From assembly GCA_038061925.1 (NCBI GenBank), contig JBBTYD010000002.1, positions 352 through 64,351 on the forward strand: 64,000 nt of DNA, given 5' to 3'. Below are positions 1-64,000 of this stretch, piece after piece. A program made the translations under genes and the position numbers. The notes under the pieces are model-generated. The model saw nothing but the letters and a program-made list of their open reading frames with translations, was not told where the DNA came from and made no database searches. This DNA is from Patescibacteria group bacterium. GTDB taxonomy: Bacteria; Patescibacteriota; Minisyncoccia; Phycocordibacterales; UBA9973. How positions within the stretch are numbered: position 1 is the first letter of the stretch; each line of letters opens with the position of its first letter.

Positions 1-505
1 TATCGATCTTTAAGAGTATTTAGCCTTAGCGGTTAGTTCCGCTGGATTCCCCCCGGCCATTCATGTCCTGGGGTACTCAAGAATAACAATAAAAGAGATA
101 AATTATTTTCGCTCACGGGACTATCACCCTCTATGGTGTCGCTTTCCAGCAACTTAAGCTAATAACTTATTTTTTGACTCTTCTAGAAAATCTACATTGT
201 CATCTTACAACCCTAAGAGTATTGCTACTCTCAGTTTGGGCTTCTTCCTTTTCGCTCGCCGCTACTGGGGAAATGCATATTTGTCTCTACTCCTCCTGGT
301 ACTGAGATGTTTCACTTCCCAGGGTCTGCTTTTTTATCATAAAGATAAAAATTGTTGAGGTGTACTCAACAGGGTTTCCCCATTCGGAAATCTCCGGATC
401 AAAGGTTGCTAAGCACCTCCCCGAAGCTTATCGCAGCAACGCCACGTCCTTCATCGCCTCTTAAAGTCAAGGCATCCACCGTACGCCCTTAAATTTCCTG
501 TTAAG
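1..505 (-). rRNA. rrl: 23S ribosomal RNA, 5' ~500 nt; the gene continues beyond the window start
   Basis: The reverse complement contains canonical 23S 5'-domain strings AAGGGCGTACGGTGGATGCCTTGAC, GGCGATGAAGGACGTGG, GATTTCCGAATGGGGAAACCC, GAAACATCTCAGTACC and CCCAGTAGCGGCGAGCGAA. The mature 5' end lies near position 500. Confidence 0.9.
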
Positions 506-669
506 AAATTTGAAAACCACAAAATTAAACAACTCTCTTTAACTTGTTTAAAAACTTGACCGCTCAAATTCTTTAAACAAAGAGAGTTTTTACTTATCTG
601 GGTTTTTGAAGACCCTTCTTACTACCCGATAAGTTTTTAATTTTCAATTTTCTAGCCTTACTGTAAAAG

Positions 670-697
670 AAAAAACCGCCTTTCGGGCGGCTAACAG
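670..697 (-). terminator. GC hairpin (CCGCC/GGCGG) followed by a T-run on the minus strand
   Basis: Minus strand reads GCCGCCCGAAAGGCGGTTTTTTCTTTT. It lies between the membrane protein gene and the rRNA promoter region. Confidence 0.45.
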
Positions 698-782
698 ACA
701 AAAGAAAGTCTGCAATTAAGGCCGCCTTTTGAACTTGTTTCTTATCATATTCATACTGATAGAAAAAGTATAATCGAAATCA

Positions 783-813
783 AAAAAGATGTCAACTGGG
801 GACATCTTTTTTG
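783..813. terminator. Bidirectional rho-independent terminator hairpin
   Basis: AAAAAAGATGTCaactgggGACATCTTTTTT: a 7-bp stem flanked by an A-run and a T-run, directly downstream of the stop of CDS 847..1554. Confidence 0.55.
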
Positions 814-846
814 CCAAAATACTCTAAGAAACTAAAGAGACTTATA

Positions 847-1554
847 TTATCTATGAGAAACTTCTTCACTAACCTTGGCGATAAATCGCGCCGCCGCATC
901 TCTGCCACCCAAACCGAAAGCTAGAGCGCCACCGATTGAGAGCATTGCAATTATGCCAGTGAAAAGGACGCTCATATAGTAATCAGCTACCCCAAGCTGC
1001 CCTAACGCAATGATGAAGGCAAATATCCAAATAGCATACTTCGCGATAGCGCCAAGCATATTGGCAGAAGTCAAGTTTATGGTTTTTGCGGAAGCGACCA
1101 CTGTTTTAGATAAACCTTCAGCCACAATTGAAGCAATTATTAAAACAAGAGCAGCCACGACAACTTTAGGCAAAAAACCCAATACGCCATTTTGCAAGAA
1201 ATCTTTTATACTATTCAAGCCAACCAAATCAAGCGAAGGAATAAGAAAAACAACAATCACAAACCATTTCACCACTTGTCCAATAAAGTATCCAGAATCG
1301 AGATCCATCCCCGCCTTTCTAAATAAATTGTCTACGCCAATAGATCTTAAAAGATTGTCTATTTTAAGAGAACGAAAAACTTGCTCCAGAGCTTTAGCGA
1401 TAATATTACCTAAAACCCAACCTATCGCAAAGAATATAACCGCGATGATAAGCTTCGGAGCAAACTGAATAAAACCCCACCATAAATTTTGAAGCGATGC
1501 GTTAAAAACATCACCCCATGAAAGCCAAATGTTATTCATAATAGTAAAAAACAT
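847..1554 (-). CDS. Multi-pass membrane protein, conserved TM-helix-repeat / small mechanosensitive-channel-like
   Basis: 235-aa ORF with repeated hydrophobic helices separated by short charged loops (e.g. ...IIAVIFFAIGWVLGNIIAKALEQ...). The architecture resembles MscS-like or TM-helix-repeat proteins. Assigned from composition only. Confidence 0.45.
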   Translation of the reverse strand: MFFTIMNNIWLSWGDVFNASLQNLWWGFIQFAPKLIIAVIFFAIGWVLGNIIAKALEQVFRSLKIDNLLRSIGVDNLFRKAGMDLDSGYFIGQVVKWFVIVVFLIPSLDLVGLNSIKDFLQNGVLGFLPKVVVAALVLIIASIVAEGLSKTVVASAKTINLTSANMLGAIAKYAIWIFAFIIALGQLGVADYYMSVLFTGIIAMLSIGGALAFGLGGRDAAARFIAKVSEEVSHR

Positions 1555-1614
1555 TAATTAATAAGACTTTTAAGTTTCGACCTTATAAAGTTCTAGCTAT
1601 TATTATACCAAATT

Positions 1615-2229
1615 CTAATTCTTTTTTAAAGCCTGTGTGGATAACTCCTTAACCTGCAAGAGAACCTCGTGGGGATAGTCTAAAATGTCTCGGACAAGCT
1701 TGTCATACATATTCAGCCTATAAATAAACTCTTGGGTCTCAAAAATAGCGTAAACAAGCTCCGTGCCAATTTCTGCTTCAAGTCTGCGAATTCCTTGTTC
1801 AATTTTGCCCCGTTTCATTTTATCCCCAACAATGAGCAAGTCCACTCGACTATCCTCATTTTTAATAAATACGCCAGAAACCACAATGAGTTTCACCTGT
1901 CCGACTTTTTTTAAATTATCTAAAATATTTTCTTTATTCAAATTATCCGATCGGACTAGCAGATCTTCAAATTCTCCCGCATATTTAAAAAGATAATTAA
2001 AATACCAATCTGATGAAGCTCTTCCTCGTTTTTTAATAAAATTGACAGAAGCTAAAAGCTTCAGTTCTCGGCGAACGATATCGGGACTTACTCGGCTTCT
2101 TTTGGCAATATCTTTACTCTCAAAACCCTTGCCTTTATTGAACAAAAAAAGCCTCATTATTTTTACCCTGGCTCCATTTCCTAATATTTTCCCTAGAATT
2201 TCCATCCACCTATTGTAATGCTTTTTCAA
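1615..2229 (-). CDS. Hypothetical protein with an N-terminal winged-helix (HTH) DNA-binding domain
   Basis: 204-aa ORF. The N-terminal segment ARVKIMRLFLFNKGKGFESKDIAKRSRVSPDIVRRELKLLASVNFIKKR is wHTH-like. The C-terminal domain is unrecognised. Confidence 0.45.
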   Translation of the reverse strand: MKKHYNRWMEILGKILGNGARVKIMRLFLFNKGKGFESKDIAKRSRVSPDIVRRELKLLASVNFIKKRGRASSDWYFNYLFKYAGEFEDLLVRSDNLNKENILDNLKKVGQVKLIVVSGVFIKNEDSRVDLLIVGDKMKRGKIEQGIRRLEAEIGTELVYAIFETQEFIYRLNMYDKLVRDILDYPHEVLLQVKELSTQALKKN

Positions 2230-2242
2230 GAAAAAACAAGCA

Positions 2243-2271
2243 AAAAAACGGAAGCAAGGCTTCCGTTTTTT
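2243..2271. terminator. Terminator hairpin, repeat family A (inverted orientation)
   Basis: AAAAAACGGAAGCaaggCTTCCGTTTTTT. It is the reverse complement of the copies at 2296 and 3587. Confidence 0.6.
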
Positions 2272-2287
2272 CTATGTTAATGACTAC

Positions 2288-2330
2288 TTGAACAAGAAAA
2301 ACGGAAGCCTTGCTTCCGTTTTTCTTGTTC
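2288..2330. terminator. Terminator hairpin, repeat family A (19-bp perfect stem)
   Basis: GAACAAGAAAAACGGAAGCcttGCTTCCGTTTTTCTTGTTC, immediately downstream of the rplL stop on the minus strand. Confidence 0.6.
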
Positions 2331-2369
2331 TTTATTTCAGCAAGGACTACCCTTGCTGGGTTTTCTGGG

Positions 2370-2738
2370 TTATTTTAATTCAATCTTCCCACCGGCCGCT
2401 TCTATTTTTTTCTTTAAGTCATTAGCCTCCTCTTTCTTCATTCCCGCCTTAAGAGTCGAAGGAGCGGCATCAACCAAATCTTTAGCATCTTTCAAACCTA
2501 GACCCAAGGCTTCTTTGACGATTTTCATTACCGCTATTTTCTGCTCACCAGCGGAAGTAAGCATCACAGTATAAGCAGCTTGTTCCTCTGCGGCGGAAGC
2601 CGCTCCGGCGCCAGCGGGAGTGGCCGCCACCGCGGCGGCGGATACTCCAAATTTTTCCTCAATAGCCTTTACCAGCTCGTTTAATTCCAAGACTGAGGCG
2701 CCTTCAAGATCTTTCATAAACACATCAAATTTTGACAT
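2370..2738 (-). CDS. rplL: 50S ribosomal protein L7/L12
   Basis: 122 aa. Ala-rich flexible hinge ([19 protein letters not shown]), conserved C-terminal domain (...[19 protein letters not shown]...), ends KIELK. Confidence 0.95.
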
Positions 2739-2789
2739 AATTTTTGTTGCCAGATAGAGGTTTAGCCTCTATCTGGCTTTAGTTAATAA

Positions 2790-3290
2790 TTATACTTTTC
2801 CTTTCGCTACTTCATTCACCGCGATAGCCAAACGTTGCATCGGACTCTGGAGCAAGAACGCCAATTTTGAAAGTAACACTTCCCTTGTCGGTATCATCGC
2901 TAACTCCATCATCTTGCCACTCTCAATAAATTTACCTTCGAAAATTCCACCTAAAATATTTAAAATTCCTTTGTGGGTTTTTTGGAAATTATAGATTTCT
3001 CTCGGAGTTGTTGTGGCATCTTTAGAGCCTGCCTGCGCAGGCAGGTAGGCGATAGCGACTTCCCCGGCCAGTTCCGGAATTTCACCTTCCGCTTTCCCTT
3101 TTAACGCGCGAACCAGAAGCGTCTTTCTGGAAACTTTATACCCAACCTTTTCTTTTCGAAGATTTCGACGCAAGATTGTTTCATCACTTACTTTCAAACC
3201 GTGGAAATTCACAAAAACAAGAGATTCAGATCCCTTGATTGTTTCCTCTAAGTCTTTTATTATCTCTTCTTTTTTTGATTTTTGTAACAT
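2790..3290 (-). CDS. rplJ: 50S ribosomal protein L10
   Basis: 166 aa immediately upstream of rplL in the classical order. N-terminal KEEIIKDLEE...LVFVNFHGLKVSD matches the L10 family. Confidence 0.9.
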   Translation of the reverse strand: MLQKSKKEEIIKDLEETIKGSESLVFVNFHGLKVSDETILRRNLRKEKVGYKVSRKTLLVRALKGKAEGEIPELAGEVAIAYLPAQAGSKDATTTPREIYNFQKTHKGILNILGGIFEGKFIESGKMMELAMIPTREVLLSKLAFLLQSPMQRLAIAVNEVAKGKV

Positions 3291-3470
3291 AGGTGATTTT
3301 TAATTGTTTCTACTAAAAAACAAAAAACGGCTTTCGCCGCAAGTTTCACCCTCCAATATCAAGGACTCTCCTTGATATTTTGAGATATCGACCCACTAAA
3401 TAGGACTTACTTCGCCTGTTGCCTACTTTCTTTGCGGTAGGTAGACTATAGCACAGTTATGTTACTTTGC
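3291..3470 (-). promoter_or_regulatory. Putative rplJ leader (possible L10-L12 autoregulatory region)
   Basis: About 180-nt untranslated region upstream of rplJ containing small hairpins (e.g. CTCCAATATCAAGGACTCTCCTTGATATTTTGAG). Assignment is by position only. Confidence 0.25.
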
Positions 3471-3586
3471 AAAATGAATCACCAAGAAAACCCCAGTAAG
3501 CCCTAAGGCTATCATCAGTATAAAAATAATCAACGTCTTAAAAAAATGTTTTGTTATCATAATTTTATTATATCATACCATTAATA

Positions 3587-3616
3587 GAAAAACGGAAGCC
3601 TTGCTTCCGTTTTTCT
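3587..3616. terminator. Terminator hairpin, repeat family A (third copy)
   Basis: GAAAAACGGAAGCCTTGCTTCCGTTTTTCT is identical over 30 nt to the copy at 2296..2325. It lies just downstream of the stop of CDS 3621..3842. Confidence 0.6.
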
Positions 3617-3620
3617 ATTT

Positions 3621-3842
3621 TTATCGGTACCCGTTCAGCCACAAGATAATAGCCAGAATAACCAAAACCAAAATAAAAGAATGATAAATATCCCAATGAG
3701 AATATATGTTTTTTTTCTTTAAAAAATTTGAAAACATCGAACTGCCTTCTATAAAAATAAGAAAGGGAAAAATAGCGATGAAATACCAAATTTTAAAAAA
3801 AAATGCAAACATAAGTTTAGTGTCAAAGTGTCTCTTTGACAC
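3621..3842 (-). CDS. Small integral membrane protein, hypothetical
   Basis: 73 aa, two hydrophobic helices, ends right before terminator copy 3. The overlapping ORF 3568..3789 runs through the terminator and is considered spurious. Confidence 0.4.
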   Translation of the reverse strand: MSKRHFDTKLMFAFFFKIWYFIAIFPFLIFIEGSSMFSNFLKKKNIYSHWDIYHSFILVLVILAIILWLNGYR

Positions 3843-3845
3843 AAG

Positions 3846-4301
3846 TTATTTCTGAATTAAAATTGTGGCAATATTCTGAGATGTGTCACAATCCACTAGC
3901 CAGGTAGCTGGCAACTTTGCGCTAGAGAGCTTGATTATCTTAAAACCCCAAGCTTTTATATTAAAGACAAAACCGACTTTCACTGTGCGATCGACAGGCG
4001 CGCGGTTATCTAGCATAATAGAAGTATTGTTTTTGTAAGTGACATTATTTGGACTGGCTTGACATATATTATTAAGCTGAATGCGGGCATCTTTATACTT
4101 TACCAAAGCTTGCGCGTAAGTAATTGATGTAGGCGCATTAGCATTAACACTGCCAACGCTTGTATCCTCGGTGGGAATCACTTCCTGACCGTTTTTTGTG
4201 TTATCCGTTACAATTGGAGCAGGATTTTTATTCAGTGACCAAAGCGCAAAACCAACCAGAGCTAAAACCACAATCAGTTCAATAATTAGTTTGTCTTTCA
4301 T
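3846..4301 (-). CDS. Hypothetical secreted or membrane-anchored protein
   Basis: 151 aa, N-terminal hydrophobic anchor (LIIELIVVLALVGFALW). No G-F prepilin cleavage motif, so it is not called a pilin. Confidence 0.45.
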   Translation of the reverse strand: MKDKLIIELIVVLALVGFALWSLNKNPAPIVTDNTKNGQEVIPTEDTSVGSVNANAPTSITYAQALVKYKDARIQLNNICQASPNNVTYKNNTSIMLDNRAPVDRTVKVGFVFNIKAWGFKIIKLSSAKLPATWLVDCDTSQNIATILIQK

Positions 4302-4480
4302 CCCGTTTAGAAATTACACTATCCGTACTTATATTTTTATAAATAAAGACGGTTAATTTTTAATATTTTTATAATAGTATAGTTTTTATATTATATCAAA
4401 TTTTCAGACAATAGCAAAAAAGCAAAAACCAGCCAAAAAGCTGGTTTTTGAGAACCACAAATTCACCTCTCTCCTATTTC

Positions 4481-5587
4481 CTACTGAGCGTTCATCAGAG
4501 CTTTTGTTTTCTTTCCAACGAGACCGTCAGCCACTAGACCGTTATCCTTCTGCCATTGTTTTATGACTTTAATGGTCTTTGGACCCAGTTTACCGTCAAC
4601 TACCAAGCCAAGATTCAATTTATCATTCAAGAATCTTTGTAGTTCTTTAACCGGCTCGCCCTTGCTCCCATTTTTGAGAGTGGTGGCGCCGAAGTTATAC
4701 ACTCCGGTAGTGGTAGAAGAAGGCGCTGAAGTATTTCCTACACACGACGCTCCATTAGCCGTACTAAAGCCACTAATTCTATTTCCACATCCTGGAATTT
4801 GAGGACCCGTATTGTTAACACATAATACTCCAGTTGAAGTATTGTACTTATTTCCACCAGAACATCCTTGCGTAGGAGGAAGTGGAACCACTACCTCCGT
4901 TCCGCTTCCTGCAACAGTGATGGTGTCTGAGACAGCCATTGACATATTGCCGGCAGCATCCCGGAACTTAGCATAAACTGTCTTTACTCCATCTCCTGAG
5001 ACAAGCGTCCAAGTTTTGCTCGTCGCATAAGTCTCCCATAATGCTCCAGCAAAACCAGCGTCATTTGAGATAAGCATTTGAGTAGCGTCTGTGGCAGAGA
5101 GAGTCAAAGTTGAAGTAAGTACAGCACTTGTCGTTGCTCCAGCATTGATACTGACTGAAGTATTAGTAGGTGCTGTTGTATCTGCAGGTGGAGTAGCCGC
5201 ATATCCTCCGCCTCCGCTGCCGCCTCCTCCGCTAGTTATCGCTCCACAAGCAGTCGTAGAGGGAGTGACCGTCACATCTAAGCTAGCGGTAATAATGAGC
5301 TTGCTTTCTCCATTTGTACAAGTAGCGGTCAAGCTTCCGTTGTTAGTAAGAGTGTGCCTATTTGGAGAAATGAGAGTAAAGGTAGCTGATGCCGGAGTAA
5401 CTACCTGTAAGGTCGTAGTATCCAGCACGATTGATGTCGCTTCTGAACCGCTTAAAATGGTGTAATTATTGCCGTTGATTGTGATTACCACATCAGCGCT
5501 ATAAGTCAAAGCAAAAGCAGAATTGGCTACACCAACAAAGAGAGATAAGACAGCTATCAGTAAACCTAATTTTAATTTTTTAATCAT
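4481..5587 (-). CDS. Secreted protein with a C-terminal peptidoglycan-binding (PG_binding_1-like) domain
   Basis: Start taken at the internal Met (MIKKLKLGLLIAVLSLFVGVANSAFA signal peptide). C-terminal LKNGSKGEPVKELQRFLN...VDGKLGPKTIKVIKQWQKDNGLVADGLVGKKT matches the PG-binding repeat. Contains a GGGGSGGGG linker. Confidence 0.65.
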   Translation of the reverse strand: MIKKLKLGLLIAVLSLFVGVANSAFALTYSADVVITINGNNYTILSGSEATSIVLDTTTLQVVTPASATFTLISPNRHTLTNNGSLTATCTNGESKLIITASLDVTVTPSTTACGAITSGGGGSGGGGYAATPPADTTAPTNTSVSINAGATTSAVLTSTLTLSATDATQMLISNDAGFAGALWETYATSKTWTLVSGDGVKTVYAKFRDAAGNMSMAVSDTITVAGSGTEVVVPLPPTQGCSGGNKYNTSTGVLCVNNTGPQIPGCGNRISGFSTANGASCVGNTSAPSSTTTGVYNFGATTLKNGSKGEPVKELQRFLNDKLNLGLVVDGKLGPKTIKVIKQWQKDNGLVADGLVGKKTKALMNAQ

Positions 5588-5716
5588 TTTGTTTTTAAGA
5601 TTATATATACGGGATTCGACCTCCCGCCTACGCCGAGGCTTCGGCGAGGCAAGCAAGATAATCTCTAAATCCCGCATATTTTTTGTTAATAATTTAAGAC
5701 TTAAGAAACAAAATAA

Positions 5717-7324
5717 TTATGCACAAGTAATGGCACCTGTTGTATCGGCGCCACTTGCGCCAATGAACCACTTTGTACCATTTGAACGAAGTTCAATAAA
5801 GTCACCGACATCTTCTGCAGTAGCAACAATAGTTAAGACAGTCGCGGCGGCACAAGAAACATCTAGTGCGGTAACCTTAAGAGTACCCTCAATAACTGCT
5901 GTAGCTGCTGTTATAGTTGCGTTAGTTGTGACATCAGCTGCTACGACGAATCTATACACAACACCGTTAGAAGTAGCTACGGCAGGAAGAGTAATAACTG
6001 GAGCAGTAGCTAGATAGAAAGTTCTACCACTCATGGCAGCCGTTAATGCCTGCGTACCAGTAACTGCCAAGGTATCTTCAAAGTAACGCACACCACTAAC
6101 TATATTACCAATAGTGATTACCTCTGTACCTGAACCGGTAGGAGTGCCTGTACCGATGTTGATAACTTTTCCACCTGCAAGAGTCGTAGCTCCTGTACCG
6201 ATGTTAATAGTGGCAACACCTGTAGTGTTTGCACCGTCGCCAATGTTAACAGTTTTTGAACCTGCGCCTGAAGTAAGTCCTGAACCAATGTTTACAGTAT
6301 TCGCTACTGCAGTGTTTGCCGCCGCAATATTTACAACATTAGCGCCTGCTGTGCCACCAGCAATCGTAACAGTAGATAGACCAGCGCCACCACCAATAAC
6401 AACTGTTTGTGTACCAGAAGATGAACCAAGAGTAATATCGCCTGTTCCATCTGATTTACCAATTACAATAGTATTGCCAACTACTCCCGGATCTAGAGCA
6501 ATAGCTCCACGAATAGTAGTAGCGCCAGTTTGCGCAGCGCTTCCGATTGTTATCGCAGAAGTGGCTGCACCGGATGTTCCAAGAGTTACGGTAGAAACAC
6601 CTGAAGTAGAGGCAAGCGCAACTGTTTGTGCGCCAGTACCACGACCGAATGTCATTGTGCCGACATGAAGGCCTGTACCACCAAAGGTGATTGTGCCTGT
6701 GGTCATTAGAGTACCAGCGGTGATTGAACCGGCTAGTTGCGCATTACCGATAGTTACAACATTAGCGGCTGTGCCACCAGCAATTTGCACTGTTGAAACA
6801 CCAGCGCCACCACCAAGTATTAGAGTTTGATCTCCAGATGAAGATCCAACTGTGATATTGCCTGTTCCTGCCGTACCACCGATAATGGTTACACCCGAAG
6901 TGTTGCCAGTCCCAATGTTAATAGTTTTAACCGCAGCGCCTTGAGCGACATTGACTGTCTGGTCAGCTGAAGATGTACCAAGGCTGACAGCGCCAGTTCC
7001 AGCGGCTGCGCCGAGCACAAGAGTGCCGGCAGTACCCGGGGTCAAAGAAAGACCAGCCGCTACGCCAACACCAGTATCAGTACCACCATAAATAATAGTA
7101 CTTCCACCAACCTGACTAGCATTACCAATTGTAATATCACCAGTTGTAGCCGTCGTCGCAAAACCCATTGCCGAACCGACTGCGCCGGTGATTGTCAGCG
7201 CGCCGGTTTCAGTGAGCACATTTGCACCGATAGTAAAAGACGCGAGTGTTTGCACTGCTCCAACTCCCGCGATAAGAGATAAAGCAACAAATCCTAAACC
7301 TAAACCTTTAAATATATTTTTCAT
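5717..7324 (-). CDS. Gly/Thr/Ala-rich repetitive secreted surface protein (beta-helix or adhesin-like)
   Basis: 535 aa with a signal peptide and many degenerate repeats of the type ITLGSSSG(D/T)QT(L/V)(I/V)(L/I)GGGAG(V/L)STV(Q/T)IAGGTA(A/G)ANVV(T/N)I. Confidence 0.65.
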   Translation of the reverse strand: MKNIFKGLGLGFVALSLIAGVGAVQTLASFTIGANVLTETGALTITGAVGSAMGFATTATTGDITIGNASQVGGSTIIYGGTDTGVGVAAGLSLTPGTAGTLVLGAAAGTGAVSLGTSSADQTVNVAQGAAVKTINIGTGNTSGVTIIGGTAGTGNITVGSSSGDQTLILGGGAGVSTVQIAGGTAANVVTIGNAQLAGSITAGTLMTTGTITFGGTGLHVGTMTFGRGTGAQTVALASTSGVSTVTLGTSGAATSAITIGSAAQTGATTIRGAIALDPGVVGNTIVIGKSDGTGDITLGSSSGTQTVVIGGGAGLSTVTIAGGTAGANVVNIAAANTAVANTVNIGSGLTSGAGSKTVNIGDGANTTGVATINIGTGATTLAGGKVINIGTGTPTGSGTEVITIGNIVSGVRYFEDTLAVTGTQALTAAMSGRTFYLATAPVITLPAVATSNGVVYRFVVAADVTTNATITAATAVIEGTLKVTALDVSCAAATVLTIVATAEDVGDFIELRSNGTKWFIGASGADTTGAITCA

Positions 7325-7550
7325 ATTCTAATAATTTTATCCCACTTTGCCAAAGCTTCGCGGGACGAGCTAATAATAAATAAACCTGATAATGATAATA
7401 ATTTTCCTCAATTGCCTAATAGTGCCCTTAAGGAAATGCACTGTTAGATAATTCAAGATGACAAAAAAGTATTCGACACTTTAATGCGTTATTAATTATA
7501 CAACAAAGAAAAATATTAGAACACAATAGAAAGTGGGGATAACTCCCAAA

Positions 7551-7585
7551 CTAGGGGCTAGGAGCTAGGAGCTAGGAGCTAGAAA
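7551..7585. repeat. Heptanucleotide microsatellite (GGAGCTA)x~4
   Basis: GGGGCTAGGAGCTAGGAGCTAGGAGCTAG, about 230 nt upstream of the start of the surface-protein gene 5717..7324. Confidence 0.8.
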
Positions 7586-7829
7586 AAAATGATTATTTGT
7601 CTTTTATTTTACAATAACCGTTCTTACATATACTATTTTTAATTCGTTTGACATCTTTTGTACCTATAAAATCCTCCAAACGTTTCTTTAATTTATCACA
7701 CACAAAACAGCTTTTTTGAAAATGTTCGATGGAAAGCTCATAAAGATGTCCTAAATCCTGGAGATAATAAAACCATGAGATTCAAAGAACTTTACTATTT
7801 CAGACCCAGAAATGCTAGTTTTTATCTTA

Positions 7830-8060
7830 TTAGGCATATGACGGGGTATGGAACTCGAAACTTGCAACCACTCCTGGATTTTTAACAAATTCATTTTCAA
7901 CTTCATCCACCATTTCTTCTAAATACAAAGAAACAGCTTCTCCAATGTTCTTTTCAAGTTCCTCAAAAGTTTTGCCGTCAGTTACAATAGGAGCATTCAA
8001 TCCAGAAGCAACATACATACCATCTTCATTTGTAATAGAAAACTGTATAACCTTTTTCAT
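7830..8060 (-). CDS. hicB: HicB-like (UPF0150) type II antitoxin family protein
   Basis: 76 aa. ...EDGMYVASGLNAPIVTDGKTFEELEKNIGEAVSLYLEEM matches the HicB N-terminal RNase-H-like-fold pattern (DGxYxAxxPxLPGxxxxGxTxEEAxxNxxEAIxLxLE). Confidence 0.6.
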   Translation of the reverse strand: MKKVIQFSITNEDGMYVASGLNAPIVTDGKTFEELEKNIGEAVSLYLEEMVDEVENEFVKNPGVVASFEFHTPSYA

Positions 8061-8135
8061 ATTTTAAGTATAACATATTACTAGTCCCTAGCAACTAGCT
8101 AGAAAGAGCCTAAGACTCTATCCAGAAGCACCTAA

Positions 8136-8492
8136 TTATTTCCCTTGCGCTGTCAGAGTTTCAGCAATTTTGCTGGTTGCTAGAAGCGGACCATAAAAGA
8201 CAACGTTGTCCTTTATGAGATGCATAGTCTCCGGCGCCCAAAGAGCGTCTTTTATTGGATTAAGAGTAAAATTACTCTTAGTTTCATCAGTTTCATCTTT
8301 GACAACTTGCAAAATATAGCCGTTTGAAAGCCTCATATCAGGAAAAGTTGTTAATTTACCAACATATACTTCTCCGGTTGTCATATATACGACAGAATAA
8401 ACATTGTTTTTATTTGCTTTATTCACCCAAAAACCAACTCCCACCACAACCAAAACCACTAGAGCTACTATTACGATATTTTTTTTTGACAT
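8136..8492 (-). CDS. Hypothetical membrane-anchored protein
   Basis: 118 aa with an N-terminal TM helix (IVIVALVVLVVVGVGFWV). Confidence 0.45.
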   Translation of the reverse strand: MSKKNIVIVALVVLVVVGVGFWVNKANKNNVYSVVYMTTGEVYVGKLTTFPDMRLSNGYILQVVKDETDETKSNFTLNPIKDALWAPETMHLIKDNVVFYGPLLATSKIAETLTAQGK

Positions 8493-8533
8493 ACATTTTT
8501 TGATTATTATTTATAATAATAATATGACTTATT

Positions 8534-8827
8534 TTATTTTAAGTTTTTCTTTTCTAAAAAATCTACTCTGGATTTTAATTTATCATGGTCTTCATATTTA
8601 ACCCTATTTAATGACATATCATCGAGCCTTCTATTTACACCACCAATATGATAAATCAAATTATTTTCAATCCTAGCCATATTTCTACCTACTTCTTCAA
8701 ATCCTTTGGCTGTAGATATAGCCAATTTTTCAATATCACCCTTATTGTCCTCAAAACCTTTAGCAACCATCATCGCTAATTTATCAATTGTCATCTTTTT
8801 AGTTTTTACTTCTTTTTTCTTAATCAT
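8534..8827 (-). CDS. Hypothetical protein with an internal AKGFE(D/E) duplication
   Basis: 97 aa. Repeated motif ...MVAKGFEDNKGDIEKLAI / STAKGFEEVGRNMARIEN... Confidence 0.35.
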   Translation of the reverse strand: MIKKKEVKTKKMTIDKLAMMVAKGFEDNKGDIEKLAISTAKGFEEVGRNMARIENNLIYHIGGVNRRLDDMSLNRVKYEDHDKLKSRVDFLEKKNLK

Positions 8828-8902
8828 ATTATTTTATCTTTTTTAGACTTTATAACATTAAAAACTTGATTACTTTATAACTAATCTTCCCAGTATATCA
8901 AA

Positions 8903-9547
8903 CTATATTTTCGTCCGCAAGCTTTCTATCTCCGCTTGGAATATAGCTGTCCGGGCGGGATTGATAGTGATTGCCTTCTCTAAATACGCTATGGCTTCAG
9001 CGTATTCCTTATTTTCAACCAAATATGAAGCATAACCGGTAATTAAATCAATATTGTCTTTAGTATTTTTCAAGCCTTCAAGATAAATCTTTGAAACAAT
9101 GTCAAAAGGGGCTTTTACATAATAATTTTCAAAATATGCATATTCCACCCAGTTGCTGGCTATCCGGCTGTCGGCAATAAGGGCTTTTTTTATCGCATTT
9201 TCGGCATTTTGGTAATCTTTCAGCCCCAGATAAACGGAATATAAAGAGCGGTAAATACGATCATTTTGCTCTAACAAAACGGCTTTTTTAAGGTAAGGTA
9301 GGGCTTGTGCATACTGCCCCTTTAGGTAAAATTCATGGCCTTTATTGATTAATTCTTTGTAAGTAGGAGCGGGGGCTGGTTTCACTTCTTTCACGACGCT
9401 TGTGGTCGAGGTCCCGATTTCGGTCGGGATTTCTGCTGGTCTCTCTTGAACTGGGGCTTGCTCTTTCCTGGCGAACAAAGAAAGACCTCCAACAACAAGC
9501 AATATCATTGTAATGTATGCGAAATTTTTATATGAATTTGATGCCAT
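8903..9547 (-). CDS. Membrane-anchored TPR-repeat protein
   Basis: TPR-like helical repeats (AQALPYLKKAVLLEQND..., YQNAENAIKKALIADS..., YAEAIAYLEKAITINP). An N-terminal TM segment follows the Met at 9547. Confidence 0.55.
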   Translation of the reverse strand: MASNSYKNFAYITMILLVVGGLSLFARKEQAPVQERPAEIPTEIGTSTTSVVKEVKPAPAPTYKELINKGHEFYLKGQYAQALPYLKKAVLLEQNDRIYRSLYSVYLGLKDYQNAENAIKKALIADSRIASNWVEYAYFENYYVKAPFDIVSKIYLEGLKNTKDNIDLITGYASYLVENKEYAEAIAYLEKAITINPARTAIFQAEIESLRTKI

Positions 9548-9667
9548 AACAAAGAATATAGCATAAAAAGGCAAAACAAAAAACCACTCCGACCTAGGTC
9601 GGAGTGGTTTTTTGTTAAGCTAATAGATATTCGACCTTCTAAAAGCTACCTCATTAACTAATTAAAG

Positions 9668-12600
9668 TTATGAAGGATTTACGTGTGAGAGACCGAAGAT
9701 GTCACCCTTGAAAACGTAGTCTGCTTCATTGTAATCAGCAGTACCAGCGTTAATACTGAATTCAAGGTTAGCGGCAGCGTCGTCGCTGAGCCATGGCTGT
9801 AGAGTGTTGCCATCGGTAGTAAGACCACCGGTGTTAACATAAATCGTTACCGTTTCACTACCGCCAGATGGAATAGTAAGTGTACTATCCGCAAAGAGAA
9901 CTGAAGCAGAGGTGCTACCAGTTGTTGCAGCCATGTTAACTGTGTCAAGCAGAGTTCCTTCAGCATCACGAAGCGTTACAGCGTCAGTTGCTGTTGTCAA
10001 TGTGCCTGAAATCTCAAAGTTAATCTTGAGCGTGTCATCACTGTCAAAAGTAACGTCTTTGTTACCCATATTTGTGATAAGAAGTCGGCCCGCGACATAG
10101 TTAGCATTTGCTCCAAGAACAGTTGATACTCCTGCGTTATTGAATTCAACTTTTGGATATGTCTCATAAGCGGTGTGTGTAGCGGCGTCAACACTTGTCT
10201 GTGTTGAGTCTACAGCAGAACCGGAAGCAAGACCCGTGGTATCAATATCACCAGCAGCGTCAACGGTAGTAATAAGAGTATCACCATTTACGAATCCTGT
10301 GCCATCAATATCATTCAAGATAACTTTAACAGTCACAAGCTTGTAATCACTAGCTGGAATGACGAGAGAGCCCGTAGATGGGAATACTTCTGCAAGACCT
10401 GCGCTAGGAACTACTGTTCCGAGAAGCGTAGAGCCATTGTAGAACTTGTAAGAAGCTACAACGTCATCGCCACTTGTACCATCATCCGTAATCTTAATAC
10501 TGTCAACATTCAAGTTTTCAGTATTATTGGCAGCCAGTCTGAATACAGCAACTGTTTGTTCAGCTGAAGTATCGAGAAGCAAAGCCGCGGTAGGAGATGA
10601 AGAGTCAACAGAAACCGTCAGCGTACCGCCGGCAGAAACAGTCATTACTTGACCTGCGCCTGAAGGAGTGAGAGTAACTGATGTTCCGGTAGTCTTACCA
10701 TTTGCGGTAACATCACCAGAGTCAGTATCTATACTGATAGCGAATGTATCACTTGTAGTAGCGCTAGCAGAAAGGTCGGCAATTATAGCGATATTTACCG
10801 AACCATTCTTGGTAACACTAACAATCGGATTAAGATTGAAGGTCAGAAGAGCGTCTCCATCAGCGGTGCCGGTGAATTGCTTTGTATCTCCAATTTTCGT
10901 TTCATACACATCGCCTCGAGTGCTCAAAGCTGACGTCAAGTCTGCCCAGATTTCAACATTATCCACGTCTTGCGCGCCGGAAGCAGTAGTTGTATCTAAT
11001 TCGTCCACAGTGTTCTCCACAACGATAGTGGAGACATTTACGTCTTCACCAGAGTTGGAAGCGGACAATGTAGCCGTAGCCCAGATGAAGTCTTGCTGAC
11101 CCTTGACGACACTGCGAGCCGCAGGAGTCGTGTTGGTGACAGCAGTAAGAGCAGCAGCTTGAACTACCATAGTATTACCGGAAACAGCTGAAGTAGGACT
11201 TGGAGTGACAGAGTCATTGGAAGTCATACCTTTCGCCACGATACCAGTTGAAGGAGCGTCAAGATCAATCTTGATAGTGTCGCCAAGGGAAACAGCAGAC
11301 GCAAGATTTGCGGTTACCTTAACTTTCGTCACACCAACAGGAAGGATAACAACATCCGTAAATGTCACATCTTCCGTGCCTGTGATTAAGTCTTTAGGAC
11401 CGGCAAGCAAAGCGCCTGTCGTAGCGTCAACCAACTTAACATTGGTGACTTCATCATAAGTCATCGTAGCTAAAGTGGTATCAACATTGATGGAAGTAAG
11501 CTTCATTGGTTCACCCAATACTTGGAAGTCAAATGTTGCCAAATGCACATCCGAACCGGAACTAATATTGCCGGCTGCCGGAGTGGAAGACGACTTAGTG
11601 ACGGTGAGCGAACCAGCTTGAATTGTCTGGTTGCTTCCGCCTTGACCGTTAGTCAAAGAGTTCGTAGGTGTGATGTAGAAACCGTAAGTATTACCTACAA
11701 CTTGAACACGGACATCAGAACCGTCAGTAAGGTCTGCGTTTACAGTCAAGCTTGAGCCGGAAACGATGTCAACACGAACTTCAAACCTTCGAGTCTCGCC
11801 TTTTTCAAGGACGATATTCAAATTATTGAAAGTTGCCAAACCGTTTGCGTCCCAAGAAGCGGCTGTGCCGAGAGTGACCGCTTTGGAAACATCAAAAAGC
11901 TCAATGTTTGCGATATCTGAAGAAGAAGCCGTACCTTGTCTTTCAACGGCAATCTGTTTGACTGTCACCGCTTCAACTGAACCGGATGTCAATTTGAATT
12001 TATTAAGAACTACGTCTGTAGCACCGCCGTCCGGCTGTGAGTCTGTAACTGTTCCATCTTCATCAGCAGTCAATACGCCGATATCAAGAAGCACGGTACC
12101 CATAAGGTTACCCTTAACTGGGAATGAACCGCCGACTGTGACATTTGCTATTACATCGGAAGCTACATCAATACCAAGAGCCACACTTTTACCACCAACT
12201 GTAGCGTTAACTATACCTGCGCGAATGTAAAAAGATTTTACAGTGTTAGCTGGGATAGTTAGAGCTGGAGAGAAGGTAATCTGTGCTTTATTGTTAGTGT
12301 TTAGACTTCCAGATGAAGAAACCTGCACCATGTCCTCATCAAGAATCTTGATGTTTTCAACATCAGAATTGATAGAGAGACCATAGCGAGTCACATACAA
12401 GCTGGTAATGGAAACAGCTGTAGGGCCAGCACTGATTGTGAACTTTGTAAAGTTCGCATTGCCAGCGTCTGGAACTGTGCCGGAAGCTGGGTTGTCAGCC
12501 GCAAGCGCAACTGCAGCAACTCCAGAAGACACAACTACACCCGTGGAACATGATGCGCCAGTCGTAGAACTAAATCCGGAAGCGGAAGTACAACCGGCTG

Positions 12601-13057
12601 GAAGTGTCGTGCTGACTACAGCCGTACATGCTTGACCCGTCGTAGGACTAAATCCGGAAGCGGAAGCACAACCGGCTGGAAATGTCGTGCTGACTACTAA
12701 AGCCGTACATGCTATACCAGTCGTAGAACTAAATCCGGAAGCGGAAGCACAACCGGCTGGAAATGTCGTGCTGACCGCGCCACCTGTAAGGGCAGTTCGG
12801 GACTTAGCACCGAATATTCCATCGGCTACTAAACCTACGCTAGACTGCCAAGCGACAACAGCAGCTTTGGTTATGTTGCCAAAGATTCCATCAACTGGAG
12901 AGACACCAAGAGCTGTTTGAAGTTCCGTTACTTGAGTGCCCTTTGAACCTTTTCTCAAAGTGGAAGTGATAGTTGCATCAGCTGAACTTGTTGTAACAAC
13001 AAAAGCTAGAAGCATTACCATCCCTAAAAGAAATTTTAATTTTAATAATTTACTCAT
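9668..13057 (-). CDS. Very large secreted cell-surface protein: signal peptide, PG-binding domain, Cys-containing tandem repeats, many Ig/Big-like beta domains
   Basis: 1129 aa. N-terminal signal, then LRKGSKGTQVTELQTALGV...VADGIFGAKSRTAL (PG_binding_1-like). Three tandem copies of VSTTFPAGCASASGFS(S/P)TTG(I/Q)ACTA. The rest is Thr/Ser/Val-rich beta-strand domains. Confidence 0.75.
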   Translation of the reverse strand: MSKLLKLKFLLGMVMLLAFVVTTSSADATITSTLRKGSKGTQVTELQTALGVSPVDGIFGNITKAAVVAWQSSVGLVADGIFGAKSRTALTGGAVSTTFPAGCASASGFSSTTGIACTALVVSTTFPAGCASASGFSPTTGQACTAVVSTTLPAGCTSASGFSSTTGASCSTGVVVSSGVAAVALAADNPASGTVPDAGNANFTKFTISAGPTAVSITSLYVTRYGLSINSDVENIKILDEDMVQVSSSGSLNTNNKAQITFSPALTIPANTVKSFYIRAGIVNATVGGKSVALGIDVASDVIANVTVGGSFPVKGNLMGTVLLDIGVLTADEDGTVTDSQPDGGATDVVLNKFKLTSGSVEAVTVKQIAVERQGTASSSDIANIELFDVSKAVTLGTAASWDANGLATFNNLNIVLEKGETRRFEVRVDIVSGSSLTVNADLTDGSDVRVQVVGNTYGFYITPTNSLTNGQGGSNQTIQAGSLTVTKSSSTPAAGNISSGSDVHLATFDFQVLGEPMKLTSINVDTTLATMTYDEVTNVKLVDATTGALLAGPKDLITGTEDVTFTDVVILPVGVTKVKVTANLASAVSLGDTIKIDLDAPSTGIVAKGMTSNDSVTPSPTSAVSGNTMVVQAAALTAVTNTTPAARSVVKGQQDFIWATATLSASNSGEDVNVSTIVVENTVDELDTTTASGAQDVDNVEIWADLTSALSTRGDVYETKIGDTKQFTGTADGDALLTFNLNPIVSVTKNGSVNIAIIADLSASATTSDTFAISIDTDSGDVTANGKTTGTSVTLTPSGAGQVMTVSAGGTLTVSVDSSSPTAALLLDTSAEQTVAVFRLAANNTENLNVDSIKITDDGTSGDDVVASYKFYNGSTLLGTVVPSAGLAEVFPSTGSLVIPASDYKLVTVKVILNDIDGTGFVNGDTLITTVDAAGDIDTTGLASGSAVDSTQTSVDAATHTAYETYPKVEFNNAGVSTVLGANANYVAGRLLITNMGNKDVTFDSDDTLKINFEISGTLTTATDAVTLRDAEGTLLDTVNMAATTGSTSASVLFADSTLTIPSGGSETVTIYVNTGGLTTDGNTLQPWLSDDAAANLEFSINAGTADYNEADYVFKGDIFGLSHVNPS
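12530..12795. repeat. Three tandem ~78-nt direct repeats inside CDS 9668..13057
   Basis: Near-identical units ...GTCGTAGAACTAAATCCGGAAGCGGAAGCACAACCGGCTGGAAATGTCGTGCTGAC... repeated three times; they encode the 26-aa Cys-containing repeat. Confidence 0.85.
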
Positions 13058-13582
13058 AAATTTTTTCTAATTTTTATCCTGCAGTGAAATTTTTTTAAAA
13101 TTTTACTGCGGGATTTTACGCCATTAATTAGTTTCGACAAAACTAAAAGCGTAATTTTTTTCTATCTTTATTTTCTATTCGCTAATAAATAATAATTAAA
13201 AACAATTTGTAATGCAACGAATAAATAAATAAAGAACAGATGTTTACTTAATTGAAAACCGAACAAAAAACTTTTATTCAATTTTCAATGACCATCCATT
13301 TTCACTGAACTATCATTTGAGATTTTTTCGACGAAATCGCAAACGAGAATTAAAGTGAAAACAAATATAAATTCTGTGAATACAGAACGCATTATGCCCA
13401 GCATGATTTTGCTAAATCAAATGCGCATCCGCAAACACTAAGGACATTATAATATATAGCTCAAAGAAAGAGCAATATATTATGTGGATAACTCACTTTT
13501 GGGTGAATAGAAACCACCTGCCAATACTCTCATATTTTTAAGTAAAATGCAAGAAATGGGTTAGGTTTGAAGCTGGGTCCTA

Positions 13583-13623
13583 GATACCAACTTGTCAACT
13601 TGGCAAGTTGACAAGTTGGTATC
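13583..13623. repeat. Perfect 19-bp inverted repeat with a 3-nt loop, spanning the stop codon of CDS 13595..14470
   Basis: GATACCAACTTGTCAACTTggcAAGTTGACAAGTTGGTATC. Confidence 0.9.
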
Positions 13624-14470
13624 GACTCCAGCGTTTCTCTCCCGTCTTTTTAAGGACACCATCTTTCGTCATAGACATTAATTCTCTTTGGAGTGTTTTC
13701 TCACTACAGACAAGTGACCGATATGCTCCAGTATTTGTTTTTTCTTTAATGTCCTTTATAGTGGAATTTCCTCCATTATTTTTAATAATATTAATTATAT
13801 CTTCTCGTCTTTGCTTCTTTAATATATCAAATCCCAAACGAAAATTTTCAGCTTCATACGGAGCAGGATTATTTTTATTTGTGTTCTTTATGTCCGATAA
13901 GGCTTTCAACAAGGTACTTCCCTTTTGGACACCAAGCCTAGTGTGTCCTTTAAAATTTGATTCTTTTTTTTCTGAATGTCCTTTAGGAAAAGGCGCAATT
14001 AATTTATTCACTCCGGCTTTTGGCCATCCATCGGGAGAGGAAGAATCCCGAAAAAATTCTGTAAGCCACATAGACTTTTTATTTATATATTCCTGCATAG
14101 ATCCTTGTAGCTCAAGAAATTCTTTTTTTAAAATAGCGCAATTCATTTCGGAAATAAAATTCATAGCTGAAGCAATATCTAAAAAGGACACGGTTTCGGC
14201 TATTTTTGTACTAGCTTTTGCTGACTCTATGTGCCCAGCATAATTCTGCTGAATCAAATGCATGTCTGATATGATTTCAGTACCTAGACTTCTTAATTTG
14301 TGTCTGATGGGTTCATCTTTGTCTATTATGTCCGTTACCATATAGAGCGCTGTAATAAGTCTAGGAGTCTTAGTGTAGGAAATAGAAAAAGAAATGTCCA
14401 TTAAAGAAATGTCTGTATCGGTCCCCATGTCTTTAAAATTTTTATTCATAGCTTTATTCTCGGCTAACAT
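13595..14470 (-). CDS. Hypothetical protein with a C-terminal winged-helix domain
   Basis: 291 aa. The C-terminus ...NSTIKDIKEKTNTGAYRSLVCSEKTLQRELMSMTKDGVLKKTGEKRWSRYQL resembles the C-terminal wHTH found in Fic/RecG-C-type regulators. No Fic motif was found. Confidence 0.45.
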   Translation of the reverse strand: MLAENKAMNKNFKDMGTDTDISLMDISFSISYTKTPRLITALYMVTDIIDKDEPIRHKLRSLGTEIISDMHLIQQNYAGHIESAKASTKIAETVSFLDIASAMNFISEMNCAILKKEFLELQGSMQEYINKKSMWLTEFFRDSSSPDGWPKAGVNKLIAPFPKGHSEKKESNFKGHTRLGVQKGSTLLKALSDIKNTNKNNPAPYEAENFRLGFDILKKQRREDIINIIKNNGGNSTIKDIKEKTNTGAYRSLVCSEKTLQRELMSMTKDGVLKKTGEKRWSRYQLVNLPS

Positions 14471-14569
14471 TTGTCCATTATATATAGGACAAGTAAAAAA
14501 GCAACTACAAAAATTGGATTATTTTGTTAAATACGATATGGATATTTTTTTGTTTTATAAAAAGAAAAT

Positions 14570-14628
14570 AAAATGCTTTACTCGGGTCCTCGGAAGGGGG
14601 TCAGCCAGACCAGCTCGCAAAGCATTTT
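14570..14628. repeat. Palindromic element with the conserved 28-nt core GGTCCTCGGAAGGGGGTCAGCCAGACCA (copy 1)
   Basis: AAAATGCTTTactcg[core]gctcgcAAAGCATTTT, upstream of ftsK. Confidence 0.85.
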
Positions 14629-14676
14629 ATTTTCTTTTTATATTTTTTATATACTAAAATATGTTAAAATGCTTGC

Positions 14677-16863
14677 ATGGTAAAAAATGGAAACAAGGGA
14701 GATGGTCAGGAATATTCCAAGGAAAATAAATGGGGATTAAAAACTCAAACTAAACACGGAATAATGGCAATTATTTTTTTTGTTTTGGCGTTATTTTTTT
14801 TAATGTCTTATTTCGGTGTGGCTGGAAAAGTTGGAATATTTATCCATAATAATTTTATAAATTTGCTTGGTTTAGGTTATATTCTTCTCCCGGTATTATT
14901 TATTATGCTCGGATATTCATTCTTAAAATCAGAAACTCCCAATATAGGGTGGACCCGAATAATCAGCGGAATAATGTTTCTTCTTTCCAGTTTGGGAATA
15001 ATAGACATCACTTTAAAACATTCTGGAGGATTATTGGGAAAAATTTTATCAACCCCTTTTGTATCTTTTTTTGATGTGTATGCGAGCATCATTTTTCTCG
15101 GCGCAATTTTAATAATTTCAATTCTAGCGATATTTGACGCAAAGTTAAATCTCCTTCCATTTTTGAAAAAAATTTGGAATTTCAGCCTAAAGAAAAAAGA
15201 AGCGCAAAAGGAACCCGTAGAAATTAAAGAGGATATTGGAGAACCTATCCCAGAAGAGGAAAAAGAAAGTACTGGGGAAAAAATAAAAAAAGTATTAGGA
15301 GTTGGAAAAAAGAAAGAAGAGGAGGAAGAGGAAGAGATATCAATTAAAACCAGACGGGGCGGATTAGTTTCCACGTACACGCCTCCTCCACTCTCGCTCC
15401 TCGAGGAAGATAAAGGCAAACCCAACACCGGTGACATAAAAGCGAACGCAAATATAATAAAGCGCACCCTCCTAAATTTCGGCATTGAAGTGGAAATGGA
15501 TGAAATAACCATCGGACCGACTGTCACGCGTTACGCGCTCAAGCCGGCCGAAGGGGTAAAACTTTCCCGCATTGTAGGTCTGCAAAACGACCTCGCGCTT
15601 TCGCTGGCGGCGCACCCGATCAGAATAGAGGCGCCGATTCCGGGAAAATCTTTGGTCGGCATCGAAATTCCAAATAAATCAAAATCAATCGTCGGTCTGG
15701 CCACCCTTCTTTCTGACGAAAAATTCAAAAATTCTTCAAAACCTCTGACGACCGCCCTCGGTCGCAATATTTCCGGCAAAGCGGTTTTTGGAAATTTAGC
15801 CAAAATGCCACACATTCTCGTCGCCGGCACAACCGGTTCGGGAAAATCAGTCACGATCCACTCGATGATCACTTCTCTTTTATATAGAAACGGCCCAGAT
15901 GATTTGAAACTGATATTGATAGATCCGAAACGTGTGGAATTGACTCTTTATAATAATATTCCGCATTTGCTTACGCCTGTTATCACCGAGCCCAAAAAGA
16001 TAATTTTGGCTCTTAAATGGGCAGCTAAAGAAATGGACCGCCGTTATGATATTCTGGAAGCGGAATCCGTGCGAGATATAGAGTCTTATCACGCTAATAT
16101 ATATAATTCGAAGAAAAAATCCCTCGAGACTACCCTGGATAGCGGAAGCGCGCTAGATGCGGACCGCTTGCCATACATTGTCATCGTGATAGACGAGTTG
16201 GCGGATATTATGAGCTCCTATCCGAGAGAACTTGAATCCGCGATCGTGCGCCTAGCGCAAATGTCCAGAGCCGTCGGCATACATTTGATACTTTCCACTC
16301 AGCGTCCCGAAGTAAATATCATTACCGGTTTAATCAAGGCCAACATCCCGGCCCGGGTCGCCTTAAAAGTATCTTCCCAGGTAGATTCCCGCACTATCCT
16401 CGACGCTGGCGGAGCGGAAAAACTTTTGGGCGCGGGCGATATGCTCTATTCTTCGGGAGAAGCTCAACCAGAACGCTTGCAAAGCGCTTTTATTTCAGAA
16501 TCAGAAGTCAAAAAAGTCGTCAAGTATTTGACAAATGCATATCGAGATGAAATTCCGGGAGAAATAACATTAACTTCAGAATCTATTGGAGCCGATAAAA
16601 GCATTTTTGAAAGCGCGTTGGAAAATGAAAAAAATATGGAAAATGACGATGAAATGTACGAAGAAGCTCGGATGTGCGTAATCGAAGCCGGCAAAGCGTC
16701 AACTTCTTATCTGCAAAGAAAATTAAAATTAGGATACGCTAGAGCAGCCCGGCTGATGGATAAACTAGAAGAACGCGGAGTAATAAGTCCCGGAGATGGC
16801 GCAAAACCAAGAGAGGTTTTGGAGAAAATCACGCGCGACGAGACTGGAACAAATATGATATGA
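14677..16863 (+). CDS. ftsK: DNA translocase FtsK/SpoIIIE
   Basis: 728 aa. N-terminal TM helices, acidic linker, Walker A GTTGSGKSV, conserved ATPase core, and a C-terminal gamma winged-helix (ASTSYLQRKLKLGYARAARLMDKLEERGVIS). Confidence 0.95.
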   Translation: MVKNGNKGDGQEYSKENKWGLKTQTKHGIMAIIFFVLALFFLMSYFGVAGKVGIFIHNNFINLLGLGYILLPVLFIMLGYSFLKSETPNIGWTRIISGIMFLLSSLGIIDITLKHSGGLLGKILSTPFVSFFDVYASIIFLGAILIISILAIFDAKLNLLPFLKKIWNFSLKKKEAQKEPVEIKEDIGEPIPEEEKESTGEKIKKVLGVGKKKEEEEEEEISIKTRRGGLVSTYTPPPLSLLEEDKGKPNTGDIKANANIIKRTLLNFGIEVEMDEITIGPTVTRYALKPAEGVKLSRIVGLQNDLALSLAAHPIRIEAPIPGKSLVGIEIPNKSKSIVGLATLLSDEKFKNSSKPLTTALGRNISGKAVFGNLAKMPHILVAGTTGSGKSVTIHSMITSLLYRNGPDDLKLILIDPKRVELTLYNNIPHLLTPVITEPKKIILALKWAAKEMDRRYDILEAESVRDIESYHANIYNSKKKSLETTLDSGSALDADRLPYIVIVIDELADIMSSYPRELESAIVRLAQMSRAVGIHLILSTQRPEVNIITGLIKANIPARVALKVSSQVDSRTILDAGGAEKLLGAGDMLYSSGEAQPERLQSAFISESEVKKVVKYLTNAYRDEIPGEITLTSESIGADKSIFESALENEKNMENDDEMYEEARMCVIEAGKASTSYLQRKLKLGYARAARLMDKLEERGVISPGDGAKPREVLEKITRDETGTNMI

Positions 16864-16944
16864 GAGCAAATTTTACTTTTTTAAAGGTCCTCGGAAGGGG
16901 GTCAGCCAGACCATTTAAAAAAGTAAAATTTGCTCTCATATCAT
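16855..16944. repeat. Palindromic element, copy 2: perfect 31-bp arms around the 28-nt core
   Basis: ATGATATGAGAGCAAATTTTACTTTTTTAAA[GGTCCTCGGAAGGGGGTCAGCCAGACCA]TTTAAAAAAGTAAAATTTGCTCTCATATCAT. The left arm includes the ftsK stop codon. Confidence 0.9.
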
Positions 16945-16949
16945 AAAAT

Positions 16950-17294
16950 ATGGACAACAATGCGAAAAAAATATTACAAATAACCACTCTGTCTGTTTTT
17001 TTTCTGCTTATTATTACTTATGCCTTTTTTCGCTCTCAGGATCTGATTTTTGGAGTGCAAATAAAAAATGTAAATATAGTCGATGGAACAAAAGTCGCAA
17101 GCAGTGTTATGGAAGTGACCGGAAATGCAAAAAATGCGACAAATTTAACCTTAAACGGTCGGGAAATTTCAATAGATGAAAATGGTAATTTCAACGAGAC
17201 AATTGCGCTTCTGGCAGGATATAATATAATAAATATAATAGCCAAAGATAAGTTTGGATATGTTGATAAAAAAAATTATAAGCTAATGTATTAG
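16950..17294 (+). CDS. Hypothetical small membrane-anchored protein
   Basis: 114 aa with an N-terminal TM helix (ITTLSVFFLLIITYAFF). It sits between two copies of the palindromic element. Confidence 0.45.
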   Translation: MDNNAKKILQITTLSVFFLLIITYAFFRSQDLIFGVQIKNVNIVDGTKVASSVMEVTGNAKNATNLTLNGREISIDENGNFNETIALLAGYNIINIIAKDKFGYVDKKNYKLMY

Positions 17295-17295
17295 C

Positions 17296-17368
17296 TAAAT
17301 AATTTTTCTTTTTTAAAGGTCCTCGGAAGGGGGTCAGCCAGACCATTTAAAAAAGTAAAATTATCAAG
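17296..17368. repeat. Palindromic element, copy 3, with the 28-nt core, flanked by a 9-bp direct repeat AAGCTAATG
   Basis: ...AAGCTAATGtattagctaaataatttttcttttttaaa[core]tttaaaaaagtaaaattatcAAGCTAATG... The arms are about 90% complementary and share about 54 nt with copy 2. Confidence 0.85.
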
Positions 17369-17376
17369 CTAATGAT

Positions 17377-18432
17377 GTGGATATGTTAAAGAAAAAAGAA
17401 AAAAAGGAAGACAAAACCGTGGGAATAGCGGTGCTGGAAGATACTTTGAAAGCAATTCAAACAAAATTTGGAGAGGGGTCAATAATGAAGTTCGGCGATT
17501 CGCCAAAGGTGGATGTCAATGTAATCCCGACTGGCTCTATTGGCCTGGATATGGCGCTCGGGGTCGGCGGAATACCGCGCGGTAGAATTATTGAAATATT
17601 TGGGCCTGAATCTTCCGGAAAAACAACTTTGTCGCTTCACATCGTCGCGGAGGCACAAAAACTCGGCGGAATTTGCGCATACATAGACGCGGAACACGCA
17701 ATGGATCCAGAATATACCAAAAAGCTTGGAGTCAATATAAATAATTTGCTCATTTCCCAACCAGACAATGGTGAACAAGCGCTTGAAATTGTGGAATCTT
17801 TAGTGCGAACAGGCAAAATTGATGTAATCGCCATTGACTCAGTGGCGGCGCTTACTCCCAAAGATGAAATCGAAGGCGATATGGGCGCGTATCATGTGGG
17901 CAAGCAAGCTCGCCTGATGTCTCAAGCGCTTCGCAAACTTACCGCGATTGTCGCTAAATCTAAAACGGTGGTAATTTTTATTAATCAGATCAGAATGCAA
18001 ATCGGGGTGATGTTCGGCAATCCGGAGACTACTCCGGGAGGAAAAGCATTGAAGTTTTATACTTCGGTGCGTTTGGATATTCGCAAAATCGCGCAGATAA
18101 AAAAGGGAGAGGAAGTGGTGGGTTCACGCACGCGCGTAAAAATAGTAAAAAACAAAGTGGCCGCTCCATTTAAACAAACAGAGTTTGATATCATCTACAA
18201 TGAAGGCATTTCCAAAGAAGGTGAAATTATGGCGCTCGGAGAAAAATTTAAAATAATAGAAAAAACTGGAAATTCTTATTTCTACGTGCCCGCCGAAGCC
18301 TCGGCGAAGACGAGCGAGAAAATAAAATTGGGCGTAGGTTATGATTCTACTCGCACCTTCTTAAAAGAGAATAAAAAAATATCGGACCAAATCTTAAAAG
18401 AAATCCGCCAGAAGTTTTCTGAAGAAGCATAA
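17377..18432 (+). CDS. recA: Recombinase RecA
   Basis: 351 aa. [33 protein letters not shown] (Walker A), IDAEHA..., [10 protein letters not shown]: canonical RecA. Confidence 0.97.
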
Positions 18433-18437
18433 TTTTT

Positions 18438-19043
18438 ATGTCCCAACTTCAATACAACGAAATTCGCGAGAAGAAAATAATAATTTATAACAATGAGCCT
18501 TGCGAAGTGATTGAGTCTCATGTCGCGAGAACTCAGCAAAGAAAACCGCAAAACCAGGTGAAACTCAAAAGTCTGATTGCGGGCAAGACAATCGCCGCCA
18601 CTTTTCATGTTTCTGAATCGGTGAATGAGGCAGATATCGTAAAACGCGATATTACTTTCCTGTATCATAACAAAGGAGAATATTGGTTTTGTGATCCAAG
18701 CAACAAAAGTAAAAGATTTAAATTAGATGGATCACTTATTGGAGAAGCAGAAAAATTTTTAAAACAAAATGGAAACGTGACGGCTCTCGTCTGGGATAAC
18801 GGTGAAGAATCCGATGACGCTAAAGCGACGGGCAATGGAAAAATAATCAAAGTCGCCCTGCCAATTAAAATGGAATTTAAAGTGAAAGAAGCTCCCCCGG
18901 CCGTGCGCGGGGATACGTCGAAAGGAGGGATGAAAGTGATAACTCTGGAAAATGGGACAACTCTCAACGCTCCGATGTTCGTAAGTGAAGAAGATATGAT
19001 TAGTGTCAATACTGAAACTGGAGAATATGTAGAACGGATTTGA
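18438..19043 (+). CDS. efp: Translation elongation factor P
   Basis: 201 aa. An N-terminal KOW-like domain and the EF-P pattern (...VARTQQRKPQNQVKLKSLIAGKTIAATF...YLYHNKGEYWFCD...). Confidence 0.8.
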   Translation: MSQLQYNEIREKKIIIYNNEPCEVIESHVARTQQRKPQNQVKLKSLIAGKTIAATFHVSESVNEADIVKRDITFLYHNKGEYWFCDPSNKSKRFKLDGSLIGEAEKFLKQNGNVTALVWDNGEESDDAKATGNGKIIKVALPIKMEFKVKEAPPAVRGDTSKGGMKVITLENGTTLNAPMFVSEEDMISVNTETGEYVERI

Positions 19044-19046
19044 AAT

Positions 19047-19247
19047 CTATTTGACCACAAAAGGAAGCAATCCTAGGAACCGCGCGTGTTTGATGGCGGA
19101 AGCCAAGGCGCGTTGATTTTTAGAAGTTACACCAGTACGCTTATGGTTTATAATCTTGCCGTTAGGGTTTAAAAACTTCTTGAGGATTTCAACATCCTTA
19201 TAGTCTATGAACTTTATATTATTAGCGGAAAAGTAATCTTGTTTCAT
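19047..19247 (-). CDS. rpsR: 30S ribosomal protein S18
   Basis: 66 aa. ...[51 protein letters not shown] matches S18. Confidence 0.95.
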
Positions 19248-19258
19248 TTTTTTATTTA

Positions 19259-19705
19259 TTAAAATGGAATATCTTCAGGGTTAATATTTTCTTCCGGGTA
19301 TTCTATACTTTCGACTTCTTCACTTTTATCACTTGAAGTTTTTTGCGCAGTTTGGGTTCCTCCTGCAATTCCTCCTCCCTTTGGACCAAACTGGGTGCGA
19401 TCGGCCACCACTTCGGTGCGATATTTTTTCTCTCCACTTGTCTTATCATCCCAGCTTCTTGTCTGAATCCTACCCTCCACCAATATTGAATTTCCTTTTT
19501 TCATATACTGCGCAACTGTTTCCGCTTGACGTCCAAAAACCACAATATTGTGATAATCAGCGGACTCCTGGCGTACACCATTCTTGTCTTTCCAAACACG
19601 ATTGGTCGCCAGAGAAAATGAACAAACTTTCACACCGGTTGGCAACGAACGGAGTTCTGGATCTCGAGTAAGGTTCCCTATTAATATTGCTTTGTTTAAA
19701 TACAT
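19259..19705 (-). CDS. ssb: Single-stranded DNA-binding protein
   Basis: 148 aa. An OB-fold N-terminus ([33 protein letters not shown]...), a Gly-rich tail and a C-terminal acidic tip ending DIPF. Confidence 0.95.
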
Positions 19706-19749
19706 ATAATTTTAATTATTGATTTTTAAATTAAGTAATCATGAATTGA

Positions 19750-20262
19750 TTACACTGCAATCAACGCGTCTATCTCTTTATCTATTTCCTCTTTGTTAAT
19801 AGAAGTAAGAACTTCATTATTCACGTTTTTCTTCATTAGGGGTTTCTTATATGTCTCGCCTCGCCCAAATCTTTTAGCCGCGATAGTGTTTTCTTTTACT
19901 GTTTTTAATATTAAAAATCGAATAAAGTTAGAATCAAGATCGAGATGCTTTTTTAGCTCCAAAATCTTCTCCGAGTCCATCATAAATTTAGTCCAACCAA
20001 AATAAGCCGTACTAAATTTATGGCGTACGTTGGATGTTATTTTTTGCATCGAGTAAGCGAGGTTGGTAATTTTCGGCATTTCGTCTGAAATAATCTCACC
20101 CCTAAAAGATAAGATAAGTTCTTTAAGATTGCCATAAATAATTCCTACGTCTTCCTCTTTGATTGCAGGCACCAAAAGATATCCGAGTTCGTAAACCCTG
20201 GAATTTAAACTCTCTGATACTTCATTTTTGTCTTTAATTTCCGTCTCTGGCATAAATTTCAT
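19750..20262 (-). CDS. rpsF: 30S ribosomal protein S6, with N- and C-terminal extensions
   Basis: 170 aa at the expected position of the rpsF-ssb-rpsR operon. The core RVYELGYLLVPAIKEEDV...ITNLAYSMQKITSNVRHKFSTAYFGWTKFMMD fits the S6 family. Confidence 0.75.
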   Translation of the reverse strand: MKFMPETEIKDKNEVSESLNSRVYELGYLLVPAIKEEDVGIIYGNLKELILSFRGEIISDEMPKITNLAYSMQKITSNVRHKFSTAYFGWTKFMMDSEKILELKKHLDLDSNFIRFLILKTVKENTIAAKRFGRGETYKKPLMKKNVNNEVLTSINKEEIDKEIDALIAV

Positions 20263-20330
20263 ATTAGCAAAAACCCTCTAGAAAGTAAACCCCGATACTC
20301 AAAGTGAAAGCGTTGAGGTAAAATTTATAT

Positions 20331-21173
20331 TTAAATCTTAAAAACTCGCCTGGCATTAGCAATAATAGCCAGGGCTACTTCCGATTCAGATATATTCTTA
20401 ATCTCGGCGATTCTTTTGACCACTTGTTTTACGTAAGCGGGCTCATTCCTTTTGCCTCGAAAAGGAACAGGGGTAACGTACGGAGCATCCGTCTCTGACA
20501 TAATCATATTAAGCGACGTATTTCTAATAATTTCGTCATAATCTTTTGTAAAAGTGATAACCCCGGTAAAAGAAAGAGTGAAACCGAAATTCAAAAACGC
20601 TTTTGCTTCTTCCCAAGTCCCAGCAAAAAAATGTACATTGCCTTTTACTTTTGAATGAGCTTTTAAAATTTCAAGAGTGTCGAGATACGCGTTATGCTCA
20701 ATATGATTTACGCCATGGCGTATATGCAACATCAGCGACTTATCAAATTCATTGGCAAGTTCTATCTGCTCGATAAAAGCTTTTTTCTGTTTTGAAATTG
20801 ATTCTTCCGTGCAACGATAATAATCCAACCCACACTCGCCGATACCAACTACCTTCGGGTCTTTCAAAAGCGCTCGGTAAAATTCTTTATTAAAAACTTC
20901 TCCCCGAGAAGCGAATTCTTTTCCGCCTTCGCCCAATTCCTTTTTATCATGATAAGAAACGCCAGTATGGATTGGATGTAAACCGACGATAGCATACACG
21001 CCTTCTTTGTGTTGATTGGCTATTTCAACCGCCTTTTGGGAAGTATCTGCTTGCGTACCGACATTTATTACCCAAGTATCGTTCTCAAAAGAACGCTTTA
21101 GAACCTCATCTTTGTCTTCGTTAAAGACTTTAAAATTGACGTGACTGTGGATGTCTATGTATTTTGGCATCAT
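20331..21173 (-). CDS. tatD: TatD-family metal-dependent hydrolase (DNase)
   Basis: 280 aa. IDIHSHVNF (HxH), ...GECGLDYYR..., HIRHG... match TatD/TIM-barrel hydrolases. The metG-tatD gene pair is common. Confidence 0.8.
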   Translation of the reverse strand: MMPKYIDIHSHVNFKVFNEDKDEVLKRSFENDTWVINVGTQADTSQKAVEIANQHKEGVYAIVGLHPIHTGVSYHDKKELGEGGKEFASRGEVFNKEFYRALLKDPKVVGIGECGLDYYRCTEESISKQKKAFIEQIELANEFDKSLMLHIRHGVNHIEHNAYLDTLEILKAHSKVKGNVHFFAGTWEEAKAFLNFGFTLSFTGVITFTKDYDEIIRNTSLNMIMSETDAPYVTPVPFRGKRNEPAYVKQVVKRIAEIKNISESEVALAIIANARRVFKI

Positions 21174-21174
21174 A

Positions 21175-22611
21175 TTATTCTTTGCGTAAAAAAAGAGGTT
21201 TCTTCGGTTTTTTGTTTTCTTTTATCAATTTTTTAAGGATGATATTTGTTTCTGGCATTATCGGATTTAGCATTCTGGCAATTTGATATAAACGAAGAAC
21301 CATATTGGAAATTAATTCTTTTCCTTTTTTTTCGTCTATTTTCACAACTTTGAATGGTTGTTTCTCTTGAATAAACTTATCAAGTTCTCCGATCTCGTTC
21401 CAAATATAATCCACCGCTTGCTTGATATCGAACTTTTCAAAAAAACTGAAGTATTTATTGAAATCAGATTTTTCGGGAATTTCCGGACATCTATCTAGGT
21501 ATTTTTCGGAAAGTGTCAATATGCGCGAAACCAAATTTCCAAGTCCATTGGCTAAACCAGAGTTATAAACCTCCTTGAAACGTTTTATTGTGAACGGACT
21601 GTCTTCAAAAGTGGATATCTCCCGCAAAAGAAAATATCGTAGCGCGTCTGTGCCATATTCTTTCACAATATCGGCTGGATTTATCACATTGCCGATAGAT
21701 TTGGACATTTTAATTCCACCCTCGCCCGTGATAAAACCATGATAGAGAATAGAGTCAGTGGTGGGCAAATCGGCCGACAGCAACATTCCTTGCCACATTA
21801 CTGATTGGAATTTCACCATATCTTTACCGGCCGTTTGAACTGTTTCTCCATCTCGCCAAAATTTTTCAAAAGCTCCTCTATTGTCGGGCCATCTTAAGGT
21901 TGAAATGTAATTTATAAGAGCGCCAAACCAAACATACATAACTTGCGTATTATCTCCCAGTATCGGTATTCCCCAGGAAAAACGTTTTCGGTCGCGCGAG
22001 ATTGAAAAATCTTCCAGATCGTTTTCTACAAAACTTATAGCTTCGGCTCTGCGCCATTCTGGAAAAATAACTTTTTCATTGGAAAGATATTCCAGAAGTT
22101 GCTTTTTATAATTTGTCAATCTAAAAAAATAATTTTCTTCTTCAATCATCTCGGGTTTTTGGGTCAGATGAAGCGAACACTTGTCGTCCAGAAGATCTTT
22201 TCCCGTAATAAATTTTTCGCATCCGACGCAATAAAGTCCTCGATAGGTCTTTTTATAAATGTCCCCTTTCGCGTCACACAGACGCCAAAATTCTTGAACT
22301 GCTAAAATATGTTCTTTACTGGTGGTTCTAATAAAATTATCATACGAAAGATTAAGCACGTTTTTGAGCTCTAAAAATTTTTGCGCATAATAATCAACAT
22401 AATCTTGCACATTTTTACCTTCTTTTTTACTCGCTTCCCAAATCTTTTGACCATACTCGTCCGTGCCAGTGCTAAAAAAAACATCTTTTCCGATAAGACG
22501 CTGATATCTCGCAATGGCATCTGATTGCACAATTTCAAAAGCAAAACCAATATGAGGATCAGCATTCACATAAGGAATCGTCGTGGTGATATAAAAACTA
22601 TCTTTTTTCAT
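21175..22611 (-). CDS. metG: Methionyl-tRNA synthetase (short form, no C-terminal tRNA-binding domain)
   Basis: 478 aa. YVNADPHIGFAFE (HIGH-like), CxxC knuckle (YCVGCEKF), KMSKSIGNV. Confidence 0.9.
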   Translation of the reverse strand: MKKDSFYITTTIPYVNADPHIGFAFEIVQSDAIARYQRLIGKDVFFSTGTDEYGQKIWEASKKEGKNVQDYVDYYAQKFLELKNVLNLSYDNFIRTTSKEHILAVQEFWRLCDAKGDIYKKTYRGLYCVGCEKFITGKDLLDDKCSLHLTQKPEMIEEENYFFRLTNYKKQLLEYLSNEKVIFPEWRRAEAISFVENDLEDFSISRDRKRFSWGIPILGDNTQVMYVWFGALINYISTLRWPDNRGAFEKFWRDGETVQTAGKDMVKFQSVMWQGMLLSADLPTTDSILYHGFITGEGGIKMSKSIGNVINPADIVKEYGTDALRYFLLREISTFEDSPFTIKRFKEVYNSGLANGLGNLVSRILTLSEKYLDRCPEIPEKSDFNKYFSFFEKFDIKQAVDYIWNEIGELDKFIQEKQPFKVVKIDEKKGKELISNMVLRLYQIARMLNPIMPETNIILKKLIKENKKPKKPLFLRKE

Positions 22612-23681
22612 TACTTGTTTGTTCGAGCTAAAGTCTTATTCTTTTCAATATCACTCAGAAATTCCATCACAATAACCGCCACTGGAATGGCCAGCACTAA
22701 TCCCCAAAATCCACCCAATTCAAAACCGATCAAAGCGGATAAAATGATGACGATCGGTGAAAGACCCACTATCTTTTTAATAATAAGCGGAGCAAAAAGG
22801 AAAACTTCAAATTGATGAATGATGAGATAAGCCCCAGTCACCATCAAGGCACTTGAAATTCCGTTGGAAAGGTAGGAAAAAGTAAAAGCTGGAATCAGAG
22901 CAACCCAAATACCATAAGGAATCATTTCCATTACTCCTGTAATAATGGCTAGAAGAAGCGCATACTCTATACCCAAGAGTGAAAGTGTTAAATAAATGAG
23001 AACGGCCACGACCATTCCCAAAACCATCTGCCCTTTCATCCATAAGGCAATCTTACGGCGAGAGCGCTCCCAAAGATCCACCACATAATCTTCACGTTGA
23101 ATTGGAAAAATAAGTCGAAGGAAATTTTCTATTCCCTTTTCTTGAATTGAAAGATAAAAAGAAACAAGGATAATCAATATAAAATTGAAAACGCTTCCAA
23201 AGACAGCCGAAAATATTTGAAAAAATCCCCCCGAAATATTCAAAATGAAAGCTTTGGAGACTGAAAATAATGTAGTCAGCGAAAAGTTGCTTCCGAGGGT
23301 ATTCACTATGTCCTTAGCGCCAGAGAATGCTTCATTTTGAAAATAATCTAAAAAAGAGACACCTGGTATGTAAGTCGAAATAAAGGTGGAAAAATTATAA
23401 ACTTCAGTTATCAAAAGCGGGGCAAAAAGATAAAATAATCCGGCTAAAGTAAGAAGCGACAGAACATACAAAATCACAATCCCAAACACCCTATTAATCC
23501 CCACTTTTCTAAAATAAGGGACAGCTGATTCCACAAAAGAAGCAATCACGATAGAGGTTAAAACTATAAAGCCTAAATCTCGCAAGAACCATAACAAAAA
23601 GAAACAGAGCAGAACGAGCACCGCTCGAACCATCGTCTCGGTAGTGATAGAAATAGAAGTGGTGGCGTTTTTTTCAAACAT
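22611..23681 (-). CDS. AI-2E (PerM/YhhT, UPF0118) family transporter
   Basis: 356 aa with 8 predicted TM segments in the AI-2E arrangement (...FGSVFNFILIILVSFYLSIQ..., C-terminal ...LVLAIPVAVIV...). Confidence 0.65.
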   Translation of the reverse strand: MFEKNATTSISITTETMVRAVLVLLCFFLLWFLRDLGFIVLTSIVIASFVESAVPYFRKVGINRVFGIVILYVLSLLTLAGLFYLFAPLLITEVYNFSTFISTYIPGVSFLDYFQNEAFSGAKDIVNTLGSNFSLTTLFSVSKAFILNISGGFFQIFSAVFGSVFNFILIILVSFYLSIQEKGIENFLRLIFPIQREDYVVDLWERSRRKIALWMKGQMVLGMVVAVLIYLTLSLLGIEYALLLAIITGVMEMIPYGIWVALIPAFTFSYLSNGISSALMVTGAYLIIHQFEVFLFAPLIIKKIVGLSPIVIILSALIGFELGGFWGLVLAIPVAVIVMEFLSDIEKNKTLARTNK

Positions 23682-23718
23682 AGAAATATGATACCATAAA
23701 AATGAAGAGAGTAGAAGA

Positions 23719-24987
23719 TTAAAATTTCAGTATTTTCAAAAACCGGGTCTGAGTGGTAAAAGGCCCAATAAGCGCTAAATTAAGCTTTTTATTCGTAAAA
23801 ATATCTTTGGCTAAATTTTGGATTTGATTGGCTGTAACCTTGCGTATTTCTTCAGCTTTCTCGGAGGCTTCCTGAATTTTATGTTTTAAAAGTTCTTGTC
23901 CACCGTAAAAATTCGCGATATCGTCACTCGACTCCAGAGATAATTTCATATTACCTATTAAAAACTCCTTAACTTTATTTAATTCTTCGGGAGTAACCTG
24001 GTAATTTTTTAATTTTTTGCATTCAAGAAGTATTGCCTGCAATACTTCATCAATCCTTTTATTATCCACTCCGGCGGAAATTTGAAAGAATCCATGATCC
24101 GTATAAGAATCATTAGATGCACGAACATAATAACCGACACCCATCTCTTCCCGAAGTTTGATAAAAAGACGTGAACTCATTCCCCCACCGAGTACTCCAC
24201 CCAGCACAGAAAGAATTACATTTTCCCGACTAAATAAATCATAAGTGCGTACACCTAAAATAAAATGCGTCTGGTCTGTTTTTTTATAGTTAATCAATAC
24301 CTGCGGATATTTTTGTTTTTCTTTCACTTTTACTTTGAGACCTTTGTTGCCACGCGCAACCTTGCCAAAAATTTTTTTTACTTCGCTCATTACTTGCTTT
24401 TCTGTCACTTGTCCAGCGACAGTTAACACAGTCGCTTCTGGCAAATAATGTTTCTGATGATAATTGATAAAATCTTCCCGTTTCATATTTAAAATATTTG
24501 CCTTGGAACCCGCGATCTTCCAGCCTGCTGGCTGGTCTCCATAAAGCAACTTCATCAGCAAATCCTGCACGTGCTTGTGGAGCATATCTTTATACATATT
24601 TATCTCCTCTATAATCACGCCTTTTTCTTTCTGCATCTCCACATCTGGAAAAGTAGAATTGAGATATATATCTGACACAATATCAAAAATTCGATCAAAA
24701 TGGCGAGCATCAGATTTGGCATAATATCCCGTGTATTCTTGCGCGGTAAAAGCGTTGTACTGACTTCCCAATACGTCTAATTCTTTTGAAATATCAATAG
24801 CCTTGGGTCTCTTAAGAGTGCCTTTAAAACACATATGTTCCAAAAAATGGGAAATCCCATTTATCTTTTTTGTTTCATATTTTGATCCAGCTTCCACTAA
24901 GACCAACACCGTCACCGTCTCGTTATCTTTCATTGGCACGGTGATCACCCGCAGTCCGTTATTTAAAACTTTTTTTGAGAATTTCAT
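23719..24987 (-). CDS. M16-family (pitrilysin/insulinase-like) zinc peptidase
   Basis: 422 aa. Inverted zinc motif HFLEH (HxxEH) near the N-terminus: ...GLRVITVPMKDNETVTVLVLVEAGSKYE...GISHFLEHMCFKGT. Confidence 0.85.
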   Translation of the reverse strand: MKFSKKVLNNGLRVITVPMKDNETVTVLVLVEAGSKYETKKINGISHFLEHMCFKGTLKRPKAIDISKELDVLGSQYNAFTAQEYTGYYAKSDARHFDRIFDIVSDIYLNSTFPDVEMQKEKGVIIEEINMYKDMLHKHVQDLLMKLLYGDQPAGWKIAGSKANILNMKREDFINYHQKHYLPEATVLTVAGQVTEKQVMSEVKKIFGKVARGNKGLKVKVKEKQKYPQVLINYKKTDQTHFILGVRTYDLFSRENVILSVLGGVLGGGMSSRLFIKLREEMGVGYYVRASNDSYTDHGFFQISAGVDNKRIDEVLQAILLECKKLKNYQVTPEELNKVKEFLIGNMKLSLESSDDIANFYGGQELLKHKIQEASEKAEEIRKVTANQIQNLAKDIFTNKKLNLALIGPFTTQTRFLKILKF

Positions 24988-24990
24988 AAT

Positions 24991-25422
24991 TTAAGGTAAT
25001 TGATTTTTAAATTTTTCTAAAATAATAGGAACTACTGAGTGCAAAGATGTTGGAAGTTTATCAAGTCGAAACCATCCTAGATTGTCAAATTTATGAGGCT
25101 CACCATTAATAACTTTAGATGGATCAACCAAAACTAAAAAGGTTATATTAATCCAATGCGTATTTTGAGCATCTAGATTTCTGAAGACATCCATATAACC
25201 TAAAAGATTATATGCCATTGGGTTAACACCGTACTCTTCTTTTAATTCTTTTTTAAAACAAGCTTCAACTGTTTCCCCAATTTCAAGACTACCACCACCA
25301 AAATCCCAAACGCCATGTTCGTCGCGACAATTTAGACCTCTTTTATTCATAAGATAATTTCCCTTACCATCATGACAAACATAACCAACGGAAACACCGA
25401 TATAATCAATCCCTTTTTGCAT
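24991..25422 (-). CDS. NUDIX hydrolase
   Basis: 143 aa. Nudix box GGSLEIGETVEACFKKELKEEYGV (Gx5Ex7REUxEExGU). Confidence 0.85.
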   Translation of the reverse strand: MQKGIDYIGVSVGYVCHDGKGNYLMNKRGLNCRDEHGVWDFGGGSLEIGETVEACFKKELKEEYGVNPMAYNLLGYMDVFRNLDAQNTHWINITFLVLVDPSKVINGEPHKFDNLGWFRLDKLPTSLHSVVPIILEKFKNQLP

Positions 25423-25467
25423 AAATAAAATATATCACAAAAACCACATCTTACATAATTTAAATTT

Positions 25468-25500
25468 ATTGACTATTTTTATGCTATAGCATAATTATAG
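25468..25500. promoter_or_regulatory. Conserved 33-nt promoter/operator-like motif with the perfect palindrome ATGCTATAGCAT (copy 1)
   Basis: TTGACTATTTTTATGCTATAGCATAATTATAGT. On the minus strand it reads ACTATAAT...ATGCTATAGCAT...TAGTCAA, upstream of the NUDIX gene. Confidence 0.5.
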
Positions 25501-25517
25501 TTTAAACCTGACTGAAC

Positions 25518-26120
25518 TCATAAATTAAATTCCCTTCGAAGATTCTTGTCATTTTCGATGCTATCCGCAATTATATAAATTAAATCTCTACCTACTTTAA
25601 AATCTACTTTGAGCAACATTATCAAATCTTCACAATCATAAGGATAAACCCATACACTATCTTGTAAACGAACAAAACCTATCTGCCTTAAAGTATGTCG
25701 AACTCTATTTCTTAAACTTTTCCTTTCCTCTTTAATATCAAAAGTGAGAAGCCGCCATTTCCCATCCCATTTTCTGGGCTTTTTTATTTTGTAATCATTT
25801 ATTTCCAATTGTCGCAATTTTGCTTCGCCTTTCGAGGTCAGCTGTGCAAAATTTCTATTATCTACCTTCTTCCATAAAATTAATTCATTCTTTTTTAACC
25901 TCTCTAAAGAACGATTGAAAGAATATTTACGAAATTTACTTTTCATAAACTCCGGTTCTAATTTACTTAAAATTTTTGTCATTTTTGGGGCTATCAAAGC
26001 GACACCAAGTCCACCTATGACAAAAATTGCAGTCAAAATAGCTTTTTGAAGATTAGCCTTGCGAGTTCTTTTCTTTGATTCTTTTTCTAACTGTCCCATA
26101 TTATTTGTTGCTACTAACAT
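25518..26120 (-). CDS. Hypothetical: N-terminal TM plus winged helix plus Cas2/VapD-like (PaaX-like) core, paralog A
   Basis: 200 aa. ...FAQLTSKGEAKL...WDGKWRLLTFDIKEERKSLRNRVRHTLRQIGFVRLQDSVWVYPYD. It is homologous to CDS 30784..31257 (shared LTSKG, W..LL.FDI.E, LQ.SVW). Confidence 0.5.
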   Translation of the reverse strand: MLVATNNMGQLEKESKKRTRKANLQKAILTAIFVIGGLGVALIAPKMTKILSKLEPEFMKSKFRKYSFNRSLERLKKNELILWKKVDNRNFAQLTSKGEAKLRQLEINDYKIKKPRKWDGKWRLLTFDIKEERKSLRNRVRHTLRQIGFVRLQDSVWVYPYDCEDLIMLLKVDFKVGRDLIYIIADSIENDKNLRREFNL

Positions 26121-26152
26121 TGACTATAAGTATGCTATAGCATTATTATAGT
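26120..26152. promoter_or_regulatory. Conserved 33-nt promoter/operator-like motif with the palindrome ATGCTATAGCAT (copy 2)
   Basis: TTGACTATAAGTATGCTATAGCATTATTATAGT: 28 of 33 nt identical to copy 1. It abuts the start codon of paralog A. Confidence 0.5.
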
Positions 26153-26216
26153 AAATCCTGAAGAAAATTCAAGATTTTTCTTTAAATTTCTTACCTTCAA
26201 CGACAATGAATCTTTA

Positions 26217-27548
26217 TTAATTTATTTTCTCTTTTATATAATTTTTTAAATCAGAAACTTTTACTCTTTCTTGTTTCCCAGTATCTCTGTCCCGCACGGT
26301 CACTGAGTTATCAGCCAAAGTGTCAAAATCAACCACAATGCAAAATGGCGTGCCAATTTCATCTTGCCGGCGATAACGCTTGCCAATATTGCCATTGTCA
26401 TCCCAGGCGACACGACCAAATTCCGCTTTAAGCTGAGCAAACACTTTTGTGCTGGCGTATTCTACAAGTTTTGGTTTGTTTTTAAGCAAGGGCGAAACAG
26501 CACAGATTACGGGAGCAATATTGGGTTTAAATTTTAAATAGGAACGTATTTCCTCGTCTTTATTCTCTTCAGTGTAAACAGAAAGAATCAGAGCAAGAAC
26601 GGCCCGGTCGACACCAAAAGTCGGCTCAATGACATGTGGAATCATCTTTCCCCCTTTTTCTTCATCTATGTATTCGAGTTTATGATTTTTTAAGTCAAAA
26701 TCTGTCCTATAAGCAAGACCAAAAAGTTCTTTTTTCCCGAAAGGATAGTCAAATTCAAAATCAACTGTCCGGCTGGAATAATGCGCTCTATCTTCCTTGG
26801 CCACTTCCAGTTCGTGAACTTTTGCCATATCGAGTCCGATCTCTTCCATAAAGTCGAGCATCTCATCTTTCCAATATTCAAAATATTTTTCCCAATCTTC
26901 TTGTCTGATAAAATACTCAATCTCCATTTGTTCAAATTCTCGCTCTCGAAAAAGAAAATCTCTAGGCGTAATCTCATTCCTAAAGGCCTTACCGATTTGC
27001 GCCATCCCAAAGGGCAGTCTAGGGTGAAAAGCATCCACTGTGTTTTTAAAATTAACAAACATTCCCTGCGCTGTTTCCGGCCTTAGATAAACAGTGGCAA
27101 CCGAATCTTCCATTGCGCCTATTTGGGTGGTAAACATCATATTAAATTGTTTCTTTTCCCCCAATTTGCCTCCGCATTCGGCGCACTTTTTTGCATCTTC
27201 AATTTGATCAGCGCGAAACCGTCTCTGGCACTTTTCACACTCTACCAGCGGTTCAGAAAACCCGGCTACGTGCCCTGAAGCTTCCCAAACTTTTCTATTC
27301 ATTAAAATAGCCGTGTCTATTCCATACATATCTATCCTGGAATCTACGAATTTTTTCCACCAAAATTGCTTAATGTTATTCTTCAAAGTCAAACCAAAAT
27401 GCCCCCAATCATAGGTACCAGCTAGCCCACCATATATTTCCGAACCTTGGAAAATAAATCCACGCCTTTTACAAAGTGAAACTATTTTTTCCATTAAATC
27501 ATTCTTTGGATCTTTATTCATTTTTTTTTCTCGCATATAATTCAGCAA
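26217..27548 (-). CDS. glyQS: Glycyl-tRNA synthetase (class II, dimeric glyQS type)
   Basis: 443 aa. ...RRGFIFQGSEIYGGLAGTYDWGHFGLTLKNNIKQFWWKKFV... and class II motifs; a C-terminal anticodon-binding domain. Confidence 0.9.
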   Translation of the reverse strand: MLNYMREKKMNKDPKNDLMEKIVSLCKRRGFIFQGSEIYGGLAGTYDWGHFGLTLKNNIKQFWWKKFVDSRIDMYGIDTAILMNRKVWEASGHVAGFSEPLVECEKCQRRFRADQIEDAKKCAECGGKLGEKKQFNMMFTTQIGAMEDSVATVYLRPETAQGMFVNFKNTVDAFHPRLPFGMAQIGKAFRNEITPRDFLFREREFEQMEIEYFIRQEDWEKYFEYWKDEMLDFMEEIGLDMAKVHELEVAKEDRAHYSSRTVDFEFDYPFGKKELFGLAYRTDFDLKNHKLEYIDEEKGGKMIPHVIEPTFGVDRAVLALILSVYTEENKDEEIRSYLKFKPNIAPVICAVSPLLKNKPKLVEYASTKVFAQLKAEFGRVAWDDNGNIGKRYRRQDEIGTPFCIVVDFDTLADNSVTVRDRDTGKQERVKVSDLKNYIKEKIN

Positions 27549-27566
27549 AATTACCCTCCGGATTAA

Positions 27567-29573
27567 TTAATTAACTACCGTGCCCCCAGCCGGCGGGAAT
27601 TGAGGGTCATTGTCTAACTGTGTGCGAAGCGACGTCTTGCTTAATTTCACATCTACATTAGCAAAATCATCATGCCCCGTCAAAACTGCATCATTTAAAA
27701 GAATTGGAATAGTGCCAACTTGAGAAAGTGAAGGAGTAAAGACAATTTGAAAGGAAACGCTTTTGTTTGTGGTAGTGATACCAGCACCTTTCGGGATACT
27801 GCCTATATTCCAAATTATTTCTTTGGTGGAAGAATTATAAGTTAAATCTTCGTCCGAGGGCACTATTAGTCCGACAAAACTTACCCAGGAAGGAATGGAA
27901 GAATGGATAACCGCTTTTGAAATATTATTTGCTGTATTGGAAAGAGACCAGACTATTGTATAAGTTGTTTGTTTCTCAACTTTTGGAGGTATTGAGCCGG
28001 TGTTAGTAAAAAATCCAGAATAATAAAGAACCTTGGACGTAAATCCAACATCAGAAATAATCCGGACTATTCCTGAGTCAGAATTATTTAAATCAGCTGT
28101 GGCATAGCCAGAAACAAGTTGCTTGCCGGAAATAGAGATATTTATATTGATAGAAGGGTCAGAAAGCATCCCGCCTGCAGCCGAGAATAAAGAAAGTGGA
28201 GAAATAGAAAAACTTACAGACCCAGAATCGCCTGGGTTTGCTTCTTTAAAATTATTTACGGAATTTTTATCCCAAGTTATTATATCTTTTAAAGAATCAT
28301 AAAAACCTTGTTGGGCACTGACTGTTTTACGATCAACCGCATTTCCGGAGATTTTTGCCTGAATCGACAAATCATTCACTTTTGTATCTAAATTATTTAT
28401 CCACTTTATTTCGCCACGGATGGGGGTTTTTATGTCTGTCGCGTACTCTCTCCCTGATACGCCATTTATAAAAAGCTTTACCTCGATGAAAGGCTTTTTT
28501 ATTGTAACGGTATAGGGCAGAGAATTAAAAACAACATCAATCATAGACTTATCGGCGCTAGATTGCGACCCGCTAAAGATGTGGAAACTTTTTTCTTCTC
28601 CGTCAACAACATCAATCATTTTACCGGTCAGAGATATATTACGCTCCGCGCCAGAGGCAAGATCTCCTAAATTCCAGGTATTATTGCCAAGAGAGGGAGC
28701 TGGAATAGATGATGCAAATTGAAACCCAACTGGATAATCAAGCTTAAGCAGTATTCTGGAAACTGGTCTTGTAGCGTTAAGTGTCACTTTAATATTGAGA
28801 GTGATATTTTGATTGGGACTTACGGTCAGAGGCGCATTGACAAAAAGATCCAGAGGTGTAGAATTTATGGTAACATTGTAAGATTTTTCTTTTACAAAAA
28901 TAGCATTTGATCCCTCGACTCGATACTCTAGAGAAATTTTTACAGGACGCACGGATCCTGGTTGCCCGAAAAGCACTAATTTTATATTTTCATTGCGTAC
29001 TGCCCCAGCCGGAATCGTACCTAAAGACACACGACTCGTTTCAGTTCTTGCCGATGAATCTGGGCCTGCACTAGAATCCAGAATATCCGAAGATCCCTTT
29101 GGATATTTAATAATAAAATCTGCTAAGTCGAGCGCAGAACTATTTTTATTTGTAACACCAACAACAAGTGACAAGTCTTCTCCACCAGCCGTGAAATTAT
29201 TTCCAAGTATCGAAATATCAATATTATCATTAGACACAGTGTTTCCTTTAGAAAAGAATACATAGGAAGCATATCCCAAAGTGAGGATAAAAAAAACTAA
29301 TGAAAATATAAAAAAATTCTTAAAAATAGAAGTCTTCATAAAAAATTTATCTTGATTGGAAAAAGGGTCAGCTTCAACTTTCTTGCCACTTTCCCATGTA
29401 TCCGGCACGTCTTCTCTATTTAAACGTGTAAAATTATCTTGGTGTTCTATTTTTGTTTGATAATTTTTACTGAAAAGCTTGCCTTTGAGTTCTTCTATTC
29501 TGTTTAGTTTATCCCTATCATTTAATGACATTCTAGAATTGTACCACCTAAAAGAAAAAATCAGAAGAAGCAT
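27567..29573 (-). CDS. Large hypothetical membrane-anchored extracytoplasmic protein
   Basis: 668 aa. One TM segment (FFIFSLVFFILTLGYASYVFF) after an about 80-aa cytoplasmic N-terminus, then an Asn/Ser/Thr-rich beta-rich ectodomain. The start is possibly at the internal Met (MSLNDRD). Confidence 0.5.
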   Translation of the reverse strand: MLLLIFSFRWYNSRMSLNDRDKLNRIEELKGKLFSKNYQTKIEHQDNFTRLNREDVPDTWESGKKVEADPFSNQDKFFMKTSIFKNFFIFSLVFFILTLGYASYVFFSKGNTVSNDNIDISILGNNFTAGGEDLSLVVGVTNKNSSALDLADFIIKYPKGSSDILDSSAGPDSSARTETSRVSLGTIPAGAVRNENIKLVLFGQPGSVRPVKISLEYRVEGSNAIFVKEKSYNVTINSTPLDLFVNAPLTVSPNQNITLNIKVTLNATRPVSRILLKLDYPVGFQFASSIPAPSLGNNTWNLGDLASGAERNISLTGKMIDVVDGEEKSFHIFSGSQSSADKSMIDVVFNSLPYTVTIKKPFIEVKLFINGVSGREYATDIKTPIRGEIKWINNLDTKVNDLSIQAKISGNAVDRKTVSAQQGFYDSLKDIITWDKNSVNNFKEANPGDSGSVSFSISPLSLFSAAGGMLSDPSININISISGKQLVSGYATADLNNSDSGIVRIISDVGFTSKVLYYSGFFTNTGSIPPKVEKQTTYTIVWSLSNTANNISKAVIHSSIPSWVSFVGLIVPSDEDLTYNSSTKEIIWNIGSIPKGAGITTTNKSVSFQIVFTPSLSQVGTIPILLNDAVLTGHDDFANVDVKLSKTSLRTQLDNDPQFPPAGGTVVN

Positions 29574-29601
29574 CTAATTTCTTGTAATTTAATATCTCCA
29601 T

Positions 29602-30183
29602 CTATAAATGTGTCTCTTTAAGCGCCTTGTTTATTTGGCGCAATACCTTGGTCCTATCTCTGGAAACTTCAAACACTAGATTTTCCTCAAACGGAGATTT
29701 GATAAGATTTTGGAGTATTTCATTTTCGCCTATATATCCCAAATTATTTAGTATACGCAAAATGATAATTGTTTCAATATTAAGCAAGTCTTCTTTTGTT
29801 ACGCTTTTTTCTAAAATAAATAGACCTTGGAGTAAATCAACAAACAGGGCTTCATTCGGTTCAATGCCGGCCAGTAGACGTTTTAATAAGCGCGCAATAT
29901 TCGCAAAAATTTTAAAAGTTTCCGGTGTTTTAATAATTTGTTCTAACACATTTGTTTTTGATGCATTCGTCACCCGAAAGATATTCCTACCTTGCACGAA
30001 ATCAATTTTAAGATATGCAAAATCTTGCAAAACAAAACGCAATTTTGAAGACATCTTCCGCACCCCCGAGGCCGTGGCCGTGATCATACCCAAATTACGA
30101 GTAAAAATAGAATAATATTTTCCGGCTTCGCCAAAATTACGACTGTCTAATATTATTCCTTCTGTGTGAAAAATGTGGTGCAT
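29602..30183 (-). CDS. recO: DNA repair protein RecO (short)
   Basis: 193 aa. N-terminal OB-fold pattern M..TEGIILDSRNFGEAGKYYSIFTRNLGMITATASGVRK...LQDFAYLKIDFVQG matches RecO. Confidence 0.7.
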   Translation of the reverse strand: MHHIFHTEGIILDSRNFGEAGKYYSIFTRNLGMITATASGVRKMSSKLRFVLQDFAYLKIDFVQGRNIFRVTNASKTNVLEQIIKTPETFKIFANIARLLKRLLAGIEPNEALFVDLLQGLFILEKSVTKEDLLNIETIIILRILNNLGYIGENEILQNLIKSPFEENLVFEVSRDRTKVLRQINKALKETHL

Positions 30184-30188
30184 GAGAA

Positions 30189-30695
30189 TTACAATGAATG
30201 ACCTATCGGATTTGCAATGGGTTTTGTTAAACTTTTTATATCATTGGTATTAATCAGAAAAATACCAAGTTTGCCCTCAAGAGTATACAGAGTCACGTGG
30301 GTAGGTGGATATTCTACCTCTAATCCATATTTTTTATTTATAATTTCAAAGAATTTATCCAGATTTAACACTTTACACATAACGACTACTGTTTTTAGAT
30401 CATTTTTTTCAGCAAATCTAAATTCCTCAGTATAATTTAAAATATCTATATCATTTTTTTCTACAAAATCACAAAAATCTGTCACTACTAAATTTTTAAA
30501 GTCAGGAATTGAGATCTTGTATTTTTTTATAATTTCACTAATACACACCAAACTAACATGAAAAGAGGACTTTAATGATAATGTATTGTTATCTATTCCC
30601 ACTTCTTTCGGTAAATTTTCTAATGAAACTGGTAATCCAATAGTATTGGTTGCTGAAATTGTATATTTATTGCCACAAATAAATTTTCTTTCCAT
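30189..30695 (-). CDS. 2H phosphoesterase superfamily protein (LigT/ThpR-like 2',3'-cyclic phosphodiesterase candidate)
   Basis: 168 aa with two H-x-[ST]-x motifs about 88 residues apart (SFHVSLV ... PTHVTLY), the hallmark of 2H phosphoesterases. The size matches LigT (~180 aa). Confidence 0.5.
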   Translation of the reverse strand: MERKFICGNKYTISATNTIGLPVSLENLPKEVGIDNNTLSLKSSFHVSLVCISEIIKKYKISIPDFKNLVVTDFCDFVEKNDIDILNYTEEFRFAEKNDLKTVVVMCKVLNLDKFFEIINKKYGLEVEYPPTHVTLYTLEGKLGIFLINTNDIKSLTKPIANPIGHSL

Positions 30696-30732
30696 TCTTC
30701 TATTTTATCACAAAATTAAGAATTAAAGAAAA

Positions 30733-30776
30733 CAACCAAAGGTACTATTGTCTGCGATAGCGAAGTTTAGTACCTT
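30733..30776 (-). terminator. Hairpin with a conserved GCGATAGCG-containing loop (copy A)
   Basis: Minus strand GAAAGGTACTaaacttCGCTATCGCagacaatAGTACCTTT: 9-bp stem, downstream of paralog B and upstream of the 2H gene. Confidence 0.5.
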
Positions 30777-30783
30777 TCTCAGA

Positions 30784-31257
30784 TTAACTAATTCTTGAAA
30801 TCTTAAGCATTTTCAAATGGTCTTGAAGCTTTATTTTCTTAATATAATCAAGAAACTCTTTTGGTAACGGAGAAGGTCCTCGCCAGACGCTTTTCTGAAT
30901 TAGAACATAGTTAAATTTTTTGAGATGCCACCTAAGCCATTCCCTCTCAGCTTTTTTAGCCTCTGGTATATCAAACATAATTAGCAAATTTTTAGAGTCA
31001 TTTTTTAAGAAAGGAGAATTGAATTGGATTAAAGAATCATATTTTTCTGCAAGATACTTTTTTCCTTTGGAGGTCAAAAACCATGCAGAACCACTCTTGG
31101 CGATATATTTTTTCTTTCTTAATTGGCTGATTCCAGATTTAAGAGATCCATATTTATACAAAGATAATTTTGGCAAACCAAATAAATTCACATGCGTACC
31201 TTTGTAAGGGATGGTAGTATGACTTAATTCTTCTAAAATGTTCGATATGATAGACAT
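30784..31257 (-). CDS. Hypothetical: winged helix plus Cas2/VapD-like (PaaX-like) core, paralog B
   Basis: 157 aa. ...WFLTSKGKKYL...NLLIMFDIPEAKKAEREWLRWHLKKFNYVLIQKSVWRGP. It is homologous to CDS 25518..26120. Confidence 0.5.
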   Translation of the reverse strand: MSIISNILEELSHTTIPYKGTHVNLFGLPKLSLYKYGSLKSGISQLRKKKYIAKSGSAWFLTSKGKKYLAEKYDSLIQFNSPFLKNDSKNLLIMFDIPEAKKAEREWLRWHLKKFNYVLIQKSVWRGPSPLPKEFLDYIKKIKLQDHLKMLKISRIS

Positions 31258-31282
31258 AAATATATTATATAGAAAAAATAAA

Positions 31283-31325
31283 AAGGTAGCAAACTCAGCG
31301 ATAGCGTATTTCAGTACCTTTCTAT
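31283..31325 (-). terminator. Hairpin with a conserved GCGATAGCG-containing loop (copy B)
   Basis: Minus strand GAAAGGTACTgaaataCGCTATCGCtgagtttgcTACCTTTTT, downstream of ileS and upstream of paralog B, followed by TATAAT. Confidence 0.5.
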
Positions 31326-31437
31326 TTTACCACATTAAATTTATTTAATAATTTTTATCAGATCCTCTGACGTGTTAACAATTTTTACAGGTTCTGCTTG
31401 CAACTTCTTCTGATTCAAAAAGAATTAACTTCATCTT

Positions 31438-34400
31438 TTATTTTTCAATTTTTACCTTAAAAACCAATTCATCTATTTTAATTTCTTTGCCATCATTTTT
31501 TTTAAATTCTAGCTCAGATGCCAGAACAGTTTTTTTTAGATCAGCTTCAAATTTTTTTATCAATTTTTTACCCAAGTCATTTGTTTCAAAAGTGAGTGAA
31601 ACAATATCGTTTGGCGTCAATCCAATTTCTTTCCTCATATCTTGTAAAGCCCGCGCCAATTCGCGATAGTTCCCTTCTTGTTTTAATTCCGGAGTTATGT
31701 TTATGTCAAGAACAACTTCGGCTTTGATATTTTTATTCTGTTTTACTTCTTTTACGTTCAATTCATCTTTTAAAAGCTTAATATATTCTTCTCCTAAGTC
31801 AAAATTTTTAACTTCCAATTTATTTAGGGGCTGACGAACTTGAATTTTTTCTTTTTGACGAGCTTCAAGCCCAAAAGAAGCAATAGCGCGAACTATTCTC
31901 ATTTCATCTATGATTTTTCTATTTATTTTCCCCGCTTCTGGCCATTTTCCCAAATGCACGCTTTCTGCATCTTTCTCGTTTTTCAATTTCAACCAGATAT
32001 CTTCCGCCGTGAATGGTGCAAAAGGAGCCATAATTTTAGCCACAGTTTTTAAAATAAAATATAAAGTTTGTTTGGCCTCGCCCGGAGATCTACGGCCGAG
32101 AGCTTTTTTGCCCTCTTCCTTGATTCGCTCACGAGAACGACGCAAGTACCAGATCGAAAGATCTTCTATAAAATTTTCAATCGGGCGAGAAGCTTCATTT
32201 ATATCGTATGTTTCCATGCCATCTGTAACTTCACTTATTAGTTGATTCAGGCGCGCCAAAATCCACTGATCGAGCATATTAGAACTGAACTTTGAATTAC
32301 CAGTCGCAATTTCTAGCGAACGATCACGGTACAATTCATAAAAAGAAACCACATTACCAAGTCGTCCTATTATTTTGCTCGAAATTTCTTGGACCGATTT
32401 TTCTGAAAAATTCACATCTTCTCCTTTCATTAACGGACTAGTCATTAAATAAATACGCAATGCATCAACCCCGTATTTGTCTATAAATATCCACGGATCC
32501 GGATAGTTCTTTTTTGATTTTGATATTTTTTGACCATCCGAAGCAAGGAGGGTGCCAGTCGTGACAACATTGTCAAATGGCGCGTGCTTAAAAAGAACAG
32601 TGGAAAGAACATGAGTATAGTAAAACCACGTTCTGGTCTGAGCAATATATTCAGCCACGAAACCAGCCGGAAAATTATTTTTCTGCCAATCCGGATTCTC
32701 AAATGGATAATGATCTTGAGCAAAAGGCATAGAGCCAGATTCGAACCAAGAATCAAGAACTTCCGGCACTCTCTTCATTTCGGATTGGCAATGGCAGATA
32801 AGTTTCAGGTTGTCGATATAGGGTCGATGATAATCAAGTTCATAATCGGAATTATGTGGAATAGGAATAAAATTAACGACTCTATATTCCGCATTTGCAA
32901 AAAGATGAAATTGGCCAGACACTCCTTTCTCAACTTCTTCTGAATGTCTGAATAATCCGCCAGTCATAGAAATAGACTCATTGACATTATATCCATTCAA
33001 TATAGAAAAAAGCATCCAAAGCGGAGCCCCGTGTGAAATTATTAGTATATTTTTGTTCTGGTATTTTTCTTCAAATTCATAAAAGATATTTCCGACTCTC
33101 TTTTTCACATCAAGCAATGATTCTCCGCCATGAATCGGATTTAAAAACCTTTCTCTGGCGTTTTTAAACATACTCTTATACTCATCCCAAGGTTTGCCTT
33201 CAAAATCTCCCGCATCTAATTCTCCCAATCTTTTATCAAAAATCACTTGCTCATCTTTTAACCCCAAGCTTTCTTTTAAAACATGGAACGTCTCGCGAGT
33301 ACGCATAAAAGGCGAAACAAAAACAAGATCAATATTTTTATTTTTTAATTCTTTGGCAGTTTTTTGCACTTGTTCCTCTCCATTTTTCGTCAAATGGTCG
33401 ATATTTTCCACCAGAGAAGAGACGACGCCATGCAGATTGCTTTTGACATTACTTTCTGCTTCCCCATGGCGCATCACAAAATATTTATTATTGGACTTTT
33501 TTGTTTTGGCTTTCAGATCGGAAAGAGAACCGATAAAAATTTTCTCCGCGCATTTTAGACACTTCCAAACAGGCAAGGGTGAAGCCCAGTAACGGTTTCT
33601 GGAGACATTCCAATCAGGCGCATTTTCAACTATATTTTTAAATCTTCCTTCTTTTAAATGTGGAGGAACCCAGCGCATTGCATTCGCTTTTTGAATTATT
33701 TGTTTCTTGACTTTTTGAATATTTATAAACCAAGAAGACAACGCATAATAAATAATTGGCGTGTCACAACGCATACAATGTGGATATGAATGGATTATTT
33801 TTTCTTTCTCAAAATAGGCTCCTGTTTTTTGTAAATATTTAATCACTTCAATGTCCGCCCGCAGATGAGCGTCTTTGTCTTCCGGCGTATCTTTCGGTTT
33901 TACTTTCAAGCCGGCAAAATCCGTCACTTCCTTTTTAAATCTACCTGTCTCATCCACGTGAATAATCCAAGGGAGGTCATTCTGCTTGGCGAGATTCATA
34001 TCGTCTTCTCCGAAAGCGGACGCTTCGTGCGCCAGACCCGTGCCTTTTTCGGTAGTCACAAAGTCCGCATGCCAAACTTTCCAAATATTTTTTTTATTCG
34101 GCAGATCAATATTTTGATAATATGGGAAAACCGGTTTGTATTTTTTGCCCAATAAATCTTTTCCTTTAACTTCACCCAATATAGAATATTCCTTATCTTT
34201 CAACACGCTTTGCAATGTTTCTTGGGCCAGAATCAACATATTGTTCCCTATTTTTATTTTTACATAAGAAATATCTTTATTGACCGCAATCGCGGTATTC
34301 CCGGGCAAAGTCCATGGAGTCGTAGTCCACGTAAGAAAGTATGTACCGGGTTCATCTTCCAACTCAAATTTTACATAAACAGAAATATCCGTAATATCTT

Positions 34401-35004
34401 TATAACTGTTATCCATCGCTATTTCAGAGTTCGCTATGGGTGTTTCACACCTCGCGCAATAAGCCAAAACCTTCACCCCCTCATAAATAAGACCTTTTTT
34501 ATTTAATTCACTAAATGCCCACCAAACGGATTCAATAAAAGTATTGTCCATCGTTTTGTAACCACCGCGAAAATCCACCCATCTTCCGATGCGCTCTACC
34601 CCGCTTTCCCATTTTTTGTCATATTGTAAAACTTTACTGCGCGCGTGTTCCACAAAAAGATCTATGCCAAACTTTTCTATCTCCTGATGTCCAGCAATAT
34701 TCAAATCTTTTTCAACAATATTCTCAATCGGCAAACCATGACAATCCCAACCCCATTTTCTAAGAACACGATAGCCTCTCATGGTTTGATAGCGCGCGAT
34801 CGCATCTTTGGCTGTACTACCTAAAATATGTCCATAATGCATGAGCCCGGTGGCAAAAGGCGGGCCATCATAAAAAACATAGTTGCCTTTCGGAGCCTTT
34901 TTAATCAAAGACTTTTCAAAAATTTTATTTTCTTTCCAAAACTTCAAAACAGCTTCTTCGCGAAGAGCCACCTCTGACTTTTTTGTTGTACTTTTATTTT
35001 CCAT
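31438..35004 (-). CDS. ileS: Isoleucyl-tRNA synthetase with an embedded histidine-phosphatase (PGAM-like) domain
   Basis: Class I core (PPFATGLMHYGHIL, CP1 editing domain, KISKSKKN = KMSKS). A continuous in-frame ~180-aa segment KYFVMRHGEAESN...SPFMRTRETF...ILIISHGAPLWML (RHG, R and SHG catalytic motifs of histidine phosphatases) sits between the zinc-knuckle cysteine pairs CLKC and CHC. The start is taken at Met-10 (MENKSTTKK), 5 nt after the argS stop. Confidence 0.9.
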   Translation of the reverse strand: MENKSTTKKSEVALREEAVLKFWKENKIFEKSLIKKAPKGNYVFYDGPPFATGLMHYGHILGSTAKDAIARYQTMRGYRVLRKWGWDCHGLPIENIVEKDLNIAGHQEIEKFGIDLFVEHARSKVLQYDKKWESGVERIGRWVDFRGGYKTMDNTFIESVWWAFSELNKKGLIYEGVKVLAYCARCETPIANSEIAMDNSYKDITDISVYVKFELEDEPGTYFLTWTTTPWTLPGNTAIAVNKDISYVKIKIGNNMLILAQETLQSVLKDKEYSILGEVKGKDLLGKKYKPVFPYYQNIDLPNKKNIWKVWHADFVTTEKGTGLAHEASAFGEDDMNLAKQNDLPWIIHVDETGRFKKEVTDFAGLKVKPKDTPEDKDAHLRADIEVIKYLQKTGAYFEKEKIIHSYPHCMRCDTPIIYYALSSWFINIQKVKKQIIQKANAMRWVPPHLKEGRFKNIVENAPDWNVSRNRYWASPLPVWKCLKCAEKIFIGSLSDLKAKTKKSNNKYFVMRHGEAESNVKSNLHGVVSSLVENIDHLTKNGEEQVQKTAKELKNKNIDLVFVSPFMRTRETFHVLKESLGLKDEQVIFDKRLGELDAGDFEGKPWDEYKSMFKNARERFLNPIHGGESLLDVKKRVGNIFYEFEEKYQNKNILIISHGAPLWMLFSILNGYNVNESISMTGGLFRHSEEVEKGVSGQFHLFANAEYRVVNFIPIPHNSDYELDYHRPYIDNLKLICHCQSEMKRVPEVLDSWFESGSMPFAQDHYPFENPDWQKNNFPAGFVAEYIAQTRTWFYYTHVLSTVLFKHAPFDNVVTTGTLLASDGQKISKSKKNYPDPWIFIDKYGVDALRIYLMTSPLMKGEDVNFSEKSVQEISSKIIGRLGNVVSFYELYRDRSLEIATGNSKFSSNMLDQWILARLNQLISEVTDGMETYDINEASRPIENFIEDLSIWYLRRSRERIKEEGKKALGRRSPGEAKQTLYFILKTVAKIMAPFAPFTAEDIWLKLKNEKDAESVHLGKWPEAGKINRKIIDEMRIVRAIASFGLEARQKEKIQVRQPLNKLEVKNFDLGEEYIKLLKDELNVKEVKQNKNIKAEVVLDINITPELKQEGNYRELARALQDMRKEIGLTPNDIVSLTFETNDLGKKLIKKFEADLKKTVLASELEFKKNDGKEIKIDELVFKVKIEK
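32962..33489 (-). other. Histidine phosphatase (phosphoglycerate-mutase-like) domain inserted within ileS
   Basis: Residues ~515-690 of the IleRS ORF: RHGEAESN ... RTRET ... SHGAPL. Confidence 0.8.
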
Positions 35005-35008
35005 TCTA

Positions 35009-36733
35009 TTACATCTTCTCCGGGACAACAATACCGAGCAGATGGAGGCCTGTTTTCATCACGAAAGTAAAGGCATAGGTTAAAGCCACTTTGTAGGCTG
35101 AAGTTTTATCTCTCTTGTCCACGATGGATATATTGCCATAAAAACTATTAAACGCGCGGGCCACTTCTATCAAATAATTCGCAATGTAATGCGGTTCATA
35201 TTCTCTCGCCGATCGTAACACGATTTCAGGAAATCGGTATAATAATTTTTCTACTTCAAAAATTTCAGGCGGGAAAGCCTGAGGGTCTGGAAGGATATCT
35301 TCCTTTTTCGCTTTTTCCAAAACGGAATTTGCGCGAACGTAAGAATATTGCAGATACGGGCCAGAATCTCCTTCAAAAGAAATAGATTCTTCAAAATTAT
35401 AAATAATGTCTCCACCAGTTGCTTGCTTGAGCACTGAATATTTTATGGCCGAGACGCCGACATCGGAAGCAATTTTCTTTCTTTCTTTTTCAGAAAAATT
35501 ACGCTCTTTTATTTTTTCTCCGATTAGTGAAATAGTGTCTCGAATGAGCGACTCTCCAGTCACCGTGTTGCCTTTGCGAGAACTCATTTTACCATCAGCC
35601 AACTTCATCATCCCATGGGTTATATGAAACATTTTTTTCTCATGCTCAGGATGAATTAAGGAAATAACTTTGGCAACCACTTTCATATAATCCGCTTGTT
35701 CATTGGCAGTAACAACAATTGATAAATTCATATCCGGGTCTGTATTAAATTTCTCTTCTGTTAATCCCAGCTCTTTAGTCTCATAAGTGGGCAAACCCTC
35801 CGAAGTGATAAAAACTCGAGTGTGTAGCTTCGGATCATGTTTTTCAGCCTTAAATACAATAGCCCCGTCTGACTTTTCAAAAACTTTGCCTAAATTATCT
35901 TTAACAATCCTCTCCCCAATCGGCGCCATCTGGCTCTCTAGGAAATAGAATTCGAATTTTGTACCGAGAACTCTATATAAATCTTCGAAGGCTTTCATTG
36001 TCACCTTGAAACCCCAATTATATATTTCATTTATTTTTTTGTCAGTTTTATCATAAATTTTTTTATTTATCTTATCTATTTCTTTTTTTGCCACAAGCTG
36101 ACTGACCGAATTACTTTCATAAGCTTGGGCGCCTTGCGTGTAAGCTTTTCCTATGTTGGCCGCTTGGATAATAGAAGAGCTTTTTTTGTCTTGTAATTTT
36201 TTATCTTTCAAAAGACTATATATGGCTTTCGCCACATGAAGCCCAACATCGCCCTGATAATTGGCCCGAGACACTTCCGCTCCTGAATGTTCTAAGATTC
36301 TCGCCATTGATTCACCAATCGCGTTTGTCATCAAATGCCCAATATGAAAAGGTTTAAAAGGATTCGGGTCGGTATATTCAATCATTATTTTCTGGTCAAT
36401 CAAAACATCATTTTTCCCAACATTTTCTCCCTTATTCAAAATTTCTTCAACATTTTCAGCAAAAAATTTACGGGCTAAAAAAAAATTTATAAAACCTGGG
36501 TCGGCCAGATCTATTTTTCCAATTTCTTTTGACAATTTTTTTTCGAGTTCTCTTTTTATTTTCTCCGCCAGTTCTTTTGGATTTATTTTTGATTTTTTAG
36601 CACAAACCATAGCCACATTCGTGGAGTAATCTCCATTTTTAAAATCTTCCGGATGTTCCACCACAAAATTAGATTCTTCTATTTTCAGATTTCTAAGAAT
36701 TTTTTTTATTAAATTTTTTATTTTTTCTGGCAT
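35009..36733 (-). CDS. argS: Arginyl-tRNA synthetase
   Basis: 574 aa. N-terminal Arg_tRNA_synt_N-like domain, HIGHLMTNAIGESMARILE (HIGH), KMSSRKGNTV (KMSKS-like), and a C-terminal DALR anticodon-binding domain. Confidence 0.9.
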   Translation of the reverse strand: MPEKIKNLIKKILRNLKIEESNFVVEHPEDFKNGDYSTNVAMVCAKKSKINPKELAEKIKRELEKKLSKEIGKIDLADPGFINFFLARKFFAENVEEILNKGENVGKNDVLIDQKIMIEYTDPNPFKPFHIGHLMTNAIGESMARILEHSGAEVSRANYQGDVGLHVAKAIYSLLKDKKLQDKKSSSIIQAANIGKAYTQGAQAYESNSVSQLVAKKEIDKINKKIYDKTDKKINEIYNWGFKVTMKAFEDLYRVLGTKFEFYFLESQMAPIGERIVKDNLGKVFEKSDGAIVFKAEKHDPKLHTRVFITSEGLPTYETKELGLTEEKFNTDPDMNLSIVVTANEQADYMKVVAKVISLIHPEHEKKMFHITHGMMKLADGKMSSRKGNTVTGESLIRDTISLIGEKIKERNFSEKERKKIASDVGVSAIKYSVLKQATGGDIIYNFEESISFEGDSGPYLQYSYVRANSVLEKAKKEDILPDPQAFPPEIFEVEKLLYRFPEIVLRSAREYEPHYIANYLIEVARAFNSFYGNISIVDKRDKTSAYKVALTYAFTFVMKTGLHLLGIVVPEKM

Positions 36734-36784
36734 TTACAATTTTAGCGATTTTTTGATAAAAATTTTTTTAAAAACATTATTATA

Positions 36785-37207
36785 TTATTTTTTCCCCGTA
36801 CTTCCAAATCTATTTTCACCCCGAGCGGACTCACTGAGTATCTCGGTTTCTTCTAGCTCTCCAATGGCTACGGGCAAGATTACAAGTTGCGAAACTTTAT
36901 CACCTTCTTCAAAAGTATAACTCTTGTCTGACAAATTTACTAAAAGCGTATTATATTCACCTCTATATCCTGCATCAAAAACTCCACCCGTATGAACAAA
37001 CCCTGCCTTTGAAATACTGCCTTTATCCATAATGAAAGCCCCATAGCCTAGAGAAAATTCTAGCGCAAATCCATGCCAAAAACGATGCTGCTCACCTGGC
37101 TTTACCGTGACTGTTTCCATCGTATACAAATCCATACCCACATCTCCCGGATGATGATATTTGGGCAATTTTGCGTTTTCTTTAATTTTTTTTATTTTTA
37201 TAATCAT
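36785..37207 (-). CDS. dut: dUTP diphosphatase
   Basis: 140 aa. dUTPase motifs (...AGFVHTGGVFDAGYRGE..., C-terminal RGENRFGSTG). Confidence 0.9.
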   Translation of the reverse strand: MIIKIKKIKENAKLPKYHHPGDVGMDLYTMETVTVKPGEQHRFWHGFALEFSLGYGAFIMDKGSISKAGFVHTGGVFDAGYRGEYNTLLVNLSDKSYTFEEGDKVSQLVILPVAIGELEETEILSESARGENRFGSTGKK

Positions 37208-37217
37208 TTAAATAATT

Positions 37218-37910
37218 TTATTTCAAAACTTTTTTAACCTTTCTATAAATTTCTTGATGAATATTTTCGCGAGTTTCTATCTGGCCATTTTTTGCGCATT
37301 CTATTTTAATCCAACCCTTTTGCGTCTTTGAAAGCCATAGCGCTGTTTTATGAGAATTGGTTAAATACGGAATGTTTCCCTCCATAATATCCTTCCGCTT
37401 TCCCGTATACGCCCGAGAATTTATCCGGTTGCGTTCCTTTATCAACTTTAAAATAATATTCATCGGAACGTGCAAATAAAAAACAGCCTCCGGTCTCGGA
37501 ACCTTAAAAACTTTATATTCCATTTCATCCAGCCATCTTATAAAATTTTTACGTTTCTTAGTATTGACAATTTTTCCGCCTTGGTGAATTTGATTGGCGC
37601 TCACATATCTGTTTGAAAGAATTATATAACCTTTCTTTAACCAATTTTTTATTTCTTCGGAAGATTCCCACCGATCGGCCGCATAGGCGATAGAAGCAAT
37701 TTTAGGATGAATATTTATCCAATTATAATATTGCTCCGATAGACAGTGCCCGATAAATTTGCCGAAAAAGTTTTTATAATATTCTGGAAAATCAAAAAGT
37801 CTGACGGTATAACCATCTTTGATAAGTCGCGCGCCCAAGAGTTTGACTTGCGTCGCCTTCCCGCTTCCGTCTGTGCCATCGATCACTATGAGTTTGCCTC
37901 TTTTCGCCAT
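37218..37910 (-). CDS. tmk: Thymidylate kinase
   Basis: Start at MAKRGKLIVIDGTDGSGKATQ (P-loop), DRW... LID region. It is longer than usual at the C-terminus. Confidence 0.8.
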   Translation of the reverse strand: MAKRGKLIVIDGTDGSGKATQVKLLGARLIKDGYTVRLFDFPEYYKNFFGKFIGHCLSEQYYNWINIHPKIASIAYAADRWESSEEIKNWLKKGYIILSNRYVSANQIHQGGKIVNTKKRKNFIRWLDEMEYKVFKVPRPEAVFYLHVPMNIILKLIKERNRINSRAYTGKRKDIMEGNIPYLTNSHKTALWLSKTQKGWIKIECAKNGQIETRENIHQEIYRKVKKVLK

Positions 37911-37954
37911 ACCTAAAATATAGCAGAAAAACACCTAAATTGAAAATTAATTTT

Positions 37955-39199
37955 CTACACAAATCTTTTTGGTATTGGAAACTTCTTGGCAAGAGTTTTG
38001 ATTTCTTTATGCGCAGATTCTTTCAATTTCTTATCATCTTTATTTTTCAAGACCTGAATCATAAGTTCCGCGACCCGTTTGCATTCTTTCTCCTTAAAAC
38101 CTCTGGTGGTGATAGCTGGCGTGCCAAATCTAATCCCAGAAGGATCAAGGGGTTTTCTGATATCTCCCGCAATAGAATTCATATTGAGTGTTATCCCTAC
38201 TTCATCAAGCACCGTCTGCGCTTCTTTTCCGGTCACTCCCAAAGAACCAAATACGTCAGCCAGAATAAGATGATTGTCCGTACCGCCACCAATCAAGCGG
38301 ATATTGTGTTGGCGAAAAATTTCTGCCATCGCTTTGGCATTTTTTAAAATCTGCTCTGCGTATTTTTTATACTTGGGGGTCATCGCTTCTCCAAAAGCTA
38401 CCGCTTTGGCGGCAATTATGTGCATATGCGGTCCGCCTTGGATTCCAGGAAAAATAGCTTTATCGATTTTCTTGGCTATTTCTTCACTCTCCCGAGTGAG
38501 AATTATTCCTCCGCGTGGACCCCGAAGAGTCTTGTGGGTAGTAGAAGTGATAATATCAAATCCATCATCAAATGGATTGCGTAAAACGCCAGCGGCAATA
38601 AGTCCGGCAATGTGCGCCATATCCGCCATAGTGATAGCGCCTACTTCCCGAGCAATTTCCACAAACTTTTTATAATCGAGTGTTCGAGGATATGCCGAGA
38701 ATCCAGCAATGATTAATTTTGGTTTTTTTTCTATCGCGGTTTTACGCAAATTTTCAAAATCAATTTCCCCCGTATCTGGATTTTTCATTTTATAGGTAAC
38801 AAATTTATATATCTTCGCGGGAAGAGTCATCGGGTGTCCATGCGTGAGGTGTCCTCCGTGTGAAAGATCCATACCAAGAACTGTGTCTCCGGGTTCCAAA
38901 AGCGCAGCGTAAACAGCCAAATTGGCGGGAGCGCCAGAGTGTGGTTGAACATTAGCAAATTTGCAATTAAATAATTTACAGACACGCTCGATTGCCAGAC
39001 GTTCAATCGCATCCGTAAAATCTTGCCCTCCATAATATCTGCGCCCCGGATAACCTTCAGAATATTTATTTGTAAATACCGAACCATTCGCTTCTAAGAC
39101 ATCTTTAGAAACATAATTCTCGGAGGGAATAAGCTCCAAGCCCTCTCTTTGCCTTTTCTCTTCGGCTTTTATTAATCTTTCTACTTGTTTGTCTCGCAT
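37955..39199 (-). CDS. glyA: Serine hydroxymethyltransferase
   Basis: 414 aa. ...LELIPSENYVSKDVLEANGSVFTNKYSEGYPGRRYYGG..., PLP-lysine region TTHKTLRGPRGG. Confidence 0.95.
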   Translation of the reverse strand: MRDKQVERLIKAEEKRQREGLELIPSENYVSKDVLEANGSVFTNKYSEGYPGRRYYGGQDFTDAIERLAIERVCKLFNCKFANVQPHSGAPANLAVYAALLEPGDTVLGMDLSHGGHLTHGHPMTLPAKIYKFVTYKMKNPDTGEIDFENLRKTAIEKKPKLIIAGFSAYPRTLDYKKFVEIAREVGAITMADMAHIAGLIAAGVLRNPFDDGFDIITSTTHKTLRGPRGGIILTRESEEIAKKIDKAIFPGIQGGPHMHIIAAKAVAFGEAMTPKYKKYAEQILKNAKAMAEIFRQHNIRLIGGGTDNHLILADVFGSLGVTGKEAQTVLDEVGITLNMNSIAGDIRKPLDPSGIRFGTPAITTRGFKEKECKRVAELMIQVLKNKDDKKLKESAHKEIKTLAKKFPIPKRFV

Positions 39200-39227
39200 A
39201 TTTTTATTATAACATGAGTTTTTTTAT

Positions 39228-40109
39228 TTATCGGCGAAATGAAAATCCAGTATTTTGACCATCAGATTTCATAATTATATTACCCAATAAATCAGTTCTT
39301 AAAATCTTTACGCCAGATGAAGCTAAAGTTTCCAATGTATCTTGATGCGGATGGCCATATTTATTATCCTTGCCATTGGAGATAAGCGCGTAGGAGGGCG
39401 TTACGGCTTTTACAAATTCTTGTGATGTAGAAGTGCGGGAACCATGATGTCCCACTTTCAAAACAGTGCTTTTAAGCGCATCGGTGGAATTTTCTCTAAG
39501 AATTATCTTTTCAGTTAGCATTGTCGCGTCACCCGTCAACATAACGGAACTTGCGCCGTAAGTGAGCTTGGCGACCACTGATCCATCATTGCTTGCCCAA
39601 GTTGAGACATCTTGATCCGGAAATAAAATATCGATTACTGCCCCGCCTCCAATCTCGAGTCGCATTCCCCGTTTTGCCAAAATATCTGGAATATTTTTAT
39701 TTTTTATTTCGTTCTCAAGATTTTGATAAGTTTTAGAATCATTATAAGTGCCAGACTCAAAGACTCTATCCACTTTATACATTTTCAAAACATCCAGAAA
39801 TCCGCCAATATGATCTTGATCGGGGTTAGTAATAATAATTGCGTCTAGATGCTTATCGAATGGAGACATCACGCGCGCCAGAGCGCTTAATATCTTTCTG
39901 GGCGGACCGCCATCAACTAATATCTGCGTTCCAGTCGGCGACTCAATAAAAAATGCGTCACCTTGACCAATATCTAACATCGCAAAAGTAAGTCCTCGAT
40001 GAGAATCTTGAAAGTCTTGATAGAAAATACAAATAGCGACTATAAAAAGAAAAAAAGTGAAAATAAGCGAGCCATATTCCTTGAAATATATCTTGCACTT
40101 TTCAAACAT
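39228..40109 (-). CDS. Membrane-anchored MBL-fold hydrolase, ComEC C-terminal-domain-like
   Basis: 293 aa. LDIGQGDAFFIESPTG...AIIITNPDQDHIGG (HxHxDH-like). An N-terminal TM segment. It is separated from the ComEC membrane part by sod on the opposite strand. Confidence 0.7.
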   Translation of the reverse strand: MFEKCKIYFKEYGSLIFTFFLFIVAICIFYQDFQDSHRGLTFAMLDIGQGDAFFIESPTGTQILVDGGPPRKILSALARVMSPFDKHLDAIIITNPDQDHIGGFLDVLKMYKVDRVFESGTYNDSKTYQNLENEIKNKNIPDILAKRGMRLEIGGGAVIDILFPDQDVSTWASNDGSVVAKLTYGASSVMLTGDATMLTEKIILRENSTDALKSTVLKVGHHGSRTSTSQEFVKAVTPSYALISNGKDNKYGHPHQDTLETLASSGVKILRTDLLGNIIMKSDGQNTGFSFRR

Positions 40110-40162
40110 GTTATAATGTTAGCATATTAATAATTAACTAATAGAATTATGCTCAGTAGATT

Positions 40163-40765
40163 TTGCAAAATCGCATGAAAAAATTTGAAGAACTAAAATT
40201 TGATATTGGAGCATTAAAGGGAATATCCAAAAAGACCATTGAGGAACACCTAAAACTTTATGCTGGATACGTGAAACATAGCAATCTCATTTTGGACCAT
40301 ATAATCGAACTTTCAAAAGACAGCGAAAAAAATGCTTATGAACTTGGAGAAATTCAACGCCGTTTTGCTTTTGAATTTGATGGAATGCGAAATCATGAAT
40401 ATTATTTCAAGAGTTTAGAAGGCGGAGTAAAAATAATGAAAGAAGAAAGTCCGCTTAAAAAAGCGATAAAGGAAGAATGGGGTAGCGTTGATCTTTGGTT
40501 CGCCCGCTTCAAAACAATTGCTCTGACGCGAGGGATTGGCTGGGCCGTGCTTTATTATGACCCCATCGATAAAAAAATGATCAATGCTTGGATCGATGAA
40601 CAGCATCTGGGACACCTAACTGGACTTCAGTGGATTTTTGGAATTGATATGTGGGAACATTCCTTTTATCTGGATTATGCGACCGATAAGAAAAAATATA
40701 TTGATGCTTTTTTAGACAATGTTAACTGGGAAGTCGTAGAAGAAAATTTTAAAAAGGCGCAATAA
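40163..40765 (+). CDS. sodA: Fe/Mn superoxide dismutase
   Basis: 200 aa. A metal-ligand region ...NHEYYFKSL... and the signature DMWEHSFYLDY (DxWEHAYY). Confidence 0.8.
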   Translation: MQNRMKKFEELKFDIGALKGISKKTIEEHLKLYAGYVKHSNLILDHIIELSKDSEKNAYELGEIQRRFAFEFDGMRNHEYYFKSLEGGVKIMKEESPLKKAIKEEWGSVDLWFARFKTIALTRGIGWAVLYYDPIDKKMINAWIDEQHLGHLTGLQWIFGIDMWEHSFYLDYATDKKKYIDAFLDNVNWEVVEENFKKAQ

Positions 40766-42224
40766 AAAAATTTTTTATGTTCCCGCCAAAAAGTCTATAA
40801 ATAAAATAGATATAGATCGGAATTGTTAAAAATAAAGGAAAATCTGGAAAAGAAAACGCCGCAAATGGCAAATTGGAGAAAAAATTTATAATTCCGAGTT
40901 CATAATGCAAAAACAGATATGAGATATATCCGAGCGGCACAACTAGCACATATGAAATAAATCCGATAAAACCAGTCATGAATCCAAGGATCATTGTAAG
41001 AGGAATAAAAGGTAAAATTAAAACATTAGCCGGCAAAGCAACAAGAGAGAAATTACCCATTTTGTAAAGAATAAAAGGGAAAACAAAAACATAGGCGGCA
41101 AAAGTCACAGACACAATATCTCTCAAGCCGAAATGTTTAGGCACCCAGAAGAAATATTTTTCAATGCGAGGAGCTAGAAATATAACCGCGACCGTCGCAA
41201 TAAAAGAAAGTTGAAAAGAAACATCGTAAACAAGCACAAATGGATTGAGCGTTACCATTCCCACCGCGGCAAGCATAAGCGCTCGCGCGACATCGTAATT
41301 CCGACCGGTGGCGCGAGCAATGAGCGCCAAAGTCGCCATGATACCGGCCCGGATGGCCGTGGAACTCCCGCCAGTCATTAATATAAAAAGAAAAATTGAG
41401 AAAATACCAGCACCAATGCTGATATTTGGAGGTAAAAAGGCAAATAATTTCATAAACCATTGCGCAACCATGGTTACATTGTAACCGGAGAGAGCGACGA
41501 TATGGATCGTGCCGGTATTAACAAAGCTAGCCCTTAAGGCCTGATTAAAAGAAGATTTCTCTCCCAAAATAAGCCCGCCTAAGAGAAGTGATTCGGGATT
41601 TTGAATCGCTGAATTTATTTTTTCCAAAAATTTTTCTTTGACCGAAAAGAGCATGCTTTTGATAAAATTGCCATTCCCCTGCGAAATAGTTTTAATTTTA
41701 GGATAATTCATTACATAAAAAATTCCGTCTTTTCTTAAATAATTTAGATAGTCAAATTTTTTTCATTGATCCGTAAAAAAATTCTCCGGTTTTTTTAAAA
41801 CTCCTTCAAATTTAATTTCATCACCGTATTTATAATCTTTACCCAAACTGGCTGATAGCAATATTCTAATCTGGTTTTTCCCAGATATCGTTTGAACAGT
41901 TATTTTTTGATTATTTTCTCCAACACTTGGCTCATCAATAATTTTTCCAGAAAAAGAGACTCGCTGGCCTACTTGCGATTCAAAAATACTTGACGCCGGC
42001 ACGTCAACCGCCTGAAACCTTAAAATTCCAAGACAAAATGTTAGAATAAAAATTGAAGATAAAATTCCCCATTTATCTTTTGAGATCAGAGAAAAAAATA
42101 AAAATAATCCAAAACTAATCACACCAAACAGAATTATTAAATGAAAATTTAACGAAATAAAAGAGCGCCAAAGAACTCCCAATATAAAACCAAAACAAAT
42201 GATAAAAAAAATTCTATCTCGCAT
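40749..42224 (-). pseudogene. comEC: ComEC/Rec2 competence channel (DUF4131 OB-domain plus Competence domain) interrupted by a single in-frame TGA
   Basis: ORF 41763..42224 (DUF4131-like) and ORF 40749..41711 (Competence domain: ...IHIVALSGYNVTMVAQW...) are in the same frame. Only the TGA at 41763..41765 separates them, and the 17 intervening codons encode the conserved ComEC segment KKFDYLNYLRKDGIFYV. Confidence 0.7.
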
Positions 42225-42250
42225 TTAGGAAAGACGCAAAAAATTATTTA

Positions 42251-42736
42251 TTATTTTTTAAGTTCTACTGGCTCTCCCTCCGCAAAACTGGTGGCAATGA
42301 GATCAGCTCGTTCATTATATTTATCTTCATTGTGTCCTTTCACATAAGTCCATTTAGGTTTCAATTCTTTGGTAAGCGTATGAAGCTTTTCCCAAAGTTC
42401 TCTATTTAAAACAGGTTTTCTGTTAGCATTTCGCCAATTGTTTTTCATCCAATTTTGTATCCATTCTGTGATTCCCAAAATCACATATTTGGAATCCGAA
42501 ACAATTTCTATATTACTCTTAGCTAGGCCTTGCCTAGCTAGAAATTTAAGCGCTTCAATTGGAGCAGTTAATTCCATTTGATTATTAGTAGCGTATTCTA
42601 CCCGTCCCCCTATCTCCTCTATATTCCTTTGGCCGTCATAATTTTGCCTCAACAAAATGACAGCGGCCCAACCAGCTTTTCCTGGATTTCCTCTCGCTGC
42701 TCCATCAGTGTAAATTTTAATCTTGTTTTTAGACAT
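42251..42736 (-). CDS. rnhA: Ribonuclease HI
   Basis: IKIYTDGAARGNPGKAGWAAVI, ...NNQMELTAPIEAL..., ...VSDSKYV..., ...NERADLIA: the RNase H DEDD residues are present. Confidence 0.9.
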   Translation of the reverse strand: MSKNKIKIYTDGAARGNPGKAGWAAVILLRQNYDGQRNIEEIGGRVEYATNNQMELTAPIEALKFLARQGLAKSNIEIVSDSKYVILGITEWIQNWMKNNWRNANRKPVLNRELWEKLHTLTKELKPKWTYVKGHNEDKYNERADLIATSFAEGEPVELKK

Positions 42737-42740
42737 ATTT

Positions 42741-44489
42741 TTACGGTATATCAATAATTCTTAATCTTAATTCTTCTCGACCGCGAAAACGAGACAAATC
42801 GAAAGTGGCTAACAAGTTTACAGCCAGTCCTTCTGTTAAAATATTTTTGAAAGAATTGACACTGGAAAAAAAAGAAATTGCCTTGGCTTTATTATTATTT
42901 TTGTCAGAAAAAATAATTTCTAAATGCTCACCAGAACCATTCTTGCCAAATTTTTTTATTTTTTCTATTTTTACATTTTCAAAAAGAAAAATGGGTTTCG
43001 GATTGCCAAACCCAAAAGGCGCCAATTTCTCTATCTCTCGCCAATTTTTCATATTTACATTTTCTAAAATCAGCTTCATATCATAATTTTCTTGCCTTAA
43101 GCTCGCTCGAGGGTTTCTTTTTACCTTATTAAAATTTGCAGATAATGCCTCTTCTAAGAAGTGAATTTTATCTTTCTGAACAGTAAATCCTCCAGCCAGC
43201 TCATGGCCACCAAAGTCTATAAACGATTCGCGGGTCTCTGCCATCAGCTCCACCACCGAGACCGAACCATCGCTCCGGCAAGAACCCTTGATGCAATCAT
43301 TCTCATCTTTTCCCCAAACAAAAACAGGCTTTTTGTAAACATCCGAAATTTTCCCAGCGATAAGTCCCAACACCCCCACACGCCAATTGGGATTTCCAAT
43401 TACAATTACTTCAGTTATTTTTCTTTTTTCAAATTTTTTATTCACCTCGCGCATAATACTCGTCACCATTGTTTTTCTTTCATCATTTATTTTTGACAAA
43501 TGGTCCGCCAACCTACTTCCTTCTATTTCATCCGCGGTAGCGAGAAGTTCAAAGGCCCTCATTGGATCATCCATCCGAGATGCAGCATTCAGTCTGGGGG
43601 TCACCATAAAACCAATGTCATCTTCTGAAAGATACCTCTGATCAATATTCATTTTCACTAGAAGTTTTTGTAACCCTGGACGAGGAGATTTTTTCAACAC
43701 TTTCATTCCAAAATGCGCGAGCGTTCTATTTTCTCCTACAAGCGGAACCATATCAGAAAGCGTGGCCAGTCCAGCCATATCCAACATCCATTTTTCCATA
43801 CCATCTTTTATTTTAAACTGTTTATTCCCTTGGCCATACTTTTTTATAAAACCTTGCACAAATTTAAAAACAACACCTGCGCCACAAAGCATTTTTTCTT
43901 CATACTCGTCTATTTTGGGATTCAAAATCGCATAGGCGCGAGGCAAAATAAAAGCGGAAGTCGGCAGAGAATTTTCGAGCTGGTCTGGCTGACCCTCTTC
44001 CGAGGACCCGAGAAAATTTTCTGCCGACGAAGTTTTAGGTAAATGATGGTCAGTAATTATCACATCAACACCAAGGGTAGATGCTTGGGCCACTTCCGCC
44101 ACGGCTGTAATGCCAAGATCAACGGTAATTAATAATTTTACGCCAGATTCTGCAAATCTTTTTAACACGTCAAGATTAAGTCCATATCCTTCAGAATTTC
44201 TTTGTGGTATATAAACCTCATAATTTTTGTGATCTATCTTTTTAAATAAATCACTCAAAATTACGGCTCCTGGTATTCCATCGCAATCATAATCCGCATA
44301 AATGATTATTTTCTCTTTGTTTTCTACCGCTTTATGCAGTCGCACACAAGACCTCTCCATATCTCGCATCAAAAAAGGGTCATGCAAGTCTCGCCGATAA
44401 TCTGGATTAATAAAGATATCAGCTTCCGTCTCGGTTAGAATGCCTCGCTTCTCAAAGAGTGTCTTTAACAACTCGCCATATTTTTGCAT
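42741..44489 (-). CDS. recJ: Single-stranded-DNA-specific exonuclease RecJ
   Basis: DHH phosphoesterase motifs (IIYADYDCDGIPGAVIL, ...ITDHH...), a DHHA1 domain, and a C-terminal OB-like domain. The start is taken at MQKYGELLK. Confidence 0.9.
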   Translation of the reverse strand: MQKYGELLKTLFEKRGILTETEADIFINPDYRRDLHDPFLMRDMERSCVRLHKAVENKEKIIIYADYDCDGIPGAVILSDLFKKIDHKNYEVYIPQRNSEGYGLNLDVLKRFAESGVKLLITVDLGITAVAEVAQASTLGVDVIITDHHLPKTSSAENFLGSSEEGQPDQLENSLPTSAFILPRAYAILNPKIDEYEEKMLCGAGVVFKFVQGFIKKYGQGNKQFKIKDGMEKWMLDMAGLATLSDMVPLVGENRTLAHFGMKVLKKSPRPGLQKLLVKMNIDQRYLSEDDIGFMVTPRLNAASRMDDPMRAFELLATADEIEGSRLADHLSKINDERKTMVTSIMREVNKKFEKRKITEVIVIGNPNWRVGVLGLIAGKISDVYKKPVFVWGKDENDCIKGSCRSDGSVSVVELMAETRESFIDFGGHELAGGFTVQKDKIHFLEEALSANFNKVKRNPRASLRQENYDMKLILENVNMKNWREIEKLAPFGFGNPKPIFLFENVKIEKIKKFGKNGSGEHLEIIFSDKNNNKAKAISFFSSVNSFKNILTEGLAVNLLATFDLSRFRGREELRLRIIDIP

Positions 44490-44517
44490 AACTAGAATTT
44501 TAGCATATAATACAAAT

Positions 44518-44934
44518 ATGAAGAATGATTGTATTTTTTGTAAAATAATCAAAGGAGAAATATCGTGTAATAAAATATATGAAGATGATAATGTTTTGGC
44601 TTTTTTAGATATTGCGCCAGTGAACATCGGACATTCTCTAGTAATACCCAAAAAACATTTTTTAAATATTTACGAAACTCCTGAGGGAATATTGACGGAA
44701 ATGATGAAGGTTGTAAAAATAATTTCTCATGCTCTAAAGAGCGGACTAAACGCGGATGGTATAAATATAACAATGAACAACGAAGGAGCCGCGGGACAGG
44801 TAGTTTTCCACTCGCATATTCATATAATCCCAAGAATCAAAAATGACGGCTTCGGTTTATGGTGTGGCAAAAAACCCTATCAAGAAGGCGAAGCAATAAA
44901 AGTCGCTAAAAAAATTGTTTCTTCTATTCCATAA
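44518..44934 (+). CDS. HIT-family nucleotide hydrolase
   Basis: MKNDCIFCKII..., histidine triad VFHSHIHIIPR. Confidence 0.85.
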   Translation: MKNDCIFCKIIKGEISCNKIYEDDNVLAFLDIAPVNIGHSLVIPKKHFLNIYETPEGILTEMMKVVKIISHALKSGLNADGINITMNNEGAAGQVVFHSHIHIIPRIKNDGFGLWCGKKPYQEGEAIKVAKKIVSSIP

Positions 44935-46147
44935 GCGCCCTAAGCGCTGGTAATTCTTTGCCTGCTAAAAATTCCAAAGTAGCGCCCCCGGCCAGACTTA
45001 TGTGCGAGTAATCGCCGAGACTTCCATATTTTCGAGCAACATCTATAGTATCTCCACCAGCAATAGTGGTATCTCCCCTAAGATTTTCTTTGCAATTTTT
45101 CATAGCAACAAGTATAGCCTTTGAACCTTGCGCAAATTCTTCATCTTCGAACTTTCCCATCGGACCGTTTAAGAAAACAGTTTCGGATTGATTGATAACA
45201 AGAGAATATTCTTTTTGAGCTTCTGGTCCGATATCAAGAATCTTCCATCCCATAGGAATTTCCTCTGTAGTGATGATTTTTGTAGAAGTACCGTCAGATA
45301 TAACAAGATCTCTTGGAATTACAATTTTTTTACCCAAAGACTGCGCTTGTTTTAATATATCTTTTGCCTCTTGCACCCAATTCTTTTTTTCACGTTTCGC
45401 TTTATCTACAAAAACATCTTCAATGAAAGAATCTCCAAGTACTCTGCCTTGCGCTTTCAAAAAAACGTTCGCCACGGCTCCCCCGACCAGAATGGTATCT
45501 GCTATAACTAATAAATTATGAATAGCATCCACTTTATCGGAAATTTTTGCTCCGCCAATAATAACTATAAAAGGATGTTTCGGATTCTCTAGTAAAGAAG
45601 ATAACATTTCAACTTCATGTCGTAAATAAAGACCGGCGATAGCTGGCAAATGCCTTTCAATACCAGTCGTAGACGCATGAATTCTGTGCGCTTGAGGAAA
45701 ACCATCAAAAACAATCATATCTTTTCCTTTGCAGAGTTTTTGCGCAAATTCATCATCATCAATTATTTCCTCGTTGTAAAATCTTACGTTTTCAAGCATT
45801 AAAATATCACCAGAACACATATCAGAAATTTTTTTATCCACCGATGGGCCAATACAATCATCAATTTGATCAATTGGGTGATTTAAAAGCTTACTTAATC
45901 TCTTCGCATGAGGATTGGTGCGAAGCGTTTCCACAATTTTTCCATCAGGACGCCCCACATAAGTAAGAATAACTATTCTACAATTTTCTTTCAAAAGATA
46001 TTGCAGTGTAGGAAGCGTTGCCGTTATGCGCATATCATCTACAGGCTCCAGAATCCCATCTACTTCTTTCAGTTCAATATCATAAGGCGCGCGATAAAGA
46101 ATAGTCTTACCTTTCAAATTTACGCTCTCTAAGATTTTAAGCTTCAT
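44924..46147 (-). CDS. pgk: Phosphoglycerate kinase
   Basis: 407 aa. N-terminal ...LYRAPYDIELKEVDG...DDMRITATLPTLQYLL...ILTYVGRPDGK matches PGK. Confidence 0.95.
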   Translation of the reverse strand: MKLKILESVNLKGKTILYRAPYDIELKEVDGILEPVDDMRITATLPTLQYLLKENCRIVILTYVGRPDGKIVETLRTNPHAKRLSKLLNHPIDQIDDCIGPSVDKKISDMCSGDILMLENVRFYNEEIIDDDEFAQKLCKGKDMIVFDGFPQAHRIHASTTGIERHLPAIAGLYLRHEVEMLSSLLENPKHPFIVIIGGAKISDKVDAIHNLLVIADTILVGGAVANVFLKAQGRVLGDSFIEDVFVDKAKREKKNWVQEAKDILKQAQSLGKKIVIPRDLVISDGTSTKIITTEEIPMGWKILDIGPEAQKEYSLVINQSETVFLNGPMGKFEDEEFAQGSKAILVAMKNCKENLRGDTTIAGGDTIDVARKYGSLGDYSHISLAGGATLEFLAGKELPALRALME

Positions 46148-46148
46148 C

Positions 46149-46916
46149 TTAAGAAATACTTTCTGCGATACTAATAATTTCTGTAAACTTTTTTGGGTCT
46201 AAACTCGCGCGACCCGGAAGCAGTCCATCGACCCCTCCATTTTGTAAAAAATCAAGGGCGTCTTTTTCATTGGCCGAACCGCCATAAATAACTCGCGCGC
46301 GCGCTCCATCCGCGCCAAATTTATCAGAGAGAATTTTGCGAATAAAAATAGTCATTTCCAAGGAATCAGCCGGGGTAGCATCATAACGATTGATCGTGCT
46401 AGAAATTGCCCAAATTGGTTCGTAGGCAACAATAATTTTCGAAATCAAAGTTTTTTTAACTCCATTTAAACATTCTTCCAGTTGTGTTTTCACTAAACTA
46501 AAATAACTGTGACTTTCATCACGAACACTTTCCCCGACGCAGAGCACCGAAACAAGCCCCGCTCCGAGCGATACCTTGATTTTTTTATTAACGAACGCAT
46601 TTGTTTCTCCCAGCGCTCGTCTTTCCGAATGCCCCAAGATCACGTACCTAGCGCCAATATTATAAAGCATTTCGGCAGACACTTCGCCCGTAAAAGCGCC
46701 CGGCTCATCCCCAAAAGCATTTTGCGCGCCGAGTTTTATTTTGTTGGTTCTAATTTTTGTTAATTTTTCCAAATATAAAAACGGCGGACAGATTACAATT
46801 TCTGTTTTTTTCACGGTAGAAACATTTTTCACTACATCATTAAACAATTTTTCCGCCTCTTTCAGAGTAAGCGGATTCATTTTCCAATTGCCAATAATTA
46901 TCGTCCTCTTAGCCAT
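46149..46916 (-). CDS. tpiA: Triosephosphate isomerase
   Basis: 255 aa. IIIGNWKMN..., ...ILGHSERR..., ...VAYEPIWAI... Confidence 0.95.
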   Translation of the reverse strand: MAKRTIIIGNWKMNPLTLKEAEKLFNDVVKNVSTVKKTEIVICPPFLYLEKLTKIRTNKIKLGAQNAFGDEPGAFTGEVSAEMLYNIGARYVILGHSERRALGETNAFVNKKIKVSLGAGLVSVLCVGESVRDESHSYFSLVKTQLEECLNGVKKTLISKIIVAYEPIWAISSTINRYDATPADSLEMTIFIRKILSDKFGADGARARVIYGGSANEKDALDFLQNGGVDGLLPGRASLDPKKFTEIISIAESIS

Positions 46917-46946
46917 AATGGCAAATTATAGCATAAATAACATAAT

Positions 46947-48686
46947 TTATTGAACTTCTTTCCAGGATGTTATGCCCCACCCACCCGAAGGCCCATTCAC
47001 AAAATTAGCGTTAACTAACCCGCTATCATAAATCACGATAGCATTATTGTTTAAATGAATATATTTACCATTTAAAGATTTTGCAATGGCATTATTGCTT
47101 AAATTAACTGTGCCATTAGCAGCATATAATATAACAGCTCCGCCATTGTTTGATAGTGTTATAGCTTCCGTTGAAGTGGAAGTGGAAAGCACCATTAAAT
47201 AACTCCCAGCAGAACCTGAGCCGTCGAACACAGCATTATTGCCTATATTTACAATACCATCCACAACTATGACGCCTTCCGAAGTGTCATAACTAGATGA
47301 AAGACTTACAGTGGCATTATTACTAACGTTTACATTGCCACGCACCCAAAGGGTCCCGGTTACAGTAAGGTGAGCGCCATTGCTTACAGAGAGATCCCCG
47401 GTAATTTCCTTTGGCCCTAAAGAAGAATCGCTACCAGCTGTGTAATTCCCAGAATAGACCCCCCCTGCTGTTCCTTCATTTTTCCAATCTAAAATATTTT
47501 GATCAGAAATGGGCATCGCAACTTGAGTTGGATCTGAGAGTGTTGTGTTGCAAGATTTATTATTACCGCTCCCAGTTTGACAATAATTTATACCAGCGAT
47601 ATTTGAATTATTAACTGTATGAGCGTAGGCATTGCCTACGCCACCCGTCCCGACAGTTATACCACTGATAAGACCCGTCAAACCACCAAGATATAAATTA
47701 AAAAAACCATCAAGATTAGACGGGCTGGTATTATTCCAGGTTCCAGAATACGCGCCAATTTTACCGGCTCCATTTGAATATTCGTTATTATTTGCGCCAA
47801 TCATATAATATCTTGTTGAATTCGTAGACCCGTCAATCACAATCCAATAGGTTGCACCCGCCGTTAATTCTGGGTTAGAAGAAAATGGAACATCCACCCA
47901 ACCATAGGTGGTAGACACTAAAGAAGCAGAAAGAGGGCCAGATGCCAAAGTGGTCGTACTCGGACTTCCACTTGAATCTGATACAATCCTGATAGTCAAA
48001 TTAGAAGGAGTGCTAATTTTTTTAAGATAGAGTTTTACCTTATTCACTACTTCCGTTACGCTTACTTGAAAACTTTGGGCAAAATCTTGTGTCCCATTTG
48101 CATTTCCAAAAATAATATCATAAGAAGGTACACCAGAACCATTCATCTGATCTGCCGTAAGCGCTTCCGAATTAGCGGATAAAGCAGTACCAGTGATAGA
48201 TCCTGATCCTGTGATACTTCCATTTGAATAAACACTGCCATTCACAGAAGAATTATTCTCCATAGTGAAACCACCCAGACCGGTCTGTACGCCATAACTA
48301 AAAGAAACTCCTACGCCAGTATTTAAGACAAGCTCGCTTTTTCTTTGACGAGAATCAACATCTCCCAAAGAAGAAATGGTCTTTTCGTTATAACCAGAAT
48401 CACTTATCGTAGCGGTGGCTGAATTATTTTCTAAAGTAATTGTATTTGTTAAACCTATAGCTTTACCCGTCTTGAGACGGAAATATGAATCTTCCGCCGC
48501 CGACTCAGAAAGAAAGAAACTCCGTTGAGATTTTATCAAATTATTAACAGTTCTAAATTCGCGCACTGAAGGCCCCACCAGTCCGGAAATTATAGCTAAA
48601 GATATAAAAAGAAAAAAGATGACAGATATCAACATTGCCGCGCCACCGTTTTTTTTAATTTTTTTAAAATCTTTTTTCATAATCAA
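46947..48686 (-). CDS. Large pilus-associated secreted protein (pseudopilin or tip-adhesin candidate)
   Basis: 579 aa. An N-terminal pilin-like hydrophobic segment, then an Asn/Ser/Gly/Thr-rich beta-rich domain. It is the last gene of the pilus block. Confidence 0.45.
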   Translation of the reverse strand: MIMKKDFKKIKKNGGAAMLISVIFFLFISLAIISGLVGPSVREFRTVNNLIKSQRSFFLSESAAEDSYFRLKTGKAIGLTNTITLENNSATATISDSGYNEKTISSLGDVDSRQRKSELVLNTGVGVSFSYGVQTGLGGFTMENNSSVNGSVYSNGSITGSGSITGTALSANSEALTADQMNGSGVPSYDIIFGNANGTQDFAQSFQVSVTEVVNKVKLYLKKISTPSNLTIRIVSDSSGSPSTTTLASGPLSASLVSTTYGWVDVPFSSNPELTAGATYWIVIDGSTNSTRYYMIGANNNEYSNGAGKIGAYSGTWNNTSPSNLDGFFNLYLGGLTGLISGITVGTGGVGNAYAHTVNNSNIAGINYCQTGSGNNKSCNTTLSDPTQVAMPISDQNILDWKNEGTAGGVYSGNYTAGSDSSLGPKEITGDLSVSNGAHLTVTGTLWVRGNVNVSNNATVSLSSSYDTSEGVIVVDGIVNIGNNAVFDGSGSAGSYLMVLSTSTSTEAITLSNNGGAVILYAANGTVNLSNNAIAKSLNGKYIHLNNNAIVIYDSGLVNANFVNGPSGGWGITSWKEVQ

Positions 48687-49189
48687 TAACTGCCTCTTAA
48701 CACAATTGTATCGTAAAAATCCTGCGTCCGATCCAATGCGTCATTGGCAGATTTAACTGTTAAAAATATTTTCACCGCTTTGCCTTTTGTTGTGGTTATT
48801 TGCGTAAATGTTAGAGCGGTGACTGTAATATTGGGCGAATTTAAATTTCCTATATTGTTACCGGCATCCCAAAGTTCTATATTGGGGCTGATAAACTTAA
48901 ATTCTACAGTTTTATCTGAACCAGTAGAGTCTTTAGCACTAAGCGTTAAATCATCAACACCAATAGAACTAATATCGTTAGCTTGTCTGATTTCTCTAGA
49001 CATTCTTTCCATAATCGATCCACTTTGCAAAAGTTCGGCCTGTAATGTAGTCTCTCGAAACGCGTGGGTCATTATCACCATTGAATTGATTACCACCATA
49101 GACAGAAGAACAAAAAAAGAAATATAAAAAAGAAGTTCTAATACTGCATAACCATTTTCTTTTTTATTATTTTTGTTAATTTTAATCAT
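48683..49189 (-). CDS. Type IV pilin-like protein (minor pilin)
   Basis: Start at MIKINKNNKKENG|YAVLELLFYISFFVLL (prepilin-type leader with G at -1 and E at +5). Confidence 0.55.
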   Translation of the reverse strand: MIKINKNNKKENGYAVLELLFYISFFVLLSMVVINSMVIMTHAFRETTLQAELLQSGSIMERMSREIRQANDISSIGVDDLTLSAKDSTGSDKTVEFKFISPNIELWDAGNNIGNLNSPNITVTALTFTQITTTKGKAVKIFLTVKSANDALDRTQDFYDTIVLRGSY

Positions 49190-49196
49190 AATCAGT

Positions 49197-49682
49197 TTAG
49201 GAAAAGATATCCATAATATAAAATTGCAAATTTTTAGTGACAGTCGCGCCACCTTCAAGCCAAGACACCATAACAGTGACTAATTTTGTTCTAATATCAA
49301 GTGCCCCTCCAGAACTTACAATGTTTTTAGTAGTATTATCACGGTTTACATCCGCTAAAACTATAGCGCGGGTGAAAATCCCCACAGCACCATCACTAGA
49401 TGTGGTAGTCAGATTCCAGGTACCAGCAGAAAATTTGGGATAATAAGTTGCTCCAACCGCTAAACTAGAAATGTTACTCCATGCATTGTCGCGTACTATG
49501 CGTACTGCTTCTGCTCCCTCCTCCATTAAGAACGCCGCTTGGGTAGTGTGAAAGGCCTGGCGAGAAACATAAATGGATTTTTGAGCAACTGTCATCGCCG
49601 CTAAAACTGAAATAGTAATAATAGAAGCGACTATTAATACTTCAACGACCATAAATCCACTATTTTTAAAAAAAATTTTCAT
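49197..49682 (-). CDS. Type IV pilin-like protein
   Basis: MKIFFKNSG|FMVVEVLIVASIITISVLAA: a class III signal peptide motif. Confidence 0.65.
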   Translation of the reverse strand: MKIFFKNSGFMVVEVLIVASIITISVLAAMTVAQKSIYVSRQAFHTTQAAFLMEEGAEAVRIVRDNAWSNISSLAVGATYYPKFSAGTWNLTTTSSDGAVGIFTRAIVLADVNRDNTTKNIVSSGGALDIRTKLVTVMVSWLEGGATVTKNLQFYIMDIFS

Positions 49683-49683
49683 T

Positions 49684-50142
49684 TTAATTTACGCTCGCCA
49701 TACCTGTAGCAAATATTGTAATAGTTTTAATAAAATTCGTACTAGAAATAATTATTGATCCGGTAACGTTAGGTGTACCGCTTAATCTATTAAAATAAAG
49801 ATCTGCGCCTCCTCCTGCAATTGTAATAGTGGATATCGTTGCAGGTAAAGTTATGTTGATTGTTTCATTATCTGACGCCGTAGCAGAAAAAATTTTACCT
49901 TTAAAAATTATAACTTTATTGGACTCGAAATGCACTCCATACTCCGAAGAATAAAGAGAGGAAAGAGTTTCTCCGCGCGCCTTGTCGATAGAGGATAATA
50001 TGTCAGCCACTCCACTTTTAAACACTTGATTTTCTCTGATCTGTGAAAATTGTGGAATTGCGACTGAAATTATAATACCCAACACTGTTAATACTACCAA
50101 TAATTCTATCACAGTTATTCCCTTTTTGAGAAAATTTTTCAT
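49684..50142 (-). CDS. Type IV pilin (major pilin candidate)
   Basis: MKNFLKKG|ITVIELLVVLTVLGIIISVAIPQF: a canonical prepilin N-terminus. Confidence 0.8.
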   Translation of the reverse strand: MKNFLKKGITVIELLVVLTVLGIIISVAIPQFSQIRENQVFKSGVADILSSIDKARGETLSSLYSSEYGVHFESNKVIIFKGKIFSATASDNETINITLPATISTITIAGGGADLYFNRLSGTPNVTGSIIISSTNFIKTITIFATGMASVN

Positions 50143-51359
50143 TATTTTATACTGCCTAAAATTGAATAGAGTGGCGAAATCATCGAAATGGCAAAGAACC
50201 CAACCCCCGCGCCAATCACAATCATCAAGAGAGGCTCGATAATGGTAGAAAGATTCTTAGTTTTATTTTCAATTTCTCCCTCATAAAACAAAGCAATTTC
50301 GAGCAACATATCTGACAATTTGCCAGTTTCTTCCCCAACTTGGATCATTTCCGACATCATTACAGGATAAAGCTTGTCATTGGCTCCAAAAACTTTCGAA
50401 AACGGAGCCCCTTTTTCTACGGCAATCTTAGCTTCATTTAAAATCTTTTTGTAGTAAATATTTTGCACTACATCTTCCGTAATTTCTACCGCGCGAGTGA
50501 TGGAAACCCCTGCGAGCAACAGTGAGGACATAGTGCGAGCAGTGCGGGCGGTATTTAATTCTTTTGCTAAATTTCCGATGACTGGAATTTTGAGAATCGC
50601 GTAATCAATATATTTTGTCATAAATCCAGCGCGAGAAAGAAAGTAAAGTCCAGCCCCTAATCCAATTATAATAACAAAGGTCAGGATTAGATTATTGGAG
50701 AAAAAATTACCAAAAAAAATAAGGATCCGAGTGGAAACAGGCAAAACAACCCCAAGCTCTTTGAAAGTGCTGGCTAATGTTGGCACCACAAAAGCAAACA
50801 TTAAAACACCAATTACAACCATCGCGGATAGAATCACCCCGGGATAAATAAGAGCCCCCCGTATTTTCTTGGTCAAAGAGTGCGATTTTTCCAGGTTCAT
50901 CCCAATATCAGAAAGCGCGCCGGCCAGGTTCCCTGATTCCTCGCCGGCGCGAGTTATTGATATGAAAAGTTTTGAAAAAACATTAGGAAACTTTGAAAGT
51001 CCGCTTGATAAACTTTCTCCAGAATTTATCTCATCGGAAAGAGATGTCAAAATGTCGCTAAGTTTAGAATTTTTTGTTTGCTTTTTTAAAACAGACAGCG
51101 CCCGATACAATGAAAGTCCAGCTTTTAACATTCCACTTAAATTTTTTGTCAAAATAATTTGTTCATTGACGCTTATTTTGGAAAAAATACTTGTGAAATG
51201 TGACATCTTGTCAAAAAAGCTTTCATCTTTCTCTTTAATCAATAAAGGCGTGTTTCCGCGAGATCGCAGATCGCGAGCGAGCGCTAGACGATTGGCCGCA
51301 TATAAAATACCTTCTGAAATTTCCCCTGTTTTTGATTTTGCTTTATAAAAAAAAAGCAT
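50142..51359 (-). CDS. pilC: Type IV pilus assembly platform protein PilC (GspF family)
   Basis: 405 aa with two T2SSF domains and three TM segments. Its stop overlaps the pilin start (ATGA). Confidence 0.9.
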   Translation of the reverse strand: MLFFYKAKSKTGEISEGILYAANRLALARDLRSRGNTPLLIKEKDESFFDKMSHFTSIFSKISVNEQIILTKNLSGMLKAGLSLYRALSVLKKQTKNSKLSDILTSLSDEINSGESLSSGLSKFPNVFSKLFISITRAGEESGNLAGALSDIGMNLEKSHSLTKKIRGALIYPGVILSAMVVIGVLMFAFVVPTLASTFKELGVVLPVSTRILIFFGNFFSNNLILTFVIIIGLGAGLYFLSRAGFMTKYIDYAILKIPVIGNLAKELNTARTARTMSSLLLAGVSITRAVEITEDVVQNIYYKKILNEAKIAVEKGAPFSKVFGANDKLYPVMMSEMIQVGEETGKLSDMLLEIALFYEGEIENKTKNLSTIIEPLLMIVIGAGVGFFAISMISPLYSILGSIK

Positions 51360-51391
51360 ATATATTGTGTATTATACACACTTGCTAATTT

Positions 51392-53149
51392 TTACTCCGA
51401 AACAACCCGAAATATTTCTTCCAAAGTCGTCACGCCCAATACCGCTTGATATACTCCATCTTCCAGCATCGTCATCATTCCTTCTTTTTTCGCTTGAACT
51501 TCTATATCATCTTGAGATTTTCCACTGATAATCATTTCTTTGATGGTGGGCGTAATTTTTAAAACTTCATGCATCCCAATACGCCCTCCATACCCATCTT
51601 CAAATTCGCCACTCTTGACCGCTTTATAAAAAGGAATTTTGTCCCAAGTATCTTTGACACTCACGATATTCTCGATTTTTAAAAATCCTAGTACTCTGTC
51701 TAAATCAACAACCTTGGCTAAATTTTTTATTTCGACGGACGATAAAAAATATTTCTCTTTATTCGGAGTAAGCCGGCGTATCAATCTTTGCGCGATAATT
51801 GTTTTGACGGTGGCTGTTATTAAAAAAGGCTCAACCCCCATATCGATTAATCGAGGTATGGCGCCAGAGGCGCTATTGGTATGAATAGTCGAGAGAACCA
51901 AATGGCCGGTAAGTGAAGCATTCACCGCTAGTCCGGCTGTTTCGCCATCTCGAATCTCTCCCACCATTATTATATCCGGGTCCTGACGTAGAAGAGAACG
52001 CAGGCCATTGGCAAAAGATAATCCTATTTCCGGTTTAACTTGTGTTTGGTTTACTCTCGGCATTTGATATTCAATCGGATCTTCCACGGTGGAAATATTG
52101 ACTTCCGGCTTATTCAAAATATCAAGCATCGTATAGAGGGTGGTTGTTTTTCCACTCCCGGTAGGACCGGTCGCGAGCACCATTCCAGTCTTTTGCGAGA
52201 GTGACGCATGTATTCGCTCTAATCCTTCTCCATGAAAACCAAGCGTTTCTAACGAAAATCCATGCGCATTTTCTTTTAAAATTCTCAGTACCGTTTTTTC
52301 TCCAAAAAAAGTAGGCAGAGTAGATACCCGGAAGGAAATCTTCTCTCCGTCTTGTTCTTTTTTAAATCGGCCGTCTTGGGGCAATCTTTTTTCATCCAGT
52401 CTTAAATTTGAAAGCACTTTGATGCGCGCGGTGATTCCGGCGCCAGCATTTTTATCCAAGATCATCGCATCGCGCAATATGCCGTCTATTCTGTAACGGA
52501 CAGTGAGTTCACCCTCTCCTGGTTCTATATGAATATCAGACGCATTTTGCAGAATCGCATGAAAAATTAAAGAATCAACAATTTTTATAACTGGCAAATC
52601 TTCAGCGAGATTTTTCAACTCCGATTCAGATTTTTCACCGTCTTTATTCGCTTCATTTGACACATCGGCCAGGGTAGTGGATTCTTTTTGGATAATATTT
52701 TTAAATTCAGCTTTTAAACTTTTTCTATATTGCACGAGCACAGACTTGATGGAAATCGTATCCGTCAATCGAGGCAAGATTTTAAGTCCGGAACGTTTCT
52801 TAATAAAATCAATCACCGGCAAGTCGTCGACATCCAGCATAGCCACCTCTAGCCCTTTCTCGCTTTTTTTATAAGCAACGATATTATCGTTGCGCGCAAT
52901 CGGTTCGGGAATGAGAGAAAGCACCGAAAAATCAATCTTTGCTTTAGTTAAATTAATAAATGGTATTCCTAAGACAAAAGCTTCCATCCGCTTTAAATCA
53001 GTTTCCGATATTTTTCCTTCACTTAGCAGAATATTCCCAAATTTTTGTTTTTTGGTTTCGGCTAACTTTACCGCGGAGTTAAAATCTGTTTTAGAAACAA
53101 GCCCTGATTCTAGAATAAATTTCTTCAACTGTTCTTCGTCGATTTGCAT
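51392..53149 (-). CDS. pilB: Type IV pilus assembly ATPase PilB (GspE family)
   Basis: 585 aa. N-terminal GSPII_E_N-like region, Walker A GPTGSGKTTTLYTML, Asp box and His box. Confidence 0.9.
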   Translation of the reverse strand: MQIDEEQLKKFILESGLVSKTDFNSAVKLAETKKQKFGNILLSEGKISETDLKRMEAFVLGIPFINLTKAKIDFSVLSLIPEPIARNDNIVAYKKSEKGLEVAMLDVDDLPVIDFIKKRSGLKILPRLTDTISIKSVLVQYRKSLKAEFKNIIQKESTTLADVSNEANKDGEKSESELKNLAEDLPVIKIVDSLIFHAILQNASDIHIEPGEGELTVRYRIDGILRDAMILDKNAGAGITARIKVLSNLRLDEKRLPQDGRFKKEQDGEKISFRVSTLPTFFGEKTVLRILKENAHGFSLETLGFHGEGLERIHASLSQKTGMVLATGPTGSGKTTTLYTMLDILNKPEVNISTVEDPIEYQMPRVNQTQVKPEIGLSFANGLRSLLRQDPDIIMVGEIRDGETAGLAVNASLTGHLVLSTIHTNSASGAIPRLIDMGVEPFLITATVKTIIAQRLIRRLTPNKEKYFLSSVEIKNLAKVVDLDRVLGFLKIENIVSVKDTWDKIPFYKAVKSGEFEDGYGGRIGMHEVLKITPTIKEMIISGKSQDDIEVQAKKEGMMTMLEDGVYQAVLGVTTLEEIFRVVSE

Positions 53150-53164
53150 ACGCTAGCATTATAG

Positions 53165-53201
53165 CAAAAAATCCCTCCAATAAACATTGGCGGGGATTTT
53201 T
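53165..53201. terminator. Terminator hairpin, with TATAAT immediately upstream of pilB on the minus strand
   Basis: AAAAAATCCCTCCAATaaacatTGGCGGGGATTTTTT. The minus strand continues GCTATAATGCTAGCGT-ATG (pilB). Confidence 0.5.
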
Positions 53202-53210
53202 TGCTAATTG

Positions 53211-54149
53211 TTAACCTTCTATGAAGATTGGTTTTTTCTTGGTACAACGACCACCAGTGTCAACACCTGTTTCATTTCCATTTTTTATGCCATCAGAGCA
53301 AGTGCCAGGGGGCCCACAACGACCACCAGTGTCAACACCTGTTTCATCACCGTTCTGAATTCCATCAGAGCAAGTGCCAGTGCCACCGCAAGATTGAGAA
53401 GAATTACCACTACAACTAGCTCCCCCGTTCGCAGGAGCGGGATTAGTACAAGTACGAGTTTGTGTTCCACCACTACAAGCGCTCCAAACGCTCCAGCCAC
53501 CATTAACAACAATCTTGGTTTCTGAACAAGATGCATTGGTTCCGCCATTTATACCATTACAGGACCAAGTCCAAGTAGAAGCGCCATCCACATTATTTCT
53601 GCTATTGCCTGTAAGACAGCTGTAGTGTATGACATCGCAAGCGCCGTTCACAAGAGAAGCAGACCCAACGATAACGCCATCAAAACGAACCCAACCCACG
53701 ACATCGCTCCCCCAAGCATAACCTGAAAAATTATCGTTATTAAAATTGACACCATAACTTGGACTAGAGCCAGACAGAGAAATCCAACCATCCCAGCCAT
53801 TGCCATCGGCGGAAAGAGCTTTGACCCAACCTTCTAGATTACTGCCGTTTATATTTGCATTTTCAGCTCGTGTTCCACCGCCAGTTGGAAACCCTGCAAG
53901 ATTACCAAATTGTATCCAGCCTATGTTCGAGGACCAAGCGTAACCGACGAGAGTGTCATCAGTATTCTTGTTAACGCCATAATCTACACTTCCACCATCA
54001 TTGGTATTATTGAAACTAATCCAACCTATGTTCGAGGACCAAGCCCAACCGGACATATTGTGTCCACTTCCAGCCGAAACAACAGAAGGCCAAAAAGGCA
54101 AGAGAAAAAAGACTAGAGTAAAAATAATCTTAAACAAATAAATTTTCAT
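53211..54149 (-). CDS. Hypothetical secreted repeat protein
   Basis: 312 aa. A signal peptide, repeated GYAWSSNIGWI(S/Q)F motifs, and two C-terminal tandem Cys repeats TCSDGI(Q/K)NG(D/N)ETGVDTGGRC. Confidence 0.55.
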   Translation of the reverse strand: MKIYLFKIIFTLVFFLLPFWPSVVSAGSGHNMSGWAWSSNIGWISFNNTNDGGSVDYGVNKNTDDTLVGYAWSSNIGWIQFGNLAGFPTGGGTRAENANINGSNLEGWVKALSADGNGWDGWISLSGSSPSYGVNFNNDNFSGYAWGSDVVGWVRFDGVIVGSASLVNGACDVIHYSCLTGNSRNNVDGASTWTWSCNGINGGTNASCSETKIVVNGGWSVWSACSGGTQTRTCTNPAPANGGASCSGNSSQSCGGTGTCSDGIQNGDETGVDTGGRCGPPGTCSDGIKNGNETGVDTGGRCTKKKPIFIEG

Positions 54150-54273
54150 TGTCTAATTATACCCTGATAGAGAAGCCATCACAATAGAGTTATCCACAAC
54201 ACCAAAAACTAAAAAAATTGACATTCTTTCTATTTCTTTGTAAAATAATCCAGAAAGCTCACCAAAACTTAAT

Positions 54274-55524
54274 ATGAAAAAAATAGAACAAATCGCAGTC
54301 CTATTGAGTTTTGGGCTAACAACCCAAGTCTCAGTAATTGCGACAGTCCTCTCACACAATGGCAGTGATTATGCCATCGTGGTCAACGACTCAAGACGGG
54401 TCGTGAATCTCGTCGTCTCACCTGACGCTTGTAAGTTGTTTTCCAGCGCAACCCATGATGGGTTCCAGATAACCCCTCAGTTGTCCAAACACATTTACGA
54501 CCAGTTTGAAGACAACTTTGACTTCATCATTTTTCAGAGTGATCAAGTTTGGCCCCCGACTGGTGCCGCCTATGGCGGTCAGATCCAAGCAATCCAGAAT
54601 GATACAAAAGGTATCGGCCTGAGCATCTACAACTTCTGCGACTCCTATGGATCCAGTGGAAAGTTGCAGTGCATCATCCACCTTGCAGAATTAAATGGTC
54701 TTATAGGTGGGGCGGGTTTACATGAAATTATGCACCGTTGGGGTAATTTCTTAAATTCCATTCCCGGTCTGGGATCACATTGGGGTTTCTCTAGTGTCAA
54801 TGGTCAGTTAGGCGGCTGGCAGATTGACACACTCCAATATCTGGGCAACGGCCAATACTCGGCAAATAACGGCCAGCCAGGCAATTGGTTTGACCCGTCT
54901 GGTAACGCAGGGAATAAGGTTCCCTACATGAAACTGGAACTTTATCTTATGGGTCTCGTGCCTATACAAGAAGTTCCAGACATCGAGGTTGCCATAGACG
55001 CGTCATTTATTGGCACCAGTCGGAGTTTTTTTACCGCCAGCGGTTTCAAAACCATAACGAGCGCGGATATAGTCGCCATCGACGGAACTCGCATCCCCGA
55101 TTACACGGCTTCACAGAAAGATTTCAAGACGTTGTTTGTAGTAGTGACTTCTGCGCCTCTCTCCGAAGCGCGTTTCGATTACTACGACAGCGCCGTAAGA
55201 AATTTTTCCAAGCAGAGTCCGACCCGATCTGAAACCGGCTTCTACAACTTCTGGGAAGCTACGGGCGGTCGTGCGACCATGGAAATAACCATTTCCCCGG
55301 AAGACGTCAAGGGCGGAATGAAGCCCTCGGTCACAGCCCAGCCTTCGGCAGGGTTGCTGAATCTCAGTTGGGCCGATATCGGATACCGGCTCCAATCTTC
55401 CGAATCTTTCGTCACTCCTAGCAGTTGGAGCGACGTTTTGGGTCCTTTCCGGACTAACAACGGGATTGTTAGCGTTTCCATCCCCATGGACGGCGACCGA
55501 CAATTTTTTAGGTTGGCAAAGTAA
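54274..55524 (+). CDS. Secreted protein with an HExxH zinc-metallopeptidase-like motif
   Basis: 416 aa. A signal peptide and the motif GLHEIMHRWG. GC3 is about 58%, versus about 38% in the neighbouring gene (counted by eye). Confidence 0.55.
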   Translation: MKKIEQIAVLLSFGLTTQVSVIATVLSHNGSDYAIVVNDSRRVVNLVVSPDACKLFSSATHDGFQITPQLSKHIYDQFEDNFDFIIFQSDQVWPPTGAAYGGQIQAIQNDTKGIGLSIYNFCDSYGSSGKLQCIIHLAELNGLIGGAGLHEIMHRWGNFLNSIPGLGSHWGFSSVNGQLGGWQIDTLQYLGNGQYSANNGQPGNWFDPSGNAGNKVPYMKLELYLMGLVPIQEVPDIEVAIDASFIGTSRSFFTASGFKTITSADIVAIDGTRIPDYTASQKDFKTLFVVVTSAPLSEARFDYYDSAVRNFSKQSPTRSETGFYNFWEATGGRATMEITISPEDVKGGMKPSVTAQPSAGLLNLSWADIGYRLQSSESFVTPSSWSDVLGPFRTNNGIVSVSIPMDGDRQFFRLAK

Positions 55525-55541
55525 CCAGCCACATCATCACC

Positions 55542-55576
55542 GGGCTCTCCTTTTATTAGAAGAGCCCCTTGTTTTT
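55542..55576 (+). terminator. Rho-independent terminator
   Basis: GGGCTCTccttttattagaAGAGCCCCTTGTTTTT. Confidence 0.6.
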
Positions 55577-55618
55577 ACCCAGGTAAAGTTTGCCTTTCAA
55601 TAAAATCTATGATACTCT

Positions 55619-55645
55619 TGCAGTGTATGGGTCCTGTCGCAACAG
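55619..55645 (+). terminator. Second terminator or attenuator hairpin upstream of nusA
   Basis: GGGTCCTGTCGCAACAGGACTTTTTTG. Confidence 0.55.
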
Positions 55646-55708
55646 GACTTTTTTGATTAAAACTTAATAGAAGATTGCGTCGCGCCAAATCGACTTACGC
55701 GACGTGAT

Positions 55709-56947
55709 TTGCAAAATCATATGTTAGATCTAAAAACATTCAAATCAGCGTTGGAACAACTGGAAGAGGAAAGAAAAATCCCAAAAGAAAAAATATTAGA
55801 CGCAATAGAGCAGGCAATGGCGGCCGCTTATAAAAAGGATTACGGCAAAAAAGGGCAAATTATACGCGCCAAGTTTGACCTGGAGACAGGCAAGACTGAT
55901 TTTTTCCAAGTAAAAATTGTGGTAGACGAAAGTATTGCCGTTATTGGTGGAGACAAAAAATCTCTACCCAACCTTCCACTTAATAAGGGAGAGGAGAGAG
56001 AGAAAAGGGAGTATTCTCTCCAAGAAACTGACGACGAGCGCGTACACTTCAACGGAGAGCATCACATAATGCTGGAAGATGCGAAAAAAATAAAAAAAGG
56101 GGCAGAATTAAATGACGAAGTTGTTTTTCCATTAGAGTCAAAAGAAGATTATGGACGCATTGCCGCCCAGACCGCCAAGCAGGTCATCATCCAGAAAATC
56201 CGTGAGGCTGAACGCACCTCCATAATAGATGAATATGGAAACAAAGAAGGAGAAATAGTCGGAGGGATAGTGCAAAAAGTTGAAAGAGGAAATATTTATA
56301 TTGACTTTAACCGAGCGACCGGTATCTTGCCCGCGGAAGAACAAATCCCCGGAGAATATTGGGAACGGGGTCAGCGAGCGCGAGTATATCTCTACTCCGT
56401 AGAGGATACGCCCAGAGGCATAAACTTGCGTCTTTCTCGCACTCATCCAAAATTTATAGAAAAACTTTTTGCTCTGGAAGCGCCAGAAATTCAAAATGGA
56501 GTCGTGGAAATAAAATTTATTGCCAGAGAGCCCGGCGCTCGGTCTAAAATAGCAGTAGTTTCGAAAGATGAACATATCGATGCAGTCGGATCATGTGTCG
56601 GACAAAAAGGCACCCGAGTGAACACTATCACGCAAGAACTGGGGGGAGAGAAAATTGATATCATTCCGTGGTCGCTTGACCCGAAAATTTTCGTGTCTAA
56701 TTCTCTCTCTCCTGCCAAAGTCATCTCGATCGAAATAGATGAAGAAGATCACAAAGCCACGGTGGAAGTGGCTAATGACCAGCTTTCTCTCGCTATCGGC
56801 AAGGGTGGACAAAATGTGCGTCTAGCGGCTAAACTTACTGGTTGGAGAATCGACATCAAAGGTGACGGCCTGCCTGCCGCGCCTGCGCGCGCGGGGCAGG
56901 CAGAGAAAATGGTTCCCGAAAAAGTCGAAGTGGAAGAAGCGAAGTGA
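55709..56947 (+). CDS. nusA: Transcription termination/antitermination factor NusA
   Basis: 412 aa. N-terminal domain, S1 domain (...[20 protein letters not shown]...), two KH domains (...[26 protein letters not shown]...; ...[26 protein letters not shown]). Confidence 0.9.
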
Positions 56948-57004
56948 GGTAAAATAAATTATTATAAAGTAACTTGTCCCGTTGCAACGGGATGAAATAA
57001 AAAT

Positions 57005-59047
57005 ATGAATCAATTTTTATTGTTTGCAATTGTTAGTTCGGTGGTGGCTATTGCTTATGGTTTATTTTTAGCTAAGTCAATATTAAAAAAGAGCCCTGGA
57101 AATACTCGGATGCAAGAAATTGCCAAAGCGATTCAAGAAGGCGCGGAAGCCTATCTAAACAAACAATATAGAACCATTGGCATTATCGCTATAATACTTT
57201 TCTTCGTCATAGGTTTTATCCAAAAACTTGGTTGGGTAATGGCTTTCGGATTTTTGGTTGGAGCCATTTTTTCCGCTCTGGCGGGATATATCGGTATGAA
57301 TGTGTCAGTCAGAGCAAACGTCAGAACAACCGAAGCCGCCAGGGGCGGAATCAATGATGCGCTTTCTTTGGCATTCAAAGGCGGAACAGTGACCGGACTT
57401 TTAGTGGTTGGACTGGCGCTCCTCGGGGTAACTCTCTTTTATGCGATCACGAAAGACGTGACCGCGCTGATTGGACTTGGATTTGGCGCTTCCCTTATTT
57501 CCGTTTTCGCAAGATTGGGTGGAGGAATTTTTACAAAAGCGGCAGATGTCGGCGCAGACCTGGTTGGCAAGCTTGAGGCCGGAATCCCGGAAGACGACCC
57601 AAGAAATCCTGGAGTGATCGCAGACAATGTAGGTGATAATGTCGGAGACTGCGCTGGCATGGCCGCTGATCTGTTTGAGACCTATGCTGTTACTTTGGTC
57701 GCCACAATGCTTTTAGGCTCACTTCTTTTTGTAGGATTTAAAAATGCGATTGTTTTTCCGCTGGTTATCGGTGGAGTGGCAATATTCGCGTCAATTATTG
57801 GCACTTGGTTTGTGCGTTTAGGCCCAAAAGGTCAATCTAAAAACCCCGCCAAGGACGGGATAAACATAATGGGCGCTTTATATAAGGGTCTTATTGCTTC
57901 TGGTGTTATCGCGGCTATTCTATTCTATCCTGTCACTAAATTATTGATGGAAGGCAACGGCAAGTATACCGTAATAGATTTATTCATCTGCTCTCTCGTG
58001 GGTCTTTTTGTCACTGGAGCTCTGGTCGTCATCACGGAATACTTTACTTCTACAAAATACTATCCGGTAAAATCAATAGCCGAAGCGTCAGTTTCTGGCC
58101 ATGGCACAAATGTCATTCAAGGTTTAGCTATTTCAATGAAATCTACCGCTTTACCTTTAATCACAATCGTTCTCGGAATATTAATCAGCTACTACTATGG
58201 CGGACTTTATGGAATCGCTGTCGCCGCAATGTCTATGCTCTCAATGACGGGAATTATTGTGGCCATAGACGCATATGGTCCGATTACAGATAATGCGGGA
58301 GGGATTGCCGAAATGGCAGAATTGCCCAAAGAAGTCCGCGATGTGACTGATCCGTTAGACGCCGTGGGAAATACCACCAAAGCTGTTACAAAAGGTTACG
58401 CCATTGGTTCGGCTGGACTTGCCTCTCTGGTTCTGTTTGCTTCTTATACGGAAGAAATCGTAAAAGCTGGTAAAAGTATAACCTTTGATTTAAGCAATCC
58501 GTACGTAATTGTCGGTCTTTTTCTCGGAGGACTTCTGCCTTATTATTTCGGCGCGCTTTGTCTGGAGGCGGTCGGAAAGACGGCGGGCAAGGTGGTTGAA
58601 GAAATTAGAAGACAGTTTAGGGAAATAAAAGGAATTATGGAAGGCAGAGCAAAACCAGATTATGCCAAAGCCGTATCAATTATTACGGGCGCGGCCATAA
58701 AACAAATGATCTTGCCAGCTCTAATACCAGTACTGGCGCCAATTCTAGTAATTTTGATTTTTGGCAAAGAAAATGGATTGGTAGTTTTGGGAGGACTCCT
58801 CGTCGGTTCCATTATTACTGGACTTTTTGTCGCTATTTCAATGACTTCCGGCGGGGGCGCATGGGATAATGCCAAGAAACATATAGAACAAGGCAACCAT
58901 GGCGGAAAAGGAAGTGAGGCTCATAAAGCCGCGGTGACTGGCGATACGGTCGGCGACCCCTATAAAGACACCGCCGGTCCGGCGATCAACCCGATGATAA
59001 AAATCTTAAATATCGTTGCGTTGCTTTTGGTGGCTTTCTTGATATAA
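57005..59047 (+). CDS. hppA: Membrane-bound proton/sodium-translocating pyrophosphatase
   Basis: 680 aa. [39 protein letters not shown] and a C-terminal ...[19 protein letters not shown] are hallmark H+-PPase motifs. Confidence 0.95.
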
Positions 59048-59089
59048 TAGGATGGGTTTTATTAACAATCTAATATCTAGAAAATATCT

Positions 59090-59776
59090 ATGAAAAAATA
59101 TTTAGGTTTATCGACTATTTTGTTTATTGTCTTGGCAATGGCATTTGTTATAAACATTAATGCGACAAGAGCAGAAGATAATGCATCTTCTAATATTTCA
59201 ACAGGCACAAAAATTAAAACTCAGGCTGATTTAAAAAAAACAATAGAAATTTCTGAAAGAGAAAAAGTTAAAAAACAAATAGAAGTTGCTCGAGAAGAAG
59301 CAAAGCAAAAAATGGAAATCTTGAAAGAAAAAATCAAAGAAGAAAAAAACACAGCTAAAGCAAAAATAAAAGAGACAAGGATCACTGGACGAGAAAACGC
59401 GCTTAAGAGATTTGATGTAGCGGTAGAAAGAATAACTGGTCTAAAAGATAAGATAGTCGCAAGAATATCTGCTCTTGAACTGAAAGAAATAGACGTTACT
59501 AGCGCAGAAAGTTTTATAGCAACAGTTGAAACAAAATTAAATGCGACTAAAGCGAAAATTATAGAAGCTAATGTCTTACTTGCTACTTCAATTAACGAAC
59601 TTACTCTAGAAAACAAAACAAAACTAAGAACATTGACACAGGAAATACAAACATTACTTAGAGAAACTCATGATGCATTGAAGGATTCAGTGAAAGCGCT
59701 GAGAGAGGCAATCAAAGTAAAAATGGAGGCTAAAACTAAAGTTGAAACTTCTCCAACAACAGAAACTAATCAATAA
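59090..59776 (+). CDS. Hypothetical secreted coiled-coil protein (Lys/Glu-rich)
   Basis: 228 aa with a signal peptide, followed by heptad-like K/E-rich sequence. Confidence 0.45.
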   Translation: MKKYLGLSTILFIVLAMAFVININATRAEDNASSNISTGTKIKTQADLKKTIEISEREKVKKQIEVAREEAKQKMEILKEKIKEEKNTAKAKIKETRITGRENALKRFDVAVERITGLKDKIVARISALELKEIDVTSAESFIATVETKLNATKAKIIEANVLLATSINELTLENKTKLRTLTQEIQTLLRETHDALKDSVKALREAIKVKMEAKTKVETSPTTETNQ

Positions 59777-59805
59777 ATATTTTATAACTTTTAACTAAAC
59801 ATATT

Positions 59806-60039
59806 ATGGAACCAGAAAAAAAATCAAATGGAGCGCTTGTTGGATTAGTAGTCATAATTATCATCCTTGTTCTTGGTGGAGTATATATATGGCAGTCAAA
59901 TAAAAATACTCTAGAAAAAAATCCTGCAAATTCTGAAACTGTTACCAATCAAGATTCCACTGACCTCAATACGTTGGATCAAGATCTTAATACCATAGAC
60001 ATTGATGTTGGCGCAAATGTCATAAACAGTGTTGAATAA
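59806..60039 (+). CDS. Small membrane protein, hypothetical
   Basis: 77 aa with one TM helix (LVGLVVIIIILVLGGVYIW), followed by a terminator at 60061..60098. Confidence 0.4.
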   Translation: MEPEKKSNGALVGLVVIIIILVLGGVYIWQSNKNTLEKNPANSETVTNQDSTDLNTLDQDLNTIDIDVGANVINSVE

Positions 60040-60060
60040 GAAAACTAAAACAAGAGAAAA

Positions 60061-60098
60061 AATACCATGCCAGCTCAGGTCGGTGTGGTATTTTTTTT
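60061..60098 (+). terminator. Rho-independent terminator
   Basis: ATACCATGCCagctcaggtcGGTGTGGTATTTTTTTT. Confidence 0.55.
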
Positions 60099-60131
60099 GA
60101 CAAAACATTTTAATATATATAAGATAACCAA

Positions 60132-61217
60132 ATGTTAAAAATAAAAATCACTAAACTGCCAAAAAGCGAGGTGGAAATAGAAGGAGAATTGGAAACGGAG
60201 ATATTTGAAAGTTATTTCGAAGTGGCGCTGAAAAAGCTTGGTGGAAATCTTAAATTAGACGGATTTAGAAAAGGCAAAATACCAGAAAGTGTTCTCCTTT
60301 CTAAAGTTCCGGAAATTCACATTTTGGAAGAAATGGCGGAGCTGGCGCTCGCGGAACACTATCCTAAAATAATCCAAGGAGAATTTTCGCCTGAAAAAAT
60401 TGATGCGATAGGGAGACCCGAAATTTCTATCACCAAATTGGCTCGAAAAAATCCTCTGGGATTCAAAATAAAGACGGCGGTCTTGCCAGAAATAAAACTC
60501 CCCGATTATAAAAATATCGCGAGAGAAATAATATCAAAGATTACGGACGCAGAGAAAAATATTGTCGTGACGGCTGAAGATTTGGAAAACACCATTATGG
60601 ATATTAGAAAATCTCGCGCGCCTAAAAAGCATGTTGCTGAAACCCCGAATTTAAAGGACGGTCCCTTAGAGAGCCCCCCAAAAGACCGTCCTTTGGAGGA
60701 ATTGCCAGAATTTAATGACGAATTTGTGCAAGCGCTTGGACCATTTTCTAATGTGGAGGATTTTAAAATAAAATTAAAAGAAAATATAAAGTTGGAGAAA
60801 GAAAATCAAGCCAAAGAAAAAACAAGGTTAAAAATTATTGAGAAAATCATAGAAGATAGTGTCATGGATATGCCAAATATTTTAATTGAAGTTGAATTGG
60901 ACAAAATTTTATACAGAATGGAGTCCGACATTACCCAAATGGGGCTTAAATTTGAAGATTATTTAAAACATCTAAACAAAACAAAAGAGAATCTGAGAAG
61001 TGAATTCAGAAATGACGGGGAGAAAAAGGCTAAATTGGCTCTAATCTTGAATGAAATAGCAAAAGTTGAAAAGATAGTGGCCGAGGAAGAACAGATTGGA
61101 AAAAAAATTGCGGCCATCTTAGAGCACTATAAAGACGCAGACAAAGAGCGCGCCAGAATGCATGCCGAGAATATTCTCACGAACGAAAAAATATTCCAGT
61201 TTTTGGAAAGCTATTGA
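60132..61217 (+). CDS. tig: Trigger factor lacking the PPIase domain
   Basis: 361 aa. N-terminal ribosome-binding domain with the signature GFRKGKIP, followed directly by the C-terminal chaperone arm. No FKBP-like middle domain. Confidence 0.75.
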   Translation: MLKIKITKLPKSEVEIEGELETEIFESYFEVALKKLGGNLKLDGFRKGKIPESVLLSKVPEIHILEEMAELALAEHYPKIIQGEFSPEKIDAIGRPEISITKLARKNPLGFKIKTAVLPEIKLPDYKNIAREIISKITDAEKNIVVTAEDLENTIMDIRKSRAPKKHVAETPNLKDGPLESPPKDRPLEELPEFNDEFVQALGPFSNVEDFKIKLKENIKLEKENQAKEKTRLKIIEKIIEDSVMDMPNILIEVELDKILYRMESDITQMGLKFEDYLKHLNKTKENLRSEFRNDGEKKAKLALILNEIAKVEKIVAEEEQIGKKIAAILEHYKDADKERARMHAENILTNEKIFQFLESY

Positions 61218-61269
61218 GTCATTACATATCTTTGAATTACAAAACACCACAAAGCCATTTTCCCACTGT

Positions 61270-61316
61270 GAATTACGAAACTCCGCTTTTCAATTAAATT
61301 AGGAGTTTCGTAATTC
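61270..61316. terminator. 15-bp inverted repeat (bidirectional terminator between convergent genes)
   Basis: GAATTACGAAACTCCgcttttcaattaaattaGGAGTTTCGTAATTC. Confidence 0.6.
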
Positions 61317-61345
61317 AAGGTTTAAGAGAAATAATACGACTCTAT

Positions 61346-63871
61346 TTATATTTCATTTCCACTTTCAGAGCCTGAGGATGGAATTTCTATCTGAGGTTCG
61401 GGAATATTTGGGATTTCATTCTCGTTAGAAGAGTCTGATGATGGAATACTGTTTCCTGATCTAATTGCAGAACTAGGTGCTGGGATATCTGGAAATTCAT
61501 TTCCGTTCTCAGAACCTGATGATGGCACATATGGTGGAGGCGCTATTATTTCAAAGGTGTCTCCCCACTCTGCCTCTGCAGAATCTTTTCCAGCAAAATC
61601 TCGGGCGATTACTTTGATTTTGAATCCTTTTCCAAGAAGATTTCCAGGAATATTCCAAGCGTAAGTTCGGGTACCAGTGAGAAGCCCATAGTCAAAACCA
61701 ATGAGATGCCAAGTGGAATCATGAGGGTCAAAGTAATAGAAGGAAGCGCTTTCAATAATTCCATTGCCATTTAATCCGATATCGTCGTTGACGCTGTACT
61801 GGATCAACTTTGTTGAATTGTTTAGCATTATCTTGTCAGATTCTCCGACAATAAAGACGTTGGTAACGATCGGATCTTGTGTATCTGGTTTCAGATTAGT
61901 ATAGACATCCACCAGAGAGAGCGCATTATTGGAAGTTTCGTATTTTTTTACATAATTCTCATAACGGAAATTAGATACTCGAGCATAACCCGATCCCCAA
62001 GGAACATTATTTTGAGTGTAATCGCCATTCTCTAGAGAGGTGGCGGTCGTGGATGCAGTCACGCCTAAAACATCTACCCCAGCAATCGCTCCGCCTAAAG
62101 ATTTTACTTTTCCAGATACGGAACCGGCAATATAGTCGCTTGGATTGGAACTTGCTTTTACTTGTACAGGGGTTGAATAAAAATAAACAAGTCCATTTTG
62201 CGACAATGTCCCTAGTGTTATTTCATACAGTTGGTCCTGTTGAAATCCTTGAAGAGTAGTGTCCGATCTCGTAGGTGAAATGACATCATAATATGACCAT
62301 GCGGTTATTCCCATCTTCCTATACATAAGGCGTACATTTATCAAATTCGGGTCAGTCTTGACTGGCCAACGCCATGTGATCGCAGGCAAACCTGTGCTTG
62401 AAACACTTTTATACGCAACAAAGTACATCGGAAGCGCAGAACGGTTGGTGGAATCTGGAGCGTATGAGAGCGTTTCTTCATAAAGCGAGCCGGGATGAAT
62501 AACACTGTTTGTGCCTTCGACGAAAACTTTGAATAAAACATTACCTAGGTAATTTCTGGTGTTAGATATTTCCACAGTAAGATTTATGGTCGAACCAGCA
62601 TTCACGACAATGCCATAGGTTCTAAAATCAAAAGAATCAGTATGGTAACCGTCTGCAATAATGTGAAGTAGGCCAGTATCAACAGCCGTATTGCCAGTAT
62701 TAGTCATTACAATATTGAACTCCGTTGCAATCCCAGTTTGGAGCGTCACTAAAGGCGCAATATCAGTGATGACAAGTTTTCCTGAATCTGTAGAAATAGA
62801 TAACGCCTTCAATACTTTTGCAGTCGTATAGAGATCGTTTTCAAAACTACCGTTGCTTGCCTGATGACCTTCAAAATAATCCACAGTTTCGAGTTGGTGG
62901 ACTGGGATTCCCCCGGCTGTCTTTATGACATGATATGCCAACGCAGTATTCAATATATTATCTCCCCATGTGCCGTTTGTTTTCTGTGTGCTTGTCAAGG
63001 ATGAAACTGCAGGGAGAAGGGTGTCATCCACCTTTGTAGCGCCGAGTGTTCGATGCTTCCAGAGGAGTAGGGCTTCGATGACTTCACTTGAGACCGGAAT
63101 GGAGCTCACTCCGCCCGGAAATACGCTCCAGCCGTTATCAAAGCGTTTGGTGTTAATGAGATATTTTAGCGCAAGAGATTGAGTAGCGTTTGGTTCGTCG
63201 CCTGGATTTTCGTAGCCAGCAGCAAAGAGCGCTTGGATTACCCGAGCCGTCGTAAGAGGATCAACTTTATAATTACCATCAAAAGGAAACCCACCGAGAA
63301 CAGTGTCTTGGTCATATACCAAAATTTCAGCGGTGCTTGCTGGCTCACCCGCAGAAATTATGACCTTCAGTTTCTGCGCCATATAATCATTATTATCCGC
63401 AAAATAAGCGCTAATCCATTCAATGCCTTTATCTGTCGCAGTGTTCGTTATGCCTTGTGCATGAAACGCTTCAAGCACTGCGACTGTTGTAATGAATTTG
63501 GTAGAATTATTTGTTCCCCACGATCCATCTGCATTTTGTTTCGTGGCAAGATAAGCAATTGCTTTTTCACTGACCAAGACACCGACACCACTTTTTTGAA
63601 TTGCTGAAACTTTTCTCGTTTTGTTTTTGGTGTCTATCGTTTTTATATTAATAATTTTAACAGTTGGCTCGACGCCGGTAAGAACAGCAGGATCAAGTGT
63701 TTTCGTGTTCGAGACATTTATCATAGTGTCTTGTGGCTGCACCAAGTCCTGCGTATCTAGCTCAAGATAATCTTTTGGCAATATTATTCCTTGGTCAATT
63801 AGACTTTTTGCTATGGAAAATTTTAGACCATCATCCAGATATTTTTTCGGTTCAGTCTTTATCCACGGCAA
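61346..63871 (-). CDS. Large secreted surface protein with prenyltransferase/terpene-cyclase-like alpha-toroid repeats and a C-terminal low-complexity tandem-repeat tail
   Basis: At least 841 aa. (A)DGSWG-type repeats (ADGSWGTNNSTKFITTVAVLEAFHAQG; NGTWGDNILNTALAYHV). C-terminal repeats SSGSE(S/N)GNE(I/F)P(N/D)IP. The start codon is uncertain (the ORF track begins at a TTG-encoded Met). Confidence 0.55.
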   Translation of the reverse strand: MPWIKTEPKKYLDDGLKFSIAKSLIDQGIILPKDYLELDTQDLVQPQDTMINVSNTKTLDPAVLTGVEPTVKIINIKTIDTKNKTRKVSAIQKSGVGVLVSEKAIAYLATKQNADGSWGTNNSTKFITTVAVLEAFHAQGITNTATDKGIEWISAYFADNNDYMAQKLKVIISAGEPASTAEILVYDQDTVLGGFPFDGNYKVDPLTTARVIQALFAAGYENPGDEPNATQSLALKYLINTKRFDNGWSVFPGGVSSIPVSSEVIEALLLWKHRTLGATKVDDTLLPAVSSLTSTQKTNGTWGDNILNTALAYHVIKTAGGIPVHQLETVDYFEGHQASNGSFENDLYTTAKVLKALSISTDSGKLVITDIAPLVTLQTGIATEFNIVMTNTGNTAVDTGLLHIIADGYHTDSFDFRTYGIVVNAGSTINLTVEISNTRNYLGNVLFKVFVEGTNSVIHPGSLYEETLSYAPDSTNRSALPMYFVAYKSVSSTGLPAITWRWPVKTDPNLINVRLMYRKMGITAWSYYDVISPTRSDTTLQGFQQDQLYEITLGTLSQNGLVYFYSTPVQVKASSNPSDYIAGSVSGKVKSLGGAIAGVDVLGVTASTTATSLENGDYTQNNVPWGSGYARVSNFRYENYVKKYETSNNALSLVDVYTNLKPDTQDPIVTNVFIVGESDKIMLNNSTKLIQYSVNDDIGLNGNGIIESASFYYFDPHDSTWHLIGFDYGLLTGTRTYAWNIPGNLLGKGFKIKVIARDFAGKDSAEAEWGDTFEIIAPPPYVPSSGSENGNEFPDIPAPSSAIRSGNSIPSSDSSNENEIPNIPEPQIEIPSSGSESGNEI
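61350..61560. repeat. Tandem ~36-nt repeats encoding the C-terminal SSGSENGNE-type tail of CDS 61346..63871
   Basis: Repeated units ...AGAACCTGATGATGG... / ...AGAGTCTGATGATGG... / ...AGAGCCTGAGGATGG... Confidence 0.7.
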
Positions 63872-64000
63872 TATGAATCTTTTTTGGCCGATTGCTGTTT
63901 TTTCATCTCGGTATAACTTTATAATTTCTTTGATGTTGTCGGAAATAGCGAGCGTGTTTAGCGCTTCTTCAGAATTTAGAGCGACACTTTTGCCATTTAG

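Follow-up and report, generated by a model that had tools for sequence, protein, structure and literature searches.

The closest described systems to the element reported here are RPE-1 to RPE-10 of Rickettsia, hairpin repeats that lie in spacers and, with unusual frequency, also within unrelated housekeeping genes, where they preserve the reading frame (Ogata et al. 2000, 2002, via PMC10969869). As far as the account in PMC10969869 extends, an RPE measures approximately 100-150 bp, is conserved over its full length and is read as one peptide in one frame. MITEs such as Correia, ERIC, Nezha and RUP are likewise small non-coding repeats with inverted repeats at their ends, and they show presence/absence polymorphism and occasional in-frame intragenic copies; their inverted repeats are conserved in sequence, match those of a parent IS and are accompanied by target-site duplications of fixed length. 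REP/BIME elements, mobilised by the IS200/IS605-like HUH transposases called RAYT, are single short hairpins dispersed outside genes; their stems are conserved and carry a GTAG foot, and they are often clustered next to a RAYT gene. In the AT-rich mitochondrial genome of yeast, GC-rich palindromic inserts and 'byp' elements are mobile GC-rich hairpins that land in genes, where byp elements break the reading frame and are bypassed by the ribosome. Finally, template switching is documented to create and maintain hairpin stems (PMC8794818).

The 64,000-nt stretch of Patescibacteria DNA that we analysed, referred to as the window, contains four copies of a palindromic element that resembles each of these systems in part. 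Its core, the 28-mer GGTCCTCGGAAGGGGGTCAGCCAGACCA, has three exact matches on the + strand (14585-14612, 16886-16913 and 17318-17345), in agreement with the preliminary description of this DNA, and no match is expected by chance (100 shuffles). That description held the 28-mer to occur nowhere else in the window, but a fourth copy with one mismatch, G13A, is present on the - strand at 43981-44008. All four copies lie in the middle of long hairpins with arms of 17-32 bp and folding z-scores of -3.2 to -12.8, and the core does include the mini-hairpin GGTC-AGCCA-GACC noted at the outset. Copy 1 (14556..14642, +; MFE -36.4 kcal/mol, z -7.6) is located in the spacer that separates two divergent genes, 13595-14470 (-) and ftsK (14677..16863, +, named after the FtsK domains that Pfam reports for its identical counterpart in L036). 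Its arms, 14556-14579 and 14619-14642, are not 10 bp long, as had been claimed, but 24 bp and 100% complementary, and they meet the core through the asymmetric junctions ACTCG (14580-14584) and GCTCGC (14613-14618). Copy 2 (16854..16945, +; z -12.8) has the long perfect arms initially recognised, 32 nt each at 16854-16885 and 16914-16945 with 100% complementarity; the left arm covers the end of the ftsK reading frame with its TGA stop (16861-16863), making the 3' end of ftsK the outer left arm of the element, and the right arm stops 4 nt ahead of the ATG (16950) of a 114-aa ORF. The arms of copy 3 (17290..17373, +; z -5.6), at 17290-17317 and 17346-17373, are 28 nt long and 89% complementary, matching the earlier estimate of about 90%. 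Here too the left arm absorbs a stop, the TAG (17292-17294) of the 114-aa ORF, and the right arm ends 9 nt ahead of the recA ATG at 17383, the start position being that of the gene call in L036. Copy 4 (43960..44028, -; RNA folding z -3.2) lies in frame within recJ (42741..44489, -; 582 aa with DHH, DHHA1 and RecJ_OB, 100% identical to P0001 with its Pfam domains) and is predicted to be translated as SSAENFLGSSEEGQPDQLENSLPT; its 17-nt arms (left 44028-44012, right 43976-43960) are 94% complementary and are separated by junctions from both sides of the core, 44008-43981.

A wider search for the 28-mer and its flanks, which the preliminary description had suggested, showed that the core recurs elsewhere and always between inverted arms. 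Scans of public genomes and metagenomes for the exact core gave 35 further loci in Nomurabacteria/Paceibacterota and Saccharibacteria, four of them in species genomes (three copies in a Saccharibacteria MAG and one in a Nomurabacteria MAG) and 31 in metagenomes. The exact core is present in 2 of 185,579 species genomes, and viral, phage and plasmid collections gave no core match. Together, 36 distinct sites from independent assemblies (JGI, ENA and NCBI) and different lineages share an identical centre of 24-28 nt, and the arms of all 36 copies measure 14-35 base pairs. The common anatomy is a GC-rich centre GGTCCTCGG..CAGCCAGACC, canonically 28 nt, between A/T-rich arms, for a total of approximately 60-120 nt. 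The inner 8-12 nt of the arms are typical of the family (..AAAATTTTC(tcg) / (gctc)GAAAATT..), and the outer parts vary from site to site but remain complementary within a copy. Subtypes are specific to a genome: contig Ga0247841_10000263 carries GACAC, and the Saccharibacteria MAG carries GACCT. Copy density is low, with four per 64 kb in the window and 3-5 per contig of 145-367 kb. The core was first called invariant; it does recur identically, although the invariance is partly an effect of the search, since only exact matches were accepted in the public scans. Lineages with host proteins of no more than about 55% identity have the same canonical core, and approximately 330 kb of related DNA yielded no copies of intermediate divergence. 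Such identity across lineages, together with the absent intermediates, could equally indicate purifying selection on the core.

The elements had been taken to be intergenic, yet elsewhere the majority lie within coding sequence. Approximately 21 of the 36 distinct copies are in frame inside long ORFs, at about 14 sites in at least 11 protein families. The hosts, with identities from Pfam in addition to RecJ, are Pol I, LigA, LeuRS, IleRS, PheRS, an IscS-like protein (class-V aminotransferase), ComM (ComM-like Mg-chelatase), GatA (amidase), UvrD and L22. Depending on the site, the core encodes GPRKGVSQT, SSEGGQPD or VLGRGSARP, so that all three frames are used, and the frame differs even at one site (recJ of the window versus L007; IscS of L002 versus L025); conservation is therefore at the nucleotide and not the peptide level. 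All three sense frames of the core are free of stops and encode peptides of Gly, Ser, Pro and charged residues, and the intragenic copies are thus most probably translated as a floppy loop, judging by these open frames. The core is sense, or co-directional with the gene, at 13 of the 14 sites inside genes and at 9 of the 11 sites in spacers, and within the window its orientation tracks local gene direction and not a single replication direction. A bias of this strength is not predicted for a purely neutral DNA parasite and hints at an RNA-level or transcription-linked role.

The recJ copy illustrates how such an insert is accommodated. It lies between the DHH motif and LPRAYAILNPK and adds a segment of 27 aa relative to homologues without insert. 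Among the closest 120 RecJ homologues 72 have no insert, approximately 30 have 8-13 aa and approximately 16 have inserts of 27-35 aa; some of the long inserts retain the arm peptides with an altered core, and in L046 the right arm alone is retained. In the AlphaFold model of the window RecJ, the insert (residues 153-178) has pLDDT <50 and no secondary structure and is placed between confident strands of the DHH domain, which suggests a tolerant region of the fold.

Syntenic relatives reveal filled and inverted states as well as the empty-site alleles that the preliminary description had proposed to look for. At the site of copy 1 the element is absent in L017 and L016, which have other hairpins there. 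Between ftsK and the ORF, the window and L010 have an element and L017 has unrelated GC hairpins, whereas the site is empty in L016, where the stop and start abut with zero spacer (taaATG). The spacer between the ORF and recA contains orthologous copies in L009, L012 and L017, lacks the element in L010 and contains an inverted core in L016. Genes behave in the same way, with the second LigA site holding a sense copy in L035, an antisense one in L005 and a degenerate one in L019, the IleRS site filled in L032 and empty in the window, and the second IscS site filled in L026 and empty in L002. No transposition event or polymorphism within a population was seen, five assemblies of the same population being identical.

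Comparison of the same sites also exposes how the arms change. Sequence information in the arms falls to background past approximately 12 nt from the core, whereas pairing continues to approximately 26 nt. Double compensatory changes are present in 15 of 17 arm pairs; same-site pairs have 49 double compensated versus 44 one-sided changes, and copy 2 of the window differs from that of L010 by nine double compensated versus one one-sided change. In copy 2 the right arm repeats the native end of ftsK as its reverse complement and matches the stop of each lineage, TGA/TCA in the window and TAA/TTA in L010, whose arms are otherwise different. In L026 it is the right arm that is the native coding sequence, for FDFVFAVNG, and the left arm is an inverted copy thereof. 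This resembles hairpins made by template switching (quasi-palindrome correction; PMC8794818), in which an arm is a reverse-complement copy of adjoining native sequence and many 'compensatory' differences arise at once, but switching alone does not account for an identical 28-nt centre at 36 unrelated sites across lineages. An origin of one arm from the native flank is not universal, because at recJ both outer arms are extra compared with the empty site.

The 9-bp direct repeat AAGCTAATG around copy 3, to which the preliminary description drew attention, is present (left 17280-17288, right 17366-17374, +), although its reading as a target-site duplication is not supported. The right repeat lies inside the right arm of copy 3, as part of its outer sequence, and the left repeat encodes K-L-M, the conserved C-terminus of the upstream ORF, which is also found in the element-free L010; the repeat is thus probably not a target-site duplication. 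Across copies the longest flanking direct repeat averages 5.1 nt, against 4.1-4.4 nt in same-locus controls, a weak excess with no fixed length or position. An X-X'-element-X pattern was not general among the copies, and none of them provided a convincing case of a canonical target-site duplication.

Set against the known systems, the element is most like the RPEs, with which it shares an ORF that stays open, insertion in a fold-compatible region and a host with a reduced genome (PMC10969869, for the RPE features that this account covers); within the same bounds, no transposase, terminal inverted repeats or target-site duplications are identified for either. It differs from RPEs in that only the 28-nt centre and approximately 12 nt per arm are common to all copies, the self-complementary outer arms are specific to the site, three frames are used and the hosts are Nomurabacteria/Paceibacterota or Saccharibacteria and not Rickettsiales. 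Unlike in MITEs, the inverted repeats vary by copy, no parent IS is known and no duplication has a fixed length; Pfam searches found no IS or transposase in the window. The orientation bias would fit a single-strand-DNA mechanism as in REP/BIME, but membership was rejected, as most copies are intragenic, the GTAG foot is absent and the window has no Y1/HUH gene. An integron attC has the reverse architecture, with conserved outer R/L boxes and a variable centre, and a cassette context is absent. In contrast to byp elements every intragenic copy is open and in frame, making read-through translation the simplest reading. Rfam 15 at gathering thresholds returned only 23S rRNA in the window, and at E up to 10 generic AT-hairpin noise, the best hit having 28 bits versus 60-bit thresholds and the miRNA/snoRNA models matching the AT stem alone. 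A published sequence matching the element was not found.

All four copies are members of a family of palindromic elements dispersed among ultra-small groundwater bacteria of the CPR/Patescibacteria, and we propose that this family probably consists of non-autonomous, essentially selfish insertions akin to the RPEs of Rickettsia. Of the options raised in the preliminary description, a miniature mobile palindromic element is the one favoured by presence, absence and inversion in syntenic relatives, by the genome-specific subtypes and by in-frame copies at approximately 14 housekeeping sites, and we infer that mobility is the source of the distribution of the element. The element would insert into spacers and genes alike, and intragenic copies would survive only where the reading frame is kept and the insert falls in a tolerant loop. 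The arms would be re-templated rather than inherited unchanged, either because the adjoining flank is copied in inverted form, when the hairpin folds back or provokes intrastrand template switching, or because one arm converts the other, and this may keep them complementary without selection on RNA structure. Copies later decay by several routes: other sequence takes the place of the mid-core, loss of the centre leaves an arm behind as a footprint, or the core flips between the inverted arms. Pfam identified no candidate mobilising enzyme in the window, whether transposase, HUH endonuclease or reverse transcriptase.

The same observations could also be read in terms of a functional structured hairpin, of RNA or of single-stranded DNA, whose 28-nt apex would be recognised on any long stem by a conserved CPR factor, perhaps an RNase, RNA-binding protein or helicase, and would control mRNA processing or stability or translational coupling downstream, with selection keeping the arms complementary. 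The co-directional bias at intragenic and intergenic sites, which follows gene direction in the window and favours a strand-specific process, fits this reading, as do the same canonical core in Saccharibacteria and Nomurabacteria genomes, the massive stem covariation, the strong folding z-scores and the way in which copies 2 and 3 fill their spacers to within 4 and 9 nt of the next start. However, the protein-binding hairpin with a recognised core, as initially envisaged, is weakened by the recJ site, where 72 of 120 close homologues have no element and further ones show a substituted mid-core or have lost the centre. Furthermore, syntenic relatives have no element or unrelated hairpins in the corresponding spacers, L016 and L005 show that the core can be turned round without moving, its exact form is confined to 2 of 185,579 species genomes, no Rfam family matches, and a regulatory role inside approximately 11 unrelated essential enzymes has no obvious rationale. 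Covariation does not decide the matter, as templating without selection can yield the same pattern (PMC8794818), and we regard a functional hairpin as unlikely.

The other explanations fare worse. Intrinsic terminators or attenuators of the ftsK-orf-recA block, a further option of the preliminary description, would account for two very stable hairpins directly downstream of stop codons (copies 2 and 3), but copy 1 is upstream of ftsK between divergently transcribed genes, copy 4 and approximately 20 other copies lie within ORFs that remain open, and in L016 ftsK directly adjoins the ORF that follows it. The AT-rich stems lack a consistent T-run, in place of the GC-rich stem and T-run downstream of a transcription unit that define a Rho-independent terminator, and the terminator-like hairpins of the window are of another type (AAAAACGGAAGC..GCTTCCGTTTTT at 2231-2336 and 3583-3619, and another at 9575-9616); this reading is very improbable. 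A signal acting at the DNA level, such as a competence DNA-uptake sequence or a polar motif that organises the chromosome, and short enough for genes to tolerate, would suit the ComEC-type competence and type IV pilus genes of the window and the strand bias of the motif, and uptake sequences of other bacteria do occur within genes and as inverted pairs. We consider it highly unlikely given the low copy density, an orientation set in the window by local genes and not by replication, long site-specific inverted arms that such a signal does not need, and the sharing of the motif by Saccharibacteria and Nomurabacteria, which is not expected of species-specific uptake signals. Hairpins of purely local origin, each produced by template-switch mutation or as an artefact of assembly and with no common element, would explain why outer arms are site-specific and some are copied from the flank, but this is effectively refuted by the common core, an identical centre of 24-28 nt at 36 distinct sites in independent assemblies and different lineages where none is expected by chance, and by the five identical assemblies of one population.

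If the element is indeed a selfish insertion family, it may spread and persist without a dedicated transposase, as a self-propagating 'hairpin meme' that writes loops into essential CPR proteins, a speculative extension that we put forward tentatively and think rather unlikely. A hairpin nucleated by the GC-rich centre would provoke template switching in replication or repair. Copies of the centre would enter new A4T4-like sites via microhomology to the palindromic GAAAATTTTC found in both arms, and arms would be made anew there as the local flank is copied by fold-back. Such a scheme would explain arms that are site-specific yet always complementary, their tracking of lineage-specific stops and the absence of a fixed target-site duplication; in a variant, an RNA or transcription-coupled intermediate could give the sense-strand bias.

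To our knowledge, in-frame palindromic 'selfish DNA' in essential genes has so far been near-unique to Rickettsia, and an unrelated Patescibacteria family that does likewise suggests a recurrent outcome of small, AT-rich, reduced genomes. The arms also provide a natural test bed for the formation and maintenance of hairpins by template switching versus stepwise compensatory mutation. On the practical side, the inserts enlarge and fragment the marker-protein alignments used for CPR phylogeny, resulting in spurious 'lineage-specific loops'. Gene callers may likewise be misled at stops and starts, since the arms absorb the stop codons of ftsK and of the 114-aa ORF.

We propose that the hairpin element of the ftsK-recA block is probably a palindromic insertion element of Patescibacteria, non-autonomous and in essence selfish. 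Such an element would persist in spacers, and in housekeeping genes where the reading frame is kept within a tolerant loop; its arms would be re-templated, and its copies would decay, flip or lose parts by deletion. The underlying observation is real and wider than first noted. Exact copies of the 28-nt core GGTCCTCGGAAGGGGGTCAGCCAGACCA stand on the plus strand at 14585, 16886 and 17318, as the preliminary description had it, and the core is matched in none of 100 dinucleotide shuffles of the window. It had been thought to occur nowhere else in the window, but a search allowing up to three mismatches finds a fourth copy, with one mismatch, at 43981-44008 on the minus strand, in frame within the recJ ORF, where it reads ..ITDHHLPKTSSAENFLGSSEEGQPDQLENSLPTSAFILPRAYAILNPK.. 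and ENFLGSSEEGQPDQLENSL is the corresponding peptide stretch of the RecJ insert. Long inverted repeats are centred on all four copies, with perfect arms of 24 bp at copy 1 (RNA fold z-score -7.6) and 32 bp at copy 2 (-12.8), and arms of 28 nt, 89% complementary, at copy 3 (-5.6) and of 17 nt, 94% complementary, at copy 4 (-3.2). The inverted repeat of copy 1 thus stands, but its arms are longer than the 10 bp first given. The left arm of copy 2 contains the last ftsK codons and the stop, which had been seen correctly, and the stop codon of the 114-aa ORF sits within the left arm of copy 3. The right arms end 4 nt (copy 2, 16945-16950) and 9 nt (copy 3, 17373-17383) before the next start codon, and therefore any ribosome-binding sequence of the 114-aa ORF or recA would lie within or against the hairpin.

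Beyond the window, which derives from Hainich groundwater well H43, 185,579 species-representative genomes were scanned for a 24-nt pattern and gave four loci, three in a Saccharibacteria MAG and one in a Nomurabacteria MAG, and a single metagenome scan returned 31 further loci; the canonical core is rare, occurring in 2 of the 185,579 species genomes. The RecJ homologues place the window's lineage in Nomurabacteria/Paceibacterota. The wider search for the 28-mer that had been proposed as a check yields 36 distinct copies, all of them with the centre flanked by inverted repeats, the self-complementary arms comprising 14-35 base pairs. When arms are anchored on the core, positions 5-8 (TTTT / AAAA) are near-invariant, conservation is partial to about position 12 and at background beyond, and complementarity reaches to about position 26, past the conservation of sequence; double compensatory changes are present in 15 of 17 arm pairs (RNAalifold). 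The canonical core is identical across genomes whose orthologous proteins are about 55% identical. The invariance of the centre among the 36 copies is partly circular, because the scans demanded an exact core match. An nhmmer profile run over the window and 35 loci, about 330 kb of related DNA, recovered only the exact-core set and a remnant at L013, one of these comparison loci, and no copy of intermediate divergence. A word-indexed peptide search for insert-bearing proteins gave one candidate and no match, and an exhaustive phmmer search with the 30-aa insert gave none, the query being too short for these results to gauge abundance. Scans of viral contigs and of phage and plasmid collections gave no match to the core, and an origin from these sources was dropped on that ground. 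The window's Hainich H43 population was assembled five times, and the elements have the same sequence in all five assemblies, with no polymorphism.

Comparison of individual sites among syntenic relatives of 71-82% nucleotide identity reveals filled, empty and inverted states at orthologous positions, the outcome of a search for empty-site alleles that had been suggested earlier, and this presence, absence and inversion supports the earlier option of a mobile palindromic element. The spacer between ftsK and the 114-aa ORF is filled in the window, filled with different arms in L010, empty in L016 (TAAATG) and occupied in L017 by unrelated GC hairpins, which change the C-terminus of FtsK. The following spacer, before recA, is filled in the window and L017, lacks the element in L010 and carries the core inverted in L016, and the site upstream of ftsK is filled in the window and in no relative. 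The IleRS site is empty in the window and filled in L032, and a second IscS site has a copy in L026 and none in L002. Within the DNA ligase gene ligA, site 1 has a copy in L019 alone, and site 2 holds a sense copy in L035, an antisense copy in L005 and a diverged insert in L019. In L003, L027 and L031 the linker of DNA polymerase I contains canonical copies, and in L013 it contains a rearranged one. Some empty sites resemble the inner arm, among them recJ in L047 (CAGGAAATTTTG) and ligA in L005 (AAAATTTTCT), and others do not. These two sites and IscS in L002 are suggestive of an A4T4 target motif, which is missing at the recJ site of L041 and the ligA site of L035; a target or microhomology preference is therefore only a lead.

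Decay is best followed in RecJ. Among the 120 closest homologues (72-77% identity), 72 are insert-free and read ITDHH(I/L)PQE(I/V)LPRAYAILNPK, about 30 have inserts of 8-13 aa, and about 16 have inserts of 27-35 aa at exactly the same position, several of which retain arm peptides (..ENFL.. / ..LENSL..). In the recJ genes of L042, L043 and L044 the middle of the core is replaced or shortened with its ends GGTCCTCGG and CAGACCA kept, in L046 the right arm alone is left as a deletion footprint, and in L045 there is a small residual hairpin. A RecJ tree for counting gains and losses was abandoned, as the homologues are nearly equidistant and their neighbour-joining order is unreliable. A second insertion hot spot, a 13-aa V(G/S)GVSKDGTPHDS straight after AILNPK, is seen in the homologues P0031, P0095, P0102, P0112 and P0109.

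Long ORFs contain approximately 21 of the 36 copies, and the products of these ORFs by Pfam include PheRS, LeuRS, IleRS, a class-V aminotransferase, DNA polymerase I, UvrD, ribosomal protein L22, a ComM-type Mg-chelatase, NAD-dependent DNA ligase and a GatA-type amidase, with RecJ added by the homologue search; the IscS-like class-V aminotransferase and the DNA ligase each have two separate insertion sites. None of the three sense frames of the core contains a stop, and all three have many Gly, Ser, Pro and charged residues; one antisense frame contains a TGA. Its translation varies by site (GPRKGVSQT, (G/R)SSEGGQPD or VLGRGSARP), and at one and the same site the frame differs between genomes, as in recJ of the window and L007 and in IscS of L002 and L025, where 1-2-nt indels at the junctions restore the host frame. 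The feature common to the copies is therefore the nucleotide sequence and not a peptide. When the window RecJ is modelled with AlphaFold from an alignment of 50 sequences, the insert (residues 153-178) has pLDDT below 50 and no secondary structure between confidently modelled strands of the DHH domain, which fits a tolerated surface loop.

The ftsK C-termini of the window, L010 and L016 (NMI*, NVI* and NII*) are homologous, and the right arm of copy 2 repeats, as reverse complement, the final ftsK codons of its own lineage, stop included, so that a TGA in the window is matched by TCA and a TAA in L010 by TTA. In L026 the right arm codes for the native FDFVFAVNG, equivalent to LKFNFVVNG in the empty L002, and the left arm is its reverse complement. 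Copy 2 and L026 thus have one arm that is native sequence and another that is an inverted copy of it. This does not extend to a rule that one arm is always native flank, which fails at recJ, where neither outer arm has a counterpart in the empty site. Between copies at the same site in different genomes we counted 49 double compensated against 44 one-sided arm changes (9 against 1 for window copy 2 and L010), and such concerted change is far above what independent mutation would produce. Copies within each of L007, L013 and L032 share a core subtype (all GACAC) and differ in their outer arms. Together, the native arms, the concerted changes and the shared subtype with different arms point to the arms being templated; slow selection of compensatory mutations fits less well. 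Templating might proceed by arm-to-arm conversion, or the hairpin might promote fold-back or intrastrand template switching. Template switching is a documented source and maintainer of hairpin stems (PMC8794818). That template switching also drives a transposase-free spread, with arms templated from the flanks, is a more tentative idea that we hold to be doubtful.

Empty sites, core replacements and inversions argue against the main rival of an insertion element, a functional hairpin recognised by a conserved factor, which gains from the identity of the core across lineages and from its strand bias, and which we consider improbable. At 13 of 14 independent intragenic sites the core runs in the sense direction of its host gene, where stop codons alone would give only about a 3:2 sense bias, and at 9 of 11 intergenic sites it points the same way as the neighbouring genes. 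Elements in the window track local gene direction, the ftsK-recA-efp block being a plus-strand island in a mostly minus-strand region, and there are hints of transcription rather than replication as the relevant polarity; the GC skew of the window merely mirrors gene direction and is weakly informative on this distinction. A DNA signal is an unlikely reading, as is the structured terminator or attenuator that had been suggested: copy 1 lies between divergent genes, many copies fall within ORFs, the AT-rich stems show no regular T-run, and terminator-like hairpins in the window are of another type. An artefact is also unlikely. The G13A change of copy 4 creates TCGGAAGAG (43995-44003), a 9-nt identity with the Illumina adapter GATCGGAAGAGC, which we judge to be coincidence because G13A recurs in L031, which comes from another project, and the identity is missing from the canonical core.

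The reading of a target-site duplication at copy 3 is not supported. The 9-bp direct repeat AAGCTAATG is indeed present at copy 3 (17280-17288 and 17366-17374), but the right one of its two copies belongs to the outer portion of the right arm, and its left copy encodes conserved K-L-M codons of the upstream ORF that are also found in the element-free L010. Across all copies the longest direct repeat at the palindrome boundaries averages 5.1 nt against 4.1-4.4 nt in same-locus controls, a small excess with no fixed length or position, and an X-X'-element-X arrangement is not general. Pfam detected no transposase, HUH endonuclease or reverse transcriptase in the window. Nothing relevant was returned by Rfam at gathering thresholds for the window, by Rfam at E up to 10 for copy 1, or by a tRNA/tmRNA scan. 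The core has what we take to be a resemblance to SRP RNA helix 8 (GGUCC..GGAAGG..CAGCCA), which was set aside as no SRP model scored even at an E of 10.

Amongst known systems the closest parallel is with the Rickettsia palindromic elements (RPEs), repeated hairpins frequently inserted in frame in unrelated housekeeping genes and with no known transposase (PMC10969869). The element described here shares these three features, but differs in lacking full-length conservation, a single encoded peptide and sequence homology to RPEs, and in its host phylum. From a canonical MITE it differs in its variable inverted repeats and in having no known parent IS, and probably also in lacking a target-site duplication of fixed length; nor is it a REP/RAYT element. 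In the searchable literature we found no paper linking palindromic or MITE elements with CPR bacteria, and none with the core sequence.

Other hairpin inserts in the orthologous spacers suggest that hairpin elements form a broader set, in which the centres differ. L017 has nested GC-rich hairpins together with two small GC hairpins that alter the FtsK C-terminus (~2490-2600 and 4805-4850); upstream of ftsK on its reverse strand, L016 has another centre, CGCCTGCAAGCACTGGCTTCGTTTTGCTTGCCAG, enclosed by the AT-rich arms AGAAGAAAAAGTTTT / AAAATTTTTACTTCTT; and L010 has an aggcactag/gcctaaagcctaat repeat tract at 1380-1480. The window itself holds two or three copies of another hairpin repeat, AAAAACGGAAGC..GCTTCCGTTTTT, that is unrelated to the element (2231-2336, 3583-3619), as well as several perfect palindromes at gene ends, which look like ordinary bidirectional terminators; the further positions of such hairpins are 9575-9616, 13583-13623, 53162-53206 and 61269-61317. 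Pfam further identifies a NUDIX domain embedded in the LeuRS of L018 (9855-12713, minus strand) and a histidine-phosphatase domain (His_Phos_1) embedded in the IleRS of L032 (7162-10821, plus strand), to which the window IleRS (31441-35055, about 1200 aa) is similar in length. ComEC-type functions are split among three ORFs at 39228-42224, with Pfam matches to DUF4131 (41763-42224), Competence (40749-41711) and metallo-beta-lactamase (39228-40109), and a superoxide dismutase gene (40163-40765) lies on the opposite strand between two of them. A 1129-aa protein (9668-13057, minus strand), in which an N-terminal peptidoglycan-binding domain is the sole Pfam match, contains repeated STTFPAGCASASGFS motifs and a long Thr/Ser/Val-rich region. 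Finally, Rfam places the 5' end of a 23S rRNA gene at 1-502 on the minus strand, running past the window start.

Follow-up and report, generated by a model that had tools for sequence, protein, structure and literature searches.

What are the two small paralogous proteins encoded beside glyQS and ileS in this Patescibacteria group bacterium, and on what do they act? Both genes lie on the minus strand of the window, i.e., the whole 64-kb stretch of DNA that was analysed, paralog A at 25518..26099 and paralog B at 30784..31257. A sequence-only reading had placed each of them between an aminoacyl-tRNA synthetase (aaRS) gene and a nucleotide-phosphate hydrolase gene. It had offered either an RNA cleave-and-heal or toxin-like module or PaaX-like autoregulated repressors as explanation. 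The gene order is as it described, with a 668-aa DUF11 protein additionally located between recO and glyQS. The paralogy was confirmed by BLASTP (37% identity across 68 aa, E 2e-7), and A and B are each matched by the HMM of the other's family. The open reading frame of A reaches 26120, but its start was set at 26099 because MGQLEKE forms the first residues in about 120 homologs.

The two proteins are truncated PaaX-type proteins and putative DNA-binding regulators, in which a winged helix is fused to a Cas2-like, presumably dimerising domain (mini-PaaX). A comprises 193 aa, with a winged helix-turn-helix (wHTH) at about residues 38-87 and the Cas2-like domain at about residues 113-178. B has the same two parts in 157 aa and carries the block IQKSVW. 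The Pfam model PaaX_M (PF20803; gathering cut-off 24) was passed by both proteins, with 70.5 bits (1.3e-19) for A and 45.6 bits (7.4e-12) for B. A match to HTH_45 was found in B (2e-3), and the Pfam scan gave no match to the PaaX N-terminal model in either. TIGR02277 scored 44.5 against a cut-off of 264.55, with residues 70-164 aligned to model positions 39-130. Sequence matches in the PDB were E. coli PaaX (8A39) and one Cas2. The AF2 model of A, of moderate confidence (pLDDT 73), shows a three-helix bundle and a wing at residues 38-87. Foldseek ranked PaaX 8A39 first for this model, aligned over 191 columns, followed by 3KFW, 3L09 and then Cas2 structures. The architecture had been proposed as PaaX-like but much smaller, and this description holds: A and B stop after the Cas2-like fold, and the PaaX_C effector domain is absent. 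In both family alignments, variation is absent or nearly absent at the Asp of FDI and at the Q, S, V and W of Q-x-S-V-W. Homologs number 1790 for A (about 193 aa) and 614 for B (157-161 aa). The whole family amounts to about 2,500 clusters at 50% identity (E <= 1e-10); there are several paralogs per genome, and each paralog has a palindrome of its own. Both the fold and the domain architecture of mini-PaaX can be regarded as established.

Each gene is flanked by two putative operators. The motif reported upstream of A and of the NUDIX gene was recovered as 34 nt at 26119-26152 and 25468-25501, the two copies being 88% identical, and its exact core ATGCTATAGCAT occurs at these two places only within the window. 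The putative upstream operator of A (26119..26156) is a 38-nt palindrome, TTTACTATAAtaATGCTA|TAGCATacTTATAGTCAA, with the core at 26132-26143 and its centre 38 nt 5' of the ATG. The predicted promoter of A (26145..26172, minus strand) consists of a -35 box TTGAAT (26167-26172), a 16-nt spacer and a -10 box TATAAT (26145-26150), which falls within the left arm of the palindrome. The putative downstream operator of A (25468..25501; core 25481-25492) is centred 31 nt past the stop codon and about 65 nt 5' of the NUDIX ATG, and has its own TATAAT at 25494-25499. As expected from the sequence-only reading, the palindromes are present in orthologous loci, the upstream one of A, for instance, in L001-L003 and L008-L014. 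The downstream copy of A is likewise kept in orthologs, whether the next gene encodes NUDIX or an M16 peptidase.

The palindromes of B (30738-30777 and 31282-31321) lie within a 56-nt direct repeat that is 75% identical, and the pattern AAAGGTAC-N-CGCTATCGC gave 2 matches against 0 in 100 shuffles. The putative upstream operator (31282..31321; AAAGGTACtgaaatACGCTATCGCtgagtttGCTACCTTT) is centred 44 nt 5' of the ATG. It may also terminate ileS transcription, since a T-run comes after the palindrome. The predicted promoter of B (31264..31292, minus strand) has a -35 box TTGCTA (31287-31292), located within the right arm of the palindrome, a 17-nt spacer and a -10 box TATAAT (31264-31269). This -10 box lies only 6 nt from the ATG, which implies a leaderless mRNA, and the layout of promoter and palindrome recurs in L004 and L005. 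The predicted promoters of A and B each reached 10/12 matches in a consensus scan, a score to be read knowing that sigma-70 rules may not carry over to Patescibacteria. The putative downstream operator of B (30738..30777; AAAGGTACtaaactTCGCTATCGCagacaataGTACCTTT) is centred 26 nt past the stop codon.

This site-gene-site arrangement is conserved well beyond the window. Nearly all Patescibacteria family members have a palindrome upstream, over the core promoter, and another right after the stop codon, in the form of a GC-N4-GC centre with outer boxes at ±11-18. With a threshold of at least 13 of 18 pairs (95th percentile of the background, 12), the A-type palindrome was found upstream in 71/89 loci, downstream in 67/88 and on both sides in 58/88. 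The B-type site was found upstream in 78/85 loci, downstream in 80/85 and on both sides in 74/85. An exact word of 12 nt or more is common to both flanks of a locus in 60/85 loci, compared with 14/400 between loci and 2/82 in a far-downstream control. Additional palindrome copies are rare (3/80 loci, 622 kb searched), and no extra copy occurs in the window. The A-type operator is centred exactly 17 nt 5' of the ATG in 24/71 loci; in these 24, TAnnnT lies at +6 to +11 and the ATG at +18 from the operator centre, which points to a leaderless mRNA and an operator covering the whole core promoter. The downstream copy follows 13-60 bp past the stop codon and, unlike the upstream site, keeps no preferred distance to the start codon of the next gene.

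The sequence of these sites suggests what binds them. Palindrome symmetry is high at ±2-5 and ±11-18 and at chance level at ±8-10 in B. When the two sites of one locus are compared, identity reaches about 1.0 at ±14-16, while the spacer and the positions outside ±19 are no more alike than by chance. Among the mismatches in the palindromes, G-T was not in excess over A-C. Symmetry profiles and mismatch types thus fit a protein footprint on double-stranded DNA rather than an RNA hairpin. The hairpins noticed on both sides of B are indeed palindromes, but they behave as dsDNA operators and not as RNA structures.

Protein and site also covary in a modular way. Recognition-helix residues 56, 59 and 63 track outer-box positions -17, -16 and -14, R63 being paired with C at -14 in 34/35 cases. 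Residue 147, which is the x of Q-x-S-V-W and sits at the Cas2-like beta-hairpin's tip, goes with the type of the central 4 bp: D occurs with TATA in 42/43, N with GGTC or GACC in 13/20 and K with GATA in 4/5. Both paralogs of the window follow this rule, A with D and TATA and B with K and GATA, and B-type proteins have K or R at the hairpin-tip position with a GATA centre (110 sites). Position -5 covaries with residue 131 (N with T in 11/11). On the tree, at least 21 changes of centre type and at least 20 of residue 147 were counted, whereas the combined character needed only 25; among all columns, 147 ranked top. These covariation analyses are partly confounded by phylogeny, especially for B. 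Covariation of the hairpin-tip residue with specific base pairs would imply sequence-specific reading and not backbone contacts.

Taken together, A and B are probably (about 0.72) self-repressing dimeric mini-PaaX regulators without a ligand domain, whose cognate palindrome is present twice per gene. The Cas2-like ferredoxin-fold domain behind the N-terminal winged helix would act as the dimerisation module, and the homodimer would bind the roughly 36-bp palindrome, with one outer box at ±11-18 recognised by each winged helix and the GC-N4-GC centre contacted by the beta2-beta3 hairpin tip together with helix 1 of the Cas2-like domain. Binding to the upstream copy would exclude RNA polymerase from the core promoter and thereby cause negative autoregulation, as for PaaX at Px; repression would be favoured over activation. 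Candidate roles for the copy behind the stop codon are cooperative looping, action as a roadblock or terminator, and control of read-through into downstream genes. The physiological output of a repressor apparently regulating only itself is not obvious. Moreover, a pure DNA-binding role leaves the invariant Cas2-type Asp and Glu of FDIxE, which are lost in true PaaX, unexplained.

Autoregulation had been one of the earlier proposals and is now favoured; its second half, repression of the neighbouring hydrolases, does not generalise. It is a rather doubtful reading that A represses a NUDIX-M16 operon via its downstream operator and that B controls the 2H gene. The downstream operator of A has its own TATAAT and precedes NUDIX in the window, in L001 and L002 it is the M16 peptidase gene that follows this site, and both neighbours are co-stranded with the gene in 39/77 A-type loci with both called. 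However, a convergent next gene makes no difference to the presence of the downstream site (L016, L020, L023, L024, L029, L035, L040, L075 and L086), and it stands in no fixed register to the next start codon. The neighbours are heterogeneous across 84 A-type and 84 B-type loci. Those of A-type genes cover 115 Pfam families among 74 downstream genes and 83 among 73 upstream genes, with NUDIX 3 times downstream and 5 times upstream, and an aaRS 3 times upstream. The 2H gene adjoins a B-type gene in 1/84 other loci, and the order ileS-2H-recO is also found without B in between. The supposed functional linkage to aaRS and hydrolase genes is therefore not upheld. The same heterogeneity weighs on the cleave-and-heal or toxin-like module, in which the palindromes would work at the RNA level, as terminator or processing hairpins that a Cas2/VapD-like RNase binds or cuts, possibly in concert with 2H or NUDIX. 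In its favour, the Cas2-type Asp does not vary, the sites can form hairpins of -10 to -15 kcal/mol with a U-run after the upstream hairpin of B, and the neighbour of B (30189-30695), with two H-x-T/S motifs on a 2H fold, was correctly recognised as a member of the 2H superfamily. Nevertheless, this reading is improbable. Stem symmetry is bipartite, with chance level at ±8-10, and G-U pairs are not favoured. Because of its overlap with the -35 or -10 box, the upstream site is in many loci only partly contained in the mRNA of the gene itself. Asymmetric centres (GGTC/GACC, GATA/TATC) are often oppositely oriented at the two sites of one locus, which is neutral for dsDNA yet alters an RNA loop. 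No conserved partner gene of the antitoxin type was found on either side of A-type and B-type genes, and a defence-system search returned nothing beyond weak Cas2 similarity.

The Cas2-like half raises two further explanations. In public annotation, several homologs are labelled 'CRISPR-associated endonuclease Cas2'; the C-terminal half does have a Cas2 fold, and A scores 24.8 with TIGR01573, 0.3 bits above the cut-off of this NCBIfam Cas2 model (24.5; B, 20.5). That A and B are bona fide CRISPR Cas2 has, however, a negligible probability. Both fall below the cut-off of Pfam Cas2 (PF09827; A 23.1, B 19.2, cut-off 23.8) and lie far above that of PaaX_M, both have the N-terminal wHTH fusion, and there are several paralogs per genome with a palindrome each. 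There is no CRISPR array in the window and no Cas1 among the recurrent neighbour families of A-type loci. Alternatively, the unit could be an autonomous or selfish cassette, with the palindromes as element ends at which the Cas2-like nuclease acts to move or maintain it. The units are self-contained with several paralogs per genome, the acidic Cas2 motif is invariant, and otherwise syntenic genomes differ in whether the complete site-gene-site unit of B stands between ileS and 2H/recO. This is nonetheless very unlikely, as orthologs hold their position over 53-83% protein identity, near-identical copies within one genome were not seen among the loci fetched, and a set of 2.9 million viral contigs contains essentially no members of the family. 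Furthermore, paired sites are alike only at the contact boxes and not through recent duplication. In an enzymatic version, the Cas2-fold domain, with its Asp and Glu of catalytic type, kept here and lost in PaaX, and a hairpin tip that seemingly reads the central 4 bp, might nick or cleave the centres of both palindromes. The arrangement would then go beyond a self-repressing regulator and be a mobile, excisable or recombinogenic cassette. It is a long shot, but such a cassette could be an extant relative of the sort of DNA-binding Cas2 ancestor that CRISPR adaptation took over.

The reading of A and B as autoregulated mini-PaaX has several consequences. It corrects a systematic annotation error, since many of these Patescibacteria proteins bear the Cas2 name and no tie to a CRISPR-Cas system was found here. 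It adds a large transcription-factor family to uncultivated Patescibacteria with very small genomes, whose regulation is little known, and the cognate operator is directly readable from the sequence for most family members fetched. The proposed recognition, with the winged helix for the outer box and the Cas2-fold hairpin tip for the centre, amounts to a simple residue-to-base code that is testable. A Cas2 fold that reads sequence would also bear on how Cas2 acquired its ability to measure and hold duplex DNA in CRISPR adaptation. Finally, the circuit is unusual, with a regulator between two copies of its own operator and several mutually distinct paralogs per genome.

Among known systems, the closest is PaaX of E. 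coli W (PDB 8A39; PF07848, PF20803, PF08223), the phenylacetyl-CoA-responsive repressor of paa operons and the best structural match. In both, the wHTH stands at the N-terminus and the Cas2-like middle domain PF20803 comes next, and both are associated with long bipartite palindromes of matching geometry: the E. coli operator is TGATTC-N27-GAATCA (39 bp), PaaX autorepressing Px by hindering RNA polymerase (PMC9493321), and the mini-PaaX outer boxes at ±11-18 lie in 36-40 bp. According to a 2022 review, a structure of the PaaX-DNA complex was not available at that date. In contrast to PaaX (about 280-316 aa), mini-PaaX has 157-193 aa, lacks the phenylacetyl-CoA-binding PaaX_C effector domain and retains the Cas2-type Asp that E. 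coli PaaX does not have. Its genes are bracketed by two putative operators, its several paralogs per genome have diversified specificities, and no paa families were found among recurrent neighbours or in the window region. With Cas2 (PF09827/TIGR01573) and its relative VapD it shares the beta-alpha-beta-beta-alpha-beta ferredoxin-like fold, the conserved Asp after strand 1 and the Q-x-S-V-(F/W) block. The Cas2 homodimer lies along duplex DNA in Cas1-Cas2 complexes. Cas2 is a stand-alone protein of about 90-100 aa found beside cas1 and the array, whereas mini-PaaX is fused to a wHTH, has no adjacent cas1 or array, and has a hairpin-tip residue that covaries with specific base pairs. As in lambda CI (OL-OR), 186 CI (FL/FR) and GalR (OE/OI), cognate sites flank the regulated unit and one overlaps the promoter. 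These repressors loop DNA, whereas helical phasing was not detected in the distance between mini-PaaX sites. Unlike theirs, the second mini-PaaX site always follows closely on the stop codon of the regulator itself, so that a loop would enclose the regulator gene alone.

Paralogs A and B are, with a probability of about 0.7, self-repressing dimeric mini-PaaX regulators (a winged helix followed by a Cas2-like domain), each located between two cognate operators. The sequence-only reading had proposed a paralogous pair with a PaaX/Cas2-like fold and flanking repeats, linked to aminoacyl-tRNA synthetase (aaRS) and hydrolase genes and partly framed by hairpins. The paralogy, the repeats and the fold were upheld, whereas the linkage and the hairpin reading were not.

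Both genes lie in a region of low GC content (31-39%) in which all genes are on the minus strand. In transcription order, argS and ileS (31438-35031) are followed by paralog B (30784-31257; 157 aa), a 168-aa protein of the 2H superfamily (30189-30695), recO, a 668-aa DUF11 protein, glyQS (26217-27548), paralog A (25518-26120), a NUDIX gene (24991-25422), an M16 peptidase, an AI-2E permease, metG, tatD and rpsF. The names of homologs place the host in the Patescibacteria, in the Nomurabacteria/Paceibacterota group. The ileS product is an isoleucyl-tRNA synthetase of 1197 aa with DUF5915 at its C-terminus and a His_Phos_1 histidine-phosphatase domain (residues 518-685) inserted within the catalytic domain. 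This insertion is also found in related genomes (L002, L003, L004, L005, L169), and the L002 enzyme has an additional weak HD-domain match. Among the RNA families sought in the window, just a partial bacterial 23S rRNA gene was detected (5' end, 1-502, minus strand, running off the edge), and no tRNA gene was found in the 64 kb. Tandem repeats at 12558-12775 (81 nt, 2.7 copies, 92% matches) and 53244-53380 (72 nt, 1.9 copies) are probably inside coding sequence.

A and B share 37% identity over 68 aa (BLASTP, E 2e-7), and no other paralog was found in the window. Because homologs of A begin at MGQLEKE, its start is likely at 26099, which gives a protein of 193 aa. Both proteins pass the gathering score of Pfam PF20803 ("PaaX central Cas2-like domain"), and each is slightly under the Pfam Cas2 cut-off. 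The AF2 model of A (pLDDT 73) consists of a winged helix and a beta-alpha-beta-beta-alpha-beta domain. Among PDB entries the model is closest to E. coli PaaX (8A39) and the PaaX-like proteins 3KFW and 3L09, followed by several Cas2 structures, and the sequence search agreed. When 27 A-type and 26 B-type sequences (homologs of A and B, respectively) were aligned, the FDI Asp and the Q, S, V and W residues of Q-x-S-V-W proved invariant or nearly so, as had been expected of a Cas2/VapD-like core. The N-terminal hydrophobic stretch of A, AILTAIFVIGGLGVALIAP, was considered as a membrane helix and set aside; likened to the PaaX N-terminus, it was judged to be helix 1 of a PaaX-type winged helix, in a part of the model that has low confidence. 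At 50% identity, the family comprises 5,067 clusters with E <= 1e-3 and 2,548 with E <= 1e-10.

The public name of the homologs, "CRISPR-associated endonuclease Cas2", can be traced to NCBIfam TIGR01573 (cas2), whose cut-off of 24.5 A exceeds by just 0.3 bits with a score of 24.8. PGAP-type pipelines thereby systematically misannotate these regulators in genomes where no indication of CRISPR was seen here. No CRISPR array is present in the window, and A and B do not count as CRISPR Cas2 proteins.

The 34-nt repeat around ATGCTATAGCAT and the two palindromes of B were confirmed and are far above chance. As a generic promoter motif of the genome, ATGCTATAGCAT was discarded, with just 2 exact copies in 64 kb, and no extra operator copy with <= 5 mismatches was found in the window. 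The first orthologous loci of A carry the palindrome on both sides of the gene with symmetric changes (ATGCTATAGCAT vs ACGCTATAGCGT), and CTGCTAT(C/A)GCAG palindromes occur on both sides in 4/4 of the B loci fetched first. The A-type sample was then 80 loci from species-representative genomes. An exact word of >= 12 nt is common to both flanks of the A-type gene in 60/85 cases, compared with 14/400 for flanks of different loci and 2/82 for far-downstream controls. With a criterion of >= 13 of 18 pairs over 36 nt (background 95th percentile, 12), palindromes were found upstream in 71/89, downstream in 67/88 and on both sides in 58/88 cases; several seemingly missing sites were recovered as sub-threshold partners. 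For B-type loci (n=85), the prediction of conserved palindromes also held (78 upstream, 80 downstream, 74 both).

The palindrome differs between loci, and the two copies within one locus match, up to identical 40-mer pairs (L040, L071). A downstream copy occurs irrespective of which gene comes next, convergent ones included, and at no preferred distance from that gene. No helical phasing was seen in the spacing of the two sites, a result that carries no information where loops measure 600-750 bp. A third copy exists in just 3/80 A-type loci (L035 at about 1011, L044 at about 6197, L066 at about 897 and 989). The extra site lies ~400 nt ahead of the upstream operator, ~1.6 kb past the gene or in tandem with the downstream copy, and may represent either a regulon member or a duplication. 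In several genomes there are two or three paralogs of the A type, with palindromes that differ from one another. Paralogs of a single subfamily were also seen together in one genome or contig (L104 and L158 on one 93-kb contig; L017, L021 and L024 in MHRQ01). Outer-box sequence and recognition-helix residues differ between these co-resident paralogs, as if their specificities were kept orthogonal.

A reading of the palindromes as RNA hairpins was rejected because of the way symmetry is distributed, the kinds of mismatch and the flips in orientation. Symmetry is uneven, being high at ±2-5 and ±11-18 from the centre, and in the B palindromes it drops at ±8-10 to what base composition alone would give. 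About one helical turn separates the two boxes, the spacing expected if duplex DNA is contacted on one face. G-T mismatches are not in excess over A-C, and asymmetric centres are frequently reversed between the two sites of the same locus. When the two sites of one locus are compared, identity is ~1.0 at ±14-16, and for B sites it does not exceed chance within the spacer or outside ±19. Inter-copy identity is thus confined to the contact boxes, so selection on contact positions, not recent duplication, keeps the copies alike; with spacer identity at chance, recent duplication or gene conversion was ruled out for B. The sites can fold as RNA (-10 to -15 kcal/mol), and the B upstream site, followed by a U-run, may possibly serve a secondary role as the ileS terminator.

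The operator reading is extended by covariation between site positions and protein columns in 77 A-type loci (residues in A numbering). Residues 56, 59, 63, 74 and 76, in the recognition helix and wing, correspond to site positions -17, -16 and -14: R56/E59 goes with TACAC, Y59 with T at -17, and R63 with C at -14 in 34/35. In helix 1 of the Cas2-like domain, residue 131 (and 127) corresponds to ±5 (and ±4), N131 occurring with T at ±5 in 11/11. Residue 147, the x of Q-x-S-V-W at the tip of the beta2-beta3 hairpin, corresponds to the central 4 bp: D with TATA (42/43), N with GGTC/GACC (13/20), K with GATA (4/5) and Q with GGCC (2/3). This link between residue 147 and the centre reappears across clades with different recognition helices. 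A neighbour-joining tree requires at least 21 changes of centre type and at least 20 of residue 147, and only 25 of the combined character. Of 38 independent nearest pairs, 10 differ in both characters, 22 in neither and 6 in just one, and column 147 ranks first among all columns in concordance with centre change. At the equivalent position, B-type proteins carry K or R, with a GATA centre at 110 sites. Both proteins of the window follow the code, A with D147 and N131 (predicted site AT-GC-TATA-GC-AT) and B with K122 (predicted site GC-GATA-GC). Taken together, the covariation suggests that the Cas2-like hairpin touches the operator centre.

The position of the operators relative to promoters was also considered. 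In A, a predicted -10 element (TATAAT) is within the left arm of the operator, with TTGAAT 16 nt upstream. In B, a predicted -35 element (TTGCTA) is within the right arm, and TATAAT precedes the ATG by 6 nt, so that the mRNA would be leaderless. The distance from the A-type operator centre to the ATG peaks sharply at 17 nt (24/71). Here TAnnnT falls at +6 to +11 and the start codon ATG at +18, and therefore the operator spans the entire core promoter of a leaderless gene. Other loci group at 35-39 and 45-52 nt; in these the -10 element is separate and precedes the ATG by 6-7 nt. A conserved TGTCAA(T/C) directly upstream of the palindrome, ~22-28 nt to the left of the centre of the upstream operator (L016, L017, L020, L021, L042, L044, L051, L073), occurs in the 17-nt subgroup and has a spacing unfit for a -35 of the predicted -10. 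The layout of operators and promoters fits repression through RNA polymerase exclusion.

A functional linkage of A and B to aaRS, NUDIX or 2H genes had been proposed, and it was rejected as the neighbours vary across loci. The A orthologs retain glyQS-A-M16 synteny; the NUDIX gene precedes A in L001, is missing from L002 and follows A in L003. Across the A-type loci of 80 genomes, 115 Pfam families occur among 74 downstream neighbours and 83 among 73 upstream ones, with NUDIX 3 times downstream and 5 upstream and aaRS 3 times upstream. The NUDIX protein of the window matches the PADLOC candidate-system model PDC-S07 (E 6e-9) in the Nudix box region only, probably a generic NUDIX similarity. 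B is between ileS and recO in close relatives only, and distant orthologs adjoin uvrD/pheS or tsaD. The 2H gene directly follows a B-type gene in just 1/84 other loci and is found elsewhere as ileS-2H-recO without B or in unrelated contexts. In L005, which has B and no 2H gene, the interval from the downstream operator of B to recO is taken up by a 47-aa ORF (5552-5695) with TATAAT 6 nt before its ATG, possibly either a small leaderless gene or a remnant.

The site-gene-site unit, with its Cas2-like domain and paired sites, might also be read as a nuclease or a cassette, which is unlikely. Membership in a defence system was dismissed, as defence-system models yield just weak Cas2 similarity, and so was a phage or mobile origin, with one weak match in 2.9 million viral contigs, where the family is essentially absent. 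Under the preferred reading of self-repressing regulators, a homodimer binding at the operator over its own promoter would repress its own gene.

In the literature searched, no paper was found that treats PaaX together with Cas2, Cas2-like proteins or Patescibacteria. A and B differ from PaaX in that they are without the C-terminal effector domain and no paa genes adjoin them, and the PaaX equivalog TIGR02277 is not reached (44.5 vs 264.55). The published E. coli PaaX operator is TGATTC-N27-GAATCA (PMC9493321), and the mini-PaaX operators match it in span and bipartite form. At Px, the promoter that it represses, PaaX acts by hindering RNA polymerase (PMC9493321), and by analogy A and B may act in a similar mode.

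What the first reader, a model, noticed from the sequence alone, without database searches (positions are those of the whole stretch)
32790..33552. Isoleucyl-tRNA synthetase with a complete histidine-phosphatase (phosphoglycerate-mutase-like) domain inserted in its zinc-knuckle loop
The 1188-aa IleRS ORF is continuous with no stops or frameshifts. Between the first cysteine pair (CLKC, right after WNVSRNRYWASPLPVW) and the second (CHC, just before VPEVLDSWFESGS) it carries about 250 extra residues. These include all three catalytic signatures of branch-1 histidine phosphatases: RHGE(A)ESN, SPFMRTRET and the C-terminal SHG. In canonical IleRS this loop is only about 40-60 residues. The domain is full length with catalytic residues intact, so a functional accessory activity is plausible; its role is unknown (tRNA or RNA end dephosphorylation, nucleotide turnover, or a moonlighting role). 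I am not aware of a phosphatase insertion at this position as a described IleRS architecture.
Basis: seen in the sequence. Interest (0 to 1): 0.65.

Follow-up and report, generated by a model that had tools for sequence, protein, structure and literature searches.

The report
Phosphatase nested inside isoleucyl-tRNA synthetase
An essential protein-synthesis enzyme (isoleucyl-tRNA synthetase) of an uncultivated ultra-small bacterium carries a complete, apparently active phosphatase enzyme spliced into one of its surface loops, and in related bacteria the same phosphatase is instead a separate gene sitting directly in front of the synthetase gene, which points to an undescribed partnership between the two enzymes.

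Summary
Window 31438..35004 (-) is one uninterrupted 1188-aa type-2 IleRS. A complete His_Phos_1 domain (Pfam E=1.8e-30) is nested in its CP3 zinc-knuckle loop, about 216 residues more than the ~35-aa canonical loop. It is not an assembly artefact. The identical protein is GenBank MEK7539047.1, seen on 6 contigs, and over 100 distinct 50%-identity clusters of Patescibacteria IleRS share the insert at the same site. The phosphatase catalytic residues (R512, H513, R568, E595, H658) and the IleRS HIGH, KMSKS and editing motifs are all conserved.

The closest stand-alone relatives of the insert are encoded directly upstream of an insert-free ileS, in the window's synteny (argS–phosphatase–ileS–recO). 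In 76 informative metagenome loci the phosphatase is adjacent to ileS in 51, nested in 15, and unlinked in about 5. Peribacteria IleRS carries two copies. Gracilibacteria ValRS carries one to four, including at the equivalent site.

My best reading is an IleRS-dedicated accessory phosphatase (about 0.55). The main rival is an unrelated metabolite phosphatase that was co-inherited and nested by chance (about 0.35). The substrate is unknown. I found no published description.

The parts
31438..35004 (-). ileS::His_Phos_1 gene: 1188 codons plus stop, with the ATG at 35004. An upstream in-frame TTG at 35031 would overlap argS.
   Evidence: NCBIfam ileS 830 bits against a 621 cut-off; GenBank MEK7539047.1
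33508..35004 (-). IleRS N-terminal part (residues 1-499). It holds Rossmann half 1 with HYGH (34828..34839), the CP1 editing domain with WTTTPWTLPGN (34297..34329) and GTGLAHEASAFGEDD (34000..34044), CP2, and the WNVSRNRYWASPLPVW strand.
33550..33561 (-). First zinc-knuckle cysteine pair, CLKC (residues 482-485), in the CP3 subdomain.
32839..33507 (-). Nested histidine-phosphatase domain with its linkers (residues 500-722). It is equivalent to the whole 188-195-aa stand-alone protein.
   Evidence: Pfam His_Phos_1 at 509-676, E=1.8e-30; alignments; AF2 models; Foldseek match to PspA, PhoE and others
33466..33471 (-). R512-H513 of the RHG motif. H513 is the predicted phospho-accepting nucleophile.
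   Evidence: invariant in 38/38 complete nested copies and 63/63 separate copies
33301..33303 (-). R568, the second phosphate-binding arginine (SPFMR motif).
   Evidence: 41/41 nested and 63/63 separate
33220..33222 (-). E595, the predicted general acid/base (LGELDAG).
   Evidence: E or D in 41/41 nested and 63/63 separate
33031..33033 (-). H658, the second catalytic histidine (SHG).
   Evidence: 41/41 nested and 63/63 separate
32812..32868 (-). C-terminal linker and return into CP3: IPIPHNSDY-ELDYHRPYID (residues 713-731). Nested copies on divergent IleRS backbones share this linker motif.
32788..32796 (-). Second zinc-knuckle cysteine pair, CHC (residues 737-739).
31441..32838 (-). IleRS C-terminal part (residues 723-1188). 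It holds DSWFESGS (32731..32754), KISKS (32515..32529), the anticodon-binding domain and the type-2 C-terminal DUF5915 domain.
35009..36733 (-). argS directly upstream, 4 nt from the ileS ATG. In sister lineages the separate phosphatase gene lies between argS and ileS.
29602..30183 (-). recO, the downstream member of the conserved argS-(phosphatase)-ileS-recO block.

Best explanation
This is a genuine bifunctional gene. Shown: a functional-looking type-2 IleRS carries a complete branch-1 histidine phosphatase nested in its CP3 zinc-knuckle subdomain, and both catalytic centres are conserved. Shown: the phosphatase belongs to a Patescibacteria clade that is almost always tied to ileS. It is either a separate gene immediately upstream (argS-phosphatase-ileS-recO) or nested inside IleRS at one fixed position. 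The two arrangements are mutually exclusive in every locus examined. Established for the family: catalysis runs through a phospho-histidine intermediate. Applied here, H513 attacks a phosphomonoester held by R512, R568 and H658, and E595 protonates the leaving group. Inferred (about 0.55): the phosphatase is a dedicated accessory of the synthetase, not an unrelated enzyme. It probably docks at or near CP3 when encoded separately, which would explain why it was captured there. Most speculative step: it removes an inhibitory phosphate that blocks Ile-tRNA formation. My ranking is a phosphorylated or pyrophosphorylated tRNA 3' end (about 0.2), a phosphorylated residue of the synthetase itself (about 0.1), or a small phosphorylated metabolite or by-product handled at the enzyme (about 0.25).
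For: Architecture and integrity. Recurrence: dozens of Patescibacteria fragments; 17-22 GTDB species representatives with continuous ORFs; 68 of the 150 best 50%-cluster representatives have IleRS on both sides of the domain and 36 more on one side. Catalytic residues are invariant in 38-41 nested and 63 separate copies. The IleRS HIGH, KMSKS and editing motifs are invariant. The AF2 model is confident (pLDDT 88.5, pTM 0.83) and both linkers are at pLDDT 90 or above, which suggests a fixed rather than floppy domain. Linkage: the three closest stand-alone relatives are each 4-10 nt upstream of an insert-free ileS. In 80 metagenome loci, 49 plus 2 are adjacent, 15 nested, 5 nearby, and about 5 unlinked. 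All 23 nested loci lack a separate copy, and 57 non-CPR IleRS2 loci have no such gene within 4 kb. The association persists across very divergent IleRS backbones with the states interleaved, at bootstrap 78-94. Repeated capture: two domains in Peribacteria IleRS, and one to four domains in Gracilibacteria ValRS, including the equivalent site between WWGHRIPVW and DTWFSS. Precedents that phosphorylation can block charging: toxSAS enzymes pyrophosphorylate tRNA CCA ends (PMC11559606; bioRxiv 10.1101/2021.04.30.441581), and HipA/HipT kinases inactivate the class I synthetases GltX and TrpS (PMC6581861).
Against: No substrate is identified. The nearest solved folds are all small-metabolite phosphatases at only 20-24% identity: PspA, GpgP, a riboflavin-pathway HFP, PhoE, TIGAR and CobC. 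The domain is not basic (30 K+R against 32 D+E in 223 aa), which is not what an RNA-binding module would usually look like. The argS-ileS-recO block also contains functionally unrelated genes (dut, recO), and the argS-phosphatase junction is as tight as the phosphatase-ileS junction. Adjacency could therefore be inherited gene order. Published IleRS-tRNA structures report no tRNA contact for CP3. I could not measure the distance from the phosphatase site to the synthetic site because model coordinates are not exposed.
Confidence: 0.55

Rival explanations
1. The domain is an independent housekeeping metabolite phosphatase (PhoE-, PspA- or CobC-like). Its gene happened to lie in the conserved argS-ileS block and was moved into a permissive surface loop of IleRS by a local rearrangement, such as duplication followed by deletion. 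The two activities would be unrelated, and the fusion persists only because it is hard to undo and guarantees co-expression.
For: The closest sequence and fold neighbours are all small-molecule phosphatases. The conserved synteny includes unrelated genes (dut, tmk, recO, glyS). The argS-phosphatase junction is as tight as the phosphatase-ileS junction. A few copies sit in other contexts, for example next to secA in L152. CP3 varies in fold and zinc content among IleRSs, so it is plausibly permissive. The zinc cysteines are lost in about half of the nested forms.
Against: The same domain family was captured at the equivalent site of ValRS in another lineage, and twice or more within single IleRS or ValRS proteins. 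Linkage to ileS survives replacement or divergence of the IleRS backbone. The domain misses every metabolic equivalog cut-off: dPGM 24-70 bits against 82-225, PspA 70 against 350, CobC 85 against 163.
Confidence: 0.35
2. The nested domain is a non-catalytic structural or regulatory module. It might be a ligand sensor, or a dimerisation or stabilising element that replaces the zinc knuckle, and it merely retains the phosphatase fold.
For: The zinc cysteines are dispensable in many nested forms. Histidine phosphatases are commonly dimers (general knowledge of the family). The tandem pairs in Peribacteria could form an internal dimer.
Against: All five catalytic residues are invariant across nested copies that are only 35-50% identical overall. 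A pure scaffold would not be expected to keep them.
Confidence: 0.06
3. The feature is an artefact: a chimeric assembly, or an unnoticed frameshift or stop that in reality separates a phosphatase gene from ileS.
For: Some public relatives are fragmented into several gene calls (L001, L002, L019).
Against: The window ORF is continuous. The identical protein is found on 6 contigs and is deposited in GenBank. Continuous ORFs with the same junctions occur in dozens of independent assemblies. IleRS sequence resumes in frame after the domain. The fragmented cases are noisy assemblies or code-25 organisms.
Confidence: 0.01

Closest known systems
Type-2 (eukaryote/archaeal-like, mupirocin-resistant type) IleRS, e.g. 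Priestia megaterium IleRS2 (PDB 8C8V) and Thermus thermophilus IleRS (1ILE)
   Same: It has the same overall fold (TM 0.84-0.93), the type-2 C-terminal domains (DUF5915), HIGH and KMSKS, the CP1 editing motifs, and a CxxC...CxC zinc motif in CP3 as in T. thermophilus.
   Different: It carries about 216 extra residues forming a second enzyme inside CP3. Solved and described IleRSs have a CP3 of about 35-60 residues.
Metal-independent phosphoserine phosphatase PspA of Hydrogenobacter thermophilus (PDB 4IJ5/4IJ6), with PhoE (1H2E), Rv2419c GpgP (4PZ9) and CobC (6E4B)
   Same: The fold and the catalytic residues (Arg-His, Arg, Glu, His) of branch-1 histidine phosphatases are the same. PspA is the best sequence hit (E=8e-13) and the best fold hit (TM 0.77).
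   Different: Identity is only 20-24%. The NCBIfam equivalog cut-offs are missed by a wide margin. Those enzymes are free-standing metabolic enzymes, not linked to or nested in a synthetase.
NCBIfam NF040702 'ileS_w_GNAT' (IleRS containing an N-acetyltransferase domain)
   Same: It is a precedent for an IleRS that carries an additional enzyme domain.
   Different: The extra domain is from a different family. The window protein scores 305 bits against a cut-off of 1999, so it is not a member. I did not determine where the GNAT domain sits in that family.
Bifunctional proteins with a His_Phos_1 domain fused to another enzyme: RNase H/acid phosphatase (NCBIfam NF005567, Rv2228c type) and PFK-2/FBPase-2
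   Same: A branch-1 histidine phosphatase is joined to a second catalytic domain. NF005567 is the second-best NCBIfam hit for the insert (76 bits).
   Different: Those are end-to-end fusions. Here the phosphatase is inserted inside the host's catalytic domain, and the score is far below the 326-bit cut-off.

Membership tests
Isoleucine-tRNA ligase (NCBIfam TIGR00392 equivalog; type 2) | Whole-protein score above the curated equivalog cut-off | tested here: met
   830.2 bits against a cut-off of 621.4, matched in two stretches around the insert
Isoleucine-tRNA ligase (NCBIfam TIGR00392 equivalog; type 2) | Class I signature motifs HIGH and KMSKS | tested here: met
   HYGH at residues 56-59 and KISKS at 826-830. 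K826, S828 and K829 are invariant in 27 nested homologues.
Isoleucine-tRNA ligase (NCBIfam TIGR00392 equivalog; type 2) | CP1 editing domain with the Thr-rich peptide and the conserved Asp | tested here: met
   W226-TTTPWTLP and G321xGxxH326...D335 are invariant
Isoleucine-tRNA ligase (NCBIfam TIGR00392 equivalog; type 2) | Type-2 fold and C-terminal domains | tested here: met
   Anticodon_1 and DUF5915. Foldseek TM 0.84 to P. megaterium IleRS2 and 0.93 to 1ILE, better than to IleRS1 at about 0.77.
Isoleucine-tRNA ligase (NCBIfam TIGR00392 equivalog; type 2) | Ile-specific aminoacylation of tRNA-Ile | not testable with these tools
   Needs an enzyme assay
Histidine phosphatase superfamily branch 1 (Pfam PF00300) | Score above the Pfam gathering threshold | tested here: met
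   106.5 bits against 21.7, E=1.8e-30, residues 509-676
Histidine phosphatase superfamily branch 1 (Pfam PF00300) | Catalytic set: RHG Arg-His, second Arg, acid Glu, second His | tested here: met
   R512, H513, R568, E595 and H658 are present and conserved in 38-41 of 41 nested copies and 63 of 63 separate copies
Histidine phosphatase superfamily branch 1 (Pfam PF00300) | Complete alpha/beta fold | tested here: met
   The domain model has pLDDT 83.7. Foldseek gives TM 0.69-0.77 and probability 1.00 to PspA, GpgP, PhoE and CobC.
Histidine phosphatase superfamily branch 1 (Pfam PF00300) | Phosphatase activity through a phospho-histidine intermediate | not testable with these tools
   Needs an enzyme assay with an H513A control
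Cofactor-dependent phosphoglycerate mutase (TIGR01258, NF038349, GpmB NF002901) | Score above the curated cut-off | tested here: not met
   24.2 against 81.7; 69.9 against 225; 57.7 against 261
Phosphoserine phosphatase PspA (NF045917) | Score above the curated cut-off | tested here: not met
   70.5 against 350
Alpha-ribazole phosphatase CobC (TIGR03162) | Score above the curated cut-off | tested here: not met
   85.1 against 162.9
Phosphohistidine phosphatase SixA (TIGR00249) | Score above the curated cut-off | tested here: not met
   41.9 against 74.5, and only the N-terminal half matches
IleRS with GNAT domain (NF040702); mupirocin-resistance MupA/MupB (NF000257/8) | Score above the curated cut-off | tested here: not met
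   305 against 1999; 703 and 734 against 1900

The most novel reading that the evidence does not exclude
The CP3-nested (or operon-partnered) histidine phosphatase is a third catalytic site of class Ia synthetases (IleRS, ValRS) in Patescibacteria. It would unblock translation by removing phosphate or pyrophosphate from the tRNA 3'-terminal adenosine, or from a toxin-phosphorylated residue of the synthetase, immediately before charging. That would be a built-in repair or anti-toxin module coupled to aminoacylation.
Probability: 0.15. Interest if true: 0.9.

Novelty: new variant of a known kind. Interest (0 to 1): 0.68.

Why it matters
Aminoacyl-tRNA synthetases are among the best-studied enzymes. 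Added domains in them have repeatedly revealed new biology, such as editing, signalling and resistance. I found no description of a complete second enzyme nested inside the catalytic domain of a class I synthetase and conserved across a large bacterial radiation, not even in a 2026 survey of about 96,000 IleRS sequences.

The gene-order duality found here (separate upstream gene or nested domain), together with the parallel inserts in ValRS, turns a curiosity into a testable proposal. Patescibacteria may have a synthetase-dedicated phosphatase.

If it acts on tRNA ends or on the synthetase, it would be a new quality-control or anti-toxin step in translation. If it is a metabolic enzyme, it is one that metabolic reconstructions of these organisms miss, because annotation labels the protein only as a tRNA ligase.

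Tried and rejected
- **Chimeric assembly or hidden frameshift:** rejected, because of the identical protein on 6 contigs and dozens of independent continuous ORFs.
- **Apparent split genes (all hits under 600 aa):** traced to fragmented calls on noisy assemblies, and to the search tool listing only hits up to about 1.75 times the query length. These are not real gene fission.
- **Assignment to dPGM, PspA, CobC, SixA or GpmB:** all curated cut-offs are missed.
- **PPi removal as the role:** disfavoured, because the same window encodes a membrane H+-pyrophosphatase.
- **ArgRS as a regular host:** the L106 ArgRS-phosphatase fusion is a singleton among its 120 closest ArgRS relatives.
- **Direction of evolution (nested first or separate first):** NJ trees of the phosphatase and of the IleRS backbone interleave the two states and do not resolve it. 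The separate-gene IleRSs show no excision scar in CP3.
- **Published structures as evidence that CP3 touches tRNA:** nothing is reported.
- **Second copy or paralogue in the window:** none found.
- **RNA elements near the gene:** no Rfam family or tRNA nearby.
- **AlphaFold-DB (afdb50) search for deposited models of the architecture:** the library was unavailable.
- **Literature:** five searches for any description returned nothing relevant.
Full report
**Observation.** The window carries a continuous minus-strand ORF at 31438..35031. It is 1188 aa from the ATG at 35004, four bases after the stop of argS. Pfam places His_Phos_1 at residues 509-676 (E=1.8e-30, 106.5 bits against a 21.7 cut-off). 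It lies between two stretches of tRNA-synt_1 and is followed by Anticodon_1 and DUF5915. The whole protein passes the NCBIfam ileS equivalog cut-off, at 830 bits against 621. There are 251 residues between the two cysteine pairs. Insert-free relatives have about 35 there, so the insert is about 216 residues.

**Not an artefact, not unique.**
- The identical protein is GenBank MEK7539047.1. It is named only "class I tRNA ligase family protein" and was seen on six contigs.
- A search with the insert plus its flanks found dozens of Patescibacteria proteins combining PF00133 and PF00300. The short lengths of those hits come from fragmented gene calls on noisy assemblies and from a length limit of the tool.
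- A scan of GTDB species representatives found the insert in Nomurabacteria, Paceibacteria, Yanofskybacteria, Spechtbacterales and Peregrinibacteria, as continuous ORFs of 1136-1236 aa.
- An exhaustive search of 1.84 billion 50%-identity representatives with the insert alone gave 60 hits at E<1e-30. Of the 150 best clusters, 68 have IleRS sequence on both sides of the domain and 36 more on one side.

**Anatomy.**
- The insertion point is the same everywhere: after the "…GSxxEL…" turn that follows the first cysteine pair, and before "ELDLHRPYID".
- Structural papers call this element the CP3 subdomain. It carries the zinc motif in T. thermophilus IleRS (PMC7191050).
- The nested segment corresponds to the whole stand-alone protein, from "NNKY…RHGEA" to the last beta-strand.
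- In 27 full-length nested homologues, R512, H513, S564, R568, E628 and H658 are invariant and E595 nearly so. The IleRS editing motifs (W226-TTTPWTLP, G321xGxxH326…D335) and K826xSK829 are also invariant, and the HIGH-region residues P55 and H59 are nearly so.
- Over all copies collected, the catalytic residues are present in 38-41 of 41 nested domains and 63 of 63 separate ones.
- The zinc cysteines, in contrast, are lost in about half of the nested forms.
- AlphaFold2 gives a confident full-length model (pLDDT 88.5, pTM 0.83). Both linkers are at 90 or above. Only two surface loops of the domain are weak: 521-530, and 682-700, which is an extra loop specific to the window.
- The backbone matches type-2 IleRS structures: 8C8V at TM 0.84, 1ILE at 0.93, and yeast 8WND.
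- The domain alone matches small phosphatases at 20-24% identity: PspA 4IJ5/6, GpgP 4PZ9, HFP 9MMH, PhoE 1H2E, TIGAR and CobC. It reaches none of the NCBIfam equivalog cut-offs for dPGM, GpmB, PspA, CobC or SixA.

**The key new result: an ileS-linked phosphatase with alternative gene architectures.**
- The three closest stand-alone relatives of the insert (188-191 aa, 42-45% identical) are each encoded 4-10 nt upstream of an insert-free ileS. The order is argS–phosphatase–ileS–(small ORF)–recO–DUF11-like–glyS.
- The window has the same long-range order, glyA–tmk–dut–argS–ileS::phosphatase–…–recO–DUF11-like–glyS. The only difference is where the phosphatase sits.
- In the loci already fetched, 23 of 23 nested loci had no separate copy, and 6 of 6 separate copies lay between argS and ileS. 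Of 58 loci with neither form, 57 are non-CPR type-2 IleRS loci and one is CPR locus L029, where argS and ileS are adjacent; none had such a gene within 4 kb.
- A metagenome scan seeded with the stand-alone proteins returned 80 loci:
  - 49 are directly upstream of ileS on the same strand, plus 2 that my overlap filter missed.
  - 15 are nested.
  - 5 have ileS within 1 kb or convergent.
  - 4 are at contig ends.
  - About 5 have no ileS in the DNA held.
- One of the five has a toxin-antitoxin pair inserted after the phosphatase gene. Another is genuinely elsewhere, next to secA.
- Both junctions of the separate gene are tight. The conserved unit is therefore argS–phosphatase–ileS, and adjacency alone does not prove an IleRS-specific role.

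**Evolution.** NJ trees of the phosphatase and of the IleRS backbone (insert removed, rooted by non-CPR IleRS2) interleave nested and separate states, including in supported clades with bootstrap 78-94. IleRS backbones in these bacteria are very heterogeneous. The nested copies nevertheless share a linker motif (xPxP[HY]Nxx[YG]-ELDLHRPYID), and the separate-gene IleRSs have ordinary CxxC…CxC loops without scars. I read this as one or a few nesting events followed by transfer or recombination among ileS alleles, but the direction is unresolved.

**Repeated capture.**
- Peribacteria and Peregrinibacteria IleRSs carry two phosphatase domains. The second sits a few residues downstream, in place of the second cysteine pair. 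It is only 30-34% identical to the ileS-linked clade.
- Gracilibacteria ValRS carries the same domain family between "WWGHRIPVWY" and "DTLDTWFSS", the equivalent CP3 site. At least 11 clusters show this, on contigs up to 0.94 Mb.
- One ValRS representative has four copies. Fragmented calls there reflect genetic code 25.
- An ArgRS–phosphatase end-to-end fusion exists but is a singleton.

**Mechanism.**
- Shown: both catalytic centres are intact and under constraint. The phosphatase is tied to ileS either as a neighbour or as an insert. The site of insertion is fixed and is reused in ValRS.
- From established knowledge of branch-1 histidine phosphatases: H513 would accept the phosphoryl group, R512, R568 and H658 would bind it, and E595 would act as the general acid.
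- Inferred: functional coupling to the synthetase (about 0.55). The separate protein probably docks near CP3.
- PPi removal is unlikely, since the window encodes an H+-pyrophosphatase.
- Candidate roles are removal of inhibitory phosphate from tRNA 3' ends or from the synthetase. toxSAS pyrophosphorylation of CCA ends is documented (PMC11559606), and HipA/HipT kinases are known to inactivate GltX and TrpS (PMC6581861). A small-molecule substrate is the other candidate.
- Against an RNA substrate: the domain is not basic, its nearest folds are metabolite phosphatases, and no tRNA contact is reported for CP3.
- The main rival (about 0.35) is an unrelated metabolite phosphatase that was co-inherited in a conserved gene block and nested in a permissive loop.

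**Novelty.** Sequences with this architecture are in public databases under generic names. Five literature searches, and a 2026 preprint surveying domain architectures of about 96,000 IleRSs, contain no mention of it. NCBIfam has a model for IleRS with a GNAT domain but none for this architecture. I therefore class it as a new variant of a known kind: a synthetase with an accessory enzyme domain. Its unusual features are domain insertion inside the catalytic domain, an interchangeable operon-partner form, and parallel occurrence in ValRS.

Noticed in passing
L022:2504-6961, L024:1799-6139, L023:2516-6958 (Peribacteria/Peregrinibacteria): These IleRSs are 1447-1486 aa and carry two His_Phos_1 domains in the CP3 region. 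The second is inserted just after 'DLHKETVD' in place of the CxC pair, and is only 30-34% identical to the ileS-linked clade.
   Followed up: partly
P0268-P0276, P0283, P0289, P0159; loci L169:5001-7415 and L170:5001-7562: ValRS of Candidatus Gracilibacteria and relatives carries nested His_Phos_1 between WWGHRIPVWY and DTLDTWFSS, the equivalent CP3 site. P0159 has four copies, one of them before the ISRQ strand. Gene calls are fragmented because these organisms use code 25 (UGA = Gly).
   Followed up: partly
L106:2875-5061 (= P0388): This is an in-frame ArgRS-His_Phos_1 end-to-end fusion caused by loss of the argS stop. The sequence is held by three sources, but it is a singleton among the 120 closest ArgRS relatives.
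   Followed up: yes
P0222 (1066 aa, representative library): An IleRS N-terminal part carries an IS200-like Y1 transposase segment inside the editing region and a nested phosphatase in CP3. A C-terminal GNAT acetyltransferase replaces the rest of IleRS after 'FPFEN'. It may be a rearranged paralogue or a pseudogene.
   Followed up: no
L092:5172-5656: An RHH-antitoxin-like ORF (72 aa) and a RelE/ParE-like ORF (85 aa) are inserted directly after the separate phosphatase gene, where ileS normally follows.
   Followed up: no
window 56996..59044 (+): A membrane H+-translocating pyrophosphatase (PF03030, 902 bits). It is relevant because it makes a PPi-clearing role for the nested phosphatase unnecessary.
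   Followed up: yes
window 30784..31257 (-) and 25521..26123 (-): Two small ORFs with the PaaX central Cas2-like domain (PF20803). One lies directly downstream of ileS. A 168-aa ORF at 30189..30695 has no Pfam match.
   Followed up: no
window 1..502 (-): The 5' end of a 23S rRNA gene, cut by the window edge (Rfam RF02541, 366 bits). No tRNA gene was found in the whole 64 kb.
   Followed up: no
window 32905..32961 (-), residues 682-700: A window-specific extra loop (FRHSEEVEKGVSGQFHLF) inside the phosphatase domain. It is absent from relatives and predicted to be disordered (pLDDT below 50).
   Followed up: no
L083-L168 (IleRS of the separate-gene loci): Parcubacterial IleRS backbones are strikingly heterogeneous. 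One type reads 'KRYWGLALPIFEC…DVGNPWLDAGI' in place of the usual DxWFxSG motif. CPR IleRSs are polyphyletic relative to non-CPR type-2 IleRS in the NJ tree.
   Followed up: partly
window 9671..13066 (-), 46950..48740 (-), 5720..7327 (-): Large ORFs (1132, 597 and 536 aa) with almost no Pfam signal. The 1132-aa protein has only a PG_binding_1 domain.
   Followed up: no
window 31441..35004 (-) / GenBank MEK7539047.1: NCBI's pipeline names the protein only 'class I tRNA ligase family protein', and several fragments 'histidine phosphatase family protein'. Neither IleRS nor the phosphatase would be counted correctly in automated metabolic reconstructions.
   Followed up: yes
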